NCBI GenBank assembly: GCA_017467815.1
Contig: JAFUKI010000057.1
Span: 4,533-68,532 of the forward strand
Length of the DNA stretch: 64,000 nt
Direction: 5' to 3'
Origin: Clostridia bacterium
Lineage (GTDB): Bacteria; Bacillota; Clostridia; Oscillospirales; CAG-272
Part shown: one piece after another, positions 1 through 64,000 of the stretch
Position numbering within the stretch: the stretch's first letter is position 1
Layout of the letters: every line of letters starts with the position of its first letter
Program-made: the position numbers and the translations under genes
Notes under the pieces: model-generated
What the model saw: only the letters and a program-made list of their open reading frames with translations
What the model was told of the DNA's origin: nothing
Database searches by the model: none

Positions 1-659
1 CTCTGAGAGCCTTCTGTTTCTATGGAACGCACCACAAAGAACAGTTTATAGACACCCAGAATAAAGATCGTCAGGATCGCCAGCGTCACTATGGCAAGGA
101 ACAACCCTCTGCGATGCTCCACGAACTTCTTATGTAAGGTCGCCTGTTTCTTCGCCATATCCAGTTCACGGACCCATCTTTCGTCTATGGTTTCAAACAG
201 GTTTATGATGTTGTCAAGGATCAGTTTCTTACGCTTCTTTACAGCCGCACCGCCGGAGTAGAATTCCTTTGTTTCTGTAAAAGCCGCTGTTTTCGGAGCA
301 CTTCGCCGGGTGTAGGTGTTGTTGTCCGGTCTTGCACTCTGACGCGGCGGCGCCTGTTTGGGTCGGGGATCGCGGGGAATGTACTTTCTCTGGTAACCTT
401 CGCCGAAATGGTACTGCATTTCCCGTTCTTTGGAGCCCTTAGTCGTCACACGGTCATAGATATACAAAACCTGCTTTTTCTGAGCGCCGCCTGTATTTTC
501 GCCTGCCGCTCTGCTGTTCTGTCCGACTTTTGCGCTGTCATTTCGTCTGACATTCTGTCCGGCATACTGTCCGCCGGTGCTTCCTCTGTTCGTGCCTGCA
601 CTTCGTTTTCTTCGCCTGTCCTGCTGTGCTTTGACTGAGAAGGTTTGTGTAGCCTGCAT
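1..659 (-). CDS. FtsQ/DivIB-like cell-division protein, N-terminal part (CDS continues past the left window edge)
   Basis: Not in the ORF track because there is no stop inside the window. My own translation of the minus strand from ATG 659 (GGAGG about 8 nt upstream; another in-frame ATG at 665) stays open to position 1: MQATQTFSVKAQQDRRRKRSAGTNRG...KKRKKLILDNIINLFETIDERWVRELDMAKKQATLHKKFVEHRRGLFLAIVTLAILTIFILGVYKLFFVVRSIETEGSQ. It has a basic low-complexity tail, then one TM helix. It sits directly after murG, as in dcw clusters. The identity rests on position and topology only. Confidence 0.5.
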   Translation of the reverse strand, partial: MQATQTFSVKAQQDRRRKRSAGTNRGSTGGQYAGQNVRRNDSAKVGQNSRAAGENTGGAQKKQVLYIYDRVTTKGSKEREMQYHFGEGYQRKYIPRDPRPKQAPPRQSARPDNNTYTRRSAPKTAAFTETKEFYSGGAAVKKRKKLILDNIINLFETIDERWVRELDMAKKQATLHKKFVEHRRGLFLAIVTLAILTIFILGVYKLFFVVRSIETEGSQ

Positions 660-696
660 CCGCATCCCCTCCTTTTCCAAGATTTTGCTTTATACC

Positions 697-1833
697 TTAT
701 TTGTTTTTCCGGGCAACCAGGTCCATCAGATCATTGAAAATTCTCTTGTTGGTATCCGTTGCCGCGAATTTTCTGATTTTGTTCTGCATATTCTCACGGA
801 TCTTGTCCCCTGCAGGACAAAGCAGTTCTTCCACCTTTGCCACAAGGGGTTTTGCTTCCTCCGTAAGTTCCTTTTCTTCAAATAGCAGTGCCGCATCTTC
901 ATCCACCAGCACGCGTGCGTTTTTATACTGGTGATTCTCCGCTACATTGGGTGACGGAATGAAGATCGCACATTTTCCGGTTGTAGCCAGTTCCGTGACC
1001 GTCATGGCACCGGCACGGTTGATGGTCAGATCCGCCGCCGCCATTTTTACGGGCATATCGAAAATATATTCGTTCAGCTGAATGTTCGGGTATTTATCCA
1101 ATCCCATTTCACGGAATTTTGCACTGCATTCTTCCCACTCAATGGAACCGGTTGCGTGAATGTGCAGTACTTCCGGATGCTTTGCGGTAAAATCGCGCAT
1201 CAGGTAAAGAACCGCTTCGTTCACTTTTTCCGCACCCATGCTTCCGCCGTAGGAAAGGATCACGTATTTGTATTCCGTACCGATTCCCAGTGTTTTTCTG
1301 GCTTCCTCACGGCTCATTGCCTTGAAGCTGCCCATTACGGGATTGCCCACCTGCATCAGTTTGCTTCTGTCGCAGGTCAGGGTCTCGCCGGTACGCTCGA
1401 AATTCAGGTAAATGCGATCCACAAATTTCTGCAGCATCTTTACCGCAACACCGGCAATGGCGTTGGATTCGTGGAGCGCTGTGGGAATACCTCTGTCCGC
1501 CGCCGCTTTTACCACGGGCCAGCAGACATATCCGCCGGTTCCCACAACCAGGTCGGGTTTGAATTCATCCAAGATTTTCCTGGCTTTTCCCACGGAGGTT
1601 ACCGCAAGATAAGCCGTTTTGAGGTTAGCCGGTGAAAGGCTGCGGCGGATTCCCTGAATTTCCACATGGTACAGGGGATAGCCCGCTTTCGGCACCAGCT
1701 TGTTTTCGATCCCTTTTTTCGTTCCCACGAAAGCGATTTCCGCACCGGGATCGTTCTGTTTGATTGTATTGGCGATGGCGAGGGCGGGATTTACGTGTCC
1801 GCCGGTACCGCCGCCGGTCATGAGAACTCGCAT
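697..1833 (-). CDS. murG: UDP-GlcNAc:lipid I N-acetylglucosaminyltransferase MurG
   Basis: ORF 697..1839. N-terminal MRVLMTGGGTGGHVNPALAIA (GGTGGH motif of GT28), full length ~378 aa, dcw context. ATG at 1833 has GGAG 5 nt upstream; the track start at 1839 is a GTG. Confidence 0.95.
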   Translation of the reverse strand: MRVLMTGGGTGGHVNPALAIANTIKQNDPGAEIAFVGTKKGIENKLVPKAGYPLYHVEIQGIRRSLSPANLKTAYLAVTSVGKARKILDEFKPDLVVGTGGYVCWPVVKAAADRGIPTALHESNAIAGVAVKMLQKFVDRIYLNFERTGETLTCDRSKLMQVGNPVMGSFKAMSREEARKTLGIGTEYKYVILSYGGSMGAEKVNEAVLYLMRDFTAKHPEVLHIHATGSIEWEECSAKFREMGLDKYPNIQLNEYIFDMPVKMAAADLTINRAGAMTVTELATTGKCAIFIPSPNVAENHQYKNARVLVDEDAALLFEEKELTEEAKPLVAKVEELLCPAGDKIRENMQNKIRKFAATDTNKRIFNDLMDLVARKNK

Positions 1834-1864
1834 ATGCACTCCAATAATTCTATAATAAGTTGAT

Positions 1865-3481
1865 TTATTCCATGCCCAATTCCTGACGCGTCTGTTTTGC
1901 GATCAGGTCTTTTTCCTTCATATAGTATTGCCGCGATATGGACAATAACACACCCATTTCCCCCAGCAGCATCATAAGAGAAGATCCGCCGTAGGAGAAG
2001 AAGGGGAGGGAGATACCGGTATTGAACATGATCTTTGTAACAACACACATATTCAGAACAGCCTGTAGACCCACATGGGTGGTGATTCCGAAGGCGACCA
2101 GACTGGAGAAAGTATCCGGTGCTCTGGTGGCAATGACATAACCGCGCCAGATAAAGGCGATATACAGAAGCACCAGGAAAACGCCGCCGATAAAACCCAG
2201 TTCTTCACACCAGATGGAGAAGATAAAGTCCGTATGTGCCGCGGAAACATAGCTGTATTTCTGCCGGCTCTCACCGAGACCAACACCGAACAGACCGCCG
2301 GAACCGATGGCATACAAACCCTGCGCCGTCTGATAGGCTTCATCGAGAATGTTTGCATTTTCATCCACATGGGTGGTGATTCGCTTGAGTGCGTACGGGT
2401 TAAGGAGCAGGAACAAACCGCCTGCCAATCCCCCAGCACCGGCATAAATGGGAAAAGTCCAGCGGAATTTACATCCGCCTACCAGCATAACAAGCCAGCC
2501 GATCACAAATATTATGATCGTACCGGACAAATGCTTTTCCAGAATGACAAGCCCGCAAGCCAGACCGATCAGTATTCCGGGATAGAGTACATGATATCGG
2601 AATATGCTTCTCCATTCCAGTGCTTCATCGATCTGCTTTTTATAAGTTTCCACGTACCATGCCATAATGATGATCAGTGAAAATTTCATAATTTCGGAGG
2701 GCTGAATGGTGATGATCTTCAAGTCCAGCCAACGCTTTGCTTCCCCTTCGGACATACCGAACAGAAGCACCATCACAAGCAAAACCAGTGTAACGCCGTA
2801 CAACCCCTTGGCAACTTTGCCGCGGAAAATTCTGTAGGGGAACAAGGAAATAACAAACATTGCCACAAGTCCGGCGGCAGCAAAAATCGCGTGCCGGATT
2901 CCATAGTACAGCATATGCTTGTTTTCCGCAAGTGCGGAGGGATAACTGGCGCTGAACACCATCAGGGTTCCCAGGCAGACCAGAAGCAGGATCAGACCCA
3001 GCATGATTTTGTCCACGCCGCCTCTGACACGAACAATATTTGCCTGCCATTCCCGCTCTTTCTGTTCTGCACGCATGAGCCGTTTTTCCTGACGGGGTGT
3101 CAGTGACCGGACCGGATCCAGTGCCGCTGTCTGTCGCGGAGGAGCGTTTCTGCCCTTCATCGGTTTCCGGGACTGCATTTGTTCCGGTTTCCGTACAGGC
3201 TGTACTCTGCCGGAAGTATATTTTGCCGTGTTGGGGTTATTTCTGTATTGACCGCCGTTTGTGTTACGGGGATTCGTATTGGCAGGGCGTCCGGAGGTGA
3301 AACGGTATTCGGATGCAGCCGGCTGTGTTCTCCGGGAGGTATCCGGATGCTGTCCGTTCTGTCTGCCGGAACTGCGATTCTGTACAGTATCCGTCCGGGC
3401 AGAAGATCTGGTTACCTGTTCCGGTCTTCTTCTGACATGGCGATTCCCGTTTGTATATGATTCATTCGCCACGAAAATCAC
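1865..3481 (-). CDS. ftsW: SEDS-family peptidoglycan polymerase FtsW/SpoVE with a long low-complexity N-terminus
   Basis: The polytopic core from about aa 160 carries SEDS hallmarks (FSASY, IQPSEIMKF, AHTDFIFS, FFSYGGSS). It is preceded by ~150 aa of R/P/N/Q/T-rich sequence. GTG start at 3481 lies 22 nt after the mraY stop, with AAAGGG upstream. Confidence 0.9.
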   Translation of the reverse strand: MIFVANESYTNGNRHVRRRPEQVTRSSARTDTVQNRSSGRQNGQHPDTSRRTQPAASEYRFTSGRPANTNPRNTNGGQYRNNPNTAKYTSGRVQPVRKPEQMQSRKPMKGRNAPPRQTAALDPVRSLTPRQEKRLMRAEQKEREWQANIVRVRGGVDKIMLGLILLLVCLGTLMVFSASYPSALAENKHMLYYGIRHAIFAAAGLVAMFVISLFPYRIFRGKVAKGLYGVTLVLLVMVLLFGMSEGEAKRWLDLKIITIQPSEIMKFSLIIIMAWYVETYKKQIDEALEWRSIFRYHVLYPGILIGLACGLVILEKHLSGTIIIFVIGWLVMLVGGCKFRWTFPIYAGAGGLAGGLFLLLNPYALKRITTHVDENANILDEAYQTAQGLYAIGSGGLFGVGLGESRQKYSYVSAAHTDFIFSIWCEELGFIGGVFLVLLYIAFIWRGYVIATRAPDTFSSLVAFGITTHVGLQAVLNMCVVTKIMFNTGISLPFFSYGGSSLMMLLGEMGVLLSISRQYYMKEKDLIAKQTRQELGME

Positions 3482-3503
3482 CTGCCCTTTCTTCTTTTAT
3501 GAA

Positions 3504-4511
3504 TCAGTGTAAGCCAAACAGCAGAGATACTGCCGCTGCTGCCGCTGTAATACCGCTTGCAGCAAATACGATTTTGACTTCCGACCATCCCTTTTTCTCA
3601 AAGTGGTGATGGATCGGCGCCATGAGAAACAATCTCTTTCCGTGAGTCAGTTTGAAGTAGAGAACCTGCAGCATAACCGAAGCGGTTTCGATAATATACA
3701 CAATACCGAACACCACTACCAGCAGGGGATTCTTCATCATGAAGGAACCGCCGACCACCAATCCGCCAAGGAACAGAGAACCGGTGTCCCCCATAAATAC
3801 TCTGGCAGGATAGAAATTATACACCAGGAATCCGCCGCAGGCACCCATAATGATGCTGCCCAGGAGAAGCAGTCCGCTGTCGGGTTCCGCCTGACCGTTC
3901 AGGAATCCGGCTGCCGCAAAGAACACACCGACAATCAGTGTCACGCCCGATGCAAGACCGTCAATCCCGTCCGTCAGGTTCACGCTGTTGATAATCCCCG
4001 TCAGCAGGAGCATAGCGAACACATAGTAGAAAATACCCAGTTCGATCTCCACGCCGACGAAAGGAATATACAAGGCAGTATTGTTTCCGCATACCAGGGT
4101 CATGCCCACCAGATACAGTGCCGCCACAATCAGCTGAAGCAAAAATTTCTGTTTTGCAGTCAGCCCCTCGTTCTGTTTCTTACGCAGTTTTGCCGCGTCG
4201 TCGATACAGCCGATCAGACCGCCTGCCACACCCAGCGCAAGGGTGAATACGAAAGGCAGTGTGGTACGTATACCGTCCGTCAGGACAAAATATACGGAGC
4301 CTGCAATACCCGTGATCACTGCCGCGATGATAAAAGCAAATCCGCCCATTGTAGGGGTACCTTCCTTGCTTTTATGCCATCTCGGACCGATATCCAGTAT
4401 TGTCTGTCCCATTTTACGGCTTTTCAGAATCGGAATCAGCTTCCGGGAAATGAGAACAGTCAGAATAAACGTACATACCAATGCAAGTATAAAAACAATT
4501 TTGTAGCTCAT
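3504..4511 (-). CDS. mraY: Phospho-N-acetylmuramoyl-pentapeptide transferase MraY
   Basis: 335 aa polytopic protein with KEGTPTMGG, NSVNLTDGIDGLA, ARVFMGDTGSL and APIHHHFE motifs. dcw context. Confidence 0.97.
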   Translation of the reverse strand: MSYKIVFILALVCTFILTVLISRKLIPILKSRKMGQTILDIGPRWHKSKEGTPTMGGFAFIIAAVITGIAGSVYFVLTDGIRTTLPFVFTLALGVAGGLIGCIDDAAKLRKKQNEGLTAKQKFLLQLIVAALYLVGMTLVCGNNTALYIPFVGVEIELGIFYYVFAMLLLTGIINSVNLTDGIDGLASGVTLIVGVFFAAAGFLNGQAEPDSGLLLLGSIIMGACGGFLVYNFYPARVFMGDTGSLFLGGLVVGGSFMMKNPLLVVVFGIVYIIETASVMLQVLYFKLTHGKRLFLMAPIHHHFEKKGWSEVKIVFAASGITAAAAAVSLLFGLH

Positions 4512-4549
4512 GAACGATCCTTACGCTTTCTCATATCATATTGGCCGCA

Positions 4550-6046
4550 TTATCTGCGTCCCGTACGTCTCTGACGTCTTTTTTTCATACACTCGATAAT
4601 GCGTTCCGCCTGTACTGCGCGGCTTGCTTTTACCAGCAGTACGTCACCGGGTTTCAGAGCCGACAGAATCATATCCGCCATCCCCTGGGCATCCCTTGTA
4701 TCCAGGCACACGAATACGTTTTCCGCGCGTATGCCTTTCTTGATAGCAGCCTCTGCAATAATGTCTGCCATCATACCGAAACAGAACAGCTTCTGTACCT
4801 GCATCTGTGCGGCATACTGTCCCAGCTGATCGTGCATCAGACGGGAATACTCACCGAGTTCCAGCATATCCCCCAGCAATGCTGCAGGCTGCGCGCCCTT
4901 CTTTGCAGAGATGGAAACCAGTACATCAATCGCCGCACGCATGGATTCGGGACTGGCGTTGTAGCAGTCGTCGATCACGGTAATACCGCCGACTTCATAG
5001 ATCTTCTGACGCATATCCGCACCTACGAAGGATTGGAGACCGCGGCGGATCTGTTCGTCGGTCATACCCAGCATTACGCCTACCGCATAGGCTGCCAGAG
5101 AGTTATATACGTTATGCTTACCCAGTGCAGGGATTTCCACATTGGTTACCGCTTTGTTGTCGTAAATCAGGTCATACACGATACCGTCGGTTTTCTGACG
5201 GATATTCACCGCGCGGTAATCGCCGTTGCGGTTGTAGATACTCATAATGGCAGGCTTGGGATCAAGGTTTTCGTACTGTTCGTAGAGCAGAGGTTCATCC
5301 GCATTCAGAAGCAGTTTTCCGTTTTCACCCAGACCGAGACGGATCTCCATTTTTGCCCGGCAGATATTTTCTCTGGTTCCCAGTGTTGCCAGATGGGAAG
5401 TACCGATGTTGGTTACGATTGCAATATCCGGTCTGACCAGCTTTGTCAGGTATTCGATTTCGCCCAGATCACTCATACCCATTTCGATTACGGAAACCTG
5501 ATCGTCCGGAGAAAGATCCAGCAGTGTCAGGGGCATACCCAGCTCATTGTTCAGGTTTCCATGGGTCTTATGTGTCTTGAAAGCCGCAGAAGTTACTGCC
5601 GCTACAAATTCCTTTGTGGTGGTTTTGCCCACACTGCCGGTGATGGCTACAAAAGTTGCCTTGGAAAATCCTCTGTACCAGCCTGCCAGTGTACCCATGG
5701 CGCGGATAACATCTTCAACCACTACCGCACAGAAGGGTCTGCCGCAATTCCGTGCATTTTCCGGCACTCTCTGGCAGATAAAGCAGGTGGCACCCGCCAA
5801 TGCCGCTTCGGCGATAAAATCACAACCATCCACACGACTGCCCCGGATCGCACAGAAAATCAAGCCTTCCGCTGCCTCTTTTGAGTTTGTAGTCAGACCT
5901 TTCTGTACTGTATCTATGCTGCAATCGTTATATATTTCCAACTTTCCCCCTGTCACTTTTGCGATTTCCGCAGGTGTCAGAGTTTTTAGTTTCAGTTCAA
6001 CACTCATTCTCCTCTGCCGTGCCTTTCCCACGTTTTCCACTGTCAT
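4550..6046 (-). CDS. murF: UDP-MurNAc-tripeptide--D-Ala-D-Ala ligase MurF
   Basis: Mur-ligase P-loop ITGSVGKTTTKE, DCYNASPESM, and LGDMLELG near the C-terminus. Sits between murE and mraY. An alternative in-frame ATG at 6007 (MSVELKL...) cannot be excluded. Confidence 0.93.
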   Translation of the reverse strand: MTVENVGKARQRRMSVELKLKTLTPAEIAKVTGGKLEIYNDCSIDTVQKGLTTNSKEAAEGLIFCAIRGSRVDGCDFIAEAALAGATCFICQRVPENARNCGRPFCAVVVEDVIRAMGTLAGWYRGFSKATFVAITGSVGKTTTKEFVAAVTSAAFKTHKTHGNLNNELGMPLTLLDLSPDDQVSVIEMGMSDLGEIEYLTKLVRPDIAIVTNIGTSHLATLGTRENICRAKMEIRLGLGENGKLLLNADEPLLYEQYENLDPKPAIMSIYNRNGDYRAVNIRQKTDGIVYDLIYDNKAVTNVEIPALGKHNVYNSLAAYAVGVMLGMTDEQIRRGLQSFVGADMRQKIYEVGGITVIDDCYNASPESMRAAIDVLVSISAKKGAQPAALLGDMLELGEYSRLMHDQLGQYAAQMQVQKLFCFGMMADIIAEAAIKKGIRAENVFVCLDTRDAQGMADMILSALKPGDVLLVKASRAVQAERIIECMKKRRQRRTGRR

Positions 6047-6110
6047 GTGTGTCTGCGTTTCCGATCTTCTTCGCAGTGTATCGTTGTCCGGTGCCTGTCA
6101 CACCGAAGAT

Positions 6111-7652
6111 TTATTCCAATTCATGTTCGCCGGAAATTTCCAGTCCGGCAGCTGCTTCGCGGACGATCGCTTCCTCATCAAAAGGAATTTTTGCACCGTC
6201 CCGTATTTCATATTTTTTGTGACCCTTGCCGTACAGCAGTATGATCTCCCCTGCGACAGCTGTACGGATACAGTGCAGGATCGCCTGCCGTCTGTCCGGA
6301 ATGACTTCGTAAGGAAGGGTTTCTTCCATGCCGGCTGTAATATCGGCAATAATGGACATCGGGTCTTCCGATCGGGGATTATCACCGGTAATGATAACCC
6401 TGTGGGCGAATTTCTGGGCCGCCTGCCCCATCAGAGGTCTTTTCCCTCTGTCCCTGTCTCCTCCGCAGCCGAACACAACGGTCAGCCGTTCCGGATTCAT
6501 CACAAGTGCCGTTTCCAGTACACTGGTCAGTGCCGCCGGTGTATGGGCATAATCCAGAAACACAGTGAACGGAATATTTTCCAGCATCAGCCGCTGCATC
6601 CGTCCGGGCACACACGGCATATCCGCCAGTGCATCCTTTACCGTCAGCGGATCCACACCGCACTGCAATGCCGCACACGCCGCTTCCATGGTGTTATACA
6701 CGGAGTATTTCCCAACAAGGGGCGTTTTCAGCCGGAATATGACATCATCGGCGCAGTACAGAAAGGAAATTCCTTCCGCACCGTGATCCGTCAATCGCAT
6801 TGCCGACACATTCCGAGTCCAGTCGGTTCCCGCGCCGCAGGTTATAAACCGGATGGGATTATCGGGTATCTCTCCTGCCAGGCGCATCAGTTCACCGCAA
6901 TACGGATCATCCGCATTGCAGATCCCTATTTCCGCGCCCATGGAGGAAAACAGTCTTGCTTTTGCCGCCAGATACCGATCCATTGTGCCGTGGTAATCCA
7001 GGTGTTCATGGGCAAGATTGGTAAACACGGCAATCTTCGGTTTCACACCGTCGGTTTTCCGCAGGTCCAATCCGTGGGAGGATGCTTCATACACAAAGGT
7101 ATCACATCCGTACTGCCGCATCATGGCGATGGCTCCGTAGAAATATTCGGGATCCGGTGTGGTCATGGCGCCCGCCGTATCTTCTACGGATGAGCCGCCG
7201 TGTTCTCCGACGGAAAGGATCTTATCCCCCGCCATGGCTGCGATGGTCGTAACACATCCAACCGTATGACCGCCTTTTTCCAGAATATGCTTCAGGATAT
7301 AGACCACGGAAGTTTTCCCGCCCGTGCCTGTAACGGCAATGGACAGCATTCCATCCGCCGGTCTGCCGAACCAGTTGTTCCACAGAAGCGCTTCCGCCAG
7401 CCGGGTGTTCTCACATTGGATGTAATCGCATCCTTCCGGCACGCAGGATATGTCTTCACATACCACAACCACAGCGCCTTTTTCCACTGCTTCCGCCGCA
7501 TAATCGTGTCCGTCATGGGTCAGTCCCCGGACGCAAAGGAACATTGTGCCCTTTGCCACCCTTCTGGAGTCCGATGTCATGGCAGTCACCGTATCCGTAT
7601 GCAGCCGCTTGGCAGTGACATTCACACCTGTCAACAGGGTCTCAAGTTTCAT
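6111..7652 (-). CDS. murE: UDP-MurNAc-L-Ala-D-Glu--2,6-diaminopimelate (or L-Lys) ligase MurE
   Basis: Mur-ligase P-loop AVTGTGGKTS, DYAHTP, GCGGDRDRGKRP. ATG at 7652 (MKLETLL...) is preceded by AAAGGAGG. The longer track ORF start (7709) abuts the PBP stop and lacks a Shine-Dalgarno sequence. Confidence 0.93.
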   Translation of the reverse strand: MKLETLLTGVNVTAKRLHTDTVTAMTSDSRRVAKGTMFLCVRGLTHDGHDYAAEAVEKGAVVVVCEDISCVPEGCDYIQCENTRLAEALLWNNWFGRPADGMLSIAVTGTGGKTSVVYILKHILEKGGHTVGCVTTIAAMAGDKILSVGEHGGSSVEDTAGAMTTPDPEYFYGAIAMMRQYGCDTFVYEASSHGLDLRKTDGVKPKIAVFTNLAHEHLDYHGTMDRYLAAKARLFSSMGAEIGICNADDPYCGELMRLAGEIPDNPIRFITCGAGTDWTRNVSAMRLTDHGAEGISFLYCADDVIFRLKTPLVGKYSVYNTMEAACAALQCGVDPLTVKDALADMPCVPGRMQRLMLENIPFTVFLDYAHTPAALTSVLETALVMNPERLTVVFGCGGDRDRGKRPLMGQAAQKFAHRVIITGDNPRSEDPMSIIADITAGMEETLPYEVIPDRRQAILHCIRTAVAGEIILLYGKGHKKYEIRDGAKIPFDEEAIVREAAAGLEISGEHELE

Positions 7653-7709
7653 ACAAGCCTCCTTTGGTGAAATCTTTTCACTTCCGGATTCTTGTACGTT
7701 TGGGTGCAA

Positions 7710-10052
7710 TCAGTCTGTCAGATCCAAGTGCCGCAGTGTAACCTGTACCACCGTACCCTTGGAGACGGATGTTCCGCCTGCAGGGGTCTGGCCGATGACA
7801 GTTGCCGTACTGCCGTTGAGGGAACCCTCGAAGGATGCGTTCAGACCTGCATTGATCAGGGCTTTGTTCGCATTGTACGCTGTCATGCCGGTAAGGTCGG
7901 GAATGACGATGTTTTCCACGGGCACTTCACTGCCGGTGTACAGCACCAGTCTTCCTTCATCCTTGGCGATCTGGGAGCCGGCTGCCGGTACCTGTGCGGT
8001 AATGGTATCGCCGTCTCCGAGGATCTCGTAGGTAAATCCACGCCAACTCAGGTCTGTGATGGTATTTTCCACCGACGCGCCGATGTAGTTGGACAGAGTG
8101 ATTGTCTGGTTTTCCAGTTCTTCACTGGTATACTGTGCTTCCACCCCGATGTAGGGCAGAATGAATGATAACAAATTCGATACATACGGCGCCGCAACCA
8201 CACTGCCGTATACACTGTCAATGGAAGGTTCATCAACCATAATGATTACAGCAATCTGGGGATCGTCCGCCGGGGCATATGCCACACAGGAGCCGATACG
8301 GTAGGAATATTCGCCGTATTCGTCCACCTTGTCTTTCTTTTCGGAAGTACCGGTCTTGGCTGCGACACGGTATCCTTTTACGTATGCATTCTTCGCACCG
8401 CCGTCACCGGATACGCCTTCTTCCAGAATATCCGTGATCCGTTCACATACATCGGTGCTGACTACCTGACGCAGGGGTTCTGCCTCGTAACTCTGGATCA
8501 CATTGCCGTTGTCGTCCGTGATCTTGGACAGCAGGTGGGGTGTTACCAGATAACCGCCGTTTGCAATGGTGCATATGGCGCGAAGCTGCTGTATAGGTGT
8601 GGTCTTAAAGGTCTGACCGAAGGAATATACGGCGAGGGATACATTGGTAAACGCATCAAAATCGTGATAATACGTACTGGTTTCCCCCGGCAGGTCTATT
8701 CCGGTTTTTCCGTCATAACCGAATGATTCAAAATAATTATAGAATTTCTCCCGTCCCACTCTTGCGGCGATCTGCATCAGTGCCGGATTGCAGGACTGCT
8801 GCAGACTGCGTCGATAGGGGAGCAGTCCGTGTCCGGTTTTTTTGTGACAGCTGATGGGACGTGACCATCCCTCAATCGTCAGACTGCCGCCGCAGAAGAA
8901 TTCTTCCTCTTCCGTCACCACTTTCTCCTCAAACGCCATTGCGGTGGTTATGATTTTGAAAGTGGAACCGGGTTCGTACAGTTCCGTTACTGCCTTGTTG
9001 TTCCACATGGAATACAGAAGTTCGTAGTACGCGTCTGTGTAGGCATCCGTGCCTGTATCCATACCGTGCAGCTTTGCCTGGGAGAAATCGTCCAGCACAT
9101 AAGGGTTGTTCAGATCAAAGGACGGGTATGTTGCCATTCCCAGAATACCTGCGGTATTTACATCCATAACGATTCCCGTAACACGGTTCCCTGCACCGGA
9201 TTCCAGGAAGGTTTTTTCCAGCTGGTTCTCCAGTTCGTACTGGATGTACATATCCAGTGTGGTTTCGACGTTGTAACCGTTGGATGCCTCGATGTATCTT
9301 TCGTATTCAAAAGGCATATCGTTGTTGCGTGCGTCCTGTGCCAGAATATATTTACCGCTGGTACCTTCCAGAAGATTGTTGTAATAACTCTCCAGACCGT
9401 AGATACCGACGCCGTCGCTGTTGGTAAAGCCGATGACATGGGACGCAAGGTCGCTCTTAGGATAATACCGTTTGGCGGATGTTACAAAGTAAATCTGGTC
9501 ATTCAGATCAAACTCTGCGATAAACGCCTTCAGCGTATCCGCCATTTCTTCGCTGATGCCGTTCTTGATCACTTCATAGGCTCTGTTCTGTTTGGCAGCC
9601 TTTTCCATGATTTTATCATAATCCACATTCAGATATGCCGCCAGCATCTTGCCGATCAGTTCATCCACACGGTCCCCGGAAAAATGAAGACCGATGCTGT
9701 CGTTGTCATACCGATAGTGAACGTCGTTTTCCGTGTCCTTATCGCTATTGGCTTCGGCATCCGATTCCAGTCTGGCTTTTATATCCCTGGGGGAGATGAT
9801 CACGTTGTACACCGTTACATTGGTTGCCAGAATATTGCCGTTGCGGTCGGTGATCATGCCTCTTTCGGGGTTGACCTCTGTCTGTATGGTAAGCTGGTTC
9901 AGTACCTTGCCCTGGTAATACTCGTGCATTTTCAGCTGGTAGTTCGCAAGGAACCCGACGATCACGGCAGCAATACCGGCAAACAGAGCGAACACCGTCA
10001 GCATACGGTGGTAGGTTTTCTTATCCACACGGTTCTTGACTTCGTTATTCAT
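7710..10052 (-). CDS. Class B penicillin-binding protein (FtsI/SpoVD/PBP2B-like) with two C-terminal PASTA repeats
   Basis: N-terminal TM helix, dimerisation region, and transpeptidase motifs STFK (EPGSTFKIITT) and KTG (AAKTGTSE). The C-terminal ~130 aa form two PASTA-like repeats. ATG at 10052 has AGGAGA 5 nt upstream; the track start is 10088. Confidence 0.92.
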   Translation of the reverse strand: MNNEVKNRVDKKTYHRMLTVFALFAGIAAVIVGFLANYQLKMHEYYQGKVLNQLTIQTEVNPERGMITDRNGNILATNVTVYNVIISPRDIKARLESDAEANSDKDTENDVHYRYDNDSIGLHFSGDRVDELIGKMLAAYLNVDYDKIMEKAAKQNRAYEVIKNGISEEMADTLKAFIAEFDLNDQIYFVTSAKRYYPKSDLASHVIGFTNSDGVGIYGLESYYNNLLEGTSGKYILAQDARNNDMPFEYERYIEASNGYNVETTLDMYIQYELENQLEKTFLESGAGNRVTGIVMDVNTAGILGMATYPSFDLNNPYVLDDFSQAKLHGMDTGTDAYTDAYYELLYSMWNNKAVTELYEPGSTFKIITTAMAFEEKVVTEEEEFFCGGSLTIEGWSRPISCHKKTGHGLLPYRRSLQQSCNPALMQIAARVGREKFYNYFESFGYDGKTGIDLPGETSTYYHDFDAFTNVSLAVYSFGQTFKTTPIQQLRAICTIANGGYLVTPHLLSKITDDNGNVIQSYEAEPLRQVVSTDVCERITDILEEGVSGDGGAKNAYVKGYRVAAKTGTSEKKDKVDEYGEYSYRIGSCVAYAPADDPQIAVIIMVDEPSIDSVYGSVVAAPYVSNLLSFILPYIGVEAQYTSEELENQTITLSNYIGASVENTITDLSWRGFTYEILGDGDTITAQVPAAGSQIAKDEGRLVLYTGSEVPVENIVIPDLTGMTAYNANKALINAGLNASFEGSLNGSTATVIGQTPAGGTSVSKGTVVQVTLRHLDLTD

Positions 10053-10212
10053 ACCCTTCTCCTTTGCCCGATTTGCCTTTTTTATCATAAACCCGCTTGT
10101 ATACTATATGCGCAAAGTCCGTCCGATATGCCGAAAACAATAAGCCATCTCACACGCGGCAACTTTTTATTGCCGGTATACACATGTGAAACAGCTTAGC
10201 GGCATTTATGTT

Positions 10213-10998
10213 TTAATGCGATCCCGCGAAAAAGTCTCCGAAGGCTGTCCAAATCGAGGAGAGCATGGAGCCGAATCCGCTCTCCGCATTTTCATCCGAT
10301 GTGTCTTCAACCAGTTCGATTCTTTCACCATCGGACAGTGAGATATATTTCTTCTGCACTGAATCTTCTTTCACCATGCCCAACCGGTCAGTGGCGATCT
10401 GTTCGATTACGCGGATATCATTTTTTTCTTCAATTCGCAGTTCCAGTTCAGCGGCTGTCGCCTGCAGTTTTCCCAGTTCATATTCCAGAGAACTGATATC
10501 GTCCGTTGTCTGATAGATCTGGGCGATGCTCAGAATGATCATCATGATCATCACAGTCACAAAGGAAAGCAGCAGCAGGAATGTCAAAGGGAAGCGTTTC
10601 TTCTCTACCAGAATTTCCTGTCTCTCCGGAACGGTGTTACTGAACATTTCCGCATTCCGAGTGGTCTTATCTTCTCTGACGGATCTCTGCTTTCTCGCGG
10701 CAGTACCGGCTGTTTTTCTTCCTGCGCCGGTCTGCTGATATCTGCTTGTCCGGGGTCTTTGGGTATATCCCTGACTCCGGTTTCCCGTATATCCGGATGC
10801 ACGCTTGCCGACGGATTCCGCAAAAGCCTGTTCGGAAACATTCACTTTGGGATTTCTGCCCATCTGCGCCCGTGTCATCAATTCTTCCGTGGAGGTTGCG
10901 CTGATCCCATGCAGGGATGCACCGCGGTTTCTGTATTCCCTGCGTAACTTTTCCGCAAGCTGGTTTCCGTTTTGTTCCGATGTACGGTGGTATGTCAT
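10213..10998 (-). CDS. FtsL/septum-formation-initiator-like protein with a long basic N-terminal tail
   Basis: 261 aa. ~135 aa of R/Q/G/T/S-rich tail, then a single TM helix (FPLTFLLLLSFVTVMIMMIILSI), then a coiled-coil segment (LEYELGKLQATAAELELRIEEKNDIRVIEQIATDRLGMVK). Sits in the canonical ftsL slot between rsmH and the PBP. AAAGGAG Shine-Dalgarno. Confidence 0.75.
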   Translation of the reverse strand: MTYHRTSEQNGNQLAEKLRREYRNRGASLHGISATSTEELMTRAQMGRNPKVNVSEQAFAESVGKRASGYTGNRSQGYTQRPRTSRYQQTGAGRKTAGTAARKQRSVREDKTTRNAEMFSNTVPERQEILVEKKRFPLTFLLLLSFVTVMIMMIILSIAQIYQTTDDISSLEYELGKLQATAAELELRIEEKNDIRVIEQIATDRLGMVKEDSVQKKYISLSDGERIELVEDTSDENAESGFGSMLSSIWTAFGDFFAGSH

Positions 10999-11025
10999 GG
11001 GCAGCTCCTTTCCGGCAGATTGGTC

Positions 11026-11976
11026 TTACTCGCCTAATTTTTCTGCGCAGCGTAATTTTGCACTGCGTGAACGGGGATTATATTCCATTTCCTCCTCTGA
11101 GGGAAGTATCGGTTTCTTGGATAACAATTTGATCTTCGGTTTTCCGCCGCATACGCATACGGGGAATTCCGGCGGACACGTGCATCCCGTTGCCAATTCA
11201 CGGAATGTTTCCTTCACGATCCGGTCTTCCAGTGAGTGGAAGGTGATTACCGCCAGCCGTCCGCCCGGATTCAGACGATACACGGCACTTCGTATGGAAG
11301 GTGCTATGGCATCCAGTTCTCCGTTCACTTCGATACGGATCGCCTGGAATGTACGGCGTGCGGGGTGCTGAGATTCTTTCTGTCTCGCCGCTGCCGGAAT
11401 CGCACCGGAAACAATGGCGGCAAGTTCTGTAGTGGAGATGATCGGTGCTTTTTCTCTTGCGGTCACAATGGCGTGGGCGATTCTGCCGGAGAACTTTTCT
11501 TCCCCATACAGCCAGAGGATACGTTTCAGTTCCTCTTCGCCGTAGCCGTTCACCACATCGGCGGCGCTCATCCCGGCGCTCTGGTCCATCCGCATATCCA
11601 GCGGTGCCTCTGCGGTATAGGAGAAACCCCGTTCCGCTTCGTCCAGCTGATGGGAGGACACACCCAGGTCCCACATGATCCCGTCGATCTTTTCCACGCC
11701 GATGCTGTCAAGGGCGCTGTCCAGATCACAGAAATTGGTTTTCACGATCGTCCAGCGGTCGTGATACGGTGTCAGTCTATTGGTACAGGCGGCAATGGCT
11801 TCATCATCCCTGTCCAGACTGATCAGACGGGATACACCGTCATCCGGCAGTCTTGAGGCGATCTCAAAAGAATGTCCGCCGCCCCCGGCAGTACAGTCCA
11901 CATAGACGCCGCCCCTCGCCGGAGCAAGTGCGTCCATACATTCGCCTGCCATAATCGGTATGTGATGAAACTCCAT
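11026..11976 (-). CDS. rsmH: 16S rRNA (cytosine1402-N4)-methyltransferase RsmH (MraW)
   Basis: 316 aa with VDCTAGGGGHS, DLGVSSHQLD and FHSLEDRIVK motifs. Follows mraZ. Confidence 0.97.
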   Translation of the reverse strand: MEFHHIPIMAGECMDALAPARGGVYVDCTAGGGGHSFEIASRLPDDGVSRLISLDRDDEAIAACTNRLTPYHDRWTIVKTNFCDLDSALDSIGVEKIDGIMWDLGVSSHQLDEAERGFSYTAEAPLDMRMDQSAGMSAADVVNGYGEEELKRILWLYGEEKFSGRIAHAIVTAREKAPIISTTELAAIVSGAIPAAARQKESQHPARRTFQAIRIEVNGELDAIAPSIRSAVYRLNPGGRLAVITFHSLEDRIVKETFRELATGCTCPPEFPVCVCGGKPKIKLLSKKPILPSEEEMEYNPRSRSAKLRCAEKLGE

Positions 11977-12010
11977 ATTGCCAAATCCTTTTCAGTGTTT
12001 TCACAGGGGA

Positions 12011-12430
12011 TTACAGTCCCAGCTCCTTCAGCATTTCCGCGAAATCTTCCGGCTGCTCATCGAGGCTTTCTTCAACCCATCTTTCTTCCGCCCAGATTTC
12101 AGCATAATTGCCGCATCCTACGGTGATGACATTTTTGATGACCCCCGCATATTCCAGCATATCCTGCGGCAGCAGTACTCTTCCCTGAGAGTCGGGCTGC
12201 AGCTCAATGGCGTTGGAATACAAATATCTGGTCAGTGCCTTACTTTGTGTTTTCGGCAGTGCGCTGAGCTTTGCCGTATATTTTTCCCATTCCTCTTTCG
12301 AGTACAGGCACAGGCAGTGATCGGTATCCTTGATCATGGTTATCACAGGTCCCAGCTGATCCTTGATCTTCGAAGGAATGATCAGTCTGTTTTTCGGATC
12401 GACTGCGTGTTTGAACTTGCCCATCAACAT
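12011..12430 (-). CDS. mraZ: Transcriptional regulator MraZ
   Basis: 139 aa. MLMGKFKHAVDPKNRLIIPSK and the second DSQGRVLLPQ repeat (two SpoVT/AbrB-like halves). GGAGG Shine-Dalgarno. First gene of the dcw cluster. Confidence 0.96.
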   Translation of the reverse strand: MLMGKFKHAVDPKNRLIIPSKIKDQLGPVITMIKDTDHCLCLYSKEEWEKYTAKLSALPKTQSKALTRYLYSNAIELQPDSQGRVLLPQDMLEYAGVIKNVITVGCGNYAEIWAEERWVEESLDEQPEDFAEMLKELGL

Positions 12431-12541
12431 GACTGTTTTCCTCCATTTCGTGGATTTTTTTGGGAAAGTACTCCACCTAATGGATATTATATAATATTTT
12501 ATCTTAAATTACAAGGGGTTTTGCAAAATATATCTGATTAT

Positions 12542-12570
12542 TTTATATATTCTTTTTCCTTTTTCGTCAA
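12542..12570 (-). promoter_or_regulatory. Candidate sigma-A promoter of the dcw cluster (TTGACG-17-TATAAA on the minus strand)
   Basis: Plus-strand CGTCAA at 12565-12570 and TTTATA at 12542-12547, with a 17-nt spacer. Lies about 110 nt upstream of the mraZ ATG. Confidence 0.4.
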
Positions 12571-12873
12571 TTTCCCGCGATTTACCACCATTTTCCATCC
12601 CATAATTCCGCTTTATCCATCCGCACCAGCCTTTTTCACCCAATTATTACCAATTTTCTCTTTCCCGGATATTCCCATAAACAGAGCGACATTTTTCGCG
12701 ATTGTTCTGCATTTTTAAACACTGTTTATTTACCATTTACTGGTTTTTGGGAAATCGCAAAACATCTTCCTGTTCAAATTTTATTCAATTATTTTTCATC
12801 TATATTTTACTTTTCAGAACCGAATTTTCCGCCCCACATCTCCTCTGCTGCCAACTTACATTTTCGCCAAATG

Positions 12874-12942
12874 TTGCAAAAACAACAAGAGAAACAGCCT
12901 CGGATACCACTTCCAATACCGTTTCTCTTGTTGTTTTTGCAA
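12874..12942 (-). terminator. 22-bp perfect inverted repeat (hairpin) immediately downstream of nfo
   Basis: TTGCAAAAACAACAAGAGAAAC (12874-12895) and its exact reverse complement (12921-12942) flank a 25-nt loop. There is no clean U-tract on either strand, so a terminator function is uncertain. Confidence 0.35.
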
Positions 12943-12953
12943 AATATTTCTGA

Positions 12954-13832
12954 CTATTTATCTTCGCGCCAGGATCGAAGAAGAGCAATTTCCCTGGCAT
13001 ATCCGTCCAGTTCGTTGGGAGTTTCCAGATAAAAGGGCAGGTGCCGCAGCTTCGGATGATTGATGATCCGGCGGATGGCATCCGGTCCTATGTAGCCTTC
13101 ACCGATCTTATCGTGACGGTCTTTACGGGTTCCGCAGGGATTTTTCGAATCGTTCAGGTGGATGGCGTGGAGTTTTTCTATGCCCACGACCCGGTCAAAT
13201 TCGTCGATGACCCCATCCGTATCCTTCTCCAGATTATAACCGCTGTCCTGAATATGGCAGGTATCCAGGCACACGCCCACATAATCCTGCAGATCCGGAT
13301 GGATCAGATCCAGCATCCGGCGCATTTCCTCAAAGTCACGACCCAATTCCGTACCTTTTCCCGCCATGGTTTCAATCAGAACCGTGGTTTTCATGCCCTT
13401 CCACAGAATGCGGTTCAGCATATCCGCCACCATCTGCATACCGGTTTCCGCTCCCTGTCCTACATGACAGCCGGGATGGAAATTATACAGCGCACCGGGA
13501 ATGGACTCCAAAAACTCCAGTTCCTTCTTCATGGAGTCCCCGGAATACTGCCGCACGCCCTCATCCGCAGAGCAAGGATTATAGGTATACGGTGCATGAG
13601 CCAGCGGGGGTGTCATGTGATTTTCAGCAATCAGTTTGCATAAAGCCTGCACGTCTTCCGGTTCCGGGGCTTTCGTACTGGATTTTCCCCGGGGATTTTT
13701 GGTAAAAAACTGAAATGTATTGCCGCCTATGGAAAGAATCCGTTTTCCCATTGCCTCATAGCCGCCCTCGGTGGACAAATGGCAGCCGATTTTGAATTCC
13801 CCGGCAGTTTCTGCAGGATGTCCTGTATTCAT
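12954..13832 (-). CDS. nfo: Deoxyribonuclease IV (AP endonuclease Nfo)
   Basis: Xylose-isomerase-like TIM barrel with Nfo motifs: IGCHLS, HAPYTYNPC, NFHPG, LIETMAGKGTELG, CLDTCHIQDSGY, HLNDSKNPCGTRKDRHDKIGEGYIG. The probable start is ATG 13832 (MNTGHP...). The track ORF extends to 13943 over the divergent promoter region. Confidence 0.92.
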   Translation of the reverse strand: MNTGHPAETAGEFKIGCHLSTEGGYEAMGKRILSIGGNTFQFFTKNPRGKSSTKAPEPEDVQALCKLIAENHMTPPLAHAPYTYNPCSADEGVRQYSGDSMKKELEFLESIPGALYNFHPGCHVGQGAETGMQMVADMLNRILWKGMKTTVLIETMAGKGTELGRDFEEMRRMLDLIHPDLQDYVGVCLDTCHIQDSGYNLEKDTDGVIDEFDRVVGIEKLHAIHLNDSKNPCGTRKDRHDKIGEGYIGPDAIRRIINHPKLRHLPFYLETPNELDGYAREIALLRSWREDK

Positions 13833-13977
13833 ATTTTCGTTTTGTTTCAAAATTCTTGTCCTTTCTTTCGGAATTGCTGTTATTTTTCCCGTTTGTGTAT
13901 ATACTATAAGGAAGAAAAAATCGAAATTTTCAATTCCGCACAATCCACAATACTATGGAACAACCTGGGAGATAAGT

Positions 13978-14856
13978 ATGAAGCAATCCCGTATTGTCCG
14001 TCTGAGCTATATTATCGCTTTTTTCCGCCGTATCAGCCGCACCTATACCGATGACAGGGTAAGCGTCTATGCGGCGCAGGCGTCTTTTTTTGTGGTCATA
14101 TCCGCCATGCCGCTGCTTTCCCTGATCACAACCGTTCTGAAATATATCGCCCCGGAGCAGCTGCCCGTGTTCCGGATTACGCTCCATGACGCCATACCGG
14201 AATTTATGATGCAGATTCTGTATCAGGCATTCCCTGGTGTCACGGAAAGCACGACCATTCCCCTGCTGTCCATTTCCGCCGTCATGATCCTGTGGAGTGC
14301 CGCCCGAGGCATCGGTGCCATCCGCGAGGGCGTACAGACAGTATACCATGTTTCCCGTACCGGCGGATACCTTCACAAAAAATTACTTTCCTTATTATAT
14401 ACGCTGTGTTTTATTATCCTGATCGTCGCTGTGATCACGATTCTGCTGTTCGGAGAATATCTGCTCTCGCTGCTTGACCATCTTCTTCCCGTGTCCCTCG
14501 ATTTTCTGGATACACTGCTGCAGTACCGGGTCCCTTTGTTTCTGCTGTTTCTCACCGTAGTATTCACCATGCTGTACTACACGGCAGCACGGCGCAGCAG
14601 TATAGTCACCCACAAAATCTTCCGCCATGTTCCCGGCGCGTTCTGCGCTTCCCTGGGATGGATTCTGTTTTCGCGGATCTACTCGCTGTATCTGGAGAGA
14701 ACCAATACCGCGTCCTTTTTATACGGCGGACTGGCGGCACTTTGTCTGAGTATGCTCTGGCTGTATGCCTGTATGCTGATTCTCCTTTCCGGTGCCGAGA
14801 TCAACAAACTGTTTTTCGCACTGCCGGATTCCCGGAGAACTGTCTGTCAGAAATAG
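13978..14856 (+). CDS. YihY/virulence factor BrkB family membrane protein
   Basis: ATG at 13978 (MKQSRIVRLSYIIAFFRRISRTYTDDRVSVYAAQASFFVVISAMPLL). ~6 TM helices. C-terminal LSGAEINKLF, typical of the family. Confidence 0.85.
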   Translation: MKQSRIVRLSYIIAFFRRISRTYTDDRVSVYAAQASFFVVISAMPLLSLITTVLKYIAPEQLPVFRITLHDAIPEFMMQILYQAFPGVTESTTIPLLSISAVMILWSAARGIGAIREGVQTVYHVSRTGGYLHKKLLSLLYTLCFIILIVAVITILLFGEYLLSLLDHLLPVSLDFLDTLLQYRVPLFLLFLTVVFTMLYYTAARRSSIVTHKIFRHVPGAFCASLGWILFSRIYSLYLERTNTASFLYGGLAALCLSMLWLYACMLILLSGAEINKLFFALPDSRRTVCQK

Positions 14857-14914
14857 AGGAATACAGGGCTGCCGCACCGATGTGAATGTCACAGAAATGC
14901 GGCAGCCCCTTATT

Positions 14915-16666
14915 TTACTGGTTTTTCGCTACAATATCAGCAATATACTGGTCATGCTGAGCTTTGGTTTCGGAGAAATAGGTGATGCTTCCGTCGGAGA
15001 CAAAGAAGTAGTACTTCGTCTGTGCCGGGCTGAGAGCCGCGAGGATGGCACTGGCACTGGGATTGGCAATGGGTCCCGGCGGCAGTCCTTTGTAGAGGTA
15101 GGTATTATACGGCGTCTCGTAACTCGTATTTATCGACTTGGGTCTTTCCCCGGTTTCATGATGGATCGCATAAGCAATGGTTGCATCACTTTCCAGACAG
15201 GGGAAATTGGCGGGACTTTTGAGACGGTTGTGGAAAACAGAGGAAACATTGAAGAATTCCGCTGCGCTCCCCGCTTCTTTTTCGATGAGGGAGGCCAGTG
15301 TGATAACCTCATCCACAGAATATCCCATAACCGCGCACTGTTCTCTGTATTCATCCGTAAACAGCTGATCAAACCGCTTCAGCAGTTTGTTCAGAACCGT
15401 CACTTCGCTGGAATTATTATAGAAATCGTAGGTATCCGGGAACAGATAGCCGTCCAGACGGTAGATACGGTCGTCGGAAATGCCCGCTGTTTCCAGTTCG
15501 TCCAGGAACCAATAGTCGAAATCGTAATTCTGAATAACATCTTCGTATCCCTCGCGGGTACCGATGCCGTAGGAAACCATCAGATCAATAATCTCATCGG
15601 TTGTATAGCCTTCGGGGATGGTAATCCGGGAAGTACCGCTCTTCGGCTGGGGTTTGAAGGCATCCATCAGATCCCCGTAATTGGTCATGGGCGATACCAG
15701 GAAGTCCCCTGCCACATACGGACCGTCCTCTTCCTTCAGTTTTCCGTACAGCCGGAAGATTTCAGGATAGGCGATGATCTTATTCTCGTACAATATATCC
15801 GTGATATCATCAAATGTGGCGTTTTCGGGGATCTTTACGTTCACAGCCACATCCGACTTCACAAAGGCAAATACATCATTCCCCACCAGAATAATCGCCA
15901 CAGCCAGGAAAACGGACACCACGACCACAAAGATCATGTAGATGACCGCTTTGACCACGCTGACGATGGTATTGCCGCCTTCTCCGCTGCCGGATTTTTC
16001 TCTGGGCAGGGAGGTATGGGATGCTTTCGGTGTTTTTTCTTTTTTTGCCTTCTCCACCTTACCGCTGTGGGTCAGCGCAGAGATATCCGTCACACGGGTT
16101 TTGCTCAGTTTTGCTTTTTCCGGTGCGCCGGCAGATTTCACCTTAGGTGCTGCAAGCTGAACCGGTTTACGGGGCATATCCACAGGGGATTCCCGTTTTA
16201 CAGCGGGAGTATTGTTCACGTTCTGCGCCGGTCTGACACGATTCTGCTGAACTGCGGAATTTCGGGGAACCTGGGTCTGTCGCTGCGTGTTCTGCCCGCC
16301 CGGTTCCTGTGTTCTGACACGGGGAGCCGCCGGCATGGTACCGGAATGTCCGACAGTGTTTCCGGACTGTACATTCTGTCCCTGCGGCATTCTTCCGACA
16401 TTTGACACCTGTCCCTCCGGACGATTCTGTATACCGGACGGTCTTGCAGCTGCAGGACGGCCATTTGCCTCTGCGGTTCTGTTGTATGCCCGGGGTTCAC
16501 CGTTTATGGGTCTGCGCTGTGCCGGCATTTCGGTTACTCTTCCGTCTGTGCGGTTTTCGCCTGCCGGATAGCGCTGTGTATTCTCTCTGACCGTACCGCG
16601 CATATCATTCTGTGCAGGCACGTCCGTTCTGCTTATCGGTCTGTTTTCGGATGCAGGCTGATTCAT
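14915..16666 (-). CDS. mltG: Endolytic murein transglycosylase MltG (YceG-like) with a ~230-aa low-complexity N-terminus
   Basis: The C-terminal YceG domain has LESDATIAYA and YNTYLYKGLPPGPIANPS. One TM helix (VIYMIFVVVVSVFLAVAIILV). The N-terminus is R/P/N/Q/G-rich. Confidence 0.9.
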   Translation of the reverse strand: MNQPASENRPISRTDVPAQNDMRGTVRENTQRYPAGENRTDGRVTEMPAQRRPINGEPRAYNRTAEANGRPAAARPSGIQNRPEGQVSNVGRMPQGQNVQSGNTVGHSGTMPAAPRVRTQEPGGQNTQRQTQVPRNSAVQQNRVRPAQNVNNTPAVKRESPVDMPRKPVQLAAPKVKSAGAPEKAKLSKTRVTDISALTHSGKVEKAKKEKTPKASHTSLPREKSGSGEGGNTIVSVVKAVIYMIFVVVVSVFLAVAIILVGNDVFAFVKSDVAVNVKIPENATFDDITDILYENKIIAYPEIFRLYGKLKEEDGPYVAGDFLVSPMTNYGDLMDAFKPQPKSGTSRITIPEGYTTDEIIDLMVSYGIGTREGYEDVIQNYDFDYWFLDELETAGISDDRIYRLDGYLFPDTYDFYNNSSEVTVLNKLLKRFDQLFTDEYREQCAVMGYSVDEVITLASLIEKEAGSAAEFFNVSSVFHNRLKSPANFPCLESDATIAYAIHHETGERPKSINTSYETPYNTYLYKGLPPGPIANPSASAILAALSPAQTKYYFFVSDGSITYFSETKAQHDQYIADIVAKNQ

Positions 16667-16840
16667 CCCTGCCCTTCTCTGCTGCAGACTCTGTTCGTTG
16701 GCACGATTGATCTGCTGACGCAGTGAATTTGCTGTAGGACGGGATACATCAAATTGCCTTGTATCGCTGAAGTTCTTTTCTTTTCCTGACTTTTCCGTAC
16801 AGTCCGCCTCCCTTCGGCTTATGCTATATGTAACATACGG

Positions 16841-17788
16841 TCATGCACCGGTTATAAACACCGTTATCAGTACAAACAATACCACCGCCACCAGAAACGC
16901 CGGCGAAAATATGGATTCCGCCAGAGCGTTGAAAAAGCCGCCTTTACGCTTCACCGCATAGGGGGATGGCATATTCTGTTTTGCATATCCGCTGTATATA
17001 TTCCCTGCTTCGAAACACAGCAGAACCGCTGCCAGCAGGGTGAAAAAGCTGACAATAATGATAAATAAGATCATGCTGATACTTTGCTTTTCCGCAATGT
17101 GCAGCACGTAGCTTTCCAAAAATAATACAAAAATATTGTTCAGTCCGTGTACCAGCACCGCCGCCGGCAGAGATCGTGTGGCATACACCACAACCGACAG
17201 AATCAGTCCGCTGAAGAAATACACGGGAAATCTGGAAAAACTGAAATGGGACATGGCAAATGTCAGTGCCGATACAAACACAGCCATGGACACACCCAGT
17301 CTCTCGTAGGAAGCCGCCATGATCCCTCTGAACAGGAATTCTTCCGTCACAGCAGGCAGGACGGCAAATGCCAGCACCAGATACAATCCGTCAAAGATAC
17401 CGGCGTTGCGGGCAAAGGCAGTGTAGGTATCCGCACTTCCCACCGCAAAACTTTCGGGGAATAAGGTATACATCCCCACACTGATCAGCGCACTTCCGCC
17501 GATCAGCAGAACCGCCGCATACAGCAGAAACAGACAATGGCTGAAGGACGGCAATTTCAGTCTCAGCCTGTCCCGGAATTCACTTCCGCGGATCCGGCAG
17601 TAGAATAAGGACGGCAATGCATAGACAAGCAGCTGCAGAACCACTGCCGCCAGATAGGGATTTTCCGCAAGGCCCAGCTGTTTTTCCCCCAACGAACCGG
17701 TTGACAGCAGCCAGCTTCCGCTCCCCAGCAGCAAAAATACGCAGACAAGGAGAATCGGCGCAAAAACTGTATCTTTACTTTTCACCAA
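16841..17788 (-). CDS. CPBP (CAAX) family intramembrane glutamic endopeptidase
   Basis: Polytopic protein with the family motifs EEFLFRG, FAMSHF and HGLNN. Confidence 0.85.
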   Translation of the reverse strand: MVKSKDTVFAPILLVCVFLLLGSGSWLLSTGSLGEKQLGLAENPYLAAVVLQLLVYALPSLFYCRIRGSEFRDRLRLKLPSFSHCLFLLYAAVLLIGGSALISVGMYTLFPESFAVGSADTYTAFARNAGIFDGLYLVLAFAVLPAVTEEFLFRGIMAASYERLGVSMAVFVSALTFAMSHFSFSRFPVYFFSGLILSVVVYATRSLPAAVLVHGLNNIFVLFLESYVLHIAEKQSISMILFIIIVSFFTLLAAVLLCFEAGNIYSGYAKQNMPSPYAVKRKGGFFNALAESIFSPAFLVAVVLFVLITVFITGA

Positions 17789-17814
17789 AATCCCTCCGTT
17801 CCCCCGGCTGACGC

Positions 17815-18405
17815 TTATTTTTTCGTATTTTTTGTGACTTTTACGCCTTTTTCGGTCAGCAGAATATCCACTGACATATCAAATCTTCCTCTCGGCACTT
17901 CGGGCAGAATATAATCCGAGTATACCACACCAATGGTGCATCCCGAAAAACCGGACAGATATCTGTCATAAAATCCCTTGCCGTATCCCAGACGGTACCC
18001 CGCTTTATCGTATACCAGTCCCGGCACAAAGCACACCGCACTGCCCGTTTCTGCGGCACAGTTGTAGATCGGTGCATCGGCAGAAGGCTCCAGAATGCCG
18101 TAGGAATCCACAGCAAGCTCATCCAGAGAATTGACCTGATGATAGGTCATGGTGTGGGTCTTCTTGTCGCAGCGGGGGAAAAGTACCTTCTTACCCTTTT
18201 CCAATGCCAGTCTGGCAATGGGACCAATGTCGATCTCTCCCTCAGTGGCGGCGTACAGCAATACAAATTCCGCATACCGGAAGCTGACAAGACCCTCCGC
18301 GACCCGACAGATCGCCTCATCACGGCGATGCCGTTCTTCTATAGACATTTCCCTGCGGCGCTGTTTGTATTCTTCTCTAATATCATCTTTCAGTTTTTTA
18401 ATCAT
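17815..18405 (-). CDS. 5-formyltetrahydrofolate cyclo-ligase
   Basis: 196 aa. EIDIGPI..., VPGLVYDKAGYRLGYGKGFYDRYL, typical of the MTHFS family. Its start overlaps the DJ-1 gene stop by 4 nt. Confidence 0.88.
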   Translation of the reverse strand: MIKKLKDDIREEYKQRRREMSIEERHRRDEAICRVAEGLVSFRYAEFVLLYAATEGEIDIGPIARLALEKGKKVLFPRCDKKTHTMTYHQVNSLDELAVDSYGILEPSADAPIYNCAAETGSAVCFVPGLVYDKAGYRLGYGKGFYDRYLSGFSGCTIGVVYSDYILPEVPRGRFDMSVDILLTEKGVKVTKNTKK

Positions 18406-18965
18406 ACTCTGTCGGCGAGGATGGCACCAAGCATGGCTTTTTCCTCGTCTTCTCCTTTCATCAACCGCACAAGAGCACCGCCGAATTTCACAGCCGCGCC
18501 CATTCCGCAGGCAGTTATCATATTTCCATCCACTTCCACAGCGGATTCCGTTACAACAGCGCCCTTCAGTTCCTTTTCAAATCCGGGATAGCATACAGCA
18601 CGCTTGCCCGCAAGGAGTCCCCGTCTGCCAAGAACCATGGGGGCTGCACAGATTGCCGCTGTATAGAGTCCCTTATCCGCCGCATACCGGAGATATTTGT
18701 CCACCAGTGCGCTTTCGTCCAGATTTTTGGATCCGGGCATACCGCCGGGCAGAATCACCATTTCCAGTTCTGCCGGAATCTCGTCCGCTTCCGCGGCTGT
18801 CAGATCCGCCGTAACGGGAATCTTATGGGAACCCATTACCACTCTGTCTTCTCTGTCCGGATAAATGCAGACCGTCTTTACGTCTGCACCTGCACGACGC
18901 AGCATATCCACCGGTGTCAAAGCTTCAATCTCCTCAAAACCGTCCGCTAAAAAAACGTAAATCAT
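18402..18965 (-). CDS. DJ-1/PfpI family protein
   Basis: 187 aa. Nucleophile elbow AAICAAP and the LPGGMPG motif. Confidence 0.88.
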   Translation of the reverse strand: MIYVFLADGFEEIEALTPVDMLRRAGADVKTVCIYPDREDRVVMGSHKIPVTADLTAAEADEIPAELEMVILPGGMPGSKNLDESALVDKYLRYAADKGLYTAAICAAPMVLGRRGLLAGKRAVCYPGFEKELKGAVVTESAVEVDGNMITACGMGAAVKFGGALVRLMKGEDEEKAMLGAILADRV

Positions 18966-19091
18966 AGCATTCCGTACCGCACAGACAGGCGGCGTTCCTC
19001 CTTATCGTATATCACATATATTCATTATATCATTGTTGCCGGAAAAAGCGGTTAACAATCCATAAATTTTCTGTTTTTTTCCTGCAAATAC

Positions 19092-19760
19092 TTATAAAAT
19101 CCAATCCTTCAGAACACGCCTGATTTCCGACGCGATCTGTTCTCTGGAAAACTGGGCATGATCATCCGCACAGGGCAGGATCGTCCACCCGCATTTTTCA
19201 CCGACATACAACGCCGCCTTACGGCATCTGGCAAGATACTGCCTGTCGGTTTCGTGAATATCCATCGCCTGTCCGGTTTCTCGGCTCCGCTTTTCCACAT
19301 TGGCATCGGAAAGCCATTGGGGAACGTCCAGAAGGATCACCCGATCCGGTGCCGGCAGATGCAGTTTCGCATATTCAAAATCCCAAAGCCAATCCAAGAA
19401 TGCGTCCCATTCCTCCTCGGACAGTTTGGACAGCTGGTGGTATGCGTTAGCGGTGGTATAGCGATTGGCGATCAGGATGGTGTCTTCCCTCTCCCAATCC
19501 GTCATCCAGTCCTGACGGTAACTGATATACCGGTCTGCCGCGAAAAACATGGATGCCGCATACGCTCCCGTATCTTCCGGCTTTCCGCCCAGTCCCCCGT
19601 TCAGGTACAGCCGCACGAATGCCGAGCTTTCACTCTCGTATACCGGAAAATCCAGAATGCGTACACGATACCCTTCCGCTTCCAGCTGTGCGGCAAGAAG
19701 TTTGCTCTGGGTTCCCTTGCCGGACCCGTCCAGACCTTCCAGTACAATAAATTTTCCCAT
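19092..19760 (-). CDS. tmk: Thymidylate (dTMP) kinase family protein
   Basis: MGKFIVLEGLDGSGKGTQ P-loop. SSAFVRLYLNG...AYAASMFFAADRY resembles the clostridial Tmk type. Confidence 0.75.
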   Translation of the reverse strand: MGKFIVLEGLDGSGKGTQSKLLAAQLEAEGYRVRILDFPVYESESSAFVRLYLNGGLGGKPEDTGAYAASMFFAADRYISYRQDWMTDWEREDTILIANRYTTANAYHQLSKLSEEEWDAFLDWLWDFEYAKLHLPAPDRVILLDVPQWLSDANVEKRSRETGQAMDIHETDRQYLARCRKAALYVGEKCGWTILPCADDHAQFSREQIASEIRRVLKDWIL

Positions 19761-19786
19761 TTATATTACTCCAGTTGATTCAAATT

Positions 19787-22700
19787 TTACTGCATTTCGT
19801 TTTTCAGGACCATTTCCATGAATTCCTGCTTAGTGATCAGCACGTTACGCGGCTTCTGACCTTCCGGCGGGCTGACATATCCCATCTGCTCCATACGGTC
19901 GATGAGCTTTGCCGCTCTGCCGTAGCCGAGAGACAGTCTTCTCTGGATCAGAGAGGTAGAGATCTTGCCGCTGTCCACTGCCAGTTCCAGTGCCTGACGC
20001 AGCATGGGATCCTCATCCCCGTCCATGCCCTCTTCCAGATCCGCCGCAACACCGCCGCCCTTTTTGCCGGAACCGCAGCGCAGTGCTTCTTTTTCGATCT
20101 GTTCCAGAACTTCATCGGAATAGGATTCGCATTTCTGGTTCATGTTCTTGATGTACGATACGATCTCCTCTACATCCGCTTCGGATACAAAGGCGCCCTG
20201 TACACGCATGGGTTTTGCCGCACCCACGGGATTGAACAGCATGTCCCCGCGTCCGATCAGATTTTCCGCACCGCTTCTGTCAATGATGGTACGGGAGTCC
20301 ACCTGGGAGGCGACCGTAAACGCAATACGGGAAGGAATGTTCGCTTTGATCAGACCGGTAATAACGTCAACGGAAGGACGCTGGGTACCGATGATCAGGT
20401 GCATACCTGCCGCACGGGCTTTCTGTGCCAGACGACAGATGGATTCTTCCACATCGTCCGGTGCTGTCATCATCAGGTCCGCAAGCTCGTCGATAATGAT
20501 AACGATCTGCGGTAAGTATTCGTAATCCGGGTCGTTCTTTGTGACTTCATTGAACATCTTCACATCCCGGACACCGACTGCTTCGATCAGTCCGAAACGG
20601 CGTTCCATTTCCCCGACCGCCCAGGACAAACTGCCTGCCGCCTTCTTGGGTTCACTGACCACGGGCACCAGAAGATGGGGAATACCGTTGTAGATGCTCA
20701 GTTCTACCTTTTTGGGGTCAACCAGAATCAACTTGACTTCGTCCGGTTTTGCTTTGTACAGCAGGCTGACAATCAGGCTGTTGATACATACGGATTTACC
20801 CATACCCGTTGCACCGGCAATGAGCAGGTGGGGCATTTTGGCAATATCAAAATAGATGGAATCCCCGGCAACGTCCGCACCGAGACAGCAAGTCAGCTTA
20901 CTTTTTGCTCCTGCAAATTTTTCGTCATCAATGAGTGTACGCAGATGTACCGTGGACTGCTTCTTGTTGGGCACTTCCACGCCGACTGCCGCTTTTCCGG
21001 GAATGGGTGCTTCAATACGTACACCGGTGGTAGCCAGATTCAGGGCAATATCGTCCACAAGATTGACAATGGAACGCACCTTTGTACCCGGTTCCGGGCA
21101 AAGTTCGTATCGGGTAATGGTCGGACCGCGGGAGATGTTTTCGATTTTGGTTTTTACGTTGAAACTGCGCAGGGTTTCCACCAGCTTTACGGCATTTTCC
21201 TGCAGTTCTTCCTTGATGTTCTGGGGCTGACCTTCCTTATCTTCCGTCAGTATGGAGATCGGCGGGAAATTGTATTCCGGTACAGGCTCCTTGGGCATCT
21301 TCACCGCAGGCGTCTGATTCTGGGCACTGCCGATGTTCTGGCGTGCGACACCGAGGGTACTGTCTTTCTGCATATATGCCGCCGACAGTCTGTCAAGCAG
21401 CGCCGCGTCTTCCGGATTGACAAAAATACCGGTCAGATCCACATTTCCGTCCCCGGATCTTGCTTCGGTTGAAATGGTTTTGACCCCGGTGGGTGTAATC
21501 AGCACATTGGATGCACCGGCAGCCGGTTCACCGATTACGTCAGCGGCAATTTCAGAAGAAATATCTTCCTCCTTCTCTTCTTCCGCAGGGTCATCCCAGG
21601 GTGCGCGGTCGTTCTCTTCCGGCAGCAGTTCCCCTCTGTCCAGTTCCAGACAGTTTTCCATATCGTTTTCGCTGTCTGCGGGCATGCTGTTTTCCTCTGC
21701 GGGACCATTGTTCTCCTGCAGTGTCATACCGGACTGACGGGCAGTTTTTTCCACCCGTTCTCTGGTACGGCGCATGACTTCATCAAAAATACGTTCATCC
21801 ACAGTACCGGCTTCGGGGGCAACATCCTCTGCCTCAGCAACAGGATGGGCTTCCGGCAGAACGATATCGGGCATATCTTCCAACCCGGCAGCGATCTTCC
21901 GTTTCTTCTTTTTCGGTTTCAGCTTGGTCCCGTCGTCATCCACGGGAATATCCGTCACACGGCAGCGGCGGACCTTGTACACTGTGGGATTCTTCGCGGG
22001 AACAGGATCGGGTTCCGGTGTGGGGATCGGGATCTGTTCCTGTTTTTTCGCTTCCCTCTCCTGGCGTTTCTTTTCCCGGAGATAGGCGGCATATTCTTCC
22101 TCGCGGATCCGGTTTTTCACGGCAATACCGCTTTGTGCCGCTTTTTCCCTTCTCTCCTCACGTTTTTCCCTTGCCACACGGATTTTGTACAGCAGCGTGA
22201 TCCAGATCCCTCTGGGTGTAATGCCGAACAAAAACAGGCCCAAAATAAACAGTGTGCCGAAAGCGATCACCAGTGTGCAGGCAGTACCGAAACCGCCGAG
22301 CAGAAGTCCGCCCAGCCACCCGCCGATAACACCGCCCCCATGGAGATTTCTTCCGTCTTCATACAGCGTTACAGGATGCAGTGTGGATGCACCTTTGTCA
22401 AACACATGAACCAGTACGGCAGTCATGGCGATGATCACCGCTACCGCCAGTACCTTCCAGCGTACAATACCGCATTCGTAATCGCTTCTCCAGAGAAACG
22501 CAAAGATCACCAGATACAGAGGAAGCGTATAGGCAATAACGCCGAACAAACCGCAGAATACGTGCTGGATGCCGCCGCCGACAATCCCGTCCCCCGCCAG
22601 CATACACACCGCCAGAAGAACCGCGCAAACTGCCAGCACATAAGGACCGACCGTATACGCGAAGGAACTGACTCCGCCGGCATCCTTTTCACTCCGGTTG

Positions 22701-22828
22701 TTTTTGGCTTTTTTATTTTCTTTTTTTATATCAGCAGCTTCTTTCGCGGATGTCTTTTTGGCAGTATTATCCGCTTTTGGGGAAGCCGCAGTCTTTTTTG
22801 TGGTTTTCGTTTTATTGGTCTGCGCCAT
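19787..22828 (-). CDS. ftsK: DNA translocase FtsK/SpoIIIE
   Basis: N-terminal TM helices, a long acidic/Pro-rich linker, and a motor domain with Walker A GATGMGKS and Walker B IIIDELADLMM. C-terminal gamma winged helix LIQRRLSLGYGRAAKLIDRMEQMGYV. ATG 22828 (MAQTNK...) has AAAGGG upstream; the track start is 22927. Confidence 0.95.
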   Translation of the reverse strand: MAQTNKTKTTKKTAASPKADNTAKKTSAKEAADIKKENKKAKNNRSEKDAGGVSSFAYTVGPYVLAVCAVLLAVCMLAGDGIVGGGIQHVFCGLFGVIAYTLPLYLVIFAFLWRSDYECGIVRWKVLAVAVIIAMTAVLVHVFDKGASTLHPVTLYEDGRNLHGGGVIGGWLGGLLLGGFGTACTLVIAFGTLFILGLFLFGITPRGIWITLLYKIRVAREKREERREKAAQSGIAVKNRIREEEYAAYLREKKRQEREAKKQEQIPIPTPEPDPVPAKNPTVYKVRRCRVTDIPVDDDGTKLKPKKKKRKIAAGLEDMPDIVLPEAHPVAEAEDVAPEAGTVDERIFDEVMRRTRERVEKTARQSGMTLQENNGPAEENSMPADSENDMENCLELDRGELLPEENDRAPWDDPAEEEKEEDISSEIAADVIGEPAAGASNVLITPTGVKTISTEARSGDGNVDLTGIFVNPEDAALLDRLSAAYMQKDSTLGVARQNIGSAQNQTPAVKMPKEPVPEYNFPPISILTEDKEGQPQNIKEELQENAVKLVETLRSFNVKTKIENISRGPTITRYELCPEPGTKVRSIVNLVDDIALNLATTGVRIEAPIPGKAAVGVEVPNKKQSTVHLRTLIDDEKFAGAKSKLTCCLGADVAGDSIYFDIAKMPHLLIAGATGMGKSVCINSLIVSLLYKAKPDEVKLILVDPKKVELSIYNGIPHLLVPVVSEPKKAAGSLSWAVGEMERRFGLIEAVGVRDVKMFNEVTKNDPDYEYLPQIVIIIDELADLMMTAPDDVEESICRLAQKARAAGMHLIIGTQRPSVDVITGLIKANIPSRIAFTVASQVDSRTIIDRSGAENLIGRGDMLFNPVGAAKPMRVQGAFVSEADVEEIVSYIKNMNQKCESYSDEVLEQIEKEALRCGSGKKGGGVAADLEEGMDGDEDPMLRQALELAVDSGKISTSLIQRRLSLGYGRAAKLIDRMEQMGYVSPPEGQKPRNVLITKQEFMEMVLKNEMQ

Positions 22829-23058
22829 GATGTACCCTTTCACAATATAGTATCTATTCAAAATATCCGTATAACAATACACTACCAGTATATATTGTAC
22901 CATGAAACCACGCAAATTACAAGTCAAAACGGAAACATTCTATGGTATTTCCGGCATTACGGAAACTTTTTCCCCCTGTAAATTCCGTTTATTTTGTGCA
23001 AAAATGCTTCATATATAAAAACAGACAGGCTTTCTTCACCTGTCCGTTCTGTATTCCA

Positions 23059-23874
23059 TTATACCAGTACGTCGATCTCGTCCCTGCAGACATCTCCGAC
23101 ACCATGCATCACATACATAGGTCTGTAAGGAAACTGGCGAATGGTTTCCAGGGTAGAAACGCCGGAAAGCACCAGCACCGTATCCAGTTCGCTTTCAATA
23201 CCGGCGATAATATCCGTATCCATTCTGTCACCGATCAGAGCCGCATCTCTGCGGGAGATCCCCAGTTTCTTCAGACCGTGGCGCATCATCAGAGGATTGG
23301 GTTTTCCTACGAAATACGGTTCCTGTCCGGTAGCAAGGGCGATGGGAGAGATCAGTGCGCGGCAAGCCGGAACGATTCCCACATCCGTCGGTCCGGTCAG
23401 GTCAGGATTGGTACCGATGAGCTTGGCGCCCTTCTGGACCAGCATCACTGCGTGTTCGATCTTTTCATAGGTAATGGAACGGGTCTCACCGAACACCACA
23501 TAGTCCGGATTGTAATCGTTCATGGCAAAACCGGCTTCGTACAGCGCATTCACAAGTCCCGGTTCTCCAATTACGTATGCACTGCCACCGGGACACTGGG
23601 TAGCCAAAAACGAAGCGGTAGCAAGGGCGCTGGTGTAAAAATGATCCTCACTGACATCAAGACCCATACGTGCCAGTTTGATGGACAATTCTCTGGGGGA
23701 ACGCTCGCTGCTGTTGGTCAGGAACAAAAATTCCTTCTCATTCTTCTGCAGCCAATCCACAAATTCTGCCACACCGTCCAGCAGGCGATTGCCGTGATAG
23801 ATCACACCGTCCATATCACAGATAAATCCTTTTTTGGCGTGAAGGGATCCCAGTGAGATTTTTTTATTTTCCAT
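23059..23874 (-). CDS. HAD-IIA family sugar phosphatase (NagD/YutF-like)
   Basis: FICDMDGVIYHG (DxDG nucleophile motif), LFLTNSS, GDRMDTDI. ATG 23874 with an AAAGGAAG Shine-Dalgarno. Confidence 0.85.
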   Translation of the reverse strand: MENKKISLGSLHAKKGFICDMDGVIYHGNRLLDGVAEFVDWLQKNEKEFLFLTNSSERSPRELSIKLARMGLDVSEDHFYTSALATASFLATQCPGGSAYVIGEPGLVNALYEAGFAMNDYNPDYVVFGETRSITYEKIEHAVMLVQKGAKLIGTNPDLTGPTDVGIVPACRALISPIALATGQEPYFVGKPNPLMMRHGLKKLGISRRDAALIGDRMDTDIIAGIESELDTVLVLSGVSTLETIRQFPYRPMYVMHGVGDVCRDEIDVLV

Positions 23875-23934
23875 AATTCTTCCTTTTCCAGAATTTACTT
23901 TTTCAGACTTTATCATTCATAATTGACAGAAAAC

Positions 23935-23963
23935 TTGCATTCTTCCATTTTTTGTGGTATACT
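23935..23963 (+). promoter_or_regulatory. Candidate sigma-A promoter TTGCAT-17-TGgTATACT
   Basis: -35 at 23935-23940, a 17-nt spacer, and an extended -10 at 23955-23963. Lies upstream of the YabE-like gene. Confidence 0.5.
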
Positions 23964-23976
23964 ATCCTAAAGTACA

Positions 23977-25626
23977 GTGGGAACAAAGTGCTTTATTCTG
24001 ATTTTTCTGTCATACTACCAATATTATACATTACTTTTTCTCATTTGTACAGAGGTTCATCCCACTTTTCCGGAAAATGAACCCGTTATTTTTCCACAGA
24101 AAGGAAGATATCCCTTGGATAACAAGCAGCCTACCGAAAACATACAGTCCAACACCAGAGTACGCCGGGACCGCATGACGCCGGAAGAACGCAGCCGTGT
24201 TCAGAAGGGTTTTCCCACCCGTGAGAACGCCACTGCCGCCACTCCTCCTGCCGCCAACCGCCGTCCAAGCGGTGATGGCACCATTCCCCAGTATATGCGC
24301 CGCGGTGAAGTACCCGTACGTACCCAAAAACCCGCCGCACCGGTCAAGCACTCGGATACGGTAACCCAGACCCGTTCTCCTGCTGCCAACCGTGCCATCG
24401 CCAGCGGCATTCCCACAAGAGCCCCGCGCCGTCCTGCGGAAGATCCGGCTGAAGCTACCCTCACCGTAGACCGCGCCGCCCTGACCCGTCTGGCTGCCAA
24501 AAGCAGTCCGGATACAGAGGATGATGCAGTAACCACCGTTATTGAAAGACCTGTTCAGGCTACAGCTGTCCTGACAAAAGAAGCACCCGAAAAAGCCGCC
24601 GGATCCGCGTCTGTACCGGCAGAAACAAGTGGTACTAAAGAGGTTTCCGCCGATGCACCCTCTGTTTTCTCCATAATCCGCAAGAACCTGCTTCCCATCG
24701 TATGTTCTGCCGCGATCGTTCTGGCAATATGCATTCTCCTGCCCGTTTCTCTGGCAGCCAAGCAGAACTATGAGCCAGATTACGATATGACTCTCGGCAA
24801 GAGTGAAGACGCCGTTGTGCTGAATGCCCTTACCGATGAACAGATCGTGGGCATTACCGGTGAAGGTGAAACCGCAAAACCCATCGAAACAAAATTCCAG
24901 ATTACTCTCGATTTCTTTGACAGAGACAGTATCTCCGTCTCCACTTCCCCCATCACCCTCTCGGCATTTCTGGAGAAGATCGGTTATTCTCCCAGAGTCA
25001 GTGACCGCTTCCCCTGCGAAATGGAAACACAACTGACGGAAGATACGGTTCTGAATGTGGACACCGTCCTCTACAATACCGTGGAAGAATCCGTGGAAAT
25101 CCCCTATGAAGCCACGGTTGTGGATGTGCAGACCATACCCAGAGGAAGCACGCAGGTTGTCCAGAACGGCAAGAACGGCAGTAAGATTCTCACCTATTCC
25201 ATTGAAATCGTCAACGGCGAGGAAACCGGCCGTACCCTGACCAGCGAAGTGGTGGAAACCCAGCCGGTGAATGAAATTTCCCATCACGGCATCGGCGGTA
25301 CTCTGGTAGGAAATGACGGCAAGACCTACAGTTATTCCTATTATCGTGTTGTCAACGCCACCTATTACAATCTGGAAGGTCCTACATATCTGGGTTACGA
25401 CGCGGACGAATCCGTTATTGCCGTTGACCCGAACTACATTCCCCTGGGTACCAAGGTATATGTCAAGAATGACAAATACGACTTCGGTGTACGTACAGCG
25501 GCAGATACCGGTTCCATGATCAAAGGCTGGGAAGTGGATATCTGGCTCGGCAACAACAACCCCCAGCTTGCGTCCTTTGCGTATACCGGATACCATTACG
25601 ATATGCGTATTTACTACCTGGACTGA
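23977..25626 (+). CDS. YabE-like cell-wall protein (low-complexity N-terminus, TM, DUF348-like, G5 and 3D domains)
   Basis: The C-terminal 3D domain has VIAVDPNYIPLGTKVYV...ADTGSMIKGWEVDIWL. The G5-like segment is EIPYEATVVDVQTIPRGSTQVVQNGKNGSKILTYSIEIVNGEE. The true start is more likely TTG 24115 (AAAGGAAG 7 nt upstream) than GTG 23977. Confidence 0.85.
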   Translation: MGTKCFILIFLSYYQYYTLLFLICTEVHPTFPENEPVIFPQKGRYPLDNKQPTENIQSNTRVRRDRMTPEERSRVQKGFPTRENATAATPPAANRRPSGDGTIPQYMRRGEVPVRTQKPAAPVKHSDTVTQTRSPAANRAIASGIPTRAPRRPAEDPAEATLTVDRAALTRLAAKSSPDTEDDAVTTVIERPVQATAVLTKEAPEKAAGSASVPAETSGTKEVSADAPSVFSIIRKNLLPIVCSAAIVLAICILLPVSLAAKQNYEPDYDMTLGKSEDAVVLNALTDEQIVGITGEGETAKPIETKFQITLDFFDRDSISVSTSPITLSAFLEKIGYSPRVSDRFPCEMETQLTEDTVLNVDTVLYNTVEESVEIPYEATVVDVQTIPRGSTQVVQNGKNGSKILTYSIEIVNGEETGRTLTSEVVETQPVNEISHHGIGGTLVGNDGKTYSYSYYRVVNATYYNLEGPTYLGYDADESVIAVDPNYIPLGTKVYVKNDKYDFGVRTAADTGSMIKGWEVDIWLGNNNPQLASFAYTGYHYDMRIYYLD

Positions 25627-25657
25627 CACACATCGGCAAAATACTGAATTCTGTTGC

Positions 25658-25689
25658 GGGCGGATATCAAGATCCGCCCCTGCGTTTTC
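25658..25689 (+). terminator. Intrinsic-terminator-like hairpin after the YabE-like gene
   Basis: GGGCGGAT-atcaag-ATCCGCCC (25658-25679), followed by CTGCGTTTTCC. Confidence 0.5.
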
Positions 25690-25718
25690 CTGTATACAGG
25701 ATCTGAAAGGAGTATATT

Positions 25719-26870
25719 ATGAACTTTGATAAATTACGCGGTTTTCAGGAACATCTTACCTCCTGGAAAATTCCGGGCAACGACTGTATGGTACGTATGA
25801 ACCACGAGGATGTATACCGTCATCAGTCCGGCTATGCCAATATGGAGACCGGGCAGAAAATGAAGGGGGATGAGCTGTATTTCATGTGGTCCGCCTCCAA
25901 GCCCATCACCTGTGCCCTGGCTCTGACGCTGTATGAACGGGGACTGTTCCATCTGAATGATCCCCTGTACGAATATCTCCCGGAATACAAGGATGTACTG
26001 CTGGAAGTCAAGGATGAAAACGGCTGCAAAAATTATGTGACGCCGAAAAATCCCATTCTGGTGAAGCATCTCTTTACCATGTCCGCAGGTTTTCCCTATT
26101 CTTTCAACACCCCCGCTGTACAGGCTGTAAAGGAAGCTACCGGCGGCAGATGCCCCACCAGAGAAGTGGTACGGGCGCTGGCACAGGTTCCCCTTCAGTT
26201 TGAACCCGGTACCGGCTGGGAATACAGTATCTGTCACGATATTCTCGCCGGCATGATCGAAGTAGTATCCGGCAAACCTGTCAGACAGTACGCCAAGGAA
26301 ATGATCTTCGATCCTCTGGAAATGCACGATACCTGCTACAATATGCCGGATGAAAGCAAGTTGTCCCGTATGGCGGTGCAGTACAATTTCCGGGACGACA
26401 TCAACAAAGCCGTTCCCACCAACAACACCTGCAACTATATGATCGGTCCCGATTTTGACAGCGGCGGCGCAGGGGTTGTTTCCACCATTGAAGATTATAT
26501 GCAGTTCGCCGATGCGCTGGCCAATGGCGGACAGGCGAAGAACGGCGAATATATTCTCTCCCCTGCCACCGTACGGCTTATGTGTACCAATTTCCTCTCC
26601 GATGCACAGCAGAAGGACTTCAATACCAAGCTCTTCTGGTACATCGGCTACGGCTACGGACTGGGTGTGCGCACCATGGCCGATCCGGTTCTCGGCGGTG
26701 CCAATTCTCCCCTGGGTGAATTCGGCTGGGGCGGCGCTGCCGGTTCGTATATTCTCATGGATACCACCAACAAACTCACCCTGGTATACGCCCACCATAT
26801 GCTGAACAATCAGGAGATGTATTTCCACTCCAGACTCCGCAATGTACTCTACGGATGTCTGTATGAATGA
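25719..26870 (+). CDS. Serine hydrolase, beta-lactamase (class C/PBP4*-like) family
   Basis: 383 aa. SxxK motif in WSASKPITCALAL. The overall length and pattern fit the beta-lactamase-related esterase family. Confidence 0.8.
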   Translation: MNFDKLRGFQEHLTSWKIPGNDCMVRMNHEDVYRHQSGYANMETGQKMKGDELYFMWSASKPITCALALTLYERGLFHLNDPLYEYLPEYKDVLLEVKDENGCKNYVTPKNPILVKHLFTMSAGFPYSFNTPAVQAVKEATGGRCPTREVVRALAQVPLQFEPGTGWEYSICHDILAGMIEVVSGKPVRQYAKEMIFDPLEMHDTCYNMPDESKLSRMAVQYNFRDDINKAVPTNNTCNYMIGPDFDSGGAGVVSTIEDYMQFADALANGGQAKNGEYILSPATVRLMCTNFLSDAQQKDFNTKLFWYIGYGYGLGVRTMADPVLGGANSPLGEFGWGGAAGSYILMDTTNKLTLVYAHHMLNNQEMYFHSRLRNVLYGCLYE

Positions 26871-26926
26871 ACGTATTTTTCATCCTTTTTTCCTTTTCCC
26901 TATTTCTTCTGTATGTTTAAAAAATA

Positions 26927-26955
26927 TTGACATACCCCCCGTTATGGTGTATAAT
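26927..26955 (+). promoter_or_regulatory. Consensus sigma-A promoter TTGACA-17-TATAAT
   Basis: TTGACA at 26927-26932, a 17-nt spacer, TATAAT at 26950-26955. Lies 50 nt upstream of the NusG_II gene ATG. Confidence 0.7.
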
Positions 26956-27004
26956 ATATTTTGATTATTTATGCCTTTATGACACGAAAAAAGGGGAGAA
27001 AGCC

Positions 27005-27379
27005 ATGCTGCCGGCAAAACGTATTACCATCGGAGATATGTTTGTACTGATATTCTCCCTTCTCCTCTTTGTTTTCCTCGCCATCCGACCTCTTGCGGCA
27101 GCGGATGGAAATTACTGTATCCTGACTGTCGGGGACACCAAGCAGGTCTGTTCCCTGACCGAAAACCGCACCATTCCCGTGGAAAACGGCGGCTATTCCC
27201 TGCGTGTGGAGATATGTGACGGTACAGCGGCGATCATCGCTTCCGACTGTCCCGATCAGGTCTGTGTTCATACGGGAAGAATTTCCAAAACCGGACAGGC
27301 GGCGGCTTGTGTTCCGGCAGGGGTGATCCTGCACATCACGGGAGACACCGGGGACGAGGAGGATTTCCGTGTGGGATAA
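27005..27379 (+). CDS. NusG domain II-containing membrane-anchored protein
   Basis: ATG 27005 after GGGGAGAAA. An N-terminal TM helix, then ILTVGDTKQV...YSLRVEICDGTAAIIASDCPDQVCVHTGRISKTGQAAACVPAGVILHITG, the pattern of NusG_II-family small proteins. Confidence 0.75.
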   Translation: MLPAKRITIGDMFVLIFSLLLFVFLAIRPLAAADGNYCILTVGDTKQVCSLTENRTIPVENGGYSLRVEICDGTAAIIASDCPDQVCVHTGRISKTGQAAACVPAGVILHITGDTGDEEDFRVG

Positions 27380-27887
27380 AGATCGTTTTATACGGCAGGT
27401 ACTGTACTGTGCCATGTACACCTCTCTTGCCCTGATGCTGTCCTTTGTGGAAGCCATCCTTCCCTTAACGGCAGCGATTCCCTTGCCCGGTTTCAAGCTG
27501 GGACTGGCGAATCTGGCGATCATGGACAGCGCGTTCCGGATGGGAATGCCTGCTGCGATAGCCGTTTCCCTTGGCAGGATCATTCTGATGGGCATTCTTT
27601 TCGGCAATATCACATCGTTTCTGTTTTCCCTTTGCGGCGGCATAACGGTACTGCTGCTCCTTGCTGTATGCAGACGTTTTTCGGGTGCTTTCAGTTTCGT
27701 AGGCATCTCCGTACTGTGTGCTATGGGACATTCCGCCGGACAGCTGTTCTGTGCTGTATGCATCATGGGAAACGGAGCAGCTCTGGTAACCACCTATGCA
27801 CCGTTTCTGGCAGCCGCATCCCTGATTTTCGGTGCTGTAAACGGGTTCCTGCTTCTCGGTATTGCGCCACGGCTTCCGAAAATATGA
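27369..27887 (+). CDS. Gx transporter family protein (heptaprenyl-diphosphate-synthase-component-I-like membrane protein)
   Basis: 172 aa, ~5 TM helices, LANLAIM...GRIILMGILFGN pattern. The GTG start overlaps the upstream stop by 11 nt, which suggests translational coupling. Confidence 0.7.
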   Translation: MWDKDRFIRQVLYCAMYTSLALMLSFVEAILPLTAAIPLPGFKLGLANLAIMDSAFRMGMPAAIAVSLGRIILMGILFGNITSFLFSLCGGITVLLLLAVCRRFSGAFSFVGISVLCAMGHSAGQLFCAVCIMGNGAALVTTYAPFLAAASLIFGAVNGFLLLGIAPRLPKI

Positions 27888-27933
27888 TTTCTGCAATTCC
27901 CTGCATATAAAATTCTATGTGTAGCAAAGAAGG

Positions 27934-28980
27934 TTGAAAATGAAAAAAACAAAACTTCTCTCCGCCCTGCTGGCTATACTGCTCCTTACCCTCTCCCTGA
28001 CCTCCTGCGGTCAGAAGATCTCTTATGCCGATACGGTATTTGTCGGTATGGATACCGTGATCACCCTGCGTCTGGCAAAGAACGGGGTATCGGAAGAGAC
28101 CCTTACCGAAGCAGCAGAACAGTGTCAGCAGCTGGTGGCATCCTATGAAAAGATTCTCTCCGCCCACGAAGAAAACAGCGATGTCGCTGCGCTGAACAAG
28201 GATGTACAGATGCAGCTGGATACCGATCCCCTGCTGCTGACGGTACTGGACACCGCTTTTCAGATCACCGAACTGACGGACGGCGCTTATGATCCCACCA
28301 TCGGTTCCCTGACTTCCCTGTGGAATATTACCGGCGGCGGTCCCGTTCCGGAAAGAGGGGATATCCGTGAAGCCATGAAGCACGTGGGTGTGGACAAGCT
28401 CACCGTTGACGGCACCACCATTATTAAAAATGACCAGCTTACCCAGATTGACCTGGGCGGCGTAGGAAAGGGATACACCCTTCAGGCCATGCTCACCTAT
28501 TTGAGCAGCACCGATATTCCCTACGGTATTGTATCCATGGGCGGCAATATCGGCGTATTCGGCACCAAAGGCAACGATACACCCTACAAGATCGGTATCA
28601 AAGATCCCCGGAATACGGACAGTGTTGTGGGATATCTTTATGCAGGGGGCGGATTTGTTTCCGTTTCCGGCGATTATGAGAGATATTTTGAAGACCAGGG
28701 GGAAAGATATCATCATATCATCGATCCCGAAACCGGTTATCCGGCGGACAACGGTCTGACCAGCGTAATCTGCTACACCCAGAACGGTGCTTCTGCCGAT
28801 GCGCTTTCCACTGCCCTGTTTGTAATGGGTCTGGAAGAATCTCTCGCTTTTTATAAAGAAGGCAGTATTTCCTTTGAAGCCATCTTCATTACGGAAGATT
28901 ACAAAATTTACATGACCGACGGTATCCGTGAAAAGGATCTGTTTGAACTGACCGCCTCCAAGTATACCATCGTCGAGTAA
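27934..28980 (+). CDS. apbE: FAD:protein FMN transferase ApbE (lipoprotein)
   Basis: Lipobox LTLSLTSCG, LGGVGKGY, YHHIIDPETGYP, ADALSTALFVMG. Confidence 0.93.
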   Translation: MKMKKTKLLSALLAILLLTLSLTSCGQKISYADTVFVGMDTVITLRLAKNGVSEETLTEAAEQCQQLVASYEKILSAHEENSDVAALNKDVQMQLDTDPLLLTVLDTAFQITELTDGAYDPTIGSLTSLWNITGGGPVPERGDIREAMKHVGVDKLTVDGTTIIKNDQLTQIDLGGVGKGYTLQAMLTYLSSTDIPYGIVSMGGNIGVFGTKGNDTPYKIGIKDPRNTDSVVGYLYAGGGFVSVSGDYERYFEDQGERYHHIIDPETGYPADNGLTSVICYTQNGASADALSTALFVMGLEESLAFYKEGSISFEAIFITEDYKIYMTDGIREKDLFELTASKYTIVE

Positions 28981-29018
28981 GTCTGCTCCGATCCCATTTC
29001 CAGAAAGGCAAATGAATC

Positions 29019-30431
29019 ATGACACATCTCCTCCCTTCCCTTGTACAGGAAGAATTGTCCGCTGCCGAAGCTGTGCGTCAGCATTTCTGCAGTCTTGGCA
29101 GAAGCGGCATCCATGCGCCCGGTTATTTTGTACAGACCTTCGGCTGTCAGCAGAATGAAGCGGACAGTGAACGTCTGGCAGGTCTTGCCGCGGCTATGGG
29201 ATACAGGAAAGTTGATACCCCCGATGAGGCAGATCTGATTCTGGTCAACACCTGTGCCATCAGAGAACACGCTGAGAAAAAGGCTCTGTCCATTATCGGA
29301 CAGTACAAACATATCCGCGACAAAAATCCCGGACTGATCATCGGTGTCGGCGGCTGTATGGTCACCCAGACCCACCGTTCCGACAAGCTGAAAAACAGCT
29401 ACCCCTATGTATCCTTCACTTTCGACACCGGTGCCATTCATAAGCTGCCCTCCCTCGTAAGGGATGCGCTGACCATTTCCCGCAGACAGTTTATCCACAG
29501 TGAAGAATACTCCATTGCCGAGGGACTTCCGCTGGCAAGAGAACAGAAGCATATGGCCTGGCTGTCCGTTATGTACGGCTGCAACAATTTCTGTTCTTAC
29601 TGTATTGTACCCTATGTAAGAGGCCGTGAACGGAGCCGCCGGATGGATGACATTGTGGAAGAAGCAAAAATGCTCATCGCTGACGGTGCAAAGGACATCA
29701 CGCTCCTCGGTCAGAATGTAAACTCCTACGGCAAGGATCTGACCGAAGGATACGATTTTGCGGATGTACTCCATCGTGTGTGCGCGCTTCCGGGGGATTT
29801 CCGGGTCCGTTTTATGACCAGTCATCCCAAGGATGCGTCCGACAGACTGATCGAAGCCATTGCCACGGAAGAAAAGATCGTGCGGCATCTCCATCTCCCG
29901 GTACAGTCCGGTTCCGATGCGGTCCTGAAACGTATGAACCGGCGGTATACTGCGGAATACTATTGTTCCCTGATCGATAAAATGCGTGCGGCAGTGCCCG
30001 ACATCAGCCTGACCTCCGATATTATCGTGGGATTCCCCGGCGAAACCGAAGAAGATTTCAACGCCACACTGGAAATGCTGAAGTATGTCCGGTACGATAT
30101 GATCTTCTCCTTCATCTACTCCCCCCGTATCGGTACACCTGCAGCGGAAATGCCGGACCAGATCCCCCATGAGATCTCCACAGAACGGTTTGAACGGCTG
30201 CTGGCGCTGCAGAATGCCATTTCCGATGAACGCAACAAGCGTTTTATCGGCAGAAAACTCCGCGTATTGGTGGAAGGTACCAGCAAGACAGATGAAAATG
30301 TGCTGACAGGCAGAGGAGATATGGTCCGCCCGGTACATTTCGTCGGCAGCAAGGACAGGATCGGTGGATTTACAGAGGTTGAGATCACCGCTTCCTCGAC
30401 TTTCTCCATGGAAGCAAAAGAAATACGTTAA
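29019..30431 (+). CDS. miaB: tRNA-2-methylthio-N6-dimethylallyladenosine synthase MiaB
   Basis: UPF0004 domain (FGCQQNEADSE), radical-SAM cluster motif CNNFCSYCIVPYVRG, and a C-terminal TRAM domain. Confidence 0.93.
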   Translation: MTHLLPSLVQEELSAAEAVRQHFCSLGRSGIHAPGYFVQTFGCQQNEADSERLAGLAAAMGYRKVDTPDEADLILVNTCAIREHAEKKALSIIGQYKHIRDKNPGLIIGVGGCMVTQTHRSDKLKNSYPYVSFTFDTGAIHKLPSLVRDALTISRRQFIHSEEYSIAEGLPLAREQKHMAWLSVMYGCNNFCSYCIVPYVRGRERSRRMDDIVEEAKMLIADGAKDITLLGQNVNSYGKDLTEGYDFADVLHRVCALPGDFRVRFMTSHPKDASDRLIEAIATEEKIVRHLHLPVQSGSDAVLKRMNRRYTAEYYCSLIDKMRAAVPDISLTSDIIVGFPGETEEDFNATLEMLKYVRYDMIFSFIYSPRIGTPAAEMPDQIPHEISTERFERLLALQNAISDERNKRFIGRKLRVLVEGTSKTDENVLTGRGDMVRPVHFVGSKDRIGGFTEVEITASSTFSMEAKEIR

Positions 30432-30464
30432 AAATTCAGTTAAAATAAAAGGCAGGTAACCAAA

Positions 30465-30881
30465 ATGGAAGAAATTCTTACCCAGGAAATGAAAGATACC
30501 ATCGCAGCTCTCGGCACTCTCATCAAAGCCGATCCCCGTCATGCCGCTATCCAGGCAGCCATCGCGGAATATGAACGCTGTGAAGAACTCAACGGCATGA
30601 TCGCCGAATACAACACCCAGCAGAATCTGCTCTCCGATGCATTCGCCAAGACCCAGGAAGGTGACGAAAACGGCGAAGAACTGCGCGACACCATCCAGAA
30701 CCGCATTGATCAGCTGTACGACGAGATCACCAACCATCCCGTGTACACCGCATACGTTGATGCAAAGAATGCTTTCGATGCACTTACCAATGAAGTGTAC
30801 GCCGAACTGCAGTTTGTAATCACCGGCAGCCGTCCCTGCAGCCACGATTGTTCCAGCTGCGGCGGCAGTTGTCAGCACTAA
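30465..30881 (+). CDS. YlbF/YmcA-family regulator with a Cys-rich C-terminal tail
   Basis: 138 aa, helical. IKADPRHAAIQAAIAEYERCEELNGMIAEYN resembles the UPF0342/YlbF family. It ends with CSHDCSSCGGSCQH. Confidence 0.7.
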   Translation: MEEILTQEMKDTIAALGTLIKADPRHAAIQAAIAEYERCEELNGMIAEYNTQQNLLSDAFAKTQEGDENGEELRDTIQNRIDQLYDEITNHPVYTAYVDAKNAFDALTNEVYAELQFVITGSRPCSHDCSSCGGSCQH

Positions 30882-30892
30882 AGAAATCCCGG

Positions 30893-30935
30893 CCGGGGGA
30901 GGCTTTTGACAAGTTTCCCCCGGTGCCCCTCTTTT
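30893..30935 (+). terminator. Intrinsic-terminator-like hairpin after the ylbF-like gene
   Basis: CCGGGGGA (30893-30900) pairs with TCCCCCGG (30916-30923). A T5 run lies at 30931-30935. Confidence 0.45.
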
Positions 30936-31014
30936 TAAAGGTTCTGTTGTTTTATAACGAATCGTTATTTTATCCGAAAGATCTGCACTACTGAAAGAAA
31001 CGAGGTATACCGCA

Positions 31015-33594
31015 ATGACCCCCATGATGCTGCAGTATTTTGAAATCAAAGATCAATATCCGGGGTATATTTTGTTTTATCGCCTGGGCGATTTTTACGA
31101 AATGTTTTTCGAGGATGCTCAGCTTGTTTCCGCGGAACTGGAACTCACCCTGACAGGCCGGGACTGCGGCGAAGAAGAAAGAGCACCCATGTGCGGCGTA
31201 CCGTATCATTCCAGTGACAAGTACATTGCCCAGCTGATTGAAAAGGGATACAAGGTCGCCATCTGCGAACAGACGGAAGACCCCAAGAGCACGAAAAATC
31301 TGGTCAAACGGGAAGTTGTGCGGATCATCACCCCCGGTACAGTCACGGAATCGGAAATGCTGACGGATGAAAACAACAACTATCTCTGTACGCTGTACTA
31401 TGACAGGGATACTGTGGGTCTGTGTTTCGCGGATATTTCCACAGCCTATATCTGCGCCACCGCCATCTCCCTCCAGGGCAATGATCCCGAAGAAGAAATT
31501 CTCAGCGAAATCACCACCTATGCCCCCAGCGAAATTCTCACCAATGTTCCCCTGAAGATCCTGCCCAAGGTATCCGCCGCCCTTGCCCAGAGAAGCGGTA
31601 CATCCCTCGCCGAAGGTGTTTCCAAATATTTCGAAGAAGAAGATGCCCTGAAGCGTACCGATACCCAGTTCGGCACGGATGTGACCGACGGCAAGCCCCG
31701 CAGTGCAAAAACGGCAGTCGGTGCGGCACTGTGGTATATCGCCGAAACCCAGATGCAGGATATTTCCTACATCAAAAATTTGAATATCTACGACACAAAC
31801 CAGTACCTGGAAATGGACTATGCGACCCGGAGAAATCTGGAGCTTACCCAAACCATGCTGTCGAAAAAGAAACGCGGGTCCCTGCTGTGGGTTCTGGACA
31901 AAACCGAATCCGCTATGGGCGCGCGAATGCTCAGAAACTGGATCGAACATCCTCTGACGGATGCTGCCCAGATTGTGGAACGGCAGCAGGCAGTGGATGT
32001 GCTGAACAGCAATTTCATGCTGCGTGAAGAGATCCGGGAAATGATGAAATCCGTACTGGATGTGGAACGGCTGATCACACGTGTGATTTACGGCACTGCC
32101 GGCGCGAGAGATCTGCGTTCCATCGCCCAGACTCTGCAGATCCTGCCGGGACTGCGCCGTCTGCTGGAAAACTCCCCCACCGATCAGCTGAACTCCATTT
32201 ATAAGGATCTGGATGAGCTGACGGACATCTTCGCCCTCATTGACAACGCCATCGTGGAAAATCCTCCTTTCATCGTAAGAGAAGGCGGTCTGATCAAAGA
32301 TGGCTACAACGAAGATGTGGACAAGCTGCGGTATATCATGACAAACGGCAAGGACTGGATCAAGGAAACCGAAGCTGCCGAAAAAGAAAAGATCGGCGTA
32401 AAAACGCTGAAGATCGGCTATAACCGTGTATTCGGTTATTATATCGAAGTGCCGCGCAGTGCAGCCGATGCGGTTCCCGAAAACTACATACGCAAACAGA
32501 CCTTATCCGACAAGGAACGGTACATCACCGACGACCTGAAAGACATGGAAGCCACCATTCTCGGTGCGGAGGATAAAGTCTGGAATCTGGAATACGAAAT
32601 TTTTGCCGGCATCCGCGATACTGTGGCAAAGGAATCGGCGCGCATCCGGAAAACTGCCGCCGCCCTTGCCAGACTGGACGTATATGTTTCTCTCGCGGAA
32701 GCGGCTTCCCTATACAACTACGTCTGTCCGGATGTGGACTACAGTGATGAAATCCGCATCACGGAAGGTCGTCACCCCGTGGTGGAACAATTCGTAAAAG
32801 ACTCCTATTTTGTTCCCAACGATACCTGTCTGGATACCGGAGAAAACGCGCTGATGATGATCACCGGTCCCAATATGGCGGGGAAATCCACCTATATGCG
32901 TCAGACTGCCCTTATCGTGCTTATGGCGCAGATCGGTTCCTTTGTACCGGCGTCCTATGCCCATATCGGTATCGTGGACAGACTGTTCACCCGTGTGGGC
33001 GCATCCGACGACTTAGCATCCGGTCAGTCCACCTTTATGCTGGAAATGAAAGAGGTTGCCTACATTCTGAACAACGCCACCCGCCGCAGTTTCATCATTT
33101 ACGATGAAATCGGCAGAGGTACCAGCACCTACGACGGTATGAGCATTGCCCGTGCGGTTGCGGAATACACCGTAAGCCGGAAGATCGGCGCAAAAACCAT
33201 GTTCGCCACCCATTATCATGAGCTGACCGCCATGGAAAATGAACTGCCCGGTGTTGTCAATTATCATGTAGCGGCGAAAAAGCGGGGGGACGATATCACC
33301 TTCTTACGGAAAATCGTCAAGGGTCCCACCGATGACAGCTATGGTATCGAAGTTGCCAAACTCGCCGGTGTACCTGCCGAAGTGACCAGACGTGCCAAGG
33401 AAATTCTGAAGGATCTGGAAAAGAACGGCAAGGGTGCAAACACTGCACCGGTGCAGAAAGCCGTGGACGACAATCTTACCTTTATGGATATGGCTGCCGA
33501 CAGCATCAAGGATAAACTGACCCGGCTGGATGTAAATACACTGACGCCCATTGAAGCACTCAACATTCTGTACGAATGGAAAAAAATGCTGTAA
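31015..33594 (+). CDS. mutS: DNA mismatch repair protein MutS
   Basis: 859 aa. MTPMMLQYFEIK...FYRLGDFYEMF at the N-terminus, Walker A GPNMAGKST, DEIGRGTSTYDG. Confidence 0.98.
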   Translation: MTPMMLQYFEIKDQYPGYILFYRLGDFYEMFFEDAQLVSAELELTLTGRDCGEEERAPMCGVPYHSSDKYIAQLIEKGYKVAICEQTEDPKSTKNLVKREVVRIITPGTVTESEMLTDENNNYLCTLYYDRDTVGLCFADISTAYICATAISLQGNDPEEEILSEITTYAPSEILTNVPLKILPKVSAALAQRSGTSLAEGVSKYFEEEDALKRTDTQFGTDVTDGKPRSAKTAVGAALWYIAETQMQDISYIKNLNIYDTNQYLEMDYATRRNLELTQTMLSKKKRGSLLWVLDKTESAMGARMLRNWIEHPLTDAAQIVERQQAVDVLNSNFMLREEIREMMKSVLDVERLITRVIYGTAGARDLRSIAQTLQILPGLRRLLENSPTDQLNSIYKDLDELTDIFALIDNAIVENPPFIVREGGLIKDGYNEDVDKLRYIMTNGKDWIKETEAAEKEKIGVKTLKIGYNRVFGYYIEVPRSAADAVPENYIRKQTLSDKERYITDDLKDMEATILGAEDKVWNLEYEIFAGIRDTVAKESARIRKTAAALARLDVYVSLAEAASLYNYVCPDVDYSDEIRITEGRHPVVEQFVKDSYFVPNDTCLDTGENALMMITGPNMAGKSTYMRQTALIVLMAQIGSFVPASYAHIGIVDRLFTRVGASDDLASGQSTFMLEMKEVAYILNNATRRSFIIYDEIGRGTSTYDGMSIARAVAEYTVSRKIGAKTMFATHYHELTAMENELPGVVNYHVAAKKRGDDITFLRKIVKGPTDDSYGIEVAKLAGVPAEVTRRAKEILKDLEKNGKGANTAPVQKAVDDNLTFMDMAADSIKDKLTRLDVNTLTPIEALNILYEWKKML

Positions 33595-33627
33595 TGCCGA
33601 TACACCCGCGGAAAGGAGGCGTGTAGT

Positions 33628-35808
33628 ATGCCGAAAATTGAAGTACTGCCCTTTGAAATAGCCAATCTGATCGCTGCCGGAGAAGTGGTGGACCGTCCTT
33701 CCTCCGTGATCAAGGAACTGGCGGAAAACGCCATCGACGCCGGCGCAACCACCGTGACCATCGAGATCCAGAACGGCGGAGTCAAGTTCATGCGTGTTAC
33801 CGACAACGGATGCGGCATGACAGCGGCGGATATGCCCGTTGCCATCCAGAGACACGCCACCAGCAAGATCCGTACCGCTGAAGACTTAAACAGCATCGGT
33901 ACACTGGGTTTCCGCGGTGAAGCACTGGCGGCAATCGCCTCTGTTTCCCGTCTGCGGATCTTGTCCAAAACAGCCGACGATCCCATGGGTGCCTGCCTGG
34001 AATGCAGCGGCGGGGAGATCGTCTCCCTGACAGAAACCGGCTGTTCCCCCGGCACCACCATCATTGCGGAGGATCTGTTCTACAATGTCCCCGCAAGACG
34101 GAAATTTCTGAAAAAAGACACAACGGAAGCCATTGCCTGCGGAACCGTTGCGGAAAAGATCGCCTTATCCCATCCGGAAATCTCCCTCCGGTTCATCAGT
34201 GACGGAGAACTGAAATTCCGCACTGCCGGGGACGGAGATCTGTCCGGCGTTATCTATGTACTGTTCGGCAGAGAATACAGCAAACGCTCACTGCTCGTGG
34301 ATTATGCCAACGAAACCGGCAGTATCCGGGTAACGGGATTTGTATCCGAACCGGATATGTTCCGCCCCAACCGGAATATGGAGAATTTCTTCATCAACGG
34401 CAGATATGTGAAATCCAAGACAGCTGCTGCGGCGGTGGAACAGGCGTATGCTTCCAAAATTCCCCACGATAAATTCCCCTTCTGTGTGCTGGATATCAAA
34501 ATCGCACCGGGGGCTGTGGATGTGAATGTCCATCCTGCCAAGCTGGAAGTAAAATTCACCAACGAAAAAGTGGTTTTCGATACGGTCTATTACGGTGTAT
34601 GCAGTGCCCTCGAAGCCGCCGCTACCCGACCTGAACTGCGGGTTACCCCCTCAGAAAAGCCTGCTGCCGCCCCGAAAACGGCAAAAAGTGACTTCTGGAC
34701 CGTCGGAGAAGATGCCAAAAAGTTTATGAACGCCTTCGTTCCTGTGGACACACCCCAGCCGAAGGGAAAGCAAATCTCCCTGTTCGAAACCGCTGCTGCA
34801 GATCCTGCCGTCGGCAAACAAACGTCCTCTGCTCAGGAAAAATCCCCTGCACGCACTTCCAAACTGTCTCCTGCCGAGCTGAAGCAGATGTTCCGCGGTA
34901 CCGCATCCGTTCCTTTTTCCAATGAACAGGAACCACTTCCCGTGCCGCCGGAAACCATCACAGAAGCACCGCCGGAAGAAGCACCGCCCATTGAAACGAT
35001 GGTGCCCCCGGAACCGCCCATGGATATTCCCATTCCCGAAGTTCCGGAAAATATCCCTGTGCCGGAAATCAGTCAGGAAACCATCCCCGTGGTCCCTCCG
35101 GTACAGCCCATCCCCGATGCACAGTCGGAAGTGCCTGTATCTGTGACAGCGGATCCCGCGGAAACCCTCCCGGAACCTGAGCCGTACAATGCGCCGGAAT
35201 ACATCATTCTCGGGGAAGCGTACAACACCTACATCATCGTTCAGCTTGAAGACCGTCTCCTGATGATCGACAAGCACGCCGCCCATGAACGGATTCTCTT
35301 TGATTCCCTCTGCAGGAAGATGCGGGAGAGAGAACACACCGGTCAGCTGCTTCTGATCCCCTACGAACTGTCGTTTCTCCGGAGTGAAGCGGATATGGCG
35401 GAAGAATACAAGGAAAGTCTGGAAGCTCTGGGATATGTGTTCACCATGAAGGAAACCTCGGTAGCCAATGTTACCGTTTCCCTTCACCAGATCCCGGATA
35501 TTCTGAATCAGGCGGAAGCCGGTGCGCTGTTCTCCACATTGGTAAGCAAACTTGCCGACGCAACAGGCACTGTGGAAGCCGCTTCCGCTGTGTATTTTGA
35601 ATCCCGTCTGTGGCAGGCGGCTTGTAAAGCGGCAATCAAAGGCGGACGACTGTACGATATGGCACATCTGCGCTGGATCTGTGACCGTCTGCTGATCAAA
35701 CCGGAAAAAGAGGGTGCTTCGGTAATCCGTACCTGTCCCCACGGCCGTCCGGTTGCTTTCGAAATCAAAAAATCTTCCATTGAACGGCAGTTTGCACGGC
35801 TTGTGTAA
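33628..35808 (+). CDS. mutL: DNA mismatch repair endonuclease MutL
   Basis: GHKL ATPase motifs ELAENAIDAG, DNGCGM and LGFRGEAL. A Pro-rich linker. A C-terminal dimerisation/endonuclease region with DKHAAHERILF. Confidence 0.97.
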   Translation: MPKIEVLPFEIANLIAAGEVVDRPSSVIKELAENAIDAGATTVTIEIQNGGVKFMRVTDNGCGMTAADMPVAIQRHATSKIRTAEDLNSIGTLGFRGEALAAIASVSRLRILSKTADDPMGACLECSGGEIVSLTETGCSPGTTIIAEDLFYNVPARRKFLKKDTTEAIACGTVAEKIALSHPEISLRFISDGELKFRTAGDGDLSGVIYVLFGREYSKRSLLVDYANETGSIRVTGFVSEPDMFRPNRNMENFFINGRYVKSKTAAAAVEQAYASKIPHDKFPFCVLDIKIAPGAVDVNVHPAKLEVKFTNEKVVFDTVYYGVCSALEAAATRPELRVTPSEKPAAAPKTAKSDFWTVGEDAKKFMNAFVPVDTPQPKGKQISLFETAAADPAVGKQTSSAQEKSPARTSKLSPAELKQMFRGTASVPFSNEQEPLPVPPETITEAPPEEAPPIETMVPPEPPMDIPIPEVPENIPVPEISQETIPVVPPVQPIPDAQSEVPVSVTADPAETLPEPEPYNAPEYIILGEAYNTYIIVQLEDRLLMIDKHAAHERILFDSLCRKMREREHTGQLLLIPYELSFLRSEADMAEEYKESLEALGYVFTMKETSVANVTVSLHQIPDILNQAEAGALFSTLVSKLADATGTVEAASAVYFESRLWQAACKAAIKGGRLYDMAHLRWICDRLLIKPEKEGASVIRTCPHGRPVAFEIKKSSIERQFARLV

Positions 35809-35837
35809 GCGGTCTTCGGAAAGGATATACTGGATAT

Positions 35838-36980
35838 ATGTTTATATTGATCAAAAAAGAAGAACAGTCCAAAGCAAGACGCGGCAGACTGGTTACGCCC
35901 CACGGCACCATTGAAACCCCGGTTTTCATGAACGTAGCTACCTTCGGCGCCATCAAAGGCGGTATTGCTGCGGAAGACCTGCGGGATGTACATTGTCAGG
36001 TGATGCTGTCCAATACCTATCATCTTCACATCCGTCCCGGTGACGATCTGGTACACAGAATGGGCGGTCTGCAGAAATTCACCGGCTGGGACGGTCCCAC
36101 ACTGACGGACAGCGGCGGATTCCAGGTATTTTCTCTGGCAAGCCTTCGTAAAATCAAAGAAGAAGGCGTATATTTTGCTTCCCATATCGACGGAAAGCGG
36201 ATATTCATGGGCCCGGAAGAAAGTATGCGGATCCAGTCCCATCTGGGTTCCACCATTGCCATGGCTTTTGACGAATGTATCGAGAACCCGGCGGAATACA
36301 ATTATACCAAGCAGTCCTGTGACAGAACGGTACGCTGGCTTCTCCGCTGTAAAGAAGAAATGCGCCGTCTGAATCAGCTGGAAACCACAGTCAACCCCAA
36401 TCAGATGCTGTTCGGCATCAACCAGGGCAGTACCTACGAAGATCTGCGTATCCGCCACATGGAACAGATCCGCGAACTGGATCTGGACGGATATGCCATC
36501 GGCGGTCTGGCGGTGGGTGAAGAAGCAGAGGAAATGTACCGTATCATCGAAGCGGTTGAACCGTATATGCCCACGGACAAGCCACGTTATCTCATGGGCG
36601 TCGGTACTCCCCAGAATATTCTGGAAGCCGTACACCGCGGCGTGGACTTCTTCGACTGCGTAATGCCTTCCCGTAATGCCCGTCACGGCAATGTATTCTC
36701 CTGGCGCGGCAAAATGAATCTGCTGAATGAAAAGTACGCGGAAGATCCCCGTCCCATTGACGAAAACTGCGGATGCCCTGCCTGCCGTCTGCACAGCCGT
36801 TCCTACATCCGCCATCTGATCAAGGCGAAGGAAATCCTCGGTATGCGTCTGGCGGTACTGCACAATCTGTATTTCTACAACGATCTGATGCAGAAGATCC
36901 GTGACGCACTGGACGGCGGTTATTTCGAGAGTTTTTATCAGAAATACCACAATCTCTTGGCTGAAAGAAATCCGGACTAA
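35838..36980 (+). CDS. tgt: Queuine tRNA-ribosyltransferase Tgt
   Basis: 380 aa. TDSGGFQV, GLAVGE, FDCVMPSRNARHG, and the Zn site CGCPAC...H. Confidence 0.97.
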   Translation: MFILIKKEEQSKARRGRLVTPHGTIETPVFMNVATFGAIKGGIAAEDLRDVHCQVMLSNTYHLHIRPGDDLVHRMGGLQKFTGWDGPTLTDSGGFQVFSLASLRKIKEEGVYFASHIDGKRIFMGPEESMRIQSHLGSTIAMAFDECIENPAEYNYTKQSCDRTVRWLLRCKEEMRRLNQLETTVNPNQMLFGINQGSTYEDLRIRHMEQIRELDLDGYAIGGLAVGEEAEEMYRIIEAVEPYMPTDKPRYLMGVGTPQNILEAVHRGVDFFDCVMPSRNARHGNVFSWRGKMNLLNEKYAEDPRPIDENCGCPACRLHSRSYIRHLIKAKEILGMRLAVLHNLYFYNDLMQKIRDALDGGYFESFYQKYHNLLAERNPD

Positions 36981-36989
36981 GGAGAGAAT

Positions 36990-37961
36990 ATGATCTATAT
37001 TGATTCCGATTCCCTGAGCGCCCATTTCAATCTGGCTTTGGAGTATTATCTCGCTACGGAAAAAATCATAAATGACACCGTTGTTTTTCTCTGGCGCACA
37101 TCCCCCACCGTTGTCATCGGTAAATTCCAGAACGCACTGGAAGAACTGGACCGGCAGTATACGGAAGAAAAAGGTATCTGCATTGCAAGACGTATGTCCG
37201 GCGGCGGTACCATCTACAACGATGAGGGCGGACTTATGTTCACCTACATCGTCCCGGAAAACAAACCGGAAATTGATTTTCTCTCCTTCATTACGCCGGT
37301 GATTGATGCCTTAAACAAAATGGGTGTCCCCGCATCTGCCAGCGGTCGGAACGATATTCTCGTGGACGGCAAAAAGGTATCCGGCAATGCCCAGTACAAA
37401 ACAGGCGGTGTTACGGTACACCATGGTACGCTGATGTTTGATGTGGATATCGGTGAAGTGGTCCGGTCAACAACCCCGAAGCCGTACAAGATCACATCCA
37501 AAAGCATCCGGTCCGTGAGAGAACGGGTGACCAACATCCGGGAACACCTTCCGGCAGGTACGGATATGACCAGGGAAGAATTCAAAGCCCGGCTTGCGGA
37601 TGAACTTGCCGGCGACTGTCCCCGTCTGGTGCTGTCCGATGCCGATCTGACCCGCGTCAGGGAAATCGCAAAGGAGCACTTTATCCACAACGTATGGCAG
37701 GCACAGCCGCATTTTTCCATCGAAAAAATACTGCATCTGCCCGGCGGCACCATGGAGTTTTCTCTGGAAACCAGGCAGAACAGAATCCTGTCCGCTCATA
37801 TTACGGGAGATTTCTTCGGCAGTGTGGACGCGGCGGAAATCTGCACCCTGCTCACAGACACGGAACTGGAAGAAAAGGCCCTCACCGATGCCCTCGCGCC
37901 CCTTGCCGGACGGATTCTGGGAATCACCCCTTCGGAGATTGCCCGCGGTCTGTGTGAATAG
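36990..37961 (+). CDS. Lipoate--protein ligase
   Basis: 323 aa. RRMSGGGTIYND and GKKVSGNAQY (BPL/LPL catalytic domain) plus a C-terminal LplA accessory domain. Confidence 0.9.
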   Translation: MIYIDSDSLSAHFNLALEYYLATEKIINDTVVFLWRTSPTVVIGKFQNALEELDRQYTEEKGICIARRMSGGGTIYNDEGGLMFTYIVPENKPEIDFLSFITPVIDALNKMGVPASASGRNDILVDGKKVSGNAQYKTGGVTVHHGTLMFDVDIGEVVRSTTPKPYKITSKSIRSVRERVTNIREHLPAGTDMTREEFKARLADELAGDCPRLVLSDADLTRVREIAKEHFIHNVWQAQPHFSIEKILHLPGGTMEFSLETRQNRILSAHITGDFFGSVDAAEICTLLTDTELEEKALTDALAPLAGRILGITPSEIARGLCE

Positions 37962-38164
37962 GAAATCTTTTCCAGAAGAAATTCACAGCAATCCCGGAAC
38001 TTTTTGGAAATTTTCTCGTCTTATAGTCAGAATTCGGTAAGGCGGCAAAATAATTATAAAGAATATGTTTCCCGTTTTCCGATATATGCTCACAATGTGA
38101 TCATACTGTGTGTAACCTTTATTTGGTTATCCCATCCGCAAAAATAAAATTTTGGAGGTTTTTT

Positions 38165-41100
38165 ATGAAAAAGTGGAAATCTTTTGTATCCGCACTTCTG
38201 GCGGGTATCATGATTCTTTCCGCAGCATCCGGCATTTTTGCAGCCCCTGCTTTCACCGATGTATCCGATCACTGGGCTTGGACCCGCGGCTACATCCCCT
38301 ATCTCGTAGAAAAAAATGTGCTCAACGGCTATAAGTTGTCCAACGGTACTTCCGTATTCAAGCCGGAAGACAAGGTTACCAGAGCAGAATTCATCAAAAT
38401 GCTGGACGAAACTTTCGGTCTGGTAGATACCGCTGAGGTTTCTTACTCTGACGTAAAGTCCACCGACTGGCATTACCCCTATTTCGCCAAGGCAATCGCC
38501 CAGGGTTACATATTGAACTACGGTAACTATGCAACCCCCGACGGAAAGCTGACCCGTGAAGAAGCAATCACGCTTCTGGTCCGCTATCTTGACCTGACCG
38601 AAGCCGAAAAATCCCCCGCAAGCACCTTTGCCGACTATAATTCCATCACCAGCTACTATAGAGATCCTGTTATGGCGGCTGCCAAAGCCGGTCTTGTTGA
38701 CGGTTATAAGGAAAACGGCAAAACCTACTTCAAGCCCATGAACACCCTGACCCGTGCCGAAGCGCTGACCATTCTGTACCGTGCTGCCGGTGCTATCTAC
38801 AACACCAGCGTAAGCACCAAGGACAGCGGCGCGGCAGATACCAATGCTGTTATCACCAGAGGCGGCGTGGTTCTGAGTGATCTGACCCTCAAGGGACGTG
38901 TGATCGTTTCCGAAGGTGTATCCGGTTATTCCGTGACCCTGGACAACACCACCGTTACCGACACCATGTATGTCCGCGGTCAGAGCAATATAATCATCAA
39001 CGGCAAGAGCGTAAAGAATCTGATCGTGGATTCCGATGCTTCCGATATTCTGATCACCCTGTCCGGCGGCGCAACTGTGGAAAACCTGACGCTGAACACC
39101 ACTGCCAAGGTTGCGATCTCCAACGGTACTAAGGTAAACAATCTGAATGTAAACGCCAAAAATGTAACCGTTACCGGTTCCGGTAAGATCGGTACTCTCA
39201 ACGTAGAAGCAAGCGGTATGGTATCCTCCATTATGCCCGATACCTACCATATCGGCGATGGTCTGACAGCAAGTCTGGACGGCTCTGTATACCAGGGGTC
39301 CTCCGACGCTCTGGCGGCATTCGTATTCCTGCCCTTCCTGACCGAAGAAGACAGCTATACCTACCTGAATATCTCTCCCGCAGTAAACGGTCAGATCTAT
39401 TACTACTACACAGACGATGATGCAGCCCCCTCTGCCCTGGAATTTGATACGATGTATCTGAATGCCAACCGCAAGGATTCCTTCTCCGTAACCGCCAATA
39501 AGATTTACTGTGAATCCACCGGGTTCACCCACAATGTCCAAAACTACGATTACCTTGTAATTCAGCTGGCTACCAAAGAAAAGAACCATACGCCCATTAT
39601 CATTCCCAATGAAGTATCCTCCGGCACCGGCTTCCGTGTAGATCCCGAGCTTACCGATGATACGACCATTACTTTCACCCCCGAATCTTCCGGTACTGTA
39701 TACTATTACTATTCCGCAAACGGGGATAAGGTAACCACTGCCCAGTTCTTGGACGGTTACAAGAACACCAAAGCCAAAGACAGTATGTATGTTGCAGGTG
39801 GTTCCAGCAGCAGGATCAATCTCGATTCCCGTTACCTTGATAATTATCCTTATGTAGTGATCATGCTGCAGAAGAACAACAATGCTTACTACACCCCCGT
39901 AGTCGTGGCTGCCGGTGACAACGGTTTCGACGAAGAACCGAAAGTATCCACTCTGGGTTCCGTTTCCTTCACCACCAAAATAACCGGTACTCTTTACTAC
40001 TACTATTCCGCAAACGGCAAGGCACCTTCCACAGCCAATTACAATACCGAATGGCGCAGCGATTACAATCGCGGCAGTCTTTCCGTTACCAAGGGTGTTA
40101 AAAAATCCATTCAATACGATGAAAGCGTCCTGGCAAAATATCCGTACATCATTTTCTCCATCAAGGATGCCAACGGAAACTACACCAAGCCCTTTGTCCT
40201 TCATATTGAATCCACATCCGGCTTTACTGTTGACCCGTATCTTACTGACAATTCCAAGATCTCCTACAGACCTGTCGTAAACGGTACACTTTATTGGTAT
40301 CTGTCCAAAACTTCCTCTGCTCCTTCCACTGTTGCGGACTTTACCAGATCTTATGAAGCATGTGCTTCCGCATACCGCGGCAGTGAAAAAGCATACGTTT
40401 CCGGTCTGAACAGCTTCACCTATCCTTCTCAGTACGCTGCCTCCTATCCCTATATCGTTCTCAGACTGCGCGGTACGGACGGAACCGACTATATGCCCGT
40501 TGTTCTGGAACTCAAGGTAAGCGCCAGCACCGGATTTGCTGAACAGCCTACCCTGTCCTCGACCAGCGATACGATTCGTTTCCGTACCGTTGAATCCGGT
40601 ACTGTGGAGTACTACTATGCAAGAAGATCCACAGCCAATGTCGATTATACCCAGGACTTCGATTATATGTACAGTCACGCACCTTCCGGTTACAGAGATA
40701 CCGTCTCTGTAGGCAGTGCGGCAAACTCCATCGATTTCAGTGCCATTGACCTTACACTCTATGACGGCATCGTTATGCGTTTCGTAAACGACAAGGGCGT
40801 TGCACACACTCCCGTTTACTTAAAACTTGAAAGGATCCAGACGGACGACGGCGGCGTGTATGGTCTTGAAATCGTTGCGGTAACTTCTGATACCGTAAGA
40901 GTTTTTGCAAACTTCTCCGGTACTCTGTATTATCATTTCCAGAACTACAAAACAGTCAGTGAGTCGGAATTCTACCGTGACGCAAAGCAGCGCTCCGTTT
41001 CCAGAAATGATATGGCAGCCATTCCCGTCGATGAGGATTACAATTACATCGTACTGAAACTGGCGCACTACGATTTCCTCGTTATTGACCTGAGTGATAC

Positions 41101-41413
41101 GGTAAGCGATGGCGGCAGCGATGGCAGCGGCGACGGCGGTACTACAGCCAGCGGTTCCGGTTTCCTGTCCTGCAGCAACGGTCTGGATACCGAAGGTAAA
41201 ACTTATATTACATTTATACCCCAAGTATCCGGCACTGTCTATATTTCCTACTCTGTCGGTGATTCCAGGATCGAAATCCCGGTTGAAGCAGGTCAGTCTT
41301 ATACCCATACTTTCAAGTACAATATTGACGAAATGCTCGATCTCCTGGGCGGTTCGTACAATATTCAGCTTGTATCCGGCAGTACAGCTTACGAAAAGGT
41401 TGTTTTCAACTAA
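38165..41413 (+). CDS. SLH-domain cell-surface protein with a beta-helix-like segment and seven ~100-aa tandem repeats
   Basis: ATG 38165 after GGAGG. Signal peptide MKKWKSFVSALLAGIMILSAASGIFA. Three SLH repeats (FTDVSDHWAW..., YSDVKSTDWHYPYF..., FADYNSITSYYRDPV...). Then seven repeats anchored on G(T/Q)(L/V/I)YYYY-like motifs every ~300 nt from 39389 to 41231. Confidence 0.9.
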   Translation: MKKWKSFVSALLAGIMILSAASGIFAAPAFTDVSDHWAWTRGYIPYLVEKNVLNGYKLSNGTSVFKPEDKVTRAEFIKMLDETFGLVDTAEVSYSDVKSTDWHYPYFAKAIAQGYILNYGNYATPDGKLTREEAITLLVRYLDLTEAEKSPASTFADYNSITSYYRDPVMAAAKAGLVDGYKENGKTYFKPMNTLTRAEALTILYRAAGAIYNTSVSTKDSGAADTNAVITRGGVVLSDLTLKGRVIVSEGVSGYSVTLDNTTVTDTMYVRGQSNIIINGKSVKNLIVDSDASDILITLSGGATVENLTLNTTAKVAISNGTKVNNLNVNAKNVTVTGSGKIGTLNVEASGMVSSIMPDTYHIGDGLTASLDGSVYQGSSDALAAFVFLPFLTEEDSYTYLNISPAVNGQIYYYYTDDDAAPSALEFDTMYLNANRKDSFSVTANKIYCESTGFTHNVQNYDYLVIQLATKEKNHTPIIIPNEVSSGTGFRVDPELTDDTTITFTPESSGTVYYYYSANGDKVTTAQFLDGYKNTKAKDSMYVAGGSSSRINLDSRYLDNYPYVVIMLQKNNNAYYTPVVVAAGDNGFDEEPKVSTLGSVSFTTKITGTLYYYYSANGKAPSTANYNTEWRSDYNRGSLSVTKGVKKSIQYDESVLAKYPYIIFSIKDANGNYTKPFVLHIESTSGFTVDPYLTDNSKISYRPVVNGTLYWYLSKTSSAPSTVADFTRSYEACASAYRGSEKAYVSGLNSFTYPSQYAASYPYIVLRLRGTDGTDYMPVVLELKVSASTGFAEQPTLSSTSDTIRFRTVESGTVEYYYARRSTANVDYTQDFDYMYSHAPSGYRDTVSVGSAANSIDFSAIDLTLYDGIVMRFVNDKGVAHTPVYLKLERIQTDDGGVYGLEIVAVTSDTVRVFANFSGTLYYHFQNYKTVSESEFYRDAKQRSVSRNDMAAIPVDEDYNYIVLKLAHYDFLVIDLSDTVSDGGSDGSGDGGTTASGSGFLSCSNGLDTEGKTYITFIPQVSGTVYISYSVGDSRIEIPVEAGQSYTHTFKYNIDEMLDLLGGSYNIQLVSGSTAYEKVVFN

Positions 41414-41427
41414 ACTATTGCAGCATA

Positions 41428-41463
41428 AAGGGAGAGACTTCACCGTCTCTCCCTTCTTTTTTG
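41428..41463 (+). terminator. Rho-independent terminator of the SLH protein gene
   Basis: AAGGGAGAGAC-ttcacc-GTCTCTCCCTT, followed by CTTTTTTT. Confidence 0.8.
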
Positions 41464-41539
41464 TATATCCGATCCTGCCTCCTTGAAATATGCCCAAAAC
41501 TACAGGTCAAACCATCCTATCTTTTATTCCAATTCCATC

Positions 41540-41568
41540 TTGAAAAATTTCACGTAAAGTGATAAAAT
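41540..41568 (+). promoter_or_regulatory. Candidate sigma-A promoter TTGAAA-17-TGaTAAAAT
   Basis: -35 at 41540-41545, a 17-nt spacer, and an extended -10 ending at 41568. Lies 52 nt upstream of the sulP ATG. Confidence 0.55.
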
Positions 41569-41620
41569 GTCAAAGTACGACATTTTATCGCACAAATCTT
41601 TATTGTGAAAAGAGTTTGTT

Positions 41621-43147
41621 ATGCAGTACTTCAATCGTCTGAAAAAAGAATTCACAGCGTATTCCCCTTCTGCTTTTGCCGGGGACGTTATGGCAGGTAT
41701 TACCGTTTCTGCGGTTGCCCTTCCCCTGGCTCTTGCTTTCGGTGTCAGCTCCGGCGCTACAGCTGCTTCCGGTATGATCACCGCTATCCTTGCCGGTATT
41801 GTGATCGGTCTGCTCTCCGGTGCTTCCTACCAGATCTCCGGACCTACCGGCGCAATGGCTGCCATTCTTGTTTCCCTCGCTTCCGTTTACGGTATGAACG
41901 GTATGCTCACCGCCGGTCTGATTTCCGGTATTCTGCTGATTCTTGCAGCGGTATTCCGTCTGGGTCGTCTGGTGGCATATATTCCCTCTCCCGTTATCAC
42001 AGGTTTCACCTCCGGTATTGCTCTGGTTATCGCGCTGGGACAGGTCGATAATTTCTTCGGCACAACCTCCGCCGGTACCGGTGTTGCGGAAAAGTTCCTT
42101 AGCTACGGCGAACTCGGCTTCAAACCCCATCTCTTTACCGTACTTTTCGGCGTGCTTGCCATCGCCACTATGATTTTCTGGCCCAAGAAATGGAACGCCA
42201 AGGTGCCCGGTTCCCTGATCGCCATTATTGTATGCCTGATCCTCAATATGATCCTCAAGCCCGAAGGTGTGGCTGCAGTGGGTGAGATCCCCCGCACCAT
42301 ACTTTCCCCCGATCGTCTCCGTCTGGATTCCATTCCCTTCAAGGACCTCGGCGCTTTGATTACCCCTGCCATCAGCATTGCTGCTCTCGGTATGATCGAA
42401 AGCCTTCTCTGCGGTGCTTCTGCCGGCAAGATGAAGGATGAAAAGCTGGATGCCGATCAGGAGCTGATCGCCCAGGGTGTGGGCAACATTCTCCTGCCCT
42501 TTTTCGGCGGTATTCCTGCCACAGCCGCTATTGCCCGTACCAGCGTAGCCATCAAATCCGGTCAGCGCACCCGTATTACCGGTATTGTGCATTCCCTGAT
42601 TCTGCTGGCTTCCATGTTCTTGCTCTCTCCCTTCATGTCCCAGATCCCTCTGTCCGCACTGGCAGGTGTTCTGATGGTAACGGCATGGCGCATGAACGAA
42701 TGGCACTTTATCAAGTATATCTTCAGAAACAAGCTGAAATTTCCGATTATTCAGTATCTGGTAACCATGGTCGTAACCCTTTTCTCCGACCTCACAGTGG
42801 CGATTGTAGCCGGTGTTGTGGTTTCCATGGTATTGTATGCAGTCCAGAGCGATCTGACCGTCAGCGCGGACAAAAAGGGCAATACGGCGGTACTGCATCT
42901 GTCCGGCGTGCTGTTCTTCGGTTCCCAGGAAAAACTGCTGGAAGCCATTGCCGAAAACACTGCCGCTGCCGATGAAGTTATCCTGGATTTCGCCGGTCTG
43001 GCGGTGTTTGAAGATTCCGTTGCCGGTGAACTCTGTACAGCGATCACTTCCCTGAAGGAAAGCGGAAAAACCGTACGTATCGAAGGTCTTACCGGTAAAA
43101 TCGCAACCCAGGCTGAACGCGCGGGCATTACTGCACTGGTTCAGTGA
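41621..43147 (+). CDS. SulP family inorganic anion transporter with a C-terminal STAS domain
   Basis: 508 aa. An N-terminal polytopic Sulfate_transp core (AGITVSAVALPLALAFGVSSGA..., GIPATAAIARTSV) and a STAS-like tail (VLHLSGVLFFGS...VILDFAGL). Confidence 0.92.
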   Translation: MQYFNRLKKEFTAYSPSAFAGDVMAGITVSAVALPLALAFGVSSGATAASGMITAILAGIVIGLLSGASYQISGPTGAMAAILVSLASVYGMNGMLTAGLISGILLILAAVFRLGRLVAYIPSPVITGFTSGIALVIALGQVDNFFGTTSAGTGVAEKFLSYGELGFKPHLFTVLFGVLAIATMIFWPKKWNAKVPGSLIAIIVCLILNMILKPEGVAAVGEIPRTILSPDRLRLDSIPFKDLGALITPAISIAALGMIESLLCGASAGKMKDEKLDADQELIAQGVGNILLPFFGGIPATAAIARTSVAIKSGQRTRITGIVHSLILLASMFLLSPFMSQIPLSALAGVLMVTAWRMNEWHFIKYIFRNKLKFPIIQYLVTMVVTLFSDLTVAIVAGVVVSMVLYAVQSDLTVSADKKGNTAVLHLSGVLFFGSQEKLLEAIAENTAAADEVILDFAGLAVFEDSVAGELCTAITSLKESGKTVRIEGLTGKIATQAERAGITALVQ

Positions 43148-43312
43148 TAATAACTTCCACAGGAAAAGCACATCTTTCTGTCTCTGGCACTGCTGAGTCC
43201 CGCTGCGGATCTTTACAAAAAGATATTTCACAATTTTACAATTTACCGCTTTACTTTGTGAAAGAATCCGTGTATAATATAGGCAAAGTATCCCCGAAAC
43301 AGAGGAGAGATT

Positions 43313-43633
43313 ATGGGACGTCCTAAGAAAGATGCGAAAAAGAATTATTTATTTGAAGCTATCCTCAGCTTGCAGACAGTAGACGAATGCTACAATTTCT
43401 TTGAAGATCTGTGTACCATCAAGGAACTGGACGAAATGTCCAAGCGTATGTGGGGCGCACGGATGCTTGCAGATAATAAAGTATATACGGAAATCACCGA
43501 AGCCACCGGTCTGAGTACCGCCACCATCAGCCGTATCAACCGTTGTCTGAAATACGGTCAGGACGGATACAGCACCGTTCTCAAGCGGCTCGACGAAAAG
43601 AATATTCTCCCTGAAGAGGAGGAAGAAGCATGA
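43313..43633 (+). CDS. YerC/YecD family TrpR-related protein
   Basis: 106 aa. LFEAILSLQTVDECYNFFEDLCTIKELDEMSKRMWGARML...TGLSTATISRINRCLKYG. Confidence 0.88.
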   Translation: MGRPKKDAKKNYLFEAILSLQTVDECYNFFEDLCTIKELDEMSKRMWGARMLADNKVYTEITEATGLSTATISRINRCLKYGQDGYSTVLKRLDEKNILPEEEEEA

Positions 43634-44391
43634 ACGGCGGTTACGAAGCACTGGCGCCGGTTTACGACCGTCTGAACCGTGACGTGGATTATACCGCATG
43701 GGCAGAATTCATCACGGAAAACTTCCGCAGATACGCTTCCCTTCCCCACGCGCCTTCTTTGCTGCTGGATATCGGATGCGGCACGGGAAGTATGACACTG
43801 GCGCTGGCAGAAGCAGGTTATGACATGACTGCGCTGGATATTTCCGAAGATATGCTCTCCGTTGCGGCGGAACGGACCCGCGGAGCAGATCTGTCCGTTT
43901 TGTTCCTGCAGGCGGATATGACGGATTTTGAATTATACGGTACAGTGGATGGCGCGGTATGTGCTCTGGATGGAATCAACCATCTGACGGACACGGATAT
44001 GCTGGCGGATTGTTTCACCACAGTAGCACGGTATCTCAATCCGGGTGGGCTGTTCTGCTTTGACGTAAACACCCCACACAAATTCAAGACTCAATATGCC
44101 GACAATGACTATCTTCTGGAGCAGGACGGTGCGGTTTGCTGCTGGTCGAACCGGTTGTCCGCCAGGGGAAACATATGTGATTTCTATCTGACCGTATTTG
44201 AGGAACAGAAAAACGGCCTGTACAAGCGCACGGACGGTGTTCAGCGGGAACGGAGTTACAGCAGACGCACATTGGAAAAATGCATACGCGAAGCCGGTCT
44301 GGAAGTGGTTTGTGTAACGGATTCCTTTGATTTTACGGAACCTGCCAAAGATGCACTGCGCTGGTATTTCACCTGCCGGAAGCCGAACTGA
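43630..44391 (+). CDS. Class I SAM-dependent methyltransferase
   Basis: 253 aa. Motif I LLDIGCGTG. The start overlaps the yerC-like stop by 4 nt. Confidence 0.85.
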   Translation: MNGGYEALAPVYDRLNRDVDYTAWAEFITENFRRYASLPHAPSLLLDIGCGTGSMTLALAEAGYDMTALDISEDMLSVAAERTRGADLSVLFLQADMTDFELYGTVDGAVCALDGINHLTDTDMLADCFTTVARYLNPGGLFCFDVNTPHKFKTQYADNDYLLEQDGAVCCWSNRLSARGNICDFYLTVFEEQKNGLYKRTDGVQRERSYSRRTLEKCIREAGLEVVCVTDSFDFTEPAKDALRWYFTCRKPN

Positions 44392-44464
44392 AGGTATTTT
44401 TCCCTGTCCGGCAATTGCTGTCGATTTTTAAGGCACAAAAAAACAAGAAAATCACAAAAAACTA

Positions 44465-44493
44465 TTGACATTCCCCCGAAAATATGTTATACT
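44465..44493 (+). promoter_or_regulatory. Consensus-like sigma-A promoter TTGACA-17-TATACT for the tRNA pair
   Basis: TTGACA at 44465-44470, a 17-nt spacer, TATACT at 44488-44493. Lies ~45 nt upstream of tRNA-Leu. Confidence 0.65.
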
Positions 44494-44537
44494 ATTGTAA
44501 CAGCAAGGGCAAGACAAATTGTCGTCCGAGCCAAAAT

Positions 44538-44623
44538 GCCGGAATGGCGGAATTGGCAGACGCCCGGGACTTAAAATCCCGTGTAACGAAAGTTACGTAC
44601 CGGTTCAAGCCCGGTTTCCGGCA
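44538..44623 (+). tRNA. tRNA-Leu (anticodon UAA), class II
   Basis: Folded by hand. Acceptor GCCGGAA/TTCCGGC. Anticodon arm CGGGA-cuUAAaa-TCCCG. Long variable arm GTAAC-gaaa-GTTAC. T arm ACCGG-ttcaagc-CCGGT. No encoded CCA. Confidence 0.92.
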
Positions 44624-44655
44624 TCTTTTTGGATGACGGTGCTGTAATACAATAT

Positions 44656-44733
<78 letters not shown>

Positions 44734-44763
44734 ATTAGTGCGACCAAAAAAGATATCGCACCG

Positions 44764-44797
44764 AAAACCCGAGATTTTCTCGGGTTTTCTTCGTTTT
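44764..44797 (+). terminator. Rho-independent terminator after the tRNA pair
   Basis: AAAACCCGAGA-ttt-TCTCGGGTTTT, followed by CTTCGTTTT. Confidence 0.75.
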
Positions 44798-44921
44798 GTC
44801 AGGCATTATTTTTTGTGCCTTAACAATACATTTTTTGTAAACTCGCTTATAACTTTTTCGTAAAGTTACTTTATCTTTGGGATTATCTGAACTTTTCATA
44901 GTCATTCCTTATGTACTCTCG

Positions 44922-46055
44922 TCAAAGTAGTTCTTTCTTTTTAGCGTCAAATTCTTCCTGTGTAATTGCTCCCATATCAAGAAGATTCTTAAATTTCAAT
45001 ATTTCATCTGCAACAGATGTTGAAGATGATTGTGCTGTAATTTGCGACCGTTTAGATATTTCTTTTTTATTTTCTTTCACAGCATTCATGCATTGTTGGA
45101 TTTCCGAAAATGCTTTTTGTTTGTCTGTATTATTTTCGAAAATAAACACAATATCTTCAGCGGGGTTTCCTCCAAAATTACTATTTCTGAAACGAATATA
45201 CCCAACATCATTTTCTCCATCGCCCGCCTTTTGATAATCAACGCTATCATATTCTTGATAATCAATTTTGTACTTGCCTTTTACAACCTTAAAGATTGCC
45301 TTTTCGGGTGCTATAGCGTCGGCTGCAACATTGATTGCTGCTGATGTTGCTAAATTGATACCCGCTTTCACAATTCCACCAGTTAAGACACTGCGTGCTA
45401 ATGATTTAGCAGTGCTATTAGATATGAGACTTTCTTTAGGCTGGCTTTTTTTCAAGGCTTTCCCATATCCTTTTGAACTTTCTTCAATATCGAAATTGTC
45501 AGTCGTTGTCAAAACACAGTATGTTTCGTATATTTTTAGCTTTTGTCCTCTGTGACTATCTAACATACGAATAAGTCCTTTTTCCAGTTTACTATCGAAA
45601 TAACCATTGATCGCTTCGACAACGATAGGGGGAAATCCATTTTTTATAGCGATTTTCAGTATTTTTTCTCTGTTCTTTTCTACTCCGTTATTATCCTCGT
45701 ACTCGGTTTCTTTCCAAGCAGATGTATTTATTTTTCCGAAACATTGTTTGCAGATGTTTACGTTACCTAATTTTTGCAAGTGTTGTACAGGCTGCCCACA
45801 ACAATCGCAACGAAGCATACCATTCATCTGATTCGTGAAAAACTCGTTGATGGCGGCAATAACAGGTTGTGGGAAATTGTGCTTGTGAACAGTTTCTAAC
45901 GCATTACAACGCTGTTTTTCTGCTTCTTCATATCTCTCATACTGATGCTTCCACAAGAGACCATTTGCTTTCATAAAACAAACCTTACATACATTTACCG
46001 CTCCAAACTTTTCGGGAAGTAATGAGTTTTTTCCACACACATCACATTTTGCCAT
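44922..46055 (-). CDS. Hypothetical protein: two zinc-ribbon modules, a PH-like middle region and a C-terminal SHOCT domain
   Basis: 377 aa. AAGGAG Shine-Dalgarno. A duplicated module CxxCG...VNxCKxCFxK...WK... + NFPQPVIAAINEFF / NGFPPIVVEAINGYF. The C-terminal ADEILKFKNLLDMGAITQEEFDAKKKELL matches the SHOCT pattern. AT-rich codon usage. Confidence 0.75.
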   Translation of the reverse strand: MAKCDVCGKNSLLPEKFGAVNVCKVCFMKANGLLWKHQYERYEEAEKQRCNALETVHKHNFPQPVIAAINEFFTNQMNGMLRCDCCGQPVQHLQKLGNVNICKQCFGKINTSAWKETEYEDNNGVEKNREKILKIAIKNGFPPIVVEAINGYFDSKLEKGLIRMLDSHRGQKLKIYETYCVLTTTDNFDIEESSKGYGKALKKSQPKESLISNSTAKSLARSVLTGGIVKAGINLATSAAINVAADAIAPEKAIFKVVKGKYKIDYQEYDSVDYQKAGDGENDVGYIRFRNSNFGGNPAEDIVFIFENNTDKQKAFSEIQQCMNAVKENKKEISKRSQITAQSSSTSVADEILKFKNLLDMGAITQEEFDAKKKELL

Positions 46056-46188
46056 ATCGAAATACTCCTTAAATGATTATTTTCATAATACTCTTTGTAA
46101 ATTTCGCGAATCACAAAGTCAAACGAATGGTTATGTGTTACCATGCTCTTACTGGAGGAGGACTTAATTCAGATATCTGACTCGCTAT

Positions 46189-46345
46189 CAAAAAAGTGCG
46201 CTCCCGAAGGAACGCACCGAAAAAGTGAGTCCCCTCATTGTTGCGACACAAGCTCTGCCTATCTATGGGTATGAGCAAAGAGAGAAAACACCTTTTGCCA
46301 AGGTATTTTCCCATTGATAGGTCAAAAATATTAACTTGTGTCGCA
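46189..46345 (-). ncRNA. Candidate ~155-nt structured RNA (promoter-to-terminator unit)
   Basis: Starts ~7 nt after the 46351-46378 promoter. The 5' GCGACACAAG (46335-46344) pairs perfectly with CTTGTGTCGC (46243-46252). Nested helices are CCTATCAATGGG/CCCATAGATAGG and ACCTT/AAGGT. It ends in the terminator GTGCGTTCC-UUCG-GGAGCGCAC + U6 (46189-46217). Confidence 0.4.
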
Positions 46346-46350
46346 TATAC

Positions 46351-46378
46351 ATTATACCACATAATGAATATTTTTCAA
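46351..46378 (-). promoter_or_regulatory. Near-consensus sigma-A promoter TTGAAA-16-TGgTATAAT (minus strand)
   Basis: Plus-strand TTTCAA at 46373-46378 and ATTATACCA at 46351-46359. Confidence 0.6.
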
Positions 46379-46404
46379 GTAGTTTGGCGTATCTGGTCGA
46401 ATTT

Positions 46405-47445
46405 CTAAAGTTAACACCGCACAAAACACCCAACCATGCGAATTTCCAGTTTGATAAAGTTGAAAAATGCCTATATTTCTCCTACATCTCACAGACTAGT
46501 TGAAATTATCCGTCTCTCCTATTTGACCGAAAATACCACCCTGTTTTTCCATCGTTCCGCATACTAGTAGAAATTTAAGCGACATCGTTATGAAATTTTC
46601 TGTTTCTTTTTTGTTGCCATCAGAATTTCCAGATCTGCCATGATCTTTTTTCTGAAAAGCCTGTTTTTGACCCGATTTTAAGCCGTTTCAGAAAAAATTA
46701 TGCCTTTATACTGAATTTTAACTTGCCAGTATAAAAACGGCAAGGGGTCTTTTTTATCACTTTGCAGAACGGTCTTAAGTTAACGAAAAAAGTTGGGTAT
46801 ACGGCAAGAAGTATTTAATATTTTTTTGTGGGTTTTAGTCCGAAAAATTTTAGGTGCGCCATTTTTTCGCGGTTTTTACGGCTGAAAACGTGCTTTTTTC
46901 AGAAAATATATGTAGCATCTCAAACAAATATCCCATCTGATTTTGCGGGAAATCGAATCGATACCGTGATTTTTTCGCAAAAAACGCAGATAATCGTCCG
47001 AAACTCTCTTAAGTTAACGCACATCATCTCAAGCCGTTTCTAACACTATTTCCATGTTAATCGGAAACCGCCCATTTATCTTACACATTACGTTGACTAG
47101 TTGTAATTCTACACATTAATGTGAAATAACCGCCGTTTACACACTCGCTGAAAAATCGGCTTATTTTTTCCACATTATGCCGACTAGTGAAATATCTGCA
47201 CTCATACAGTTTACAAGTATCTATCTGCCGAGATTTTTCGTATCGTGTCTTTTTGATCGGATAGCCGCTTAAGTCAACACAAATTTGACAGGATGATTTT
47301 TGGAAACCATCCGCGAAAAAAATAACTTACTACATCAAGCCGACTAGTTGAGAATCCCAAAGGCGTGTTCTACCGTTCATTTTGGCGTTGGCATGATATT
47401 TATGCAAAATTTTTGCTACGTCCGCCCGACTAGTTGAAAATTACG
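46405..47445 (+). repeat. Diverged tandem array, unit ~86-87 bp, with conserved cores GACTAGTTGAAA / CTTAAGTTAAC
   Basis: The core anchor 'AGT' falls at 46409, 46458, 46498, 46566, 46778, 46837, 47012, 47099, 47186, 47272, 47346 and 47432. The last six are spaced 87, 87, 86, 74 and 86 bp apart. Each core is preceded by a T-run and a (C)TACAT..GCC block. Neighbouring units share ordered blocks (CCGTTT, ACAC, AATCGG, CACATTA; GGAAACC..CTTAC). There is no ORF in any frame. Confidence 0.7.
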
Positions 47446-47459
47446 CCTATATACCACAA

Positions 47460-47503
47460 GCGCGGGTTTGCTTCAATGGCAAACCCGCGCCTGTGTCTTT
47501 TTT
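47460..47503 (+). terminator. Strong hairpin terminator (usable on both strands) closing the repeat array
   Basis: A 12-bp perfect stem, GCGCGGGTTTGC (47460-47471) / GCAAACCCGCGC (47479-47490), with a 7-nt loop, followed by CTGTGTCTTTTTT. On the minus strand it lies just after the stop of ORF 47502..47711. Confidence 0.7.
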
Positions 47504-47711
47504 ACGACGGTACGCGGTAGACGAATCCCGCAAATGATTTCGTACGCAGATTCCGCTTGTCACTTCGATTCGGGCGAATCGGTCCAAGGTATGTGGCGAT
47601 ATCGTGCATCAGCAGTTCGCCGTCCGCGTTATCATCACGGTAAAACTGCTTGCAAAGCTCAATCGCCATTTTCAGATTTACCTTGTACTCATAGGTATTT
47701 TCTTCTTTCAT
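47502..47711 (-). CDS. Hypothetical 69-aa protein
   Basis: This is the only ORF longer than 60 codons in the 46.1-48.6 kb stretch that ends right at a terminator hairpin. Sequence: MKEENTYEYKVNLKMAIELCKQFYRDDNADGELLMHDIATYLGPIRPNRSDKRNLRTKSFAGFVYRVPS. The Shine-Dalgarno is weak (GGGG) and I recognise no family. Confidence 0.3.
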   Translation of the reverse strand: MKEENTYEYKVNLKMAIELCKQFYRDDNADGELLMHDIATYLGPIRPNRSDKRNLRTKSFAGFVYRVPS

Positions 47712-47788
47712 TTGACTAACCCCATTTTACAGATTAGCACCGCAGATAAAACAAAAAGAGAAACAAAACCCGAATATCGCGGGTAATT

Positions 47789-47943
47789 GTCTCTCCAGTC
47801 TCGCTTTTCTCTCTAAATCTCTCTGATCTGTTATGTCTGTGTCAGTCTCTCAAAATATATATCTGTAAAATGGAATTAAATCTGTCTCAAATAATGGGGG
47901 AGTCTCTCTATTCTCGAAAATCTCTCTTGTCTAGTCTGTCTCT
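47789..47943. repeat. CT-rich region with at least 8 copies of (G/A)TCTC(T/G)C
   Basis: GTCTCTC at 47789, 47845, 47902 and 47937. Variants at 47798, 47817, 47884 and 47920. The longer form TGTCTCTCAAAA occurs at 47843-47856 and 47935-47950. Confidence 0.6.
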
Positions 47944-48261
47944 CAAAAATCAGTTTATCTGCTGTGCTTGATATTATTATATGCGATTTGAGCTGAAAAT
48001 GCAAGTAACATTTTCTGAATTTTGGTTAACGGAATTGTGAACCCGCGGCATGGCAAAAGCCGCAAATCTTGCGATTGGCGGCTTAAGTTAATGACATTAC
48101 CGCAACGCTTCTGCGCTTTTTGCCACTATTTTTCATTATTTTCAAAGATAACTGTAAACGCCTCGTGTCTTTTCGAGAACTGTAGAAATGTTCTCTGTAG
48201 TCCTCTTTTTATTTCGGGAAATGCAGCGAAAGCAAAAATACGGACAATTGATCCTTTGCTA

Positions 48262-48290
48262 TTGAAAGACCAAACGAAATATGCTATACT
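48262..48290 (+). promoter_or_regulatory. Candidate sigma-A promoter TTGAAA-17-TATACT
   Basis: TTGAAA at 48262-48267, a 17-nt spacer, TATACT at 48285-48290. Lies ~385 nt upstream of the GH78-like gene. Confidence 0.55.
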
Positions 48291-48679
48291 ATAAGAGTAC
48301 AATAATTACAAAGCAATTACTACGTTCCGCTGCAAGCGTAGGACGAACATGAACATAAATGAAGTAAATGAAGATATTTACGGAAGCAGTAAAGCGGACT
48401 TTATCTCGATAGATTACATATTTCTCTCCGTAAACAGGGGAAAGTATTGATCGGCTTCCATTGTTGCAATGCACAAGCTTGATTGCTTATGATCTTGACA
48501 GATCGCTTCCCTCAACTTACCGATCTTTTTTGTCCGTCTTTCACAATGCATTTTAGCAGATGCGAATTGCCAAAAACGCCGTATTGGTGGGGTCTGAACT
48601 TAAATGACCGGCTTCTTTTAAGAATATCTTACAGCTTTCAAATGCCCCCTTGACAAAACCTAATAGGAGAAATAAATAT

Positions 48680-50893
48680 ATGGAAAGATCTTATTTTTTC
48701 AAGAACGCTGTATGGGTCGGGAAAGCCGAGAGAACAGCAAAGACATTTTCCGTTCTTCGTGGACGCTTCCATGTCAACTCGATCCAAAAAGTGACGCTTA
48801 ATGTTTTGGGACTTGGCTTTTTCAAGTGTTACATAAACGGCAGATGTATCAACCCCGATACATTTTTGCCGCTTTCATCGGATTTTGAGGCTACCTGCGA
48901 CCCGATAGACGAGGTGATCTCAGGACACAGAGTATACGTCCCGAGTTTTGATATAACCAGATTCGTCACGCCGGGCAAAAATGTTATTGCCATTCACTTC
49001 GGCGGCGGATGGTACACGCACAGCGCCCGTGTATTCGGGCTTCCGAAGGCGATTTACTGCATTTTCGCCGAAGATGTCGATGGTGGTGTACACCACTTTG
49101 TTTCAGATCAAAACTGCCGCATAGGTGACGGGTATGTTTCAGACTATGAGTTTGTAAAATACGAGAGCCACGACTATGATCTTCCCAATGACTGCCTCGG
49201 CGTAGATTTCGATGACAGTGCTTGGGAAAACGCCTCTCTCACCGAGGCACTTGATACCGATTATTTTTCTACCGATTGTCCCGTCGACGCGCTTATCCGC
49301 GAGCTTTCCGTAAAGGTGGTCGGAAAGAGTGGAGACCGCACAGTTTACGACTGCGGAGAAAATACCACAGGATATCCCGTTCTTATGCTGAAAGCAAAGC
49401 GCGGCGAAACGGTAAGCGTCCGCTTTTCCGAGGAGCTGCTCCCCGACGGAGATCTTGACCCCAAACATATCCAAGGACAGAATTATTCGGTACTCTCAGA
49501 CGGTACCGAACGCACTGTTCAACCGGAATTTACCTGGTACTGCTTCAGATATTTCGAAGTGACTGGGGATGCTGTCCCCAAATGTGTTAAGGTGATACAC
49601 GCCGACATTGCACCATCGTCTACCTTTGAATGCGATAACGAAACGCTGAACTGGACGTACAATACCTTTATACACACCATGCTCTGCAACATGCACACAG
49701 GACATCCTTCGGATTGCCCGCATCTTGAACGCCGCGGTTATACCGGTGACGGTCAGCTCACCTGCCACGCCACGTTATCCGTGCTTGACGCCAGGAAATT
49801 TTATGAAAAATGGTTGTACGACATCGCTGACTGTCAGGATACTGTCAGCGGTCATATCCAGTACACAGCTCCATATGTAAGAAGCGGCGGAGGTCCCGGC
49901 GGATGGGGATGCGCTATCGTTGAAGTTCCGTATCAGCTTTATAAGCATTATGGAGATATCGACATACTTTCAAAATACTACGGCAATATGTGCCGTTACA
50001 TCGACTATCTTGAGGCTCATTCGGAGTTCGGACTCGTCACAAGCGATAAGGAGGGGGAATGGTGTCTCGGAGATTGGTGCGGTCCAAATATACTTTATCC
50101 GGAAAAGGACATCACCTCTCATAATCAGCAGATCATTATTCCCGCACCATATGTAAACACCTACTTTATGGTGAAATCACTTGAGACCATGCGGAAGATC
50201 GCGATCATAATGGGCAAGGACGAAGACATAGCCAAATATGACGAAAAGATCAAATTACGCAAGCGCGCTATTCAAGCCGCTTATTTCAACACCCTTGACG
50301 GAAACTTTGTTATGAATGCTCAGGGTGCTAATTCTTTTGCCGTTGACCTTGGACTTGGGAATAAGACTACCTATGCCAATATGGTAAATTACTATAGGAA
50401 GCTTGGGTATTTCGACACAGGTATCTTTGCCACCGACGTGCTCATGCGTACGCTGTTCGAACACGGCAACGCGGAACTCGCAGTAGACATTCTCACCAAC
50501 AACGGCAGTCAGGGATACGAGCATTGGAGACAGAACGGAGCAACTACCTTCCACGAGTACTGGGACAGTAACAGAAGCCGCTCTCACTGCCACCCGATGT
50601 TCGGAGCACCCGTAGCGTACTTTTTTGAATATCTCTTAGGCATAAAACAGACAGAAGCGTCCTGCGGATATTCCGAACTGGTCATAAGCCCCCAAGCTAT
50701 ATCGAAATTTAACAGAATGTCGGGAAGCATGGATACTCCCAAGGGTACCGTTTCGGTAAGCTATGAAAGAACGGGCGGAGAAGTGAGATTCAATATTTCC
50801 GTTCCCGCAGGCTGCAAGGCGGACTTCCGTATCCCATCATATGTGCGTACTCTTAACGAAGGAGAGAACGAATTTTTCATCTCTGAGCAATAA
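48680..50893 (+). CDS. Glycoside hydrolase family 78-like protein (alpha-L-rhamnosidase family)
   Basis: ATG 48680 after AGGAGA. The N-terminal FFKNAVWVG...LGLGFFKCYINGRCIN resembles the rhamnosidase N-domain. HTGHPSDCPHLERRGYTGDGQ matches the DCPxRER(L/R)G(W/Y)TGD signature of the six-hairpin catalytic domain. Confidence 0.8.
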   Translation: MERSYFFKNAVWVGKAERTAKTFSVLRGRFHVNSIQKVTLNVLGLGFFKCYINGRCINPDTFLPLSSDFEATCDPIDEVISGHRVYVPSFDITRFVTPGKNVIAIHFGGGWYTHSARVFGLPKAIYCIFAEDVDGGVHHFVSDQNCRIGDGYVSDYEFVKYESHDYDLPNDCLGVDFDDSAWENASLTEALDTDYFSTDCPVDALIRELSVKVVGKSGDRTVYDCGENTTGYPVLMLKAKRGETVSVRFSEELLPDGDLDPKHIQGQNYSVLSDGTERTVQPEFTWYCFRYFEVTGDAVPKCVKVIHADIAPSSTFECDNETLNWTYNTFIHTMLCNMHTGHPSDCPHLERRGYTGDGQLTCHATLSVLDARKFYEKWLYDIADCQDTVSGHIQYTAPYVRSGGGPGGWGCAIVEVPYQLYKHYGDIDILSKYYGNMCRYIDYLEAHSEFGLVTSDKEGEWCLGDWCGPNILYPEKDITSHNQQIIIPAPYVNTYFMVKSLETMRKIAIIMGKDEDIAKYDEKIKLRKRAIQAAYFNTLDGNFVMNAQGANSFAVDLGLGNKTTYANMVNYYRKLGYFDTGIFATDVLMRTLFEHGNAELAVDILTNNGSQGYEHWRQNGATTFHEYWDSNRSRSHCHPMFGAPVAYFFEYLLGIKQTEASCGYSELVISPQAISKFNRMSGSMDTPKGTVSVSYERTGGEVRFNISVPAGCKADFRIPSYVRTLNEGENEFFISEQ

Positions 50894-50942
50894 AGACCGC
50901 ACAGCACTTCAATGTATCTATTTTGCCATACAACACAAGGAA

Positions 50943-50977
50943 AGCCTCAGGATCTCAGTGATCCCGAGGCTTTTTTC
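50943..50977 (+). terminator. Rho-independent terminator of the GH78-like gene
   Basis: AGCCTCAGGATC-tcagt-GATCCCGAGGCT (one mismatch), followed by TTTTTT. Confidence 0.75.
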
Positions 50978-51203
50978 TTGTTCTTCACTTTCGAATGTAT
51001 TCGGAAGTCGTGGAATGAAATAGGTATGATTCGGATAAATTTCGGCGGCGAAATGTGCGGCGAGAGTGGGGAGAAAACAGGGGATAAAAAAGCCAAAGAA
51101 TCGCGCTCTGCCCAGTTTAGGGGCAATCTGCCGCCTCTACAAATAATGGATCACAGGCAATTCCAAGCTCTGAAAACATAGTGACTATATGTTCACATCA
51201 TAT

Positions 51204-51866
51204 TCAGTTCTGGACGACCATCTCAGGCAAATTCATTTCCGCAAGGAATTTACCGTAGATCTCATCTTCTGCATTCTGCCGTGCCTTAACAGCGTCGTCA
51301 TAATTACTGTAAGTACCCAAATACAGAAGTTTGCCCTGAAATCTCAAGCGAACATACCACTTGTTTTGCTTCTTATGCCAATATACGCCGCGTGTGCCGC
51401 TGGTGTTGGCAGCAGTCGGTTTCATGTCCTGTATCTTGGATAGCTGTGTACCGCCGACAAAACCGGCTGACTGGGTCATGGTCTTCACATTGCTGTTCCG
51501 CAGGCAGTTTATGCACATTCTTTCCTTCTCATCATTGAGTGAACTGCTTATACGGTATACTATCTCTCCGCACTCACATCTGCATTCCCACACCGGGAAC
51601 AGCATACTGCCGCGCTTAAGCTTTTCCTCTGTCCGTCTCAGCACTGTAAGTTTACCGAAAACTTTACCTGTTAAATCGGGGGATCTAACACAGCCGCAGC
51701 TTATTACGTGACCGTTCTTCAGATTGCCGGTAGTGACGCTGTGTGTATTTCCGCAATCACAGAGACAATTCCAACGCCGGTGTCCGCTTCCGTCAGATGG
51801 CAATAAATCCTTTACAACAAGTTTCCCAAACCGCTGTCCGGTTAAATCTTCATACTTCTTTGTCAC
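51204..51866 (-). CDS. AP2-domain DNA-binding protein with two N-terminal Cys4 modules
   Basis: 220 aa. Two repeats of LTG(Q/K)xFGKLxV...WxCxC(D/E)CG...C(G/x)C. The C-terminal GVYWHKKQNKWYVRLRFQGKLLYLGTYSNYDDAVKAR is an AP2/integrase-DNA-binding-type fold signature. Confidence 0.75.
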   Translation of the reverse strand: MTKKYEDLTGQRFGKLVVKDLLPSDGSGHRRWNCLCDCGNTHSVTTGNLKNGHVISCGCVRSPDLTGKVFGKLTVLRRTEEKLKRGSMLFPVWECRCECGEIVYRISSSLNDEKERMCINCLRNSNVKTMTQSAGFVGGTQLSKIQDMKPTAANTSGTRGVYWHKKQNKWYVRLRFQGKLLYLGTYSNYDDAVKARQNAEDEIYGKFLAEMNLPEMVVQN

Positions 51867-51929
51867 TTTGCTTCACCTTTGTATCATTTATACACAAGTT
51901 TTACTGACGCGCTTCTGCGTAAATGCAAT

Positions 51930-51967
51930 AAAAGTCCTTCCATGAAAACTGTCATAGAAGGACTTTT
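51930..51967 (-). terminator. Hairpin terminator downstream of the cohesin/SLH gene
   Basis: An 11-bp perfect stem, AAAAGTCCTTC (51930-51940) / GAAGGACTTTT (51957-51967). On the minus strand the stem ends in UUUU, followed by AUUGCAUUU. Confidence 0.55.
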
Positions 51968-52029
51968 ATGTATGTCCATCTATATGGACTTTTTCATAGT
52001 ATCACAGTGTATAAGTTCAGGAATGGTAA

Positions 52030-53604
52030 TCAGCCCAGTACATTCAGAGCACAATTATAGATCATAATGGCAACCTGAGCACGGGATGCGGGGCTCTGAG
52101 GATCGATAGCCGTGCCGGGAACATAAATCTTTTCAGCAATCGCCCATTCCATTGCTTCAACTGCCCAGTCAGCAACTTCAGCGCCATCCTTGTATTCATC
52201 AAGATCTGCACCGTTTTCTACAGTGTATCCTGCAAATTCAGTATAGCGGGCAATGATGGTTACAGCCTGTTCGATGGTGATCTCATCTTCTACGCCGAAT
52301 GTGTCATCGCCGTATCCGAGAACAATACCGTTTTCAGCAGCCCATTCTACGTAAGCAGAATAGTATTCACCGGTCTTGACATCCTTAAAGCTGGTGTCCG
52401 TGTAGAGAGATGTATTTACATTGTGCAGTCTGCCGAGAATGGTAACGAACATACCACGGGTGATGGTCATGTCGGGACCGAACTTGGTATCGGAAATACC
52501 ATTCATGATACCCTTCTTGTACAGGTATTCAACTGCTTCATAGCAGCTGTCGGTGGGTTTGATATCTGTGAAGGGAATCGCTGCGTTCTTCTTAAAGGTT
52601 ACATCAATGGTCTTATCGGAACGTACATTGGTGAATGTGTATTCTTCCACAGCTCCGATTTCCTTGCCATCTACCATAACGGAAGCGATTTCGTAACCGT
52701 CATCCGCCTTAATGGTATAAGTCAGAGAACCATTGTATTTTACCTGAGTTTTTCCTTCGGGTGTAATTGTACCGCCTTCACCGGCAGTTGCGGTGATGGT
52801 GTACTTCTGGCTGTGCATCATCATGATCCACATGAACCACTGTTCGAAATCAAACTGGTTATCGTTCTTGGGAATTACCTGACCTTCGTCAATCATGGTA
52901 CCGCAATCAGAACAATATACATCACCGGTATAGCCGTCTTCTTTGGAGGTAGCATCCTTATGACCGCGAACTTCCAGTTCACCTACGTGGTTGGTAGGGT
53001 CTACGTCGCCATATGCAAATGTTTCAGAGGATACAACACCACAATCTTCGTTTGCACAAACCTTGTAGTAAACCGCGGGGGAGATACAGGTTGCAGCAGA
53101 CTTCAGATACTTTGCATCAACAACTTCTGCATATGCAGAGTGTGTGCAGGGAACCGTTACGGAACCGGAAGTTACGGAAGCAGAGAATGTATCGTCTTTT
53201 GTTCCGATCTTATCCATCACAACGGTAACGTCAAACTCCCCACTTGCCCCATCAACAACTTCGAAAATAGCTGTTACCAGAACACCGTCATCAGTAACAA
53301 GATCTGTACCAGCATATGTAACTTTACCGGTTTCAGTATTGGCTACGAACACTCCATCGTCAGACAATTCACCTGCTTCAACACGTACAAGTTTTAAATC
53401 GCCCGGATAAGAAATGGAAAAACCATATGCAGTGAAACCGGAATTACCTTTCAGTGAAATGCTTACAGCAGCTTCACCACTAACTGCAGTAGTATTGGAC
53501 ACAATTACCTCGGTACCAACACCCGCTGCAAACACTGTCATTGCCATGCTGTTTATAAACAGCATGACAACCAACAGAATACTCAAAAGTTTTTTCATAA
53601 TCAA
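52030..53604 (-). CDS. Cell-wall-anchored cohesin protein (signal peptide, cohesin, Cys-rich segment, B-repeat-like module, three SLH repeats)
   Basis: Signal peptide MIMKKLLSILLVVMLFINSMAMTVFA. The cohesin-like beta-sandwich pattern is VIVSNTTAVSGEAAVSISLKGNSGFTAYGFSISYPGDLKLVRVEAGEL...DGVLVTAIFEVVDGASGEFDVTV. The C-terminal PFTDIKPTDSCYEAVEYLYKKGIMNG..., FKDVKTGEYYSAYVEWAAENGIVLG... are SLH repeats. Confidence 0.85.
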   Translation of the reverse strand: MIMKKLLSILLVVMLFINSMAMTVFAAGVGTEVIVSNTTAVSGEAAVSISLKGNSGFTAYGFSISYPGDLKLVRVEAGELSDDGVFVANTETGKVTYAGTDLVTDDGVLVTAIFEVVDGASGEFDVTVVMDKIGTKDDTFSASVTSGSVTVPCTHSAYAEVVDAKYLKSAATCISPAVYYKVCANEDCGVVSSETFAYGDVDPTNHVGELEVRGHKDATSKEDGYTGDVYCSDCGTMIDEGQVIPKNDNQFDFEQWFMWIMMMHSQKYTITATAGEGGTITPEGKTQVKYNGSLTYTIKADDGYEIASVMVDGKEIGAVEEYTFTNVRSDKTIDVTFKKNAAIPFTDIKPTDSCYEAVEYLYKKGIMNGISDTKFGPDMTITRGMFVTILGRLHNVNTSLYTDTSFKDVKTGEYYSAYVEWAAENGIVLGYGDDTFGVEDEITIEQAVTIIARYTEFAGYTVENGADLDEYKDGAEVADWAVEAMEWAIAEKIYVPGTAIDPQSPASRAQVAIMIYNCALNVLG

Positions 53605-53645
53605 TTCTCCTTATTTTTGATATAATTTTGATATATCTAAGAATT

Positions 53646-56600
53646 TTACTCAGCAGGGAATACAGTGATCAAACCAACATAATATTCAAGAATAAGTTGT
53701 GCATCGAACATATCAATGATATTATCAGCATTGACATCAGCCAAAGAAAGTGCGATTTCGTTAGCATCAATCAAGTCAACATAATATTCAAGAATAAGCT
53801 GAGCATCAAACATATCAACTACACCGTCAAGGTTTGCATCGCCCAGCAGTCCTTCTCTGGTAATATCCAGAGCATTATAAATACTGTCAGCATCAATATT
53901 TTCCACATAAGTTGTGTTGGTATTGATCGCGGCATATACGAAGAAGTGCTGATTCAGAACGGCAACAGCGGCATCTACGTATTCGGCAACAGCGCTGAGG
54001 TCGATATTGAGTTCAGCGGGAAGTACAGCCTGCAGTGCTTCTGTGGGATCGATAAGACCGGTCACAACAACCTGTGCATCAGGAGCCGCTTCGCGAATGT
54101 CATTCAGAACTGCGGGGAATTCCACTGCGAATTCGAAATAACTGTACAGAACATTTTCCAAAGCTGCAACAGCCAGTTCAAGAACAGGGATCTCAACTTT
54201 AATATCGGGATCAAATCCAAGGAGATCGGGACTTGCCAATTCTGCACCCAGGTCGAAGATGACAACAGGTTCTTCGATCTGTTCGCTGAGAACAGTTTCT
54301 GCAATGCTGAGGATTTCATCTTTTGCCTTGATTGCAGCGGCATCAAACTTGCTCCAGTCAAGTTCTTTGACCTTTGCATTCATGTCGATGCCCATTTCGG
54401 TCATGTATTCAACGATGGTATCGCCGAATATGCCGTTCAGCAAACCTGCCAGATCTTCGTTAGCCTTAACTACTTCGACAACCATACCCATTGCCTGAGC
54501 ATAAGCAAAGGATACAAATTCATTCATATCAAAGGTTACCGTAACCAGGTCAGCCTTAGCAACTTCGTCAAGGTAATCTTCATTCAGAGCGAACTGCGCA
54601 TATTTATCGTCCAGACCGAGTTTCTCTGCAAGAGCAGCCGCATAGTCGGATGTACCCAGTGCAACATAGTAAGAATCGTAATCGATGGTATATTCGCCGT
54701 GAGTCGTGTCATAAATTACATATTCAAGAGCAGCCTTGATGGACTCTATACCGCTTTCTGTGGTTTCGGCGATATCAGCTGCAGCTTCGACCATGATATC
54801 TGCAACAGCCACAACTTCATTACCGATGTTGTCGGCAGCTTCAGTTACAGCTTCAATAATCACACCGGCAGCTTCGAGAACAGTTTCTTCATATGCATCG
54901 ATTGCAGTATCAATAACCTGGACAGCAGGATCTACTGCAGCGAAGATTGCAGCAGCAGATGCGCCATAAGCTGCAAGTGCATCGGAATAGATGGTGCCAG
55001 CTGTGATGGTAACGATAGCATCTACCTGCTTTGCAAGGGTATCTGCAGTAGTGATGAGCTTCATTACATCACCTTCTGCGATTTCATAGATGTCTGCAGC
55101 TACATTTCCAAGAGCTGTCAGAACGTCACCAGTCTGTGCAAGAGCATTCTTAGCATCGTCAATGGTTTCTACGCTTTCAAGGGTAGCAATGACATTATCC
55201 ACGATTGCTTCGATTTCGTCCTGCTTTGCAAGGAGAGCAGATTCGGAATAAGTCAGTTCAACAGCTTCAACAAGTGCATAGAGCTGCTTGCCTGCATCAG
55301 CAATCTTCGCATTGGTGGAAGCAGACAGCTTGATAGCTTCTGCTTTAATAGTATCCAGTGCAGGAGTTACCACTTCAGTAATATCGTTTACAGCTGTTTC
55401 GGTAGCGGCAACAATTTCTTCAACAGCATCGGCGACAGTCTGGCAAACAACATCCATGGTATCGAGAACAATAGCATCGATGTTTGCTGCTGCGGTCTCC
55501 ATTGCTGCAATGGTATCTTCGTAACCGGAAGTAACTACTGCGATGAATTCTTCAACTTCCATACCGGTTGTATCGAGGAATACATCCACAGGGGAACCTT
55601 CTTCAATATAATTCAGAAGTTCGGAGATATAGGGGATGAGCTTTTCATAAGTTGCAGCAAGGAGCTTCAGAGAAGCATTTGCTTCGTTTACAAGTGCTTC
55701 AGCTTCAGCAGCAAGTTCTTCAACCTGAGCTATTATAGCCTTAACTTTTTCAACGGTAAGTTCAGCTTCGTTTTCAATCTTGTTGATAACATTCTCAACA
55801 TTCTGTGCGAATGCTTCGAGCTGAGCTATGAAATCATTTACCTTTGCAAGCGTGTTTTCCAGTTCAGCAACGATGGCTGCAACTTCTTCATCAGCATATT
55901 CTTTAAGAACATTCAGAACAGCATTGATATCGTCTGCAACGGCTTTGAGTTCATCAATCAGAGCGTAAATTTCGCTGAGATCGATATCTTCAAATTCAAC
56001 ATCGTCAATAAAGTCTTTTACATCGTTGATAAGGTCATTGATGATGTCTTCAATAACAGCCTCAGTAACACCGCCGAGTTCCAGAGTGTTGTCAATGATC
56101 AGAGTCAGGAGATCACCGACCATCTGGTCAAAGCGGCCATCGAACCAATCCGCATACTGACTGCCTGCATTTTCGGCAACATCAACCATATCCTGGAGAG
56201 CATCAAAGCTCTTGCGAAGCATATCAGCAACTGCAGGATCCACTTCTTCGTCGATCACTTCGATGATAGCGTCAACAAGTTCACCCTGGAAGCTTATGAG
56301 CTGATCTTCGAGAGCATTCAGGATCTGTTCGTAAGCGAGAGCAGAAGAAACAGGATTCTTCATCATCTCATCTTTAACAGTTTCAATTTCTGCCTTGATC
56401 TCATCAATTCTATCGATGATTTCCTGTACCTGTTCGCTGTTGTATACTGCATCAGCGATGGCTTCGATATCGGATGCAAGGACAGCGGAAATTGCAGTAA
56501 TGATCACCTTGATATCATCGGATGCGGCTGCAGCAGCTGCGATAAATTCTGTCACAGCATCATCACCTGCAGCGTAGATGATAGCAAGCGCTTCAGCAGG

Positions 56601-59600
56601 GGTTTCAGTGAGATATTCACGAACAGCGGCACCAAGTGCGGGGTCAACCTTGTCAGCCAGCTGACCTACGGATTCAACCCAGGCTGCATATTCTTCGTTG
56701 AATTCTTCAACACCGTTTGCGATCCAAGCATATGCTTCGTTTGCGATGGTTTCAACAAGATCTGCGTAGTAGTTTACGGTGTCAGTAAACTGATCGATGT
56801 AAGGATCTACAACAACACCAAGTTCATTTGCGAGAGCAAGGATATTGTTGCGGTGTGTGTAGAGATCTTCTTCAAGATCAAGGATCGCTGCCCAGGTGTC
56901 ATCGATGTTATCGTTACCGAGGACAGCCTTGATCTCTTCAAGAGTTGCGACAGTTGCATTCAGTTCATTGAGAAGCTTTGCTTTAACTTCATTAAGCTGT
57001 GCGTCAACAGCGGTTTCGTCAACAAATTCGATTGCTGCTTCAACGCCGTCGATAGCCACATCAATGTAGTCCTGAGCCTGTGCAATGTAGCCGTTAGCTA
57101 CTGCCTGCGCATAAGCGTACTTGTATGCTTCTTTGAGGTTTGCAACAGTTTCATCTTTGGGGGTGTATTCGGTTTCGTATGCATTAAGTACTGCTGCATA
57201 CAGAGCATCGTGACCGGCTTCGGAAGGATGAGAACCGATACCGTTACCGATTATACAACGAGCAAACAGAGCCAACAGACCTGCCAGTTCACTATTAGCA
57301 ACAGTATCACCCAGAACATCGGGCATTACCAGCAGAGTGCAGAGCTTATTGGCAATTCCGACAACACCATCGTTCAGTGTTGTAACAGCGTCATCCACAA
57401 AACCCTTAACAGTATTGACTACAGTATCCACACCGGCGATAGCTTGCTTCAAGGAATTTACAGTACCAACTGTATTATCTTCGCCTGTATCATAAAATCC
57501 CTTGAGCTGTTCCGCAGTATACTCACTATTTTCAGCCATAAAATCATAGATAGCATCTTCGCCGCCCAGATACAGAGCCTTGACATCATCAGCTTCCAGC
57601 TGTTCGGCGGACTGATCGGCAACAATCTCATAAGCCTTGGTCAGATCAGCACCGGTGTACAGATCAGCCACATCTTCTGCGGAAAGGGCATAGTCACCGG
57701 AGTTAGCAGCCACCAGAGCATAAGCAACAGCCAGAACTGCATCATCGCCGCCCTTAACCATGTCAACAACCTGTTCTGCATTCACCATGTCATTGGATCC
57801 ACCAGCTACAAATACAGCAACTACATCCAGTTTAGTTGCACCTGCAGCAGCAGCGGCATCCGCAAAATCCTCCATAATGGAGCTGAAAGGATCTCCGTCG
57901 AGAAGTGAGCCAAGACCCATAATAGAATTGATTCCTACGGGAGTGTTCTTGCTTTTTACGATTGCCCTATCAAATGCAAGGTACATGGAGATGGAGGTAG
58001 CCTTCTCGGTATTGGTAGGCTCAACCGCATACGAAAGCTTGCCTGCATCGTTCAGATCTTCATAATCTTCGATTTCTTCCAGAGTAATGGGAACAACCGC
58101 TTCACCCAGCAGATCCCAAACCATACCGTCACCATTTTCGCCAACGATAGATTCTACGAAACGGTCGCGAACGGTATCATCAGTAATAGGATACTCATAA
58201 GTATCAACGATAGCCTGTACATAGTCTGCTTCTGCCCAGTAGAAGGTTGCTTCATCATATACGCTATTTTCTACAGCCTGCATATAGGTAGGCAGAGCAG
58301 CGATATATGCGTTCAGAGGTACGAACAGATAGTCCATAATCTCGCCCAGTGTTACATCCGCAGTAATTGCGCGGGAGGCATTGGACTTGATAGTATTCAT
58401 CAGTGCAACCAGAATAATCTCTGCGTCGGGATTCAGCTGAAGAATAGCTTCAACAGTACCGGCGTAGTTCAGTGCATAGCTGATGATAGAATACATAAGC
58501 GTGTTGTAAAGAGCCTCAACAGTGCTGGTACCTTCGACACCGTCATCTGCTACCAAACCATATTCTGCCAGGATCTTATCAACTTCACCCAGAAGTACGA
58601 GAAGTTCACTCTTCATCGTAGGATCACACTCATTAAGAGCGTTTTCTATGTCGTACTTCATAGCATCTTCAGGTTCGCCGCCGTCAAAGCCGATGGCTTC
58701 CATGATGCGGCCGAACATAAATACGCCAAAGTTACCGTTACCCATTCCGAGAGAGATAACGTCAGCGTTTGCTACGGATTCCTGATAGTATTTTGCAACG
58801 ATCTTCAGTGCGTCGATGTCGCTTTCGTAGGCATCTTTAGCATCATCGGTAGAGAATGCTGCACCGCCATCTTTACCTTCAATGCAGTATGCTGCAACGT
58901 CAAAACGATAGTTGTTCACCAGTTGATCCCATGTCCAGTAGTCACCGTTTGTGAATACAGAGTACCACAGGTCTTCATCCCAACCGTCTTGCAGTTCATT
59001 GATTACCTCTACAACTGCAGGATCGTCGTAATCGACTTCAAGCAGCCAATGCAGGTCTTCTGCACGCATAGCAGACATAGCCAACTGTGCATGGTTGAAT
59101 CCGAAGTAATCAGCAAACTGGTTTGCATAGGACTCATCACCGTAGTCTTCAACACCGGTATTGCCATCGTACCCTTCAAGACCATAACCATTGCTCATGG
59201 AGTCGCCGAGGGAAACGTAGTTTTTATTACTATAAACCTGGAATTCTGAGAAACCATTTTTGTTCACGAATTCAACAAAATACTGACCATTCTTATACTG
59301 AACAAGCAGATTCTTGTGTGTATACTCGGTTCCATCGTCCTTAACGTGAACTACAGTTATCTTTTCGCCTTCAACAGCAAAACCTACGGGCAAAGGAATA
59401 ATAACAGTAACAGCCACACCGGTCAAATCGATGGCCTTGCTGTCAACGATCTGTTGTTTACCGTCACCCTTAGCAACAACCTGTACAACAGGAGTAATAT
59501 CAAGAACGAGAGTCTTGTTTTCAGCAGAGTCTACTTCAACAGACTTCACTTCAACATTCATAGCGGACTCAGTGATGATCTCTTCGGGAACGAAATCAGT

Positions 59601-60881
59601 AACGGCTGCCAAAATTTCGTCTGTATCACTCATCACTTCATTCTGTGCTGCAGTAATAGCATCAGTAAGTGCTTCTTGATTGTCTTCGTCCGCAGTAATC
59701 TCGATGTTGGATACAGCTTCCACTACATCCTGTGTAACATCATCGGGAACCACGGGAGCAATAGTACCACCGGAAACATTGGGTTCTGCGGGCACGATAT
59801 TCTCAGTAGTCTTAACAACCTTATATCCATCAGCAACCTGTACTGCAATCAGATCGTATTTTTTCAACATATCCTGAGATGCATTTCCTGCAGTATCTTT
59901 GTCATATGCTATTCCGTCATAGGTGAAAGTACCTGTTCCGGTAGTATTATACGCCTTACCAGAAATAAGATTATCGCTCAAATCAACATCATCGGTAATA
60001 TTGGCAGACAATTTTCCAGTAAATTCACATTCGGTAAATGATGTTGTTGTTCCGTCTTCGTTATGCCATACACCGGCAATACCGCCCATTTCTTCTACGT
60101 CAGCAGCTTCGCCTGCATCAGTGATAGTCACATCACCGGAGCACTTAACATTCACTAAATTATTACCGTAATGTGCGATACCAATGATACCACCGACGTC
60201 ACAAGTAGAACCGATTACATCAATATCAGAGGTGATATTCTTGAAAGTGTGACCACCTTCACCAGCAAAACCAATGACACCACCTACGTATGTACGATAC
60301 GCTTTACCGTCTTCAATGGAATATGCCTTAACATAACTTGTTTCATCTACATCAACGGTAATGTCAGTCCAGTTTGCGTAAGCATTCTTACCACCAACAC
60401 CACCAACATATGCCAAACCATTTACTTCTACGTGACCGGTTACTTTGATATTGGTATACTCAGATGTATAGGGAGTACCCACTACAGTCCCAACATTACA
60501 ATAACCGGAAACATCAGCATTATTAACAGTCAAATTCTTGACTTCACCATTGGTTGTAAAACCAAACAAACCAACATTACTATTATTTCCGGTGATTACC
60601 AAATTGGAAATCACATGGTTATCTCCATTGAATGTTCCCTGGAACTTATTCGATGAATTGCCAATCGGAATCCATTCCTCATTGTTCAAGTCAATGTCAG
60701 CGGTAAGTGTTACCGTTTTTCCACTATACGTGTCACCGGCATTGACTTTATCACGAAATTCTTTCAATTCCGCGAGTGTACTAATGTTCACAACATCATC
60801 GTCCGCCGCAAAAACCCAAACAGGTGTCACGGACAGAATCATTGTGAGCACAAGCACAAATGATAGTAGCCTTTTCTTCAT
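53646..60881 (-). CDS. Giant (2,412-aa) secreted acidic protein: GLUG-motif region, expanded SGNH/GDSL hydrolase-like domain, ~1,100-aa Ala/Glu/Asp/Ile/Val-rich helical region, C-terminal dockerin
   Basis: ATG 60881 after GGAGGT. Signal peptide MKKRLLSFVLVLTMILSVTPVWVFA. GLUG-type repeats (NVGLFGF, YVGGVGG, YVGGVIGFAG, DVGGIIGIA, MGGIAGV). SGNH block I VSLGDSMSNGYG (Ser codon ~59200) and a block V-like SHPSEAGHD (~57220). A dockerin duplicated F-hand, DANLDGVVDMFDAQLILEYYV / DVNADNIIDMFDAQLILEYYV (53649-53850). Confidence 0.88.
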   Translation of the reverse strand: MKKRLLSFVLVLTMILSVTPVWVFAADDDVVNISTLAELKEFRDKVNAGDTYSGKTVTLTADIDLNNEEWIPIGNSSNKFQGTFNGDNHVISNLVITGNNSNVGLFGFTTNGEVKNLTVNNADVSGYCNVGTVVGTPYTSEYTNIKVTGHVEVNGLAYVGGVGGKNAYANWTDITVDVDETSYVKAYSIEDGKAYRTYVGGVIGFAGEGGHTFKNITSDIDVIGSTCDVGGIIGIAHYGNNLVNVKCSGDVTITDAGEAADVEEMGGIAGVWHNEDGTTTSFTECEFTGKLSANITDDVDLSDNLISGKAYNTTGTGTFTYDGIAYDKDTAGNASQDMLKKYDLIAVQVADGYKVVKTTENIVPAEPNVSGGTIAPVVPDDVTQDVVEAVSNIEITADEDNQEALTDAITAAQNEVMSDTDEILAAVTDFVPEEIITESAMNVEVKSVEVDSAENKTLVLDITPVVQVVAKGDGKQQIVDSKAIDLTGVAVTVIIPLPVGFAVEGEKITVVHVKDDGTEYTHKNLLVQYKNGQYFVEFVNKNGFSEFQVYSNKNYVSLGDSMSNGYGLEGYDGNTGVEDYGDESYANQFADYFGFNHAQLAMSAMRAEDLHWLLEVDYDDPAVVEVINELQDGWDEDLWYSVFTNGDYWTWDQLVNNYRFDVAAYCIEGKDGGAAFSTDDAKDAYESDIDALKIVAKYYQESVANADVISLGMGNGNFGVFMFGRIMEAIGFDGGEPEDAMKYDIENALNECDPTMKSELLVLLGEVDKILAEYGLVADDGVEGTSTVEALYNTLMYSIISYALNYAGTVEAILQLNPDAEIILVALMNTIKSNASRAITADVTLGEIMDYLFVPLNAYIAALPTYMQAVENSVYDEATFYWAEADYVQAIVDTYEYPITDDTVRDRFVESIVGENGDGMVWDLLGEAVVPITLEEIEDYEDLNDAGKLSYAVEPTNTEKATSISMYLAFDRAIVKSKNTPVGINSIMGLGSLLDGDPFSSIMEDFADAAAAAGATKLDVVAVFVAGGSNDMVNAEQVVDMVKGGDDAVLAVAYALVAANSGDYALSAEDVADLYTGADLTKAYEIVADQSAEQLEADDVKALYLGGEDAIYDFMAENSEYTAEQLKGFYDTGEDNTVGTVNSLKQAIAGVDTVVNTVKGFVDDAVTTLNDGVVGIANKLCTLLVMPDVLGDTVANSELAGLLALFARCIIGNGIGSHPSEAGHDALYAAVLNAYETEYTPKDETVANLKEAYKYAYAQAVANGYIAQAQDYIDVAIDGVEAAIEFVDETAVDAQLNEVKAKLLNELNATVATLEEIKAVLGNDNIDDTWAAILDLEEDLYTHRNNILALANELGVVVDPYIDQFTDTVNYYADLVETIANEAYAWIANGVEEFNEEYAAWVESVGQLADKVDPALGAAVREYLTETPAEALAIIYAAGDDAVTEFIAAAAAASDDIKVIITAISAVLASDIEAIADAVYNSEQVQEIIDRIDEIKAEIETVKDEMMKNPVSSALAYEQILNALEDQLISFQGELVDAIIEVIDEEVDPAVADMLRKSFDALQDMVDVAENAGSQYADWFDGRFDQMVGDLLTLIIDNTLELGGVTEAVIEDIINDLINDVKDFIDDVEFEDIDLSEIYALIDELKAVADDINAVLNVLKEYADEEVAAIVAELENTLAKVNDFIAQLEAFAQNVENVINKIENEAELTVEKVKAIIAQVEELAAEAEALVNEANASLKLLAATYEKLIPYISELLNYIEEGSPVDVFLDTTGMEVEEFIAVVTSGYEDTIAAMETAAANIDAIVLDTMDVVCQTVADAVEEIVAATETAVNDITEVVTPALDTIKAEAIKLSASTNAKIADAGKQLYALVEAVELTYSESALLAKQDEIEAIVDNVIATLESVETIDDAKNALAQTGDVLTALGNVAADIYEIAEGDVMKLITTADTLAKQVDAIVTITAGTIYSDALAAYGASAAAIFAAVDPAVQVIDTAIDAYEETVLEAAGVIIEAVTEAADNIGNEVVAVADIMVEAAADIAETTESGIESIKAALEYVIYDTTHGEYTIDYDSYYVALGTSDYAAALAEKLGLDDKYAQFALNEDYLDEVAKADLVTVTFDMNEFVSFAYAQAMGMVVEVVKANEDLAGLLNGIFGDTIVEYMTEMGIDMNAKVKELDWSKFDAAAIKAKDEILSIAETVLSEQIEEPVVIFDLGAELASPDLLGFDPDIKVEIPVLELAVAALENVLYSYFEFAVEFPAVLNDIREAAPDAQVVVTGLIDPTEALQAVLPAELNIDLSAVAEYVDAAVAVLNQHFFVYAAINTNTTYVENIDADSIYNALDITREGLLGDANLDGVVDMFDAQLILEYYVDLIDANEIALSLADVNADNIIDMFDAQLILEYYVGLITVFPAE

Positions 60882-61109
60882 AAGATTACCTCCAGTTTTT
60901 TGAAACACAGAGTTGCTGCCCTCCATATTTCTTGAATTGATATATATGCAATCTACAGCCTTGCTGGACTGCAGTACTGCCAAAGTAATATATTTTTGGA
61001 TCCATTATCTGCTTCCGCTGCAAGGACACCATGGTGACGGATACTCATGTACCCATCACCGTTCCTTGATCGCAGCAAAAACAGGTAATCTATATCCTTA
61101 TTAACGTAT

Positions 61110-62864
61110 TTATCTCTGCGCCCAGCTGACGTAATCAAATTGGGCATACTGAATCTCAAGTGTACGATAATCGTTCTTGCCGGATCCGGTTAAAGGAATA
61201 CTGTCCACAGCGATTACCGCTACAGGTCTTCCCCGTTCTTCCAGACGCGTCTGGCATTCATCATAAATATTCCGGCATACACTCTCGAAATCAGCCACAT
61301 CAGCAAGTTCCACAACTACCAGCGGATACTGTCCCTGACTGTGTTCACGGTCATCCACGCCGATTACGCAGCTGTTGCGCACAACGGGGTTCTCCGTAAC
61401 CATACTCTCAATATTAACCGGGAATACCTTATGTCCGTCAAAACGGGTGATCATCCGTTTTACACGCCCTTTAATAAACAGGAAACCATCTTCATCCATA
61501 TATCCGATATCGCCGGAATGAACCCAGATCTGTCCGTCATCATGGCGGCGCATAACATAATCTGTCTCCTCGGGGCGATTGTAATACCCCTTCATCATGG
61601 ACGGACCGGTAACACAGATTTCCCCTTCTTCGCCGATGTTCTTCTCCTCACCCGTATCCGGATCGAAAACAGAAACCGTGGTCGTAATAGAAGGGATCCC
61701 TACACTGCCCGCCTTGTATATATCATTCACACAGAAGGATGCCGCAGCGGACAACTCCGACATACCATATCCCTGCGCCAGAGGATAACGGATATTGTGT
61801 GCCTTCATAAAGGCATGCAGTTTGCCTTCCAATCCTTCGTTCATGGTATCCCCGCCGGAACCCATGGTGATCAGGAACGAAAGATCGAAATTCTTCATTT
61901 CTTTGCTCTGCATCAGTGTCTCATAGAATGCAGGCGTACTGATCATATGGTTGGGACGGTAGTTCTTTACCAATTTCCCGATGGTCGCCGGTACAAAACG
62001 GGGGATCAGAATCAATTCAAACCCCATACACAACGGCATATGCATACCGCAGACCATTCCGTAAGAGGTAAATACCGGAATAATCCCGAGGAAACGGTCC
62101 CCAGGCTTTATGTAAAGTCCGGCATATTTAAAATTATAGGAAACAGCGTTGACACTGTCATTGGTGAGCATAACACCTTTCGGGAAACCGGTCGTTCCGC
62201 CGGTGTATGCGATAGCCATGGTTGCGTCACCGACATACGGTGCTTCAACGGCAGTCACACCCTTACCTTTACCCAGGAAAGTATCCCAGTCCATAAGGTA
62301 GTCACCGTTATAGCGGATCTTTTCCGGAGAAGCTATCTTCATGGCGATCTTCTTTCCAAGAGGAAGAGATCGTGCCGCTGACTGTACGATTATATGTTTT
62401 TGATGGATCTCTCCCATGATCGGTTCAATTTTCGGGAATACCATGCCGATTATCACAAGCACGGAAGAACCGGACTCCTGAACCATGCGGCGGATGCTGT
62501 CCTTATCCATACGGGGATCAATGGTATTCGCCGTTGCCCCAAGTTTATTCAGCGCGTAAATAGCCGCTACGCATTCGGGTACTGCTACGGAAACGAAAGA
62601 TACTATATCCCCCTGCTTCACACCCAGCGCAGCAAAGGCATTGGCACAGGCATCAATATTCTCAAAAAGTTGTGCGTAGGATATTTTCTTTCCGTAATAA
62701 CAGAGAGCAGGACTGTTCAAATGATCCTGATTTGCCTGTTTCAGATATGTATATGCTGTACATGCCGGCAAGGACTGACGAAGGTTTTCTTCGGAATAGA
62801 ATTTCAGCCACGGCTTTTGTTCGGAAGGTCTTCTGCTTTTATTGACAGTTTCTATTTTTTTCAT
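61110..62864 (-). CDS. AMP-dependent synthetase/ligase (acyl-CoA synthetase family)
   Basis: 584 aa. AMP-binding core motif AYTGGTTGFPKGV, QGYGMSE, and HSGDIGYMDEDGFLFIKGRVKRMI with a C-terminal GKNDYR lysine motif. GGAGAG Shine-Dalgarno. Confidence 0.9.
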   Translation of the reverse strand: MKKIETVNKSRRPSEQKPWLKFYSEENLRQSLPACTAYTYLKQANQDHLNSPALCYYGKKISYAQLFENIDACANAFAALGVKQGDIVSFVSVAVPECVAAIYALNKLGATANTIDPRMDKDSIRRMVQESGSSVLVIIGMVFPKIEPIMGEIHQKHIIVQSAARSLPLGKKIAMKIASPEKIRYNGDYLMDWDTFLGKGKGVTAVEAPYVGDATMAIAYTGGTTGFPKGVMLTNDSVNAVSYNFKYAGLYIKPGDRFLGIIPVFTSYGMVCGMHMPLCMGFELILIPRFVPATIGKLVKNYRPNHMISTPAFYETLMQSKEMKNFDLSFLITMGSGGDTMNEGLEGKLHAFMKAHNIRYPLAQGYGMSELSAAASFCVNDIYKAGSVGIPSITTTVSVFDPDTGEEKNIGEEGEICVTGPSMMKGYYNRPEETDYVMRRHDDGQIWVHSGDIGYMDEDGFLFIKGRVKRMITRFDGHKVFPVNIESMVTENPVVRNSCVIGVDDREHSQGQYPLVVVELADVADFESVCRNIYDECQTRLEERGRPVAVIAVDSIPLTGSGKNDYRTLEIQYAQFDYVSWAQR

Positions 62865-62995
62865 TGGCTCTCCATAAATTAAGGGTTCATAGTTAAACGA
62901 ACATACGGTAGGACAAAATCAGTATTTTGTTCCCTGTGATACAGGTTTGATGAATTTTTTAAACAAAAAAATAAAGCAGCACCATGTTGGTGCAC

Positions 62996-63068
62996 AAAAA
63001 AACGCGTAATGACAAGGACACAAAAAAAGCTGCATTTGTGCCCTGTCTTTTACGCGTAAATTTTTTTT
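62996..63068. terminator. Long bidirectional terminator hairpin
   Basis: ACGCGTAATGACAAGGACACAAA (63002-63024) pairs imperfectly with TTTGTGCCCTGTCTTTTACGCGT (35-57). An A6 run lies on the left (62996-63001) and a T8 run on the right (63061-63068). Confidence 0.7.
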
Positions 63069-63099
63069 GGAAATCTATTGAAATATTTTTCAAAATCTA

Positions 63100-63128
63100 T
63101 TGAAAAATATATTTTCTTGTGATATACT
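63100..63128 (+). promoter_or_regulatory. Near-consensus sigma-A promoter TTGAAA-17-TGaTATACT (currently pointing right)
   Basis: TTGAAA at 63100-63105, a 17-nt spacer, TG at 63120-63121, TATACT at 63123-63128. It is preceded by a tandem duplication of AAATCTATTGAAA (63071-63105). Confidence 0.6.
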
Positions 63129-63246
63129 CTATATGTATATTAGTGTTCTGATATTTTGGCATTGTTTTCATATGTCAAAATACTGATTTTGTCTTGCCGG
63201 TAAACTCCGGCATATTTTCTATGACAGTCAAAATACTGATTTTGTC

Positions 63247-64000
63247 CTATACGATCAGACATAGTTTTTCGAGTTGATGCTCGTATTCCGTGGCTGTTGT
63301 TATCAGATAAATGCGGGTCGTATCAATACTGCTGTGTCCAAGTACATCTGCCAGTCTGACAATATCCTTGCACGCCTTATAGAACACAGTGGCAAACAAA
63401 TGTCTGAGGTTATGCGGAAACACCTTGGTGTGTTCCACTCCGGCTTTTGTACAGATATTTTTCATCTCTGCCCATATTTGTTTACGCGACAGACTTTTTC
63501 CGTTGTTTGTGAGAAATATTTCTCCGGCAGCGATTTTTTGTTTTTTGGCGTACTGCAGTAATTTACGGCATAATTTTTTCGGCAGAAGAATACTGCGGAT
63601 CTTCCCTTTGAGAGATATTTCCGTTCTTGCATTTTTTGCCGCAGAAACAGTGATATACTTCAGCTCAGAAACACGTATTCCGCTGGCACATATTGTCTCC
63701 ATCAAGAGTGCAAGTCTTTCCTTGCCCATACCGTATGCTGTTTCAATAAGACGTTCATATTCTGCCCGTGTCAATTCTCTGGATTTTTCACGAAACAGTT
63801 TTCGCTGTATTTTCAAAAACCGCAGCCGGCAGTCATCGCGTCCGATATAATGAAAGAAACCGTTGAGTGCCGCAATCATCGAATTCACGGTAACAGCTGC
63901 ATACTGATTGTTGACAAGCTCGTCCCGCCATGCAAGCGCTATCTCCCGGCTCAAGGATCTACAGCCAAGAAAACACGCGAATTTTTGGATGTCGCGAAGA
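63247..64000 (-). CDS. Tyrosine recombinase (integrase/invertase family); N-terminus lies beyond the right window edge
   Basis: Catalytic signature ASGIRVSEL (Arg), HNLRHLFAT (HxxR), LGHSSIDTTRIY (His ... Tyr nucleophile). My own translation shows the frame stays open upstream of the track start (TTG 63954) to position 64000 (...LRDIQKFACFLGCRS-LSREIALAWRDEL). Confidence 0.88.
   Translation of the reverse strand, partial: LRDIQKFACFLGCRSLSREIALAWRDELVNNQYAAVTVNSMIAALNGFFHYIGRDDCRLRFLKIQRKLFREKSRELTRAEYERLIETAYGMGKERLALLMETICASGIRVSELKYITVSAAKNARTEISLKGKIRSILLPKKLCRKLLQYAKKQKIAAGEIFLTNNGKSLSRKQIWAEMKNICTKAGVEHTKVFPHNLRHLFATVFYKACKDIVRLADVLGHSSIDTTRIYLITTATEYEHQLEKLCLIV

Follow-up and report, generated by a model that had tools for sequence, protein, structure and literature searches.

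Transposons such as Mu (L1-L3, R1-R3 and an internal enhancer) and Tn7 (TnsB sites) carry multiple transposase-binding sites, of which only the outermost are cleaved. These sites, at which transposase binding is known, are spaced by tens of base pairs and are found no further than about 150-1000 bp from the ends. For IS4-family (Tn5/Tn10-type) transposases, we know of no internal accessory sites described as far from an end as those considered here. Passages of PMC2266710 describe the IS231 subgroup by ends of the form CAT-------AA--TAA---, 10-12-bp duplications, sizes up to 5.4 kb and passenger genes. MIC231 cassettes have IS231 ends in common and are mobilised in trans, according to passages of the same source and of PMC6199540.

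The window (the whole 64-kb stretch of DNA that was analysed) contains a 1.1-kb array of repeated cores. Alignment with elements of other genomes showed this array to be the non-coding module inside an IS4-family insertion sequence (IS) that is defective and carries cargo. The closest named relative found was IS1675, and the ends and duplications appeared to fit the IS231 subgroup. As judged from sequence comparison, the repeated cores most probably serve the transposon as protein-binding sites; RNA genes or a satellite are less likely. What a preliminary description had called the strangest part of the window is thus the inside of a dead transposon beside a tRNA-Met gene; the appropriate annotation is IS remnant plus cargo, in place of RNA gene or satellite.

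Structure and state of the element in the window

Read on the - strand, the element runs from the left terminal inverted repeat (IRL, 48099) through a leader, the transposase remnant, a hairpin, the module (47443 to 46405), an inverted A core and a promoter into the cargo (Table 1). The CTTAAGTTAAC copy at 48082 had been listed as an isolated copy of the core; the match is real, but it is the terminal inverted repeat of the IS and not an array member. It differs from the consensus by one mismatch. Homology to L008, L009, L010 and L012 began exactly at this repeat, and in five elements in other contexts the shared homology began exactly at CAATGTCATTAACTTAAG. The leader was about 80-88% identical to those of L008, L009 and L012, and 68% identical to that of L010.

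Table 1. Features of the window element, in - strand order
Feature	Position	Strand	Remarks
CCGCAAC, 7-bp direct repeat copy	48100..48106	+	other copy at 44725-44731, 3' end of tRNA-Met
Left terminal inverted repeat (IRL)	48082..48099	-	reads TAATGTCATTAACTTAAG; family consensus CAATGTCATTAACTTAAGCCGC
IS 5' leader	47712..48081	-	rich in GAGAC repeats, interleaved inverted repeats
Internally deleted transposase gene	47502..47711	-	69-aa ORF; ends match ~442-aa IS4-family DDE transposases
Hairpin just 3' of transposase stop	47460..47490	.	kept at same position in relatives
A block 1	47409..47439	-	TCAACTAGTC...ACG...AAAAAT on - strand
A block 2	47323..47353	-	
B core TTGACTTAAG	47268..47278	-	variant copy of IR-internal motif
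A block 3	47163..47193	-	1-nt deletion in core
A block 4	47076..47106	-	
B core GTTAACTTAAG	47008..47018	-	TTAACTTAAG part matches IR-internal motif 10/10
B core GTTAACTTAAG	46774..46784	-	A blocks expected in its module no longer recognisable
A block 5, degenerate (TCTACTAGTA)	46543..46573	-	
A block 6	46475..46505	-	
Last B core GTTAACTTTAG	46405..46415	-	
Inverted A-like core	46373..46386	+	overlaps -35 box of cargo promoter
Outward sigma-70-type promoter	46351..46378	-	TTGAAA-16-(TG)G-TATAAT; 11/12 matches
Probable cargo	44922..46350	-	~290-nt leader, two terminator-like hairpins, then protein gene; low G+C
377-aa SHOCT/zinc-ribbon protein gene	44922-46055	-	within probable cargo

The 69-aa ORF corresponds to the first 5 and last 64 codons of the full-length transposase; as these alone remain, the catalytic core has been deleted. 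The related protein at L007 scored 155.7 bits against NF033592 (cut-off 115) and also matched PF01609, and the Y-(2)-R-(3)-E-(6)-K signature of IS4 DDE transposases was visible in relatives as YHKRWRIETAFRHLK. The hairpin at 47460-47490 and its T-run are present as first reported. It had been taken to close an array transcript, a reading that is wrong since the same hairpin trails the transposase stop codon in the relatives examined. A stop-codon hairpin with different stem sequences occupied the same position in L010, L037, L051, L054 and L050. It is probably a bidirectional terminator, with a good T-run in the window lineage on the + strand only. A second, internal hairpin (46722-46755) was not retained in either colinear relative, with no compensatory changes there.

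On the cargo side, homology to L071 stopped inside the outward promoter, and analogous promoters were found in L054 and L035. Inverted A blocks occurred at the same place in Lachnospiraceae relatives. By analogy with these elements, the DNA beyond the promoter is probably cargo. Its 377-aa product had been listed as a neighbouring recombinase; the assignment to SHOCT/zinc-ribbon proteins removes both this label and the idea of an integrase/tRNA island.

No right inverted repeat was detectable in 44700-46400 or in the rest of the window, and in a search for a degenerate right repeat the best window alignment scored below the shuffle mean. Metagenome contigs scanned for an empty site, predicted as a tRNA-Met/flank junction, yielded only nine chance matches in high-GC DNA. 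The CCGCAAC pair may tentatively be taken as a target duplication delimiting the element as 44732-48099; it is a weak boundary, being 7 bp long against the 10-bp duplications of the family and lacking a detectable right repeat. With the transposase deleted and no right end detectable, the array is now a relic in this genome, and several of its A blocks are degraded. The window element works like a non-autonomous derivative. Classification as a MIC231-type mobile insertion cassette was rejected, as only one repeat was found and a transposase remnant is present.

Organisation and conservation of the A and B sites

The repeated cores were confirmed, and their local enrichment is strong. The GACTAGTTGA-type core was recovered in six + strand copies within 46492-47439, which belong to a 31-nt family at 46475, 46543, 47076, 47163, 47323 and 47409; with up to three mismatches, just three further matches occurred in the 64-kb window, one being the inverted copy at 46373-46386. 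The CTTAAGTTAAC-type core, with at most one mismatch, was found five times (46405, 46774, 47008, 47268 and 48082) and nowhere else at that stringency. The anchor spacings of 87, 87, 86, 74 and 86 bp were also correct, and no array ORF exceeded 71 aa; the only one searched against Pfam (46828-47043) had no match.

These counts had been read as a tandem array grown from one 87-bp unit with homologous spacers. Tandem Repeats Finder reported no such array, even at a minimum score of 30. Pairwise inter-core alignments were no better than shuffles (all z <= 1.7), which leaves both spacer homology and an old duplication of a single 87-bp unit unsupported. Autocorrelation of 46990-47460 gave 32% identity at lag 87 (z = 2.75), which does not support a tandem repeat of whole units. 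The tandem repeat or satellite class was rejected on the Tandem Repeats Finder and spacer-alignment results. Core spacings fell into classes of about 66, 76, 87 and 112 bp, a poor fit to integral helical turns. The real unit above the level of single cores is A-A-B, a module that spans about 234-260 bp. Readings of the cores as dif/Xer sites, DnaA boxes, iterons, or sigma-28, ECF, sigma-54 or sporulation-sigma promoters were set aside for poor motif or spacing fit by eye, and a literature string search with the core returned unrelated primers and motifs only.

A is a rigid composite motif of about 30 bp, T-N-TCAACTAGTC-N6-A(T/C)G-N4-AAAAAT. Among 35 blocks from nine arrays, the TCAACTAGTC core was nearly invariant (frequency 0.89-1.0 per position), and conservation at fixed distances, counted at positions outside the search pattern, reached 0.89 for A at +16, 0.94 for G at +18 and 0.80-0.89 for the A-tract at +24 to +27. 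The motif was unchanged between lineages with transposases only about 40-60% identical to P0005, an intact transposase from GCA_045577925.1 that served as reference. In either orientation, it bore no convincing resemblance to the inverted repeat (IR); A being constant while the IR changes, the transposase need not bind it.

B is a copy, lacking the tip, of the IR-internal motif of each lineage. It matched the left-end motif as TTAACTTAAG in the window and L035, ATTAAGTTAAG in Lachnospiraceae, AGCCGTTAAG in L037 and CGAGTGTTCGGTT in L051. It followed the second A block in L037, L051 and the Lachnospiraceae arrays, and in the window two A blocks precede the B core at 47268 and another two that at 47008. 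A single B-to-IR match covers 10-13 nt, and individually none exceeds the longest matches in shuffled arrays; the argument that B tracks the IR depends on four lineages showing the match at the same place, a pattern noticed post hoc. Such lineage-by-lineage matching of the motifs gives indirect support to a possible transposase-binding role.

A scan of species-representative genomes with a two-core pattern gave 56 loci, and in 13 of them, all Clostridia, an IS4 transposase 40-100% identical to P0005 adjoined the cores. The distance from the stop codon to the first A block was 173-190 nt in the four further lineages examined, and the second block lay about 76 nt beyond the first. Blocks occurred in both orientations among relatives. 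The ancestral order is A-A-B, of which the window lineage holds about four tandem copies, then one inverted A and the cargo promoter. A blocks were absent from the related transposase lineages P0077 and IS1675, so the module is not required for transposition.

Intact relatives displayed the order left IR, transposase gene, hairpin, repeat module, outward promoter, variable cargo and right IR. Both terminal repeats were present in L009, L054, L050 and L014, and perfect 10-bp target duplications surrounded the whole units of L009 (GCTATGCGGG), L054 (CCGGCAAAAG) and L014 (ACTGTTGAAT). Contig breaks at P0041, considered as an IS end, were caused by an IS630-family insertion (one genomic context). 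Closely related backbones carried unrelated cargos, namely GT28/EryCIII-like, GNAT, FMN reductase, ArsR and sigma-70-like proteins.

Two further metagenome-assembled genomes (L035 and L071) carried colinear counterparts of the 1.1-kb array, with 80-82% identity. In the three-way alignment, invariant columns made up 87% of the cores versus about 70% elsewhere. Between L035 and L009, the array was 82.6% identical and four-fold degenerate sites of the transposase genes 80.9%. The cores are constrained and the spacers drift at about the neutral rate. Within the species of the window, the three to four contigs covering the array were identical or one SNP apart, and thus gave no sign of ongoing array dynamics.

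Proposed role of the module and its alternatives

The preliminary description had left three options: an ncRNA or small-RNA modules, a protein-binding array of a mobile element, or a functionless satellite. The second is favoured, as the array lies inside an IS4-family element, between the deleted transposase gene and the promoter of the cargo, and related elements have kept its cores. Overall, we consider it somewhat better than an even chance that the cores of this internal module are cis-acting binding sites at the joint of the transposase and cargo parts.

The predicted protein-binding sites at this joint would act in cis. B sites may bind transposase without being cleaved, as they lack the CAATGTCAT tip, and A sites may be bound by transposase or by a conserved host factor. 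Together, A and B could hold newly made transposase near its gene. They may help it reach a right end displaced 1-5 kb by the cargo, through an accessory or enhancer-like complex; alternatively, they may titrate it. It is possible, and for now doubtful, that the A-A-B module is a dedicated cis-acting device turning a compact IS1675-like IS into a cargo shuttle across gut Clostridia, with predicted sites for transposase and host factor that would enhance transposition, or serve for docking and exchange, and so let the element carry and swap promoter-driven cargo (resistance-like enzymes, regulators). Binding of transposase or a host factor to the module would make it, to our knowledge, the first accessory-site architecture in this transposase family, as well as a sequence marker useful for detecting cargo shuttles in gut metagenomes. 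The elements point to a clade of IS4-family elements with cargo that is widespread in Oscillospiraceae and Lachnospiraceae and for which no description was found. A promoter platform and the conserved internal motif module are common to the clade, and its cargo includes a glycosyltransferase, acetyltransferases, FMN reductase, ArsR and a sigma-factor-like protein.

The sites could instead be internal alternative ends or pseudo-ends, with transposase and cargo modules moving or being swapped separately, like IS231/MIC231 cassettes, and the module marking where an IS and a mobile insertion cassette were fused. We regard this as unlikely. Immediately upstream of the cargo, B does present the IR-internal motif, oriented as at the left end, related backbones bear unrelated cargos, and cargo junctions fall at the same backbone positions in Lachnospiraceae elements. 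One locus, L068, consists of module, cargo and right IR without transposase, and its breakpoint coincides precisely with the 3' edge of an A core; mobilisation of MIC231 cassettes in trans by IS231 is described in passages of PMC6199540. However, A and B sites lack the CAATGTCAT tip, where cleavage occurs; no target duplication was found at the L068 breakpoint, and all three duplications found surround whole units. Differences in unit number between L008 and L009 could also be explained by unequal homologous recombination between cores.

An operator array, in which a conserved Clostridial regulator would bind A and control the cargo promoter or insulate it from the transposase gene, appeared comparably unlikely. 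The module is always preceded by the transposase terminator and followed by a strong outward promoter, which the last A core abuts or overlaps, and the constancy of A across transposase lineages is what a host factor would predict. Yet up to 11 sites over 1.1 kb are too many for one promoter, A matched no regulator motif known to us, and the tracking of the IR by B would be left unexplained.

Tandem small-RNA or promoter modules, or a single long ncRNA ending at the 47460-47490 terminator, were judged improbable. The terminator T-run does lie on the + strand about 20 nt past the last unit, and some + strand blocks of relatives have an extended -10-like TG-N-TACATT upstream of the invariant GACTAGTTGA; this motif is missing from most window copies, there are no inter-unit terminators, and blocks occur in both orientations in relatives. 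Apart from cargo promoters, promoter-like sites were not enriched over shuffles in the window array, L054 or L035. Folding z-scores of +0.97 and +0.37 revealed no excess of structure on either strand, and in Rfam only two tRNAs passed, everything else falling far below gathering scores. The class of structured ncRNA or tandem small-RNA genes was rejected on promoters, terminators, structure and Rfam matches, and sigma-70 readings of the A block (TCAACT-17-AAAAAT, or TTGnnn-16/17-GAAAAT on the other strand) were discarded for their poor hexamers and the same lack of promoter enrichment. The ncRNA option of the preliminary description thus drew no support from the promoter, folding or Rfam tests.

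A purely neutral relic, made of decayed IS-sequence duplications that never had a function, is very improbable: near-neutral spacers, the dead element with several degraded cores and the near-identity of same-species contigs are in keeping with it, but not the near-invariant TCAACTAGTC core with ATG and A-tract at fixed distances despite transposases 40-60% identical to P0005, the higher conservation of cores than of their surroundings, or the constant position of the module relative to the stop codon. The functionless option probably does fit the present state in this genome, the element being dead, but it cannot explain core conservation across the family.

Comparison with described elements

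Integron attC arrays resemble the preferred cis-acting module in combining a promoter-equipped platform, exchangeable cargo and repeated sites in one orientation. They differ in that no integrase is present here, the cores show no inverse-core/core symmetry on inspection, and the sites precede a single cargo region instead of separating cassettes. Assignment to integron/attC clusters was rejected, as none of the 10 neighbouring ORFs tested had an integrase domain and the cores had no inverse-core partner.

The proposed role in assembling or regulating the transposition complex is shared with Mu and Tn7. Their transposases belong to different families, and the sites predicted here occupy internal positions, as much as 5 kb from the right end.

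With IS231/MIC231 of the Bacillus cereus group, as described in passages of PMC2266710 and PMC6199540, the element family shares the end signature CA(T)...AA..TAA, 10-12-bp duplications, and a modular organisation of up to 5.4 kb with passenger genes. The hosts differ, being gut Clostridia here. In the passages on IS231, the left repeat and the transposase gene are separated by the extra DNA, which here is located downstream of the gene; the passages searched in both sources make no mention of an internal array of conserved 30-bp blocks for IS231/MIC231.

IS1675 of Lactococcus, also of the IS4 family, is compact (1.6 kb), with its right end about 130 nt past the stop codon, and has no A blocks, internal B site or cargo. 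In spite of these differences, its DDE transposase of about 440 aa is 38% identical to P0005, its terminal repeat is nearly the same (CAATGTCATTAAGTTAAGG), and it likewise generates a 10-bp target duplication.

Repeated cores and the transposase remnant

The array is very probably a module in the interior of an IS4-family element that carries cargo. The repeated cores of the array were confirmed as real and tightly clustered by a repeat search and mismatch-tolerant scans of the window. The repeat search yielded a six-member 31-nt family (T-run, CTACAT, GCC and GACTAGTTGAAA; the A motif) and CTTAAGTTAAC families, and just two further CCGACTAGTTGAAA matches at ≤3 mismatches occurred in the remaining 63 kb. 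The core spacings of the preliminary description (87, 87, 86, 74 and 86 bp) were correct, but its ~87-bp period and homologous spacers were not recovered: Tandem Repeats Finder reported no array, lag-87 identity was just 32% (z = 2.75), and inter-core segments aligned no better than shuffles. The array thus consists of conserved sites between unrelated spacers, not of an old whole-unit 87-bp duplication.

The region was part of a low-G+C island (0.37-0.41; ~0.50 in the greater part of the window) situated directly after tRNA-Leu and tRNA-Met. Contigs of the two homologues found for the 69-aa ORF showed it to be what is left of an IS4-family DDE transposase gene (full-length relatives, ~442 aa), its first 5 codons fused to its last 64; the transposase of the window element is thus deleted internally. 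Since homology to five relatives in different genomic settings started exactly at CAATGTCATTAACTTAAG, the supposed isolated core copy at 48082 is not an array member and represents the left terminal inverted repeat (IR) of an insertion sequence (IS), whose inner part is the CTTAAGTTAAC core. The transposase stop codon was directly followed by a hairpin; hairpins with other stem sequences occupied the equivalent position in all further lineages examined. The transposase 5' leader, which has interleaved inverted repeats as well as direct repeats rich in GAGAC/CTCTC, may be an IS regulatory region, given its ~80-88% identity to related loci L008, L009 and L012 (68% to L010). As for the neighbours, the presumed recombinase is a 377-aa SHOCT/zinc-ribbon protein, and the match of the AP2 protein to AP2 was just a weak one, below threshold (20.5 bits, cut-off 33.3; E = 5.9e-4); its gene is outside the element, past a rhamnosidase gene.

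No right IR was found by search of the window, and the sole hint of the element limits was a 7-bp direct repeat, CCGCAAC, whose copies adjoin the tRNA-Met 3' end on one side and the left IR on the other. If this is a target duplication, the terminal CA of the element now supplies part of the tRNA-Met CCA end. A contig scan with the predicted tRNA-Met/flank junction found no empty site. The array was identical or 1 SNP apart among the 3-4 same-species contigs covering it, and is most likely a fixed relic.

Table. Positions of features in the window
Feature	Position	Strand	Remark
A copies (31-nt family)	46475, 46543, 47076, 47163, 47323, 47409		repeat search
CTTAAGTTAAC families	46405, 46774, 47008, 47268, 48082		repeat search; B cores except 48082
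CTTAAGTTAAC, ≤1 mismatch	46405-48092		all matches in the window
CCGACTAGTTGAAA, ≤3 mismatches	46492-47439	+	six matches
CCGACTAGTTGAAA, ≤3 mismatches	46373-46386	inverted	one match
Cargo promoter and leader	46056-46378	-	TTGAAA-16-TGGTATAAT, then ~290-nt leader
Hairpins in cargo leader	46312..46282, 46218..46195		terminator-like
Hairpin after transposase	47460-47490
69-aa ORF	47502-47711	-	transposase remnant
Transposase 5' leader	47712-48060
Left IR	48082-48099	-	CAATGTCATTAACTTAAG
CCGCAAC	44725-44731, 48100-48106		direct repeat
Element limits	44732-48099		hinted at by CCGCAAC
AP2-like protein gene	51204-51866	-

Intact relatives and the A-A-B module

In GCA_045577925.1 (L009, source of the reference transposase P0005), perfect IRs and a perfect 10-bp duplication (GCTATGCGGG) bounded a 5.9-kb unit in which a sigma-70-like cargo gene (1053 aa) accompanied the transposase gene, hairpin and array. 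L054 and L014 were organized likewise, their duplications being CCGGCAAAAG and ACTGTTGAAT, respectively. The window array was colinear over 1.1 kb (80-82% identity) with those of L035 (Oscillospiraceae) and L071 (Flemingiibacterium); those of L008 and L009 lacked some of its units. The L009 duplication lay inside a hairpin (CCCGCTATGCGGG), suggesting that GC-rich palindromes are preferred targets, which is reportedly the case for IS231A. In two genomes, a Y1 transposase gene of the IS200/IS605 type preceded the IS by ~100 nt (L009, 133-703; L024, 2944-3503).

A scan of species-representative genomes for paired TCAACTAGTC cores at a distance of 52-82 nt gave 56 loci, roughly 30-35 of them estimated as chance; at 13 of the 56, all Clostridia, the cores lay next to an IS4 transposase with 40-100% identity to P0005. 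In an alignment of 35 blocks taken from 9 arrays, A emerged as a rigid composite, T-N-TCAACTAGTC-N6-A(T/C)G(T)-N3-AAAAAT, with features outside the search pattern at fixed distances (A +16, 0.89; G +18, 0.94; A-tract, 0.80-0.89). In four other lineages, the first A block was found 173-190 nt past the transposase stop codon (transposase orientation) and the second ~76 nt beyond, followed in each by a short copy (B) of the lineage's own left-end internal motif. B was TTAACTTAAG in the window and L035, ATTAAGTTAAG in Lachnospiraceae, AGCCGTTAAG in L037 and CGAGTGTTCGGTT in L051; no match was significant singly, and four lineages had B in the same position. Ancestrally, the module reads A-A-B and continues with further A blocks, which are direct in Oscillospiraceae-type elements but inverted in those of Lachnospiraceae. 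In the window lineage, about four tandem A-A-B modules were present and, past the last, one inverted A that overlapped the cargo promoter at its -35 box. No A blocks were found in the compact IS1675 or in the lineage of transposase P0077. A blocks also occurred outside their usual context: L064 (Oscillospiraceae, CAKTOW010000003.1, 5820-6040) carried a pair of almost identical ~90-bp units in tandem plus one more, diverged copy, all three holding an A block, with no IS4 transposase detectable in the 8-kb locus.

When the window, L035 and L071 were aligned, invariant columns accounted for 87% of the cores against ~70% elsewhere. The L035 and L009 arrays shared 82.6% identity, compared with 80.9% at four-fold degenerate sites of the two transposase genes; spacers therefore drift at a roughly neutral rate while cores are held. 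The A core was nearly intact among lineages with transposases only 40-60% identical to P0005. The array cores are constrained, position-specific, rigid composite DNA motifs. IS630-family (DDE_3) elements were inserted in the CTAG of A cores, which thus act as hot spots for TA/CTAG-targeting IS: between the second and the inverted A core in L014 (5585-6870), the B region being gone, and in opposite orientation in the first A core, ~190 nt past the transposase stop, in nine contigs (L015-L023).

Cargo genes and their promoter

Cargo varied from element to element: a SHOCT protein (window), an ArsR-family regulator (L035), a sigma-70-like protein (L009), a GT28/EryCIII-like glycosyltransferase (L054) and GNAT acetyltransferases (L050 and L068, with an FMN reductase in L050). 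A strong outward promoter directly followed the module, ahead of the cargo, in all elements examined (window, L054, L050, L035). The leader between promoter and SHOCT gene in the window may be an attenuator or riboswitch-like; it had no Rfam match, and a 74-aa ORF called within it had no Pfam match and looks non-coding.

In Lachnospiraceae (L054, L050, L072, L053, L068, L014), unrelated cargos started directly past a conserved ...TTTGAATTT, ~25-35 nt past the promoter -10 (transposase orientation). Where the right end was seen (L054, L050, L068, L014), they stopped before a common terminator and a ~93-nt right-end segment. These fixed junctions hint that cargo was captured site-specifically or that the elements go back to one ancestral platform.

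Possible roles and known systems

A role of A and B as putative protein-binding sites is plausible, if tentative, judging from sequence. B would be a tip-less copy of the transposase's end-recognition motif and, without the cleavage tip, is predicted to bind transposase uncut; A could be bound by the transposase itself or by a conserved factor of the host. An accessory complex at the transposase-cargo joint would be the most likely role; it may retain or position transposase when cargo has displaced the right end by 1-5 kb, or titrate it.

A rival to such binding sites is that the array provides alternative ends or cargo-exchange sites, consistent with the fixed cargo junctions and with the transposase-less derivative L068 breaking exactly at an A core, although no target duplication was present at that breakpoint. 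The array could also be an operator array of a host regulator for the cargo promoter. RNA or promoter modules are less likely, as promoter-like sites were not enriched, neither strand showed excess folding, no Rfam family reached or approached its gathering score, and blocks occurred in both orientations. Pure neutral decay is likewise less likely.

Elements of the IS231 subgroup are characterized by their end signature, 10-12-bp duplications, passenger genes and modularity (PMC2266710, PMC6199540), and the present element fits these published features. IS1675 was the closest named relative found. What is new is the downstream cargo platform and the conserved A-A-B module, neither of which was described in a core-sequence literature search or in the passages searched in the two IS231 papers.

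Follow-up and report, generated by a model that had tools for sequence, protein, structure and literature searches.

The 64,000-nucleotide stretch of DNA analysed here (the window), from a gut Clostridia bacterium, encodes a very acidic, secreted, esterase-like giant protein beside its most likely wall-bound receptor. We read the two genes as a self-contained, non-cellulosomal cohesin-dockerin display system, a dedicated pair residing within a probably switchable cassette, and place the probability of this reading at about 75%. The idea of a dedicated pair, first proposed in a sequence-only reading of the window, now draws support from a recurrent gene order, from the swapping of anchor types, from anchors fused directly to related giants, and from the replacement of dockerin and cohesin as a joint block.

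Table 1. Positions in the window of the two genes, their domains and the flanking elements
Feature	Position	Strand	Remarks
Giant secreted dockerin protein gene	53646..60881	-	2,411 aa; pI ~4.05; net charge -336
Head module, aa 26-330	59892..60806	-	homologous to GLUG-type N-terminal domain of IgA1 protease
SGNH1 esterase/lipase-like domain, aa 551-1245	57147..59231	-	large helical insertions
Acidic alanine-rich helical region, aa 1246-2050 (~800 aa)	54732..57146	-	
Second SGNH-like domain (SGNH2), aa 2051-2340	53862..54731	-	degenerate in window copy
C-terminal dockerin, aa 2341-2411	53649..53861	-	two near-identical F-hands; end ...ITVFPAE
Spacer between giant and anchor genes, 47 nt	53599..53645	-	ribosome-binding site present, terminator absent
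Cohesin-SLH anchor protein gene	52030..53598	-	522 aa
Cohesin module, aa 25-150	53149..53526	-	Pfam borderline; confirmed by profile and fold
Cys-rich region, then InlB B-repeat-like domain, aa 151-338	52585..53148	-	
Three SLH repeats, aa 342-522, wall anchor	52033..52575	-	Pfam SLH, E 1.6e-29, three stretches
Intrinsic terminator 3' of anchor gene	51930..51967 (about)	-	18-bp stem, then U-rich run
Small protein, two Cys4 modules and AP2-like DNA-binding domain	51204..51866	-	recurring cassette member
Long RNA hairpin right 3' of ligase stop codon	61000..61097	-	without U-run
ANL-family acyl-CoA/long-chain-fatty-acid-CoA ligase-like enzyme	61110..62864	-	first cassette gene
Invertible-promoter candidate	62906..63249	.	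inverted repeats 62906-62929, 63176-63199, 63229-63249
Tyrosine recombinase adjoining promoter switch	63247..63954	-	Pfam Phage_integrase, 78 bits

Architecture of the giant passenger

The giant protein, for which 202 homologues were found, is built from N to C terminus of a head, SGNH1, roughly 800 residues of acidic helices, a degenerate SGNH2 and a symmetric dockerin. Its signal peptide, like that of the anchor, is evident from the sequence as originally noted, and the protein would leave the cell through the Sec pathway. The initial description of the head as a GLUG module holds at the level of the family, whose profile matches the Streptococcus pneumoniae IgA1 protease (6xja, 6xjb and 7jgj; residues ~107-332; E 1.7e-9). 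It does not hold for Pfam GLUG on the window sequence alone (E 1.4, not significant); that model matches 5 of 11 copies of the head module, the window copy not among them. The acidic helical region (D+E 21%, K+R 4%, A 18%) draws only weak, composition-type matches in Pfam, and the giant is 43% identical to P0128 across a stretch that takes in this region.

The SGNH assignment fares similarly, with Pfam Lipase_GDSL remaining below its cut-off on the window giant (E 0.015) and the family-level evidence standing. The SGNH1 family profile matches 5mal, a Streptomyces lipase (E 1.8e-4), and 4hyq, a phospholipase A1. Ser561 of the GDS motif, Asn715 and His1218 are each retained without exception across 10 homologues at 36-44% identity. 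The AlphaFold model of the domain (pLDDT 68) finds GDSL esterases as its best structural matches, all of them weak (E at least 0.016, TM ~0.5 on target). In SGNH2 of the window, GTS stands instead of GDS and a segment of ~41 residues with a D-G-H motif is absent; SGNH2 is intact in most relatives, and the second SGNH region of the G039 homologue clears Pfam Lipase_GDSL. SGNH1 is probably an active esterase/lipase domain. Since SGNH domains include carbohydrate esterases, the earlier statement that the passenger carries no carbohydrate-active module cannot be taken as established.

The ligase encoded upstream of the giant scores 243 bits against Pfam AMP-binding and also contains AMP-binding_C; its best NCBIfam matches are fatty-acid-CoA ligases, each below its own cut-off, and among solved structures it comes closest to 4-coumarate-CoA ligase and FadD8/FadD13. 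Among 151 genomes of the same family, ligases with at least 60% identity to this one are confined to the giant-bearing genomes G000 and G039, and both other species of the genus lack them. The giant core is found in 3 of the 151 and is likewise absent from these two species; the cassette is a rare accessory element. Together with synteny, this co-occurrence supports the proposed tie between ligase and display pair.

We consider it unlikely, on balance, that the passenger serves mainly as an adhesin or spacer fibre without enzymatic function, its SGNH domains being relics and the ligase being tied to it by position only. The degeneration of SGNH2, the absence from SGNH1 of the catalytic Asp normally found in a DxxH motif, together with its sub-threshold Pfam score, and the strong hairpin between the ligase and giant genes would all suit such a fibre, but in SGNH1 the three residues Ser, Asn and His have stayed invariant among distant homologues, and ligase and giant co-occur. 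The head module, common to many adhesin-like giants, points both ways: it recurs in 36 other giant proteins at 54-71% identity in varying positions, and it is freely swapped or absent.

Dockerin and cohesin anchor

HMM searches favour both interaction modules. The duplicated-F-hand dockerin claimed for the C terminus of the giant lies above the Pfam Dockerin_1 cut-off (26.3-31.7 bits versus 22.9), and its two 12-residue loops, DANLDGVVDMFD and DVNADNIIDMFD, each carry D/N at positions 1, 3, 5, 9 and 12. The single cohesin of the anchor is borderline in Pfam (22.0-24.2 bits versus 24.1), yet profile and fold confirm it. Its family profile matches solved cohesins (4ums, E 2.6e-11; also 5m2o, 5aoz and 6kgc), and its AlphaFold model (pLDDT 80, pTM 0.74) contains nine strands and retrieves cohesins as all 20 of its top 20 Foldseek matches, with query TM-scores of 0.64-0.77. 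The representative library contains 2,248 relatives of this module, many with multiple cohesin stretches.

Behind the cohesin lie a Cys-rich region, whose cysteines are kept throughout the family, and an InlB B-repeat-like domain (Flg_new_2, 23.0 bits versus a cut-off of 23.6). The three SLH repeats that follow are as originally described, and would hold the anchor on the cell wall.

Conservation and joint exchange of the pair

A giant dockerin protein followed immediately by a cohesin anchor is a recurrent arrangement, as is the order ligase, giant, anchor, and both return in ten diverged lineages. The gene pair is found in the window, in L011, L013, L012 and L014, in L015/L016, L017 and L018, in L048, L049 and L050, and in G039. 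Identity across these cassettes is only 24-64% for the cohesin modules and 47-99% for the ligases. The anchor of L050, which matches neither the narrow cohesin profile nor Pfam, was assigned from position and architecture only.

Among the anchors, the N-terminal cohesin is constant and the anchoring device variable. SLH repeats are present in the window, L011, L013, L014, L015 and L018; in the anchors of L048, L050 and G039 a VPPTG, TPPTG or APSTG motif precedes a membrane helix and a basic tail, a sortase-type signal; a sortase gene adjoins in L017; and the L049 anchor has a Pro/Thr linker and a membrane helix. Some homologous giants lack the dockerin and end in fused SLH (P0148, P0162) or CWB2 (P0147) domains. 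These domains sit exactly at the dockerin position, which indicates that the C terminus of the giant is its wall-attachment end.

L011 and L018 are otherwise near-identical cassettes. The two ligases are 99% and the two AP2-like proteins 98% identical. In 25-residue windows the giants remain 88-100% identical up to the start of the dockerin and then fall to 72, 52 and 44%; identity in the anchor is 12-60% over the cohesin module and returns to 96-100% within the SLH region. Because identity drops exactly at the dockerin and recovers only in the SLH region, the dockerin and the cohesin were exchanged together in a single block, which also spans the middle region of the anchor and extends beyond these two modules. 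Dockerin and cohesin identities are correlated over nine pairs (Mantel rho 0.51, p 0.003), a correlation that partly reflects shared phylogeny, since the identity of the dockerins is correlated with that of the ligases as well (rho 0.75).

Adjacency could also mean linkage without exclusivity, the dockerin binding other cohesins or the SLH anchor holding other dockerin proteins too; we regard such a shared docking network as improbable. Cross-reactive cohesin-dockerin networks are known from cellulosomes, and the genome encodes six dockerins and two or three cohesin-like modules, the other candidates being the CWB-repeat protein P0006 and the adaptor-like P0005 on contig C43. The giant's dockerin is nevertheless the sole representative of its sequence type; the other five are of different types, three of them alike in ending in ...EW and in having a common, distinct module ahead of the dockerin. 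Gene order kept in ten lineages, and a dockerin replaced jointly with the adjacent cohesin while flanking domains remain 88-100% identical, further argue against such a network. Identical dockerins occur on two different giants in L048 and in L049, as a network would allow, so pairing is not strictly one-to-one everywhere, and the proposed one-passenger/one-anchor arrangement is not universal.

Many dockerin-like and cohesin-like modules outside cellulosomes have, to our knowledge, no demonstrated partner, and the cohesin here is borderline in Pfam. It is nevertheless very improbable that the dockerin-like repeat serves only as a tail that stabilises by binding calcium or that binds carbohydrate, that the anchor is an S-layer-associated protein in its own right and that the giant itself is released into the medium, given that fused SLH or CWB2 domains take the dockerin's exact place in homologous giants, that the partner is always a cohesin with a wall or membrane anchor, and that dockerin and cohesin co-vary.

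Gene starts, transcription signals and the candidate recombinase switch

The longest frame of the giant gene begins at TTG 60983. From ATG 60881, which follows GGAGG after a spacer of 7 nt, to the stop codon at 53648-53646 the product is 2,411 residues long and not 2,412 as first given. For the anchor, ATG 53598 (AGGAG 8 nt upstream) is favoured over TTG 53604, and the resulting 522 residues agree in length with the identical database record P0008. The two genes are same-strand neighbours as described, and with this start the gap between them is 47 nt rather than 41.

This gap contains no terminator-like site and no stable fold (z = -1.2), in keeping with the original account, as is the terminator hairpin after the second gene (dG -24.1 kcal/mol, z = -8.3, exceeding 200 of 200 shuffles). 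The hairpin behind the ligase gene is likewise stronger than all 200 shuffles (dG -49.1 kcal/mol, z = -6.8) and has no match in Rfam; relatives have terminator-like hairpins at the equivalent position, and co-transcription of ligase and giant is therefore uncertain. Promoter-like sites lie within the ligase gene (11/12) and, weakly, immediately upstream of the anchor gene (9/12). Given these sites and the hairpin, ligase, giant and anchor may lack a single transcript or common control. The public sequencing runs that contain the sequence are all DNA, from gut metagenomes.

The candidate switch comprises inverted repeats of 21-24 nt with 92-100% complementarity, a plus-strand promoter-like site directed away from the operon (63100-63128) and a minus-strand terminator-like site (62993-62979). 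L017, L050 and G039 have counterpart recombinases ahead of the ligase, and perfect inverted repeats of 24 and 27 nt occupy the same place between tyrosine recombinase and ligase in L017 and G039, which strengthens the earlier suggestion that the switch belongs with the pair. L011, L013 and L018 have serine recombinases and inverted repeats of 90-263 nt that flank the entire cassette. The adjoining recombinase switch probably turns the cassette on and off.

The small protein downstream, whose AP2-like domain falls below its cut-off (E 5.9e-4), is 47-48% identical to a 213-residue protein whose gene separates ligase and giant in L011, L013 and L018, and a 157-residue homologue lies behind the cohesin gene in L050. 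The small protein is a candidate regulator.

Proposed mechanism and relation to known systems

In the dedicated display system that we propose, the N-terminal cohesin of the wall-held anchor would bind the dockerin of the secreted giant, presumably in a calcium-dependent manner, the two modules forming a private cognate pair, passed on and exchanged as a unit. Giant and anchor would be co-transcribed and phase-variable, with the recombinase switch setting the cassette on or off. The accessory cassette also includes the ligase and the small DNA-binding protein, and the esterase activity that we infer for SGNH1, with its presumptive substrate, could be linked to the ligase metabolically, for example through activation of freed fatty acids.

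The head of the giant is related by homology to the N-terminal domain of the pneumococcal IgA1 protease, and the anchor, with a single N-terminal cohesin and SLH repeats, is OlpA-like. The cohesin-dockerin mechanism of the cellulosome would be reused here for a non-cellulosomal, probably switchable surface structure.

A dockerin protein and its probable wall anchor are encoded side by side

The 2,411-residue dockerin protein (here the giant) and the 522-residue cohesin-SLH protein encoded next to it (the anchor) are specified by two same-strand genes, as the sequence-only reading had stated and as the ORF list and translations bear out; the genes are out of frame relative to each other. The longest frame of the giant starts at a TTG at 60983, and the ATG at 60881, which has GGAGG seven bases upstream, gives a protein of 2,411 residues. 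The anchor start and the 41-nt gap given in that reading do not stand. The anchor is better begun at ATG 53598, with AGGAG eight bases upstream, yielding 522 residues, as many as in the identical database entry P0008; with this start the intergenic gap is 47 nt. The gap had been described as free of terminators, and it indeed contains no terminator-like site and folds no better than chance (z = -1.2). The terminator placed after the anchor gene is recovered as an 18-bp hairpin (dG -24.1 kcal/mol, z = -8.3) with a U-rich run behind it. A weak promoter-like site (9-of-12) immediately precedes the anchor gene. Both N-termini read as typical Sec-type signal peptides, in agreement with the earlier claim. 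The sequencing runs holding the sequence, as returned by a run search, are gut-metagenome DNA only.

The dockerin of the giant passes the Pfam check proposed for it (PF00404, 26.3-27.2 bits, and 31.7 in a genome-wide scan; cut-off 22.9). It is a duplicated F-hand with loops DANLDGVVDMFD and DVNADNIIDMFD, calcium ligands at positions 1, 3, 5, 9 and 12, and the same helix, AQLILEYYV, after each loop. Such symmetry accompanies a dual binding mode in characterised dockerins. The three SLH repeats reported for the anchor are unambiguous, forming three tandem stretches at its C-terminus (PF00395, E 1.6e-29). For its cohesin module, Pfam Cohesin (PF00963, cut-off 24.1) gives 22.0 bits on the excised module; the genome-wide search gives a borderline 23.8 bits, rising to 24.2 when adjoining stretches are counted. 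Full-length anchor relatives of 34-35% identity carry the Pfam mark, and the partner protein of locus L017 scores 49.8 bits.

The cohesin assignment is upheld by more sensitive comparisons. Full-length anchor relatives of 34-46% identity were aligned, and a profile of the N-terminal module from eight family modules matches the solved cohesins 4ums (E 2.6e-11), 5m2o, 5aoz and 6kgc. An AlphaFold model of the module (pLDDT 80, pTM 0.74) comprises nine strands in a beta-sandwich of jelly-roll fold, and its 20 best Foldseek hits in the PDB are cohesins without exception (query TM-score 0.64-0.77), including OlpA and the Clostridium perfringens and Archaeoglobus fulgidus modules. In a representative library of 1.84 billion proteins the profile finds 2,248 relatives, many with several cohesin stretches and many that are small, with one cohesin straight after the signal peptide. 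NCBIfam returned nothing useful for either the giant or the anchor.

Two further features of the anchor were observed. A Cys-rich module (roughly GH..W.....C......C..CG), for which no Pfam match was seen, recurs in the proteins P0006, P0250 and P0253, in the L048 and L050 anchors and in the cohesin anchors of many lineages, and is repeated dozens of times in P0004, a 3,149-aa dockerin protein. A conserved, strongly hydrophobic, Met-rich stretch, FEQWFMWIMMMH (EELILIMMLMG in relatives), sits mid-protein in this secreted anchor, just ahead of an InlB-type repeat.

Coordinates of the cassette features in the window and in related loci
Feature	Location	Strand	Residues
Ligase gene	window 61110-62864	-	
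Promoter-like site inside ligase	window 62133-62161	-	
Hairpin directly after ligase stop	window 61000-61097	-	
Giant	window 53646-60881	-	2,411
Head of giant	window 59892-60806	-	26-330
SGNH1 of giant		-	551-1245
SGNH2 of giant		-	2051-2340
Anchor	window 52030-53598	-	522
Cys-rich module of anchor	window 52813-53148	-	151-262
Met-rich stretch of anchor	window 52780-52830	-	~255-265
Terminator hairpin after anchor	window ~51930-51967		
AP2-like protein gene	window 51204-51866	-	
GH78 alpha-L-rhamnosidase gene	window 48650-50893	+	
Bracketing inverted repeats, L011	1421-1683 / 12707-12969		
Bracketing inverted repeats, L018	5110-5236 / 17375-17500		
Tandem duplication, L048	10001-24294		
Second cohesin-dockerin cluster (contig C43)	L009:7046-19945, L010:115-4416		

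The arrangement recurs while the attachment device changes

A giant dockerin protein followed immediately by a cohesin protein is found in ten lineages: the window; the relatives' loci L011, L012 and L013; L014; L015/L016; L017; L018; L048; L049; L050; and G039, a genome that belongs to the same family as the window. For L050 the anchor is identified from position and architecture alone. Between lineages the cohesin modules are 24-64% identical. The partner keeps its N-terminal cohesin and the attachment device differs, being SLH repeats in several lineages, a Pro/Thr linker with a membrane helix in L049, and elsewhere a VPPTG, TPPTG or APSTG motif with a membrane helix and a basic tail behind it, with a sortase gene adjacent in L017. 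Homologues of the giant body end at the dockerin's place in fused SLH repeats (P0148, P0162) or in CWB2 (P0147), which identifies the C-terminus of the giant as its wall-attachment end.

A scan of genome contigs returned 26 loci, mostly unrelated dockerin proteins, with generic dockerin patterns dominating; at most of these loci the family-specific cohesin was not found beside the dockerin, and the scan added little on synteny. Taxonomically the loci fall to MAGs of Clostridia, Oscillospiraceae and Ruminococcus, recovered from the guts of ruminants and other hosts.

Some loci carry additional copies. L048 holds a tandem duplication of giant and cohesin gene, in which the giants are 72% identical in the body and 100% identical in the dockerin, and the 377-aa cohesin genes that come directly after them are likewise 100% identical. 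L049 has a single cohesin gene with a giant on either side, the two giants having identical dockerins.

Dockerin and cohesin were replaced together

The cassettes of L011 and L018 have ligases that are 99% identical and AP2 proteins that are 98% identical, and their giant bodies remain 88-100% identical (25-residue windows) until the first dockerin residues, after which identity falls to 72, 52 and 44%. Across the cohesin module identity is 12-60%, and within the SLH region it is back at 96-100%. The ligases of L015 and L018 are less similar (81%), yet their dockerins (78%) and cohesins (64%) are more similar. Over nine pairs, dockerin identity correlates with cohesin identity (Mantel rho 0.51, p 0.003), a correlation that partly reflects shared ancestry because dockerin identity also follows ligase identity (rho 0.75). 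These alignments constitute new evidence that dockerin and cohesin were exchanged as one block, and the near-identical cassettes of L011 and L018 with their different dockerin-cohesin blocks provide a natural experiment on the evolution of docking specificity.

Within the window's genome the other five dockerins are of other sequence types; those of P0004, P0007 and a 926-aa LRR protein have in common a distinct preceding module and a ...EW ending. The genome's remaining cohesin-like modules are found on contig C43, in a cluster of their own. Cohesin-dockerin pairs have mostly been studied as cellulosome glue, and a cellulosome or amylosome was considered here. We reject it, given that there is no multi-cohesin scaffoldin and no glycosidase cargo and that the genome holds two Pfam-level single-module cohesins for six dockerins.

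The C43 cluster is a second group of cohesin and dockerin genes in this genome and encodes four proteins. One is an NAGPA-type phosphodiester glycosidase of 1,433 aa that carries a dockerin, and another is the 3,149-aa P0004, which has a dockerin in addition to its dozens of Cys-rich repeats. The third, of 877 aa, joins a cohesin to choline-binding-type wall repeats. The last, of ~250 aa, begins with a cohesin-like region and has a divergent dockerin of its own; it may be an adaptor.

The passenger is a very acidic protein with an IgA1-protease-type head and SGNH domains

The sequence-only reading described the head of the giant as a GLUG-motif region resembling IgA-protease-type adhesins. Pfam GLUG does not recognise it in the giant (E 1.4) and marks 5 of 11 homologous head copies at E 0.01 or better (best E 1.1e-8); the IgA1 protease homology holds, since a head family profile matches the N-terminal domain of the pneumococcal IgA1 protease (6xja, 6xjb, 7jgj) over ~225 residues at E 1.7e-9. 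Single-sequence PDB searches with head and SGNH pieces found no matches, so that family profiles were needed for both. The head is also a mobile module of ~290 aa, 54-71% identical in 36 other giant proteins and placed N-terminally, internally or C-terminally in hosts as diverse as RTX-type, T9SS-sorted, beta-helix and SLH proteins, a conservation unusually high for hosts so varied.

The esterase-like domain proposed behind the head survives in its catalytic residues, though not as a Pfam domain (Lipase_GDSL E 0.015, below cut-off). In this domain, SGNH1, the GDS serine Ser561, Asn715 and His1218 (blocks I, III and V) are invariant among 10 homologues of 36-44% identity. Block V reads GNGIGSHPSEAGH, in which the Asp of DxxH, three residues before the His, is absent; some active SGNH enzymes use a Ser-His dyad. 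The SGNH1 family profile matches a Streptomyces lipase (5mal, E 1.8e-4) and phospholipase A1 (4hyq), and the best Foldseek matches of its AlphaFold model (pLDDT 68) are GDSL esterases, weakly, at E 0.016 or worse. A second domain, SGNH2, is degenerate in the giant, with GTS for GDS and the D-G-H motif lost to a deletion of ~41 residues. Most relatives retain an intact copy, and that of the G039 homologue passes Pfam. The giant is extremely acidic (pI about 4.05, net charge -336). Pfam found no glycoside hydrolase domain in it. The earlier statement that it carries no carbohydrate-active module is nevertheless unproven, because SGNH domains include carbohydrate esterases.

The pair belongs to a wider accessory cassette

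An ANL ligase is the first gene in every lineage having upstream sequence (47-99% identical across cassettes), its best relatives being fatty-acid-CoA and 4-coumarate-CoA ligases. It might be read as a housekeeping neighbour. Among 151 same-family genomes, relatives of at least 60% identity occur only in the window's genome and in G039, both with a clear giant relative, and ligase and giant are both absent from the genus's two other species; the ligase therefore looks like a cassette component, and we reject the housekeeping reading. An ANL ligase beside an SGNH-fold protein also recalls Dlt-like D-alanylation, a reading we discard because both a carrier protein and an MBOAT gene are missing and the similarity to DltA-type ligases is only distant.

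A small, putatively DNA-binding protein with two Cys4 modules and an AP2-like domain is encoded downstream in the window and in L050, and in L011, L013 and L018 it sits between ligase and giant, with 47-48% identity to the window copy; L015 has a sigma-70 region-4 type HTH protein in its place. A site-specific recombinase is adjacent to the cassette in nearly all lineages. In the window, L017 and G039 it is a tyrosine recombinase, accompanied by short inverted repeats on either side of a 250-320-nt stretch ahead of the ligase; L050 also has a tyrosine recombinase, and L011, L013, L015 and L018 have small serine recombinases. The candidate invertible promoter noted earlier in the window is confirmed in its inverted repeats, adjacent recombinase and outward-facing promoter-like site.

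Longer inverted repeats of 90-263 nt bracket the 11-12 kb cassette in L011, L018 and L013, the longest being 263 nt and 90% complementary, and the bracketed segment starts ahead of the ligase and ends past a serine recombinase of 197 aa. It may be an entire operon that can invert, or else a mobile unit.

Directly after the ligase stop lies a 98-nt hairpin (dG -49 kcal/mol, z = -6.8) with no U-run, and relatives have terminator-like hairpins at the same place; Rfam gave nothing credible for the ligase-giant spacer. The hairpin may act as an attenuator, processing site or stabiliser between ligase and giant. Inside the ligase, a near-consensus promoter-like site pointing toward the giant (ATGACA-17-TATAAT, 11 of 12) could drive switch-independent expression. 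Given this site, the hairpin and the weaker site ahead of the anchor gene, the three genes may be expressed from more than one transcript. The same accessory block contains a complete GH78 alpha-L-rhamnosidase with four Pfam domains and without a dockerin.

Proposed function and significance

We propose that giant and anchor would both be secreted and that the SLH repeats of the anchor would bind secondary cell-wall polymer, the known ligand of SLH domains, leaving the cohesin presented. The giant would dock there through its C-terminal dockerin, with its helical region as a predicted stalk, and would hold the putative SGNH esterase/lipase, together with the IgA1-protease-type head, clear of the wall. 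The recombinase probably switches expression. Surface esterase and cytoplasmic ligase may be linked, such that released fatty or other carboxylic acids would be activated; this is a coherent guess, which draws weak support from the MFS transporter and TetR genes that precede the ligase in L048 and L049. A polymorphic toxin with its immunity protein can be dismissed: the searches revealed no toxin domain, and the partner of the giant is a secreted, wall-anchored protein.

Judged from its genes, the pair found in these uncultured Clostridia of gut and rumen would turn cohesin and dockerin into a private tether, linked genetically, for a giant non-glycosidase surface protein. The tether sits in a conserved accessory cassette with its own ligase, candidate regulator and probable recombinase switch. 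A bolder interpretation would make the cassette an undescribed, horizontally mobile, phase-variable surface organelle of gut Clostridia, whose wall-docked SGNH esterase/lipase frees acyl groups from host or dietary esters for activation by its own ligase, and whose dockerin-cohesin block is deliberately re-assorted between strains to give each lineage a private docking specificity or to achieve antigenic variation; we consider this unlikely as a whole, at about one chance in five. The cassette variants are candidate orthogonal cohesin-dockerin pairs for protein engineering, and they point to an uncharacterised protein family, the very acidic SGNH/helical giants of the gut.

Comparison with known systems

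The mechanism of a single-cohesin SLH anchor (OlpA), adjacent minimal pairs (ClcC/ClcD) and non-cellulosomal modules (C. perfringens, archaea) are already known. What is new is the cargo family, the cassette context of ligase, candidate regulator and probable recombinase switch, and the rarity and accessory status of the system.

Clostridium thermocellum OlpA (also the SdbA/OlpC type) resembles the anchor in having a signal peptide, one cohesin and three SLH repeats. It holds a dockerin-bearing protein non-covalently on the cell wall, as the anchor is predicted to do, and its cohesin (3ul4) is among the best structural matches of the anchor cohesin (query TM-score 0.76). Unlike the OlpA system, the giant is not a cellulosomal enzyme or scaffoldin, the anchor has extra Cys-rich and InlB-repeat domains, and the anchor and passenger genes are adjacent in a mobile-looking cassette. 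ClcC and ClcD of Cellulosilyticum lentocellum are cohesin and dockerin proteins of adjacent genes that have been shown experimentally to form a heterodimer, a complex that enhances cellulase activity (PMC13487519). They share with the present pair a reduced system of adjacent cohesin and dockerin genes; here, in contrast, a wall anchor takes the part of the cohesin partner, its predicted cargo is a giant protein of GLUG/SGNH/helical make-up, and further dockerins occur in the genome.

Cohesin and dockerin likewise serve outside plant cell-wall degradation in the glycosidases and toxins of C. perfringens and in A. fulgidus, whose cohesins (2jh2, 2w1n, 2vo8, 2xdh) are among the top fold matches of the anchor cohesin. 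Those modules link secreted enzymes to one another, whereas the cassette encodes its pair as a single unit, one member of which is an SLH wall anchor. The Ruminococcus flavefaciens ScaE system and the Ruminococcus bromii amylosome (PMC4611034) also place a cohesin on a wall-anchored protein in gut or rumen Clostridia. The ScaE cohesin is sortase-anchored, and the cassette relatives in L048, L050, G039 and L017 likewise use sortase-type signals; those systems carry many carbohydrate-active enzymes on multi-cohesin scaffoldins, whereas the cassette carries one or two giant non-glycosidase passengers.

For the passenger, the closest comparison is the Streptococcus pneumoniae IgA1 protease (Pfam GLUG / Peptidase_M26_N), of which the head profile covers residues about 107-332; behind the head of the giant there is no M26 metalloprotease domain and an SGNH domain instead. 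The candidate switch resembles those of the fimS type: in the window, L017 and G039, inverted repeats surround a promoter-bearing segment of ~250-320 nt, which lies beside a tyrosine recombinase and ahead of a surface-protein operon. It differs from fimS in that the genes under its presumed control encode a ligase and a cohesin-dockerin pair, and in that other cassette lineages have a serine recombinase with long inverted repeats around the whole cassette.

Follow-up and report, generated by a model that had tools for sequence, protein, structure and literature searches.

Genes and repeats of the locus

The window analysed here is a stretch of 64,000 nt from a Clostridia bacterium (CAG-272; GCA_017467815.1, contig JAFUKI010000057.1, positions 4,533-68,532 of the forward strand). 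Its right-hand end carries a tyrosine recombinase gene, three copies of a short repeat surrounding a non-coding segment, and a leftward series of genes that begins with an acyl ligase and continues with a giant dockerin protein and an SLH protein (Table 1).

Table 1. Features of the locus, in window positions. The promoter and the terminators are predictions from consensus or folding energy; z values compare the fold energy with that of shuffled controls.
Feature	Position	Strand	Remarks
Xer-like tyrosine recombinase, 280 aa	63247..64000	-	3' 251 codons in the window; full gene, L001 2776-3618
Core site A	63227..63248	-	GGACAAAA TCAGTA TTTTGACt on the - strand; overlaps the recombinase stop codon 63247-63249
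Small hairpin TGCCGG..CCGGCA + TATTTTCT	63195-63212, element to 63222	+	Terminator-like score; -11.8 kcal/mol, z -3.1
Core site B	63174..63195	-	aGACAAAA TCAGTA TTTTGACa; polarity as A, 53 bp away
Predicted promoter TTGAAA-17-TGaTATACT	63100-63128	+	Consensus score 10/12 plus TG upstream
Long hairpin	62996-63068	both	-26.8 and -29.6 kcal/mol, z -3.7 and -4.8; A-runs and T-runs on each side
Further small hairpin, terminator-like for leftward transcripts	62979..62993	-	GCACCAACATGGTGC then T-rich tail; weak fold, -8.5 kcal/mol, z -1.8
Core site C	62911..62932	+	GGACAAAA TCAGTA TTTTGTTC; polarity opposite to that of A and B; 46 nt upstream of the ligase start codon
Putative invertible segment B x C	62930..63175		246 bp; homologous segments reversed between relatives
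Putative alternative invertible segment A x C	62930-63228		From the repeat spacing
AMP-forming acyl ligase, 584 aa	61110..62864	-	First gene past the proposed switch; RBS GGAGAG
2411-aa protein, C-terminal type I dockerin	53646..60881	-	228 bp past the ligase; no terminator scored in the gap
524-aa protein	52030..53604	-	Signal peptide, N-terminal all-beta cohesin-like module, Flg_new_2 repeat, 3 SLH repeats

The recombinase matched PF00589 with 77.8 bits (cut-off 27.1), and its catalytic residues R139, K163, H226, R229, H252 and Y261 were invariant in an alignment of 25 sequences headed by the window protein. The R...HxxR...H...Y signature is intact and the gene touches the right-most repeat, both as stated in the preliminary description of this DNA; the contact is through the stop codon. 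The nearest solved structures are those of a XerA-like protein (4a8e) and of XerD (1a0p); the Xer models were all matched below their cut-offs (XerA, 135 vs 220 bits; XerD, 116 vs 330; XerS, 62 vs 267), and the FimB and FimE NCBIfam models gave 28-30 bits for cut-offs of about 221.

Among the leftward genes, the dockerin of the 2411-aa protein was recognised by the Dockerin_1 model at residues 2346-2397 (26.3 bits; cut-off 22.9), and the SLH anchor of the 524-aa protein is clear (102 bits). The N-terminal module of the latter, previously presented as the cohesin of a cohesin-dockerin pair, gave no match in Pfam (E up to 1) or among PDB sequences. As there were too few homologues for an alignment, the module was modelled by AlphaFold2 from its single sequence; the model is all-beta (pLDDT 71), and Foldseek related it to the type III cohesins of R. 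flavefaciens (2zf9, E 7.7e-4, TM 0.55), among other beta-sandwiches. The dockerin half of the earlier proposal thus holds, and the cohesin half is plausible from this model of moderate confidence.

The repeats form two inverted pairs, 62909-62929/63229-63249 (21 nt, 100% complementary, 299 bp apart) and 62906-62929/63176-63199 (24 nt, 92% complementary, 246 bp apart), and the two copies on the right match perfectly over 20 nt as direct repeats 53 bp apart. When up to three mismatches were allowed, the 19-mer was found three times in the 64 kb, always at this locus, for an expected number of 0.01; a count of three was reached in 0/100 shuffles. Each copy reads GGACAAAA / TCAGTA / TTTTGnn and is a putative 22-bp tyrosine-recombinase core site, with 8-bp arms on both sides of the asymmetric 6-bp spacer TCAGTA. 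Since the arms are near-palindromic, the polarity is set by the 6-bp centre alone, according to which the left copy (C) is inverted relative to both right-hand copies (A and B). The outer arms are perfect and the spacer is common to the three sites, the inner arms being slightly unequal (TTTTGAC in A and B, TTTTGTT in C). The inverted repeats and their layout are therefore as first described; the degenerate extra copy reported at 25637-25654 had to be discarded, as it is an 11-nt half match with no second arm, no partner and more than three mismatches to the 19-mer. Elsewhere, most of the lone 18-mer matches in unrelated phyla had neither a recombinase nor a partner site and were taken as chance, and the repeat strings had no occurrence in the paper texts and supplements searched.

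Predicted promoter and hairpins between the repeats

The segment between the sites is non-coding, and a search of Rfam families over 60500-64000 returned no match. Its predicted promoter now points at the recombinase, and an inversion between B and C would turn it towards the ligase, whose mRNA would then carry about 106 nt of 5' leader. Behind this promoter, the long hairpin, which folds on both strands, is a predicted strong bidirectional terminator that now separates the recombinase and the promoter from the ligase. The small hairpin lying between B and A is a predicted terminator that would end the transcript of the promoter before it enters the recombinase gene in antisense; it would travel with an A x C inversion. 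No minus-strand promoter match was found in a consensus scan from the ligase ATG to the recombinase. The promoter, the two hairpins, the missing ligase promoter and the missing terminator between the ligase and the giant gene had all been put forward in the preliminary description, and each reappeared in our analysis.

We consider that the giant dockerin gene and the SLH gene are probably controlled together with the ligase, from which transcription would read through into the dockerin gene. The 228-bp gap past the ligase holds structured sequence that may bear a promoter of its own, in which case the giant gene would possibly escape this control.

Homologous cassettes and their orientations

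By sequence comparison, the window cassette belongs to a very large family of Clostridia, the recombinase having about 8000 homologues with E < 1e-40. In all homologue loci examined (44-86% identity), a site lies 0-45 nt from the recombinase stop codon, its inverted partner is found 184-338 bp away, and the interior has the same order of a terminator followed by a promoter. A hairpin precedes a TGn-extended -10 promoter in 16/16 members, and the distance from the end of this promoter to the inverted repeat is 43-52 nt in 12/16 of them and 24-36 nt in 4/16. Partner sites of one locus have the same 6-bp spacer, which changes from locus to locus; in L208, the closest relative (86% identity), all three sites bear TCTGTA, not TCAGTA. 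A second site of the same polarity also occurs in L139, L208 and L209, and in L141 at the far end; the small hairpin is kept, with a varied loop, in L139, L208 and L141, L141 having its copy at the far end and reversed. The downstream genes, which vary widely across the family, are on the strand that the flipped promoter would drive in 16/16 loci, usually 14-80 nt from the distal site, and often encode surface proteins (SLH, MBG_2, Big_2, dockerin, BspA-type LRR).

The occurrence of inversion in this family was established from the following lines of evidence. First, in an Agathobaculum sp. whose member shares 66% identity with that of the window, six contigs, including an isolate genome, have one orientation and seven contigs have the other, with 100% identical flanks and an interior of 269 bp that is reversed at 99.3% identity, a direct observation of inversion; five more contigs stop exactly at the inner edge of the repeat. 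Second, L139 and L141 have collinear flanks (83% and 78% identity) around 326 bp that are reversed at 77% identity. Third, the interiors of L158 and L169 align when one is flipped (score 63.5, as compared with -4 in the same sense and with a mean of -5.6, sd 5.1, in shuffles). Fourth, the promoter segment of the window is itself reversed relative to that of L209 (79% over 114 bp), and two Logan contigs, L140 and L142, terminate precisely at the inner edge of site A. The longer alternative inversion through the second right-hand site, suggested in the preliminary description, is required by the layout of L141, since the far-end position of both its small hairpin and its second site can be the product of the longer inversion only. 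Three further comparisons were rejected as examples: the apparent orientation variant L146/L173 is merely a different gene call, and in L165 vs L167 and L166 vs L168 the similarity just ends at the site.

For the window locus itself, variants were sought by 18-mer scans of genome and metagenome contigs and by exact-protein look-ups, which yielded one further assembly (L138, 99.93% identical); no flipped copy was found among the source contig and this second sample, which have the same orientation. Similarly, the assemblies of UMGS1232 (6/6), P0108/P0070 (20/20) and P0055 (10/10) all have the promoter towards the recombinase, with none flipped, so that some family members appear to be strongly biased or seldom flipping. 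The single orientation of the two assemblies of the window species and of the 36/36 assemblies from these three other species, and the difference of site C from A and B in the inner arm, would fit a relic or locked switch, whose segment has stopped flipping or flips too seldom to matter, and whose genes are constitutively silent or driven from elsewhere. We regard such a decayed state as unlikely, because the recombinase is intact with all its catalytic residues, the three sites share their spacer and have perfect outer arms, and the joint change of the spacer at all three sites of the closest relative points to ongoing selection for recombination, while consensus assemblies reveal the majority orientation only.

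An origin of the repeats as dif-like dimer-resolution sites, or as attachment sites of a mobile element with the recombinase as its integrase, appears extremely improbable. The best profile matches of the recombinase are indeed XerA, XerD and XerC, the xerS gene of streptococci adjoins its own site, and several relatives have relaxase, MobC, ArdA or phage genes immediately upstream, some family members being at the ends of predicted proviruses. Against these points, the scores of all Xer models remain far under their cut-offs, the sites are inverted pairs a short distance apart in every locus, the intervening DNA is found reversed between unchanged flanks, and the recombinase of the window is flanked on the source contig by no mobile-element genes, its upstream neighbours being Glucosamine_iso and AXE1 genes. 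Furthermore, Xer/dif dimer resolution would go with a single site and no inverted pairs at close spacing, whereas three sites in a 2+1 inverted arrangement are present here within 340 bp.

Together, these data support the proposal, to which we give a probability of about 0.85, that the locus is an inverton, a promoter cassette inverted by site-specific recombination through the 280-aa Xer-like tyrosine recombinase encoded next to it. As relatives of the cassette have flipped in nature, the window locus is very probably a real switch; it would very probably act as an on/off switch for a cluster of surface-protein genes, captured here in the "off" state. The earlier suggestion of an invertible promoter pointing away from the leftward genes is thereby strengthened, its design being conserved in all homologues examined and occurring in both orientations in Agathobaculum.

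Proposed switch states and comparison with known systems

In the inverton that we propose, the recombinase would bind the 22-bp core sites and exchange strands within the asymmetric TCAGTA spacer, and since the polarity of A and B is opposite to that of C, recombination would invert the intervening DNA. The strong bidirectional hairpin would insulate the rear of the cassette, and the extended -10 promoter would fire outward across the nearer site. In the state seen in the window, the promoter would be directed towards the recombinase, with its transcript ending at the small hairpin that separates B from A, and the big terminator would stop read-through coming from the recombinase gene. With the promoter pointing away and the terminators in place, the ligase would be off, and probably also the giant dockerin and SLH genes. 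A B x C inversion would direct the promoter at the ligase and bring it to about 106 nt from the ATG of this gene, thereby turning the ligase on. An A x C inversion would move the small terminator together with the promoter, which would then face the ligase and still be blocked, and a further A x B' inversion would leave the promoter unblocked and directed in antisense into the recombinase gene.

More tentatively, we suggest that the 2+1 sites and the hairpin between A and B could make up a four-state device with an antisense lock on the recombinase, which would gate the display of the 2411-aa dockerin protein on its SLH-anchored cohesin-like partner. The first state would be off and switchable, the promoter reading towards the recombinase as far as the hairpin, where its transcript would stop (as in the window and L208); the second would be on, with the promoter towards the cargo (L139, L209 and L213); in the third, the promoter would face the cargo and the co-travelling hairpin would stop its transcript; in the fourth, off and locked, unblocked antisense transcription into the recombinase gene would lower the rate at which the cassette flips itself (L141). 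Relatives at 78-86% identity occupy 3/4 of the states predicted from the three sites of the window, the blocked state having been seen in none of them. If the recombinase were repressed in this way by antisense transcription, this would account for the promoter being directed towards the recombinase in the majority of natural assemblies.

The prevalence of this orientation in most species of the family, the position of the small hairpin exactly where it would bound a short transcript, and the wide differences between downstream genes across the family could also be taken to mean that the switch is real and that its main output is the control of the recombinase or a small RNA (an antisense RNA, or a transcript of about 85 nt bounded by the small hairpin). 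The ligase and dockerin genes would then be chance neighbours with promoters of their own. We find this reading very unlikely, given that the downstream genes are on the strand of the flipped promoter in every one of the 16 loci, usually close to the distal site, that no other promoter match precedes the ligase, and that the geometry of the cassette is mirror-symmetric in the relatives in the on state.

If the promoter inversion indeed controls the downstream genes, a large surface structure of the cohesin-dockerin type would be expressed in only a subpopulation of the window organism, a point to consider when metagenomic and metatranscriptomic signals are interpreted for Oscillospirales attached to fibre or host. 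Phase-variable display of cohesin-dockerin partners was not found in the literature searched. The switch proper is less novel than was suggested earlier, being a well-built case of a known kind, as Clostridial invertons with an adjacent tyrosine invertase have already been catalogued (PMC11892184). In the hCom2 PhaseFinderDC survey, inverton group 139, with tyrosine invertase group 35, comprises 33 invertons (32 from Clostridia, in 17 strains), nearly all with a tyrosine recombinase within 5 kb; the examples given have 14-26-bp repeats and 206-228-bp interiors, and flipping was seen at the read level in Intestinimonas butyriciproducens and Clostridium sp. D5 (PMC11892184). The window family matches this group in size, taxon and recombinase linkage, as compared by description; the site overlapping the stop codon, the terminator-promoter cassette and the three-site versions are not described in the survey text consulted (PMC11892184).

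The family offers a model, cleanly defined by its sequence, of a phase-variation module that is very abundant in gut and rumen Clostridia. The module consists of a 22-bp core site joined to the stop codon of the recombinase, a promoter insulated by a terminator and set at a constant spacing from the site, and, optionally, third sites. Such rules could allow these switches to be detected from assemblies alone, and the bet-hedged genes, often those of giant SLH, dockerin or LRR surface proteins, to be predicted. The compact cassette and its single small recombinase may also be of use as a synthetic-biology part.

A homologue 66% identical to the window recombinase is annotated as 'tyrosine-type DNA invertase PsrA'. 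PsrA (CreX) of S. pneumoniae, a small tyrosine invertase of the Xer-like type, recombines short inverted repeats, with inversion shown in vitro, and unlike the switch proposed here, it shuffles the hsdS coding segments of a Type I R-M system and flips no promoter (PMC7672463, PMC7096588). A PsrA-type hsdS inverton was thus rejected for the window, where the segment is non-coding and adjoined by no hsdS, its neighbours being the AMP-ligase and the dockerin protein.

The fimS switch of E. coli is a 314-bp invertible promoter segment between inverted repeats, adjacent to the genes of the tyrosine recombinases FimB and FimE, which turns a surface structure on and off; in the fim system, the orientational control of FimE makes recombinase expression dependent on the orientation of the switch. 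Similarly to fimS, the window has a short promoter segment between inverted repeats, an adjacent tyrosine recombinase, a predicted on/off control of a surface structure and, as predicted from the promoter reading towards the recombinase, an orientation-dependent recombinase expression. It differs from fimS by its one recombinase instead of two, its 22-bp sites with a 6-bp spacer instead of 9-bp repeats, the overlap of a site with the recombinase stop codon, the built-in bidirectional terminator behind the promoter, and the presence of a third site and a portable terminator.

In C. difficile, RecV flips short stretches of intergenic DNA that precede genes of the cell wall or surface and of motility (cwpV, flgB and cmrRST), and the formation of a terminator contributes to the off state of cwpV. 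Compared by description, the window resembles this system in its tyrosine recombinase, its short intergenic inversions and its Clostridia-class host, whereas RecV serves several distant switches and each recombinase of the family stands at its own switch.

As for the sites, loxP, FRT and dif consist of two inverted arms (13 bp in loxP and FRT, 11 bp in dif) around an asymmetric crossover spacer of 6-8 bp that fixes the polarity, and the partner sites of simple tyrosine recombinases need identical spacers. The arms of the window sites are shorter (8 bp), and the sites are set for inversion, as 2+1; the spacer in the window family co-varies between partner sites across loci.

Sites, promoter and hairpins of the probable switch

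We put at roughly 85% the probability that the feature between the tyrosine recombinase and the ligase gene is a genuine and well-organised inverton, one of a widespread family in Clostridia, and is OFF as assembled. The preliminary description had read it as an invertible promoter switch in that state, and this is supported by the promoter pointing away from the cargo and by the occurrence of homologous switches in the reversed orientation. The three repeats, with the left copy inverted, were recovered: the arms at 62909-62929 and 63229-63249 (21 nt) are perfectly complementary, those at 62906-62929 and 63176-63199 (24 nt) are 92% complementary, and the two right-hand copies, spaced 53 bp apart, match exactly over 20 nt as direct repeats. 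A search of the 64-kb window for the 19-mer, with up to three mismatches allowed, gives three hits, all at the switch (0.01 expected); the degenerate extra copy proposed at 25637 turned out to match over 11 nt in one half and to lack a second arm. Read directly, the copies are laid out as GGACAAAA-TCAGTA-TTTTGnn. Since each site has two 8-bp arms that are inverted copies of each other, and only the 6-bp centre between them is asymmetric, this centre alone gives the site its polarity.

Features of the switch and of its cargo in the window
Feature	Position	Strand	Remarks
Core site A	63227-63248		overlaps the recombinase stop codon
Core site B	63174-63195		next copy after A
Core site C	62911-62932		inverted copy beside the ligase gene
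Promoter	63100-63128		TTGAAA-17-TATACT, TG before the -10; 10/12 in the promoter scan
Small hairpin terminator	63195-63212		found by the terminator scan
Long hairpin	62996-63068		both strands fold: -26.8 and -29.6 kcal/mol, z -3.7 and -4.8
AMP-forming ligase	61110-62864	-	downstream of the switch
2411-aa protein	53646-60881	-	after the ligase; C-terminal type I dockerin
524-aa protein		-	after the dockerin gene; signal peptide, unassigned N-terminal module, Flg_new_2 repeat, three SLH repeats

The scans also returned the promoter and the small hairpin noticed earlier, and the promoter scan gave no minus-strand match upstream of the ligase ATG, in line with the earlier failure to find a promoter for this gene in the present orientation. 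The long hairpin has A-runs and T-runs at both sides and, as the folding energies predict, could act as the bidirectional terminator that had been proposed. After a B x C flip, arithmetic on the sequence places the ligase ATG about 106 nt downstream of the predicted transcription start. An 18-nt direct repeat (62112-62129 and 63200-63217; GTAAAGTCCGGCATATTT / GTAAACTCCGGCATATTT, 17/18 identical) joins the small hairpin between A and B to a spot within the ligase gene; this repeat may be due to chance.

The minus-strand ORF ending at 63247 encodes an Xer-like tyrosine recombinase (PF00589, 77.8 bits), the full gene of which (280 aa) lies on the 106-kb source contig. The catalytic signature was rightly described as intact, the residues being R139, K163, H226-x-x-R229, H252 and Y261. 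Against the Xer equivalog models the protein scores far under every cut-off, and an Xer/dif system is ruled out by these scores and by the arrangement of the sites. One source names a 66% homologue 'PsrA'; a PsrA-type hsdS shufflon is ruled out by the gene content at the locus. In its working, the switch is like fimS and other promoter invertons, of which it shows the defining features that can be tested in sequence. Elsewhere in the window, a 323-aa plus-strand ORF (36990-37961) has, at 37472-37720, a stretch with weak similarity to the recombinase's N-terminal domain (33% over 84 aa, E 0.003). This ORF may encode another tyrosine recombinase that is unrelated to the first, for example a housekeeping Xer.

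Inversion in relatives and the four predicted states

In the window's own species the flipped orientation was not seen, a second assembly (99.93% identical) being the same way round. Homologous switches clearly flip (percentages after relatives are the identities of their recombinases to that of the window). First, in an Agathobaculum sp. (66%), contigs with identical recombinase and flanks differ in the direction of the 235-bp interior: six of them, among these the isolate genome GCA_054658635.1, have it one way round, and seven the opposite. A blastn comparison gives 100% identity in the flanks and a reversed stretch of 269 bp at 99.3%. Five more Agathobaculum Logan contigs, and six similar ones, end exactly 17 nt past the stop codon, at the inner edge of the repeat, and Logan contigs of the 78% and 81% relatives (L140 and L142) end at a like position. 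Such breaks are expected of mixed orientations in the reads, because the repeat is shorter than the assembler k-mer, which we take to be 31. Second, the loci L139 and L141 are collinear in the recombinase (83%) and in the downstream gene (78%), with the 326 bp between the outer sites reversed (77%). Third, the interiors of the loci L158 and L169 align only when one is flipped (score 63.5 versus -4; shuffle mean -5.6, sd 5.1). Fourth, the window's promoter segment matches the locus L209 in reverse (114 bp at 79%), and the recombinase gene next to it is collinear.

Because A and B share polarity and C is opposite, four arrangements can be reached. The longer A x C inversion suggested earlier is borne out by L141, as state 4 can form by no other route.

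Arrangements of the three-site switch, with expected effects
State	Arrangement	Expected effect	Seen in
1	A-hairpin-B-(promoter towards recombinase, terminator)-C	OFF, transcript stopped at the small hairpin	window, L208 (86%)
2 (B x C)	promoter towards cargo	ON	L139 (78%), L209/L210 (79%), two-site L213 (80%)
3 (A x C)	promoter and small hairpin move jointly	promoter towards cargo, hairpin still after it	not seen
4 (A x B' from state 3)	promoter towards recombinase, no hairpin between; hairpin beside C, reversed	OFF, unblocked antisense into the recombinase gene	L141 (81%)

The contig L211 is without the A-B interval found in L209, and is either an A x B deletion or a pre-duplication form. In L209 this interval (2923-3030) consists of the recombinase gene's 3' end and site, duplicated in tandem; its absence from the sibling contig L211 is consistent with a deletion between directly repeated sites.

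In four species with multiple assemblies, the promoter faces the recombinase in all copies (2/2 in the window's species, 6/6, 20/20 and 10/10). Across lineages, promoter scores place it towards the recombinase at 11 of 17 loci and clearly away at four, the calls for L158 and L169 being weak; later look-ups added L208 and L190 (towards), and L209/L210 and L213 (away). On one reading, transcripts running from the promoter into the recombinase gene would damp its expression and stabilise that orientation, by analogy with the orientational control of fimE; the window's small hairpin would lift this damping.

A widespread clostridial cassette

About 8000 homologues of the recombinase (E < 1e-40; mostly 278-284 aa) come from gut and rumen metagenomes and Oscillospirales-type genomes. 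Among the loci fetched for comparison (44% to 86% identity), a site with palindromic arms and a 6-bp spacer lies 0-45 nt from the stop codon in every homologue examined, and an inverted partner lies 184-338 bp downstream wherever the contig extends far enough. Spacers vary by lineage (TCAGTA, TCTGTA, TCAACA, TCTATA, TTTATA, TCGGCA, TCCACA and others) and are the same at the partner sites of one locus. L208, the closest relative, has TCTGTA at all three sites versus TCAGTA in the window, a concerted change that strand exchange inside the spacer requires. In promoter orientation, an A-run/hairpin/T-run element followed by a -35/N17/TGn-extended -10 promoter was found in 16/16 members, the distance between the promoter's end and the repeat being 43-52 nt in 12 members and 24-36 nt in the other four. 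As read from sequence, the family design is a predicted terminator-insulated promoter that would fire outward through one site.

The nearest published description is inverton group 139, linked to tyrosine invertase group 35, of a defined gut community (PMC11892184). Of its 33 invertons, 32 are clostridial; the interiors measure 206-228 bp, a recombinase lies close by, and flipping was observed in reads. Group 139 and the window's switch probably belong to the same family.

Two loci, L165 and L167, have recombinase genes 92% identical in DNA; their similarity breaks off right at the proximal site, about 58 nt past the stop codon, and the interiors and cargo are unrelated (a BspA-LRR protein versus methyltransferase-like genes), which suggests that cassettes are exchanged there. 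Immediately upstream of the recombinase, relaxase, MobC/NikA, ArdA, other integrase or phage capsid genes occur in L139 (1-5700), L141 (1-5900), L144 (1-2200) and L143 (281-2293), and 17 homologues lie within predicted viral contigs, often at the contig end. The module seems either to move along with mobile elements or to sit where insertions are frequent; none of these genes lies beside the recombinase in the window's source contig.

Probable cargo of the switch

In family loci, the gene after the distal site lies on the strand that the flipped promoter would drive, usually 14-80 nt off. Cargo comprises giant SLH/MBG_2/Big_2 proteins, dockerin proteins, DUF4379, a BspA-type LRR protein, a LysR regulator with an ABC transporter, a GGDEF response regulator, an SPFH protein and, from translations alone, methyltransferase-like and ParB-like genes. 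At L143 (5142-6044; also L157, 5153-6010, and L170-L179), the first switch-driven gene is a catalytically dead recombinase paralogue (38% identity to the adjacent recombinase; active-site R to A, HxxR to RxxK), followed by a giant SLH protein or a BTAD regulator. In the ON state, this paralogue may occupy the recombinase's own sites and may bias the switch or lock it.

In the window, the first target is certainly the ligase. We infer that the switch also controls the dockerin and SLH genes. No terminator was scored in the 228-bp gap after the ligase gene, as previously described, but this gap is structured and could hold its own promoter. The gap (60882-61109, minus strand) contains a long imperfect hairpin at about 61000-61072, with neither a T-run nor an Rfam match, which could be a leader or processing element.

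The dockerin half of the cohesin-dockerin cargo originally proposed stands, but Pfam and PDB sequence searches found no cohesin in the N-terminal module of the 524-aa protein. A single-sequence AlphaFold2 model of this module is an all-beta sandwich (pLDDT 71), matched in Foldseek by type III cohesins of Ruminococcus flavefaciens (2zf9, E 7.7e-4, TM 0.55) and other sandwiches; from this model, a cohesin is plausible. No report tying phase variation to cohesin-dockerin systems was found in the literature searched, and the three-site layout with its portable terminator and the dockerin cargo are the parts of most value for follow-up. Directly past the SLH gene, a 220-aa minus-strand ORF (51204-51866) has a sub-threshold AP2-domain match (20.5 bits; cut-off 33.3).
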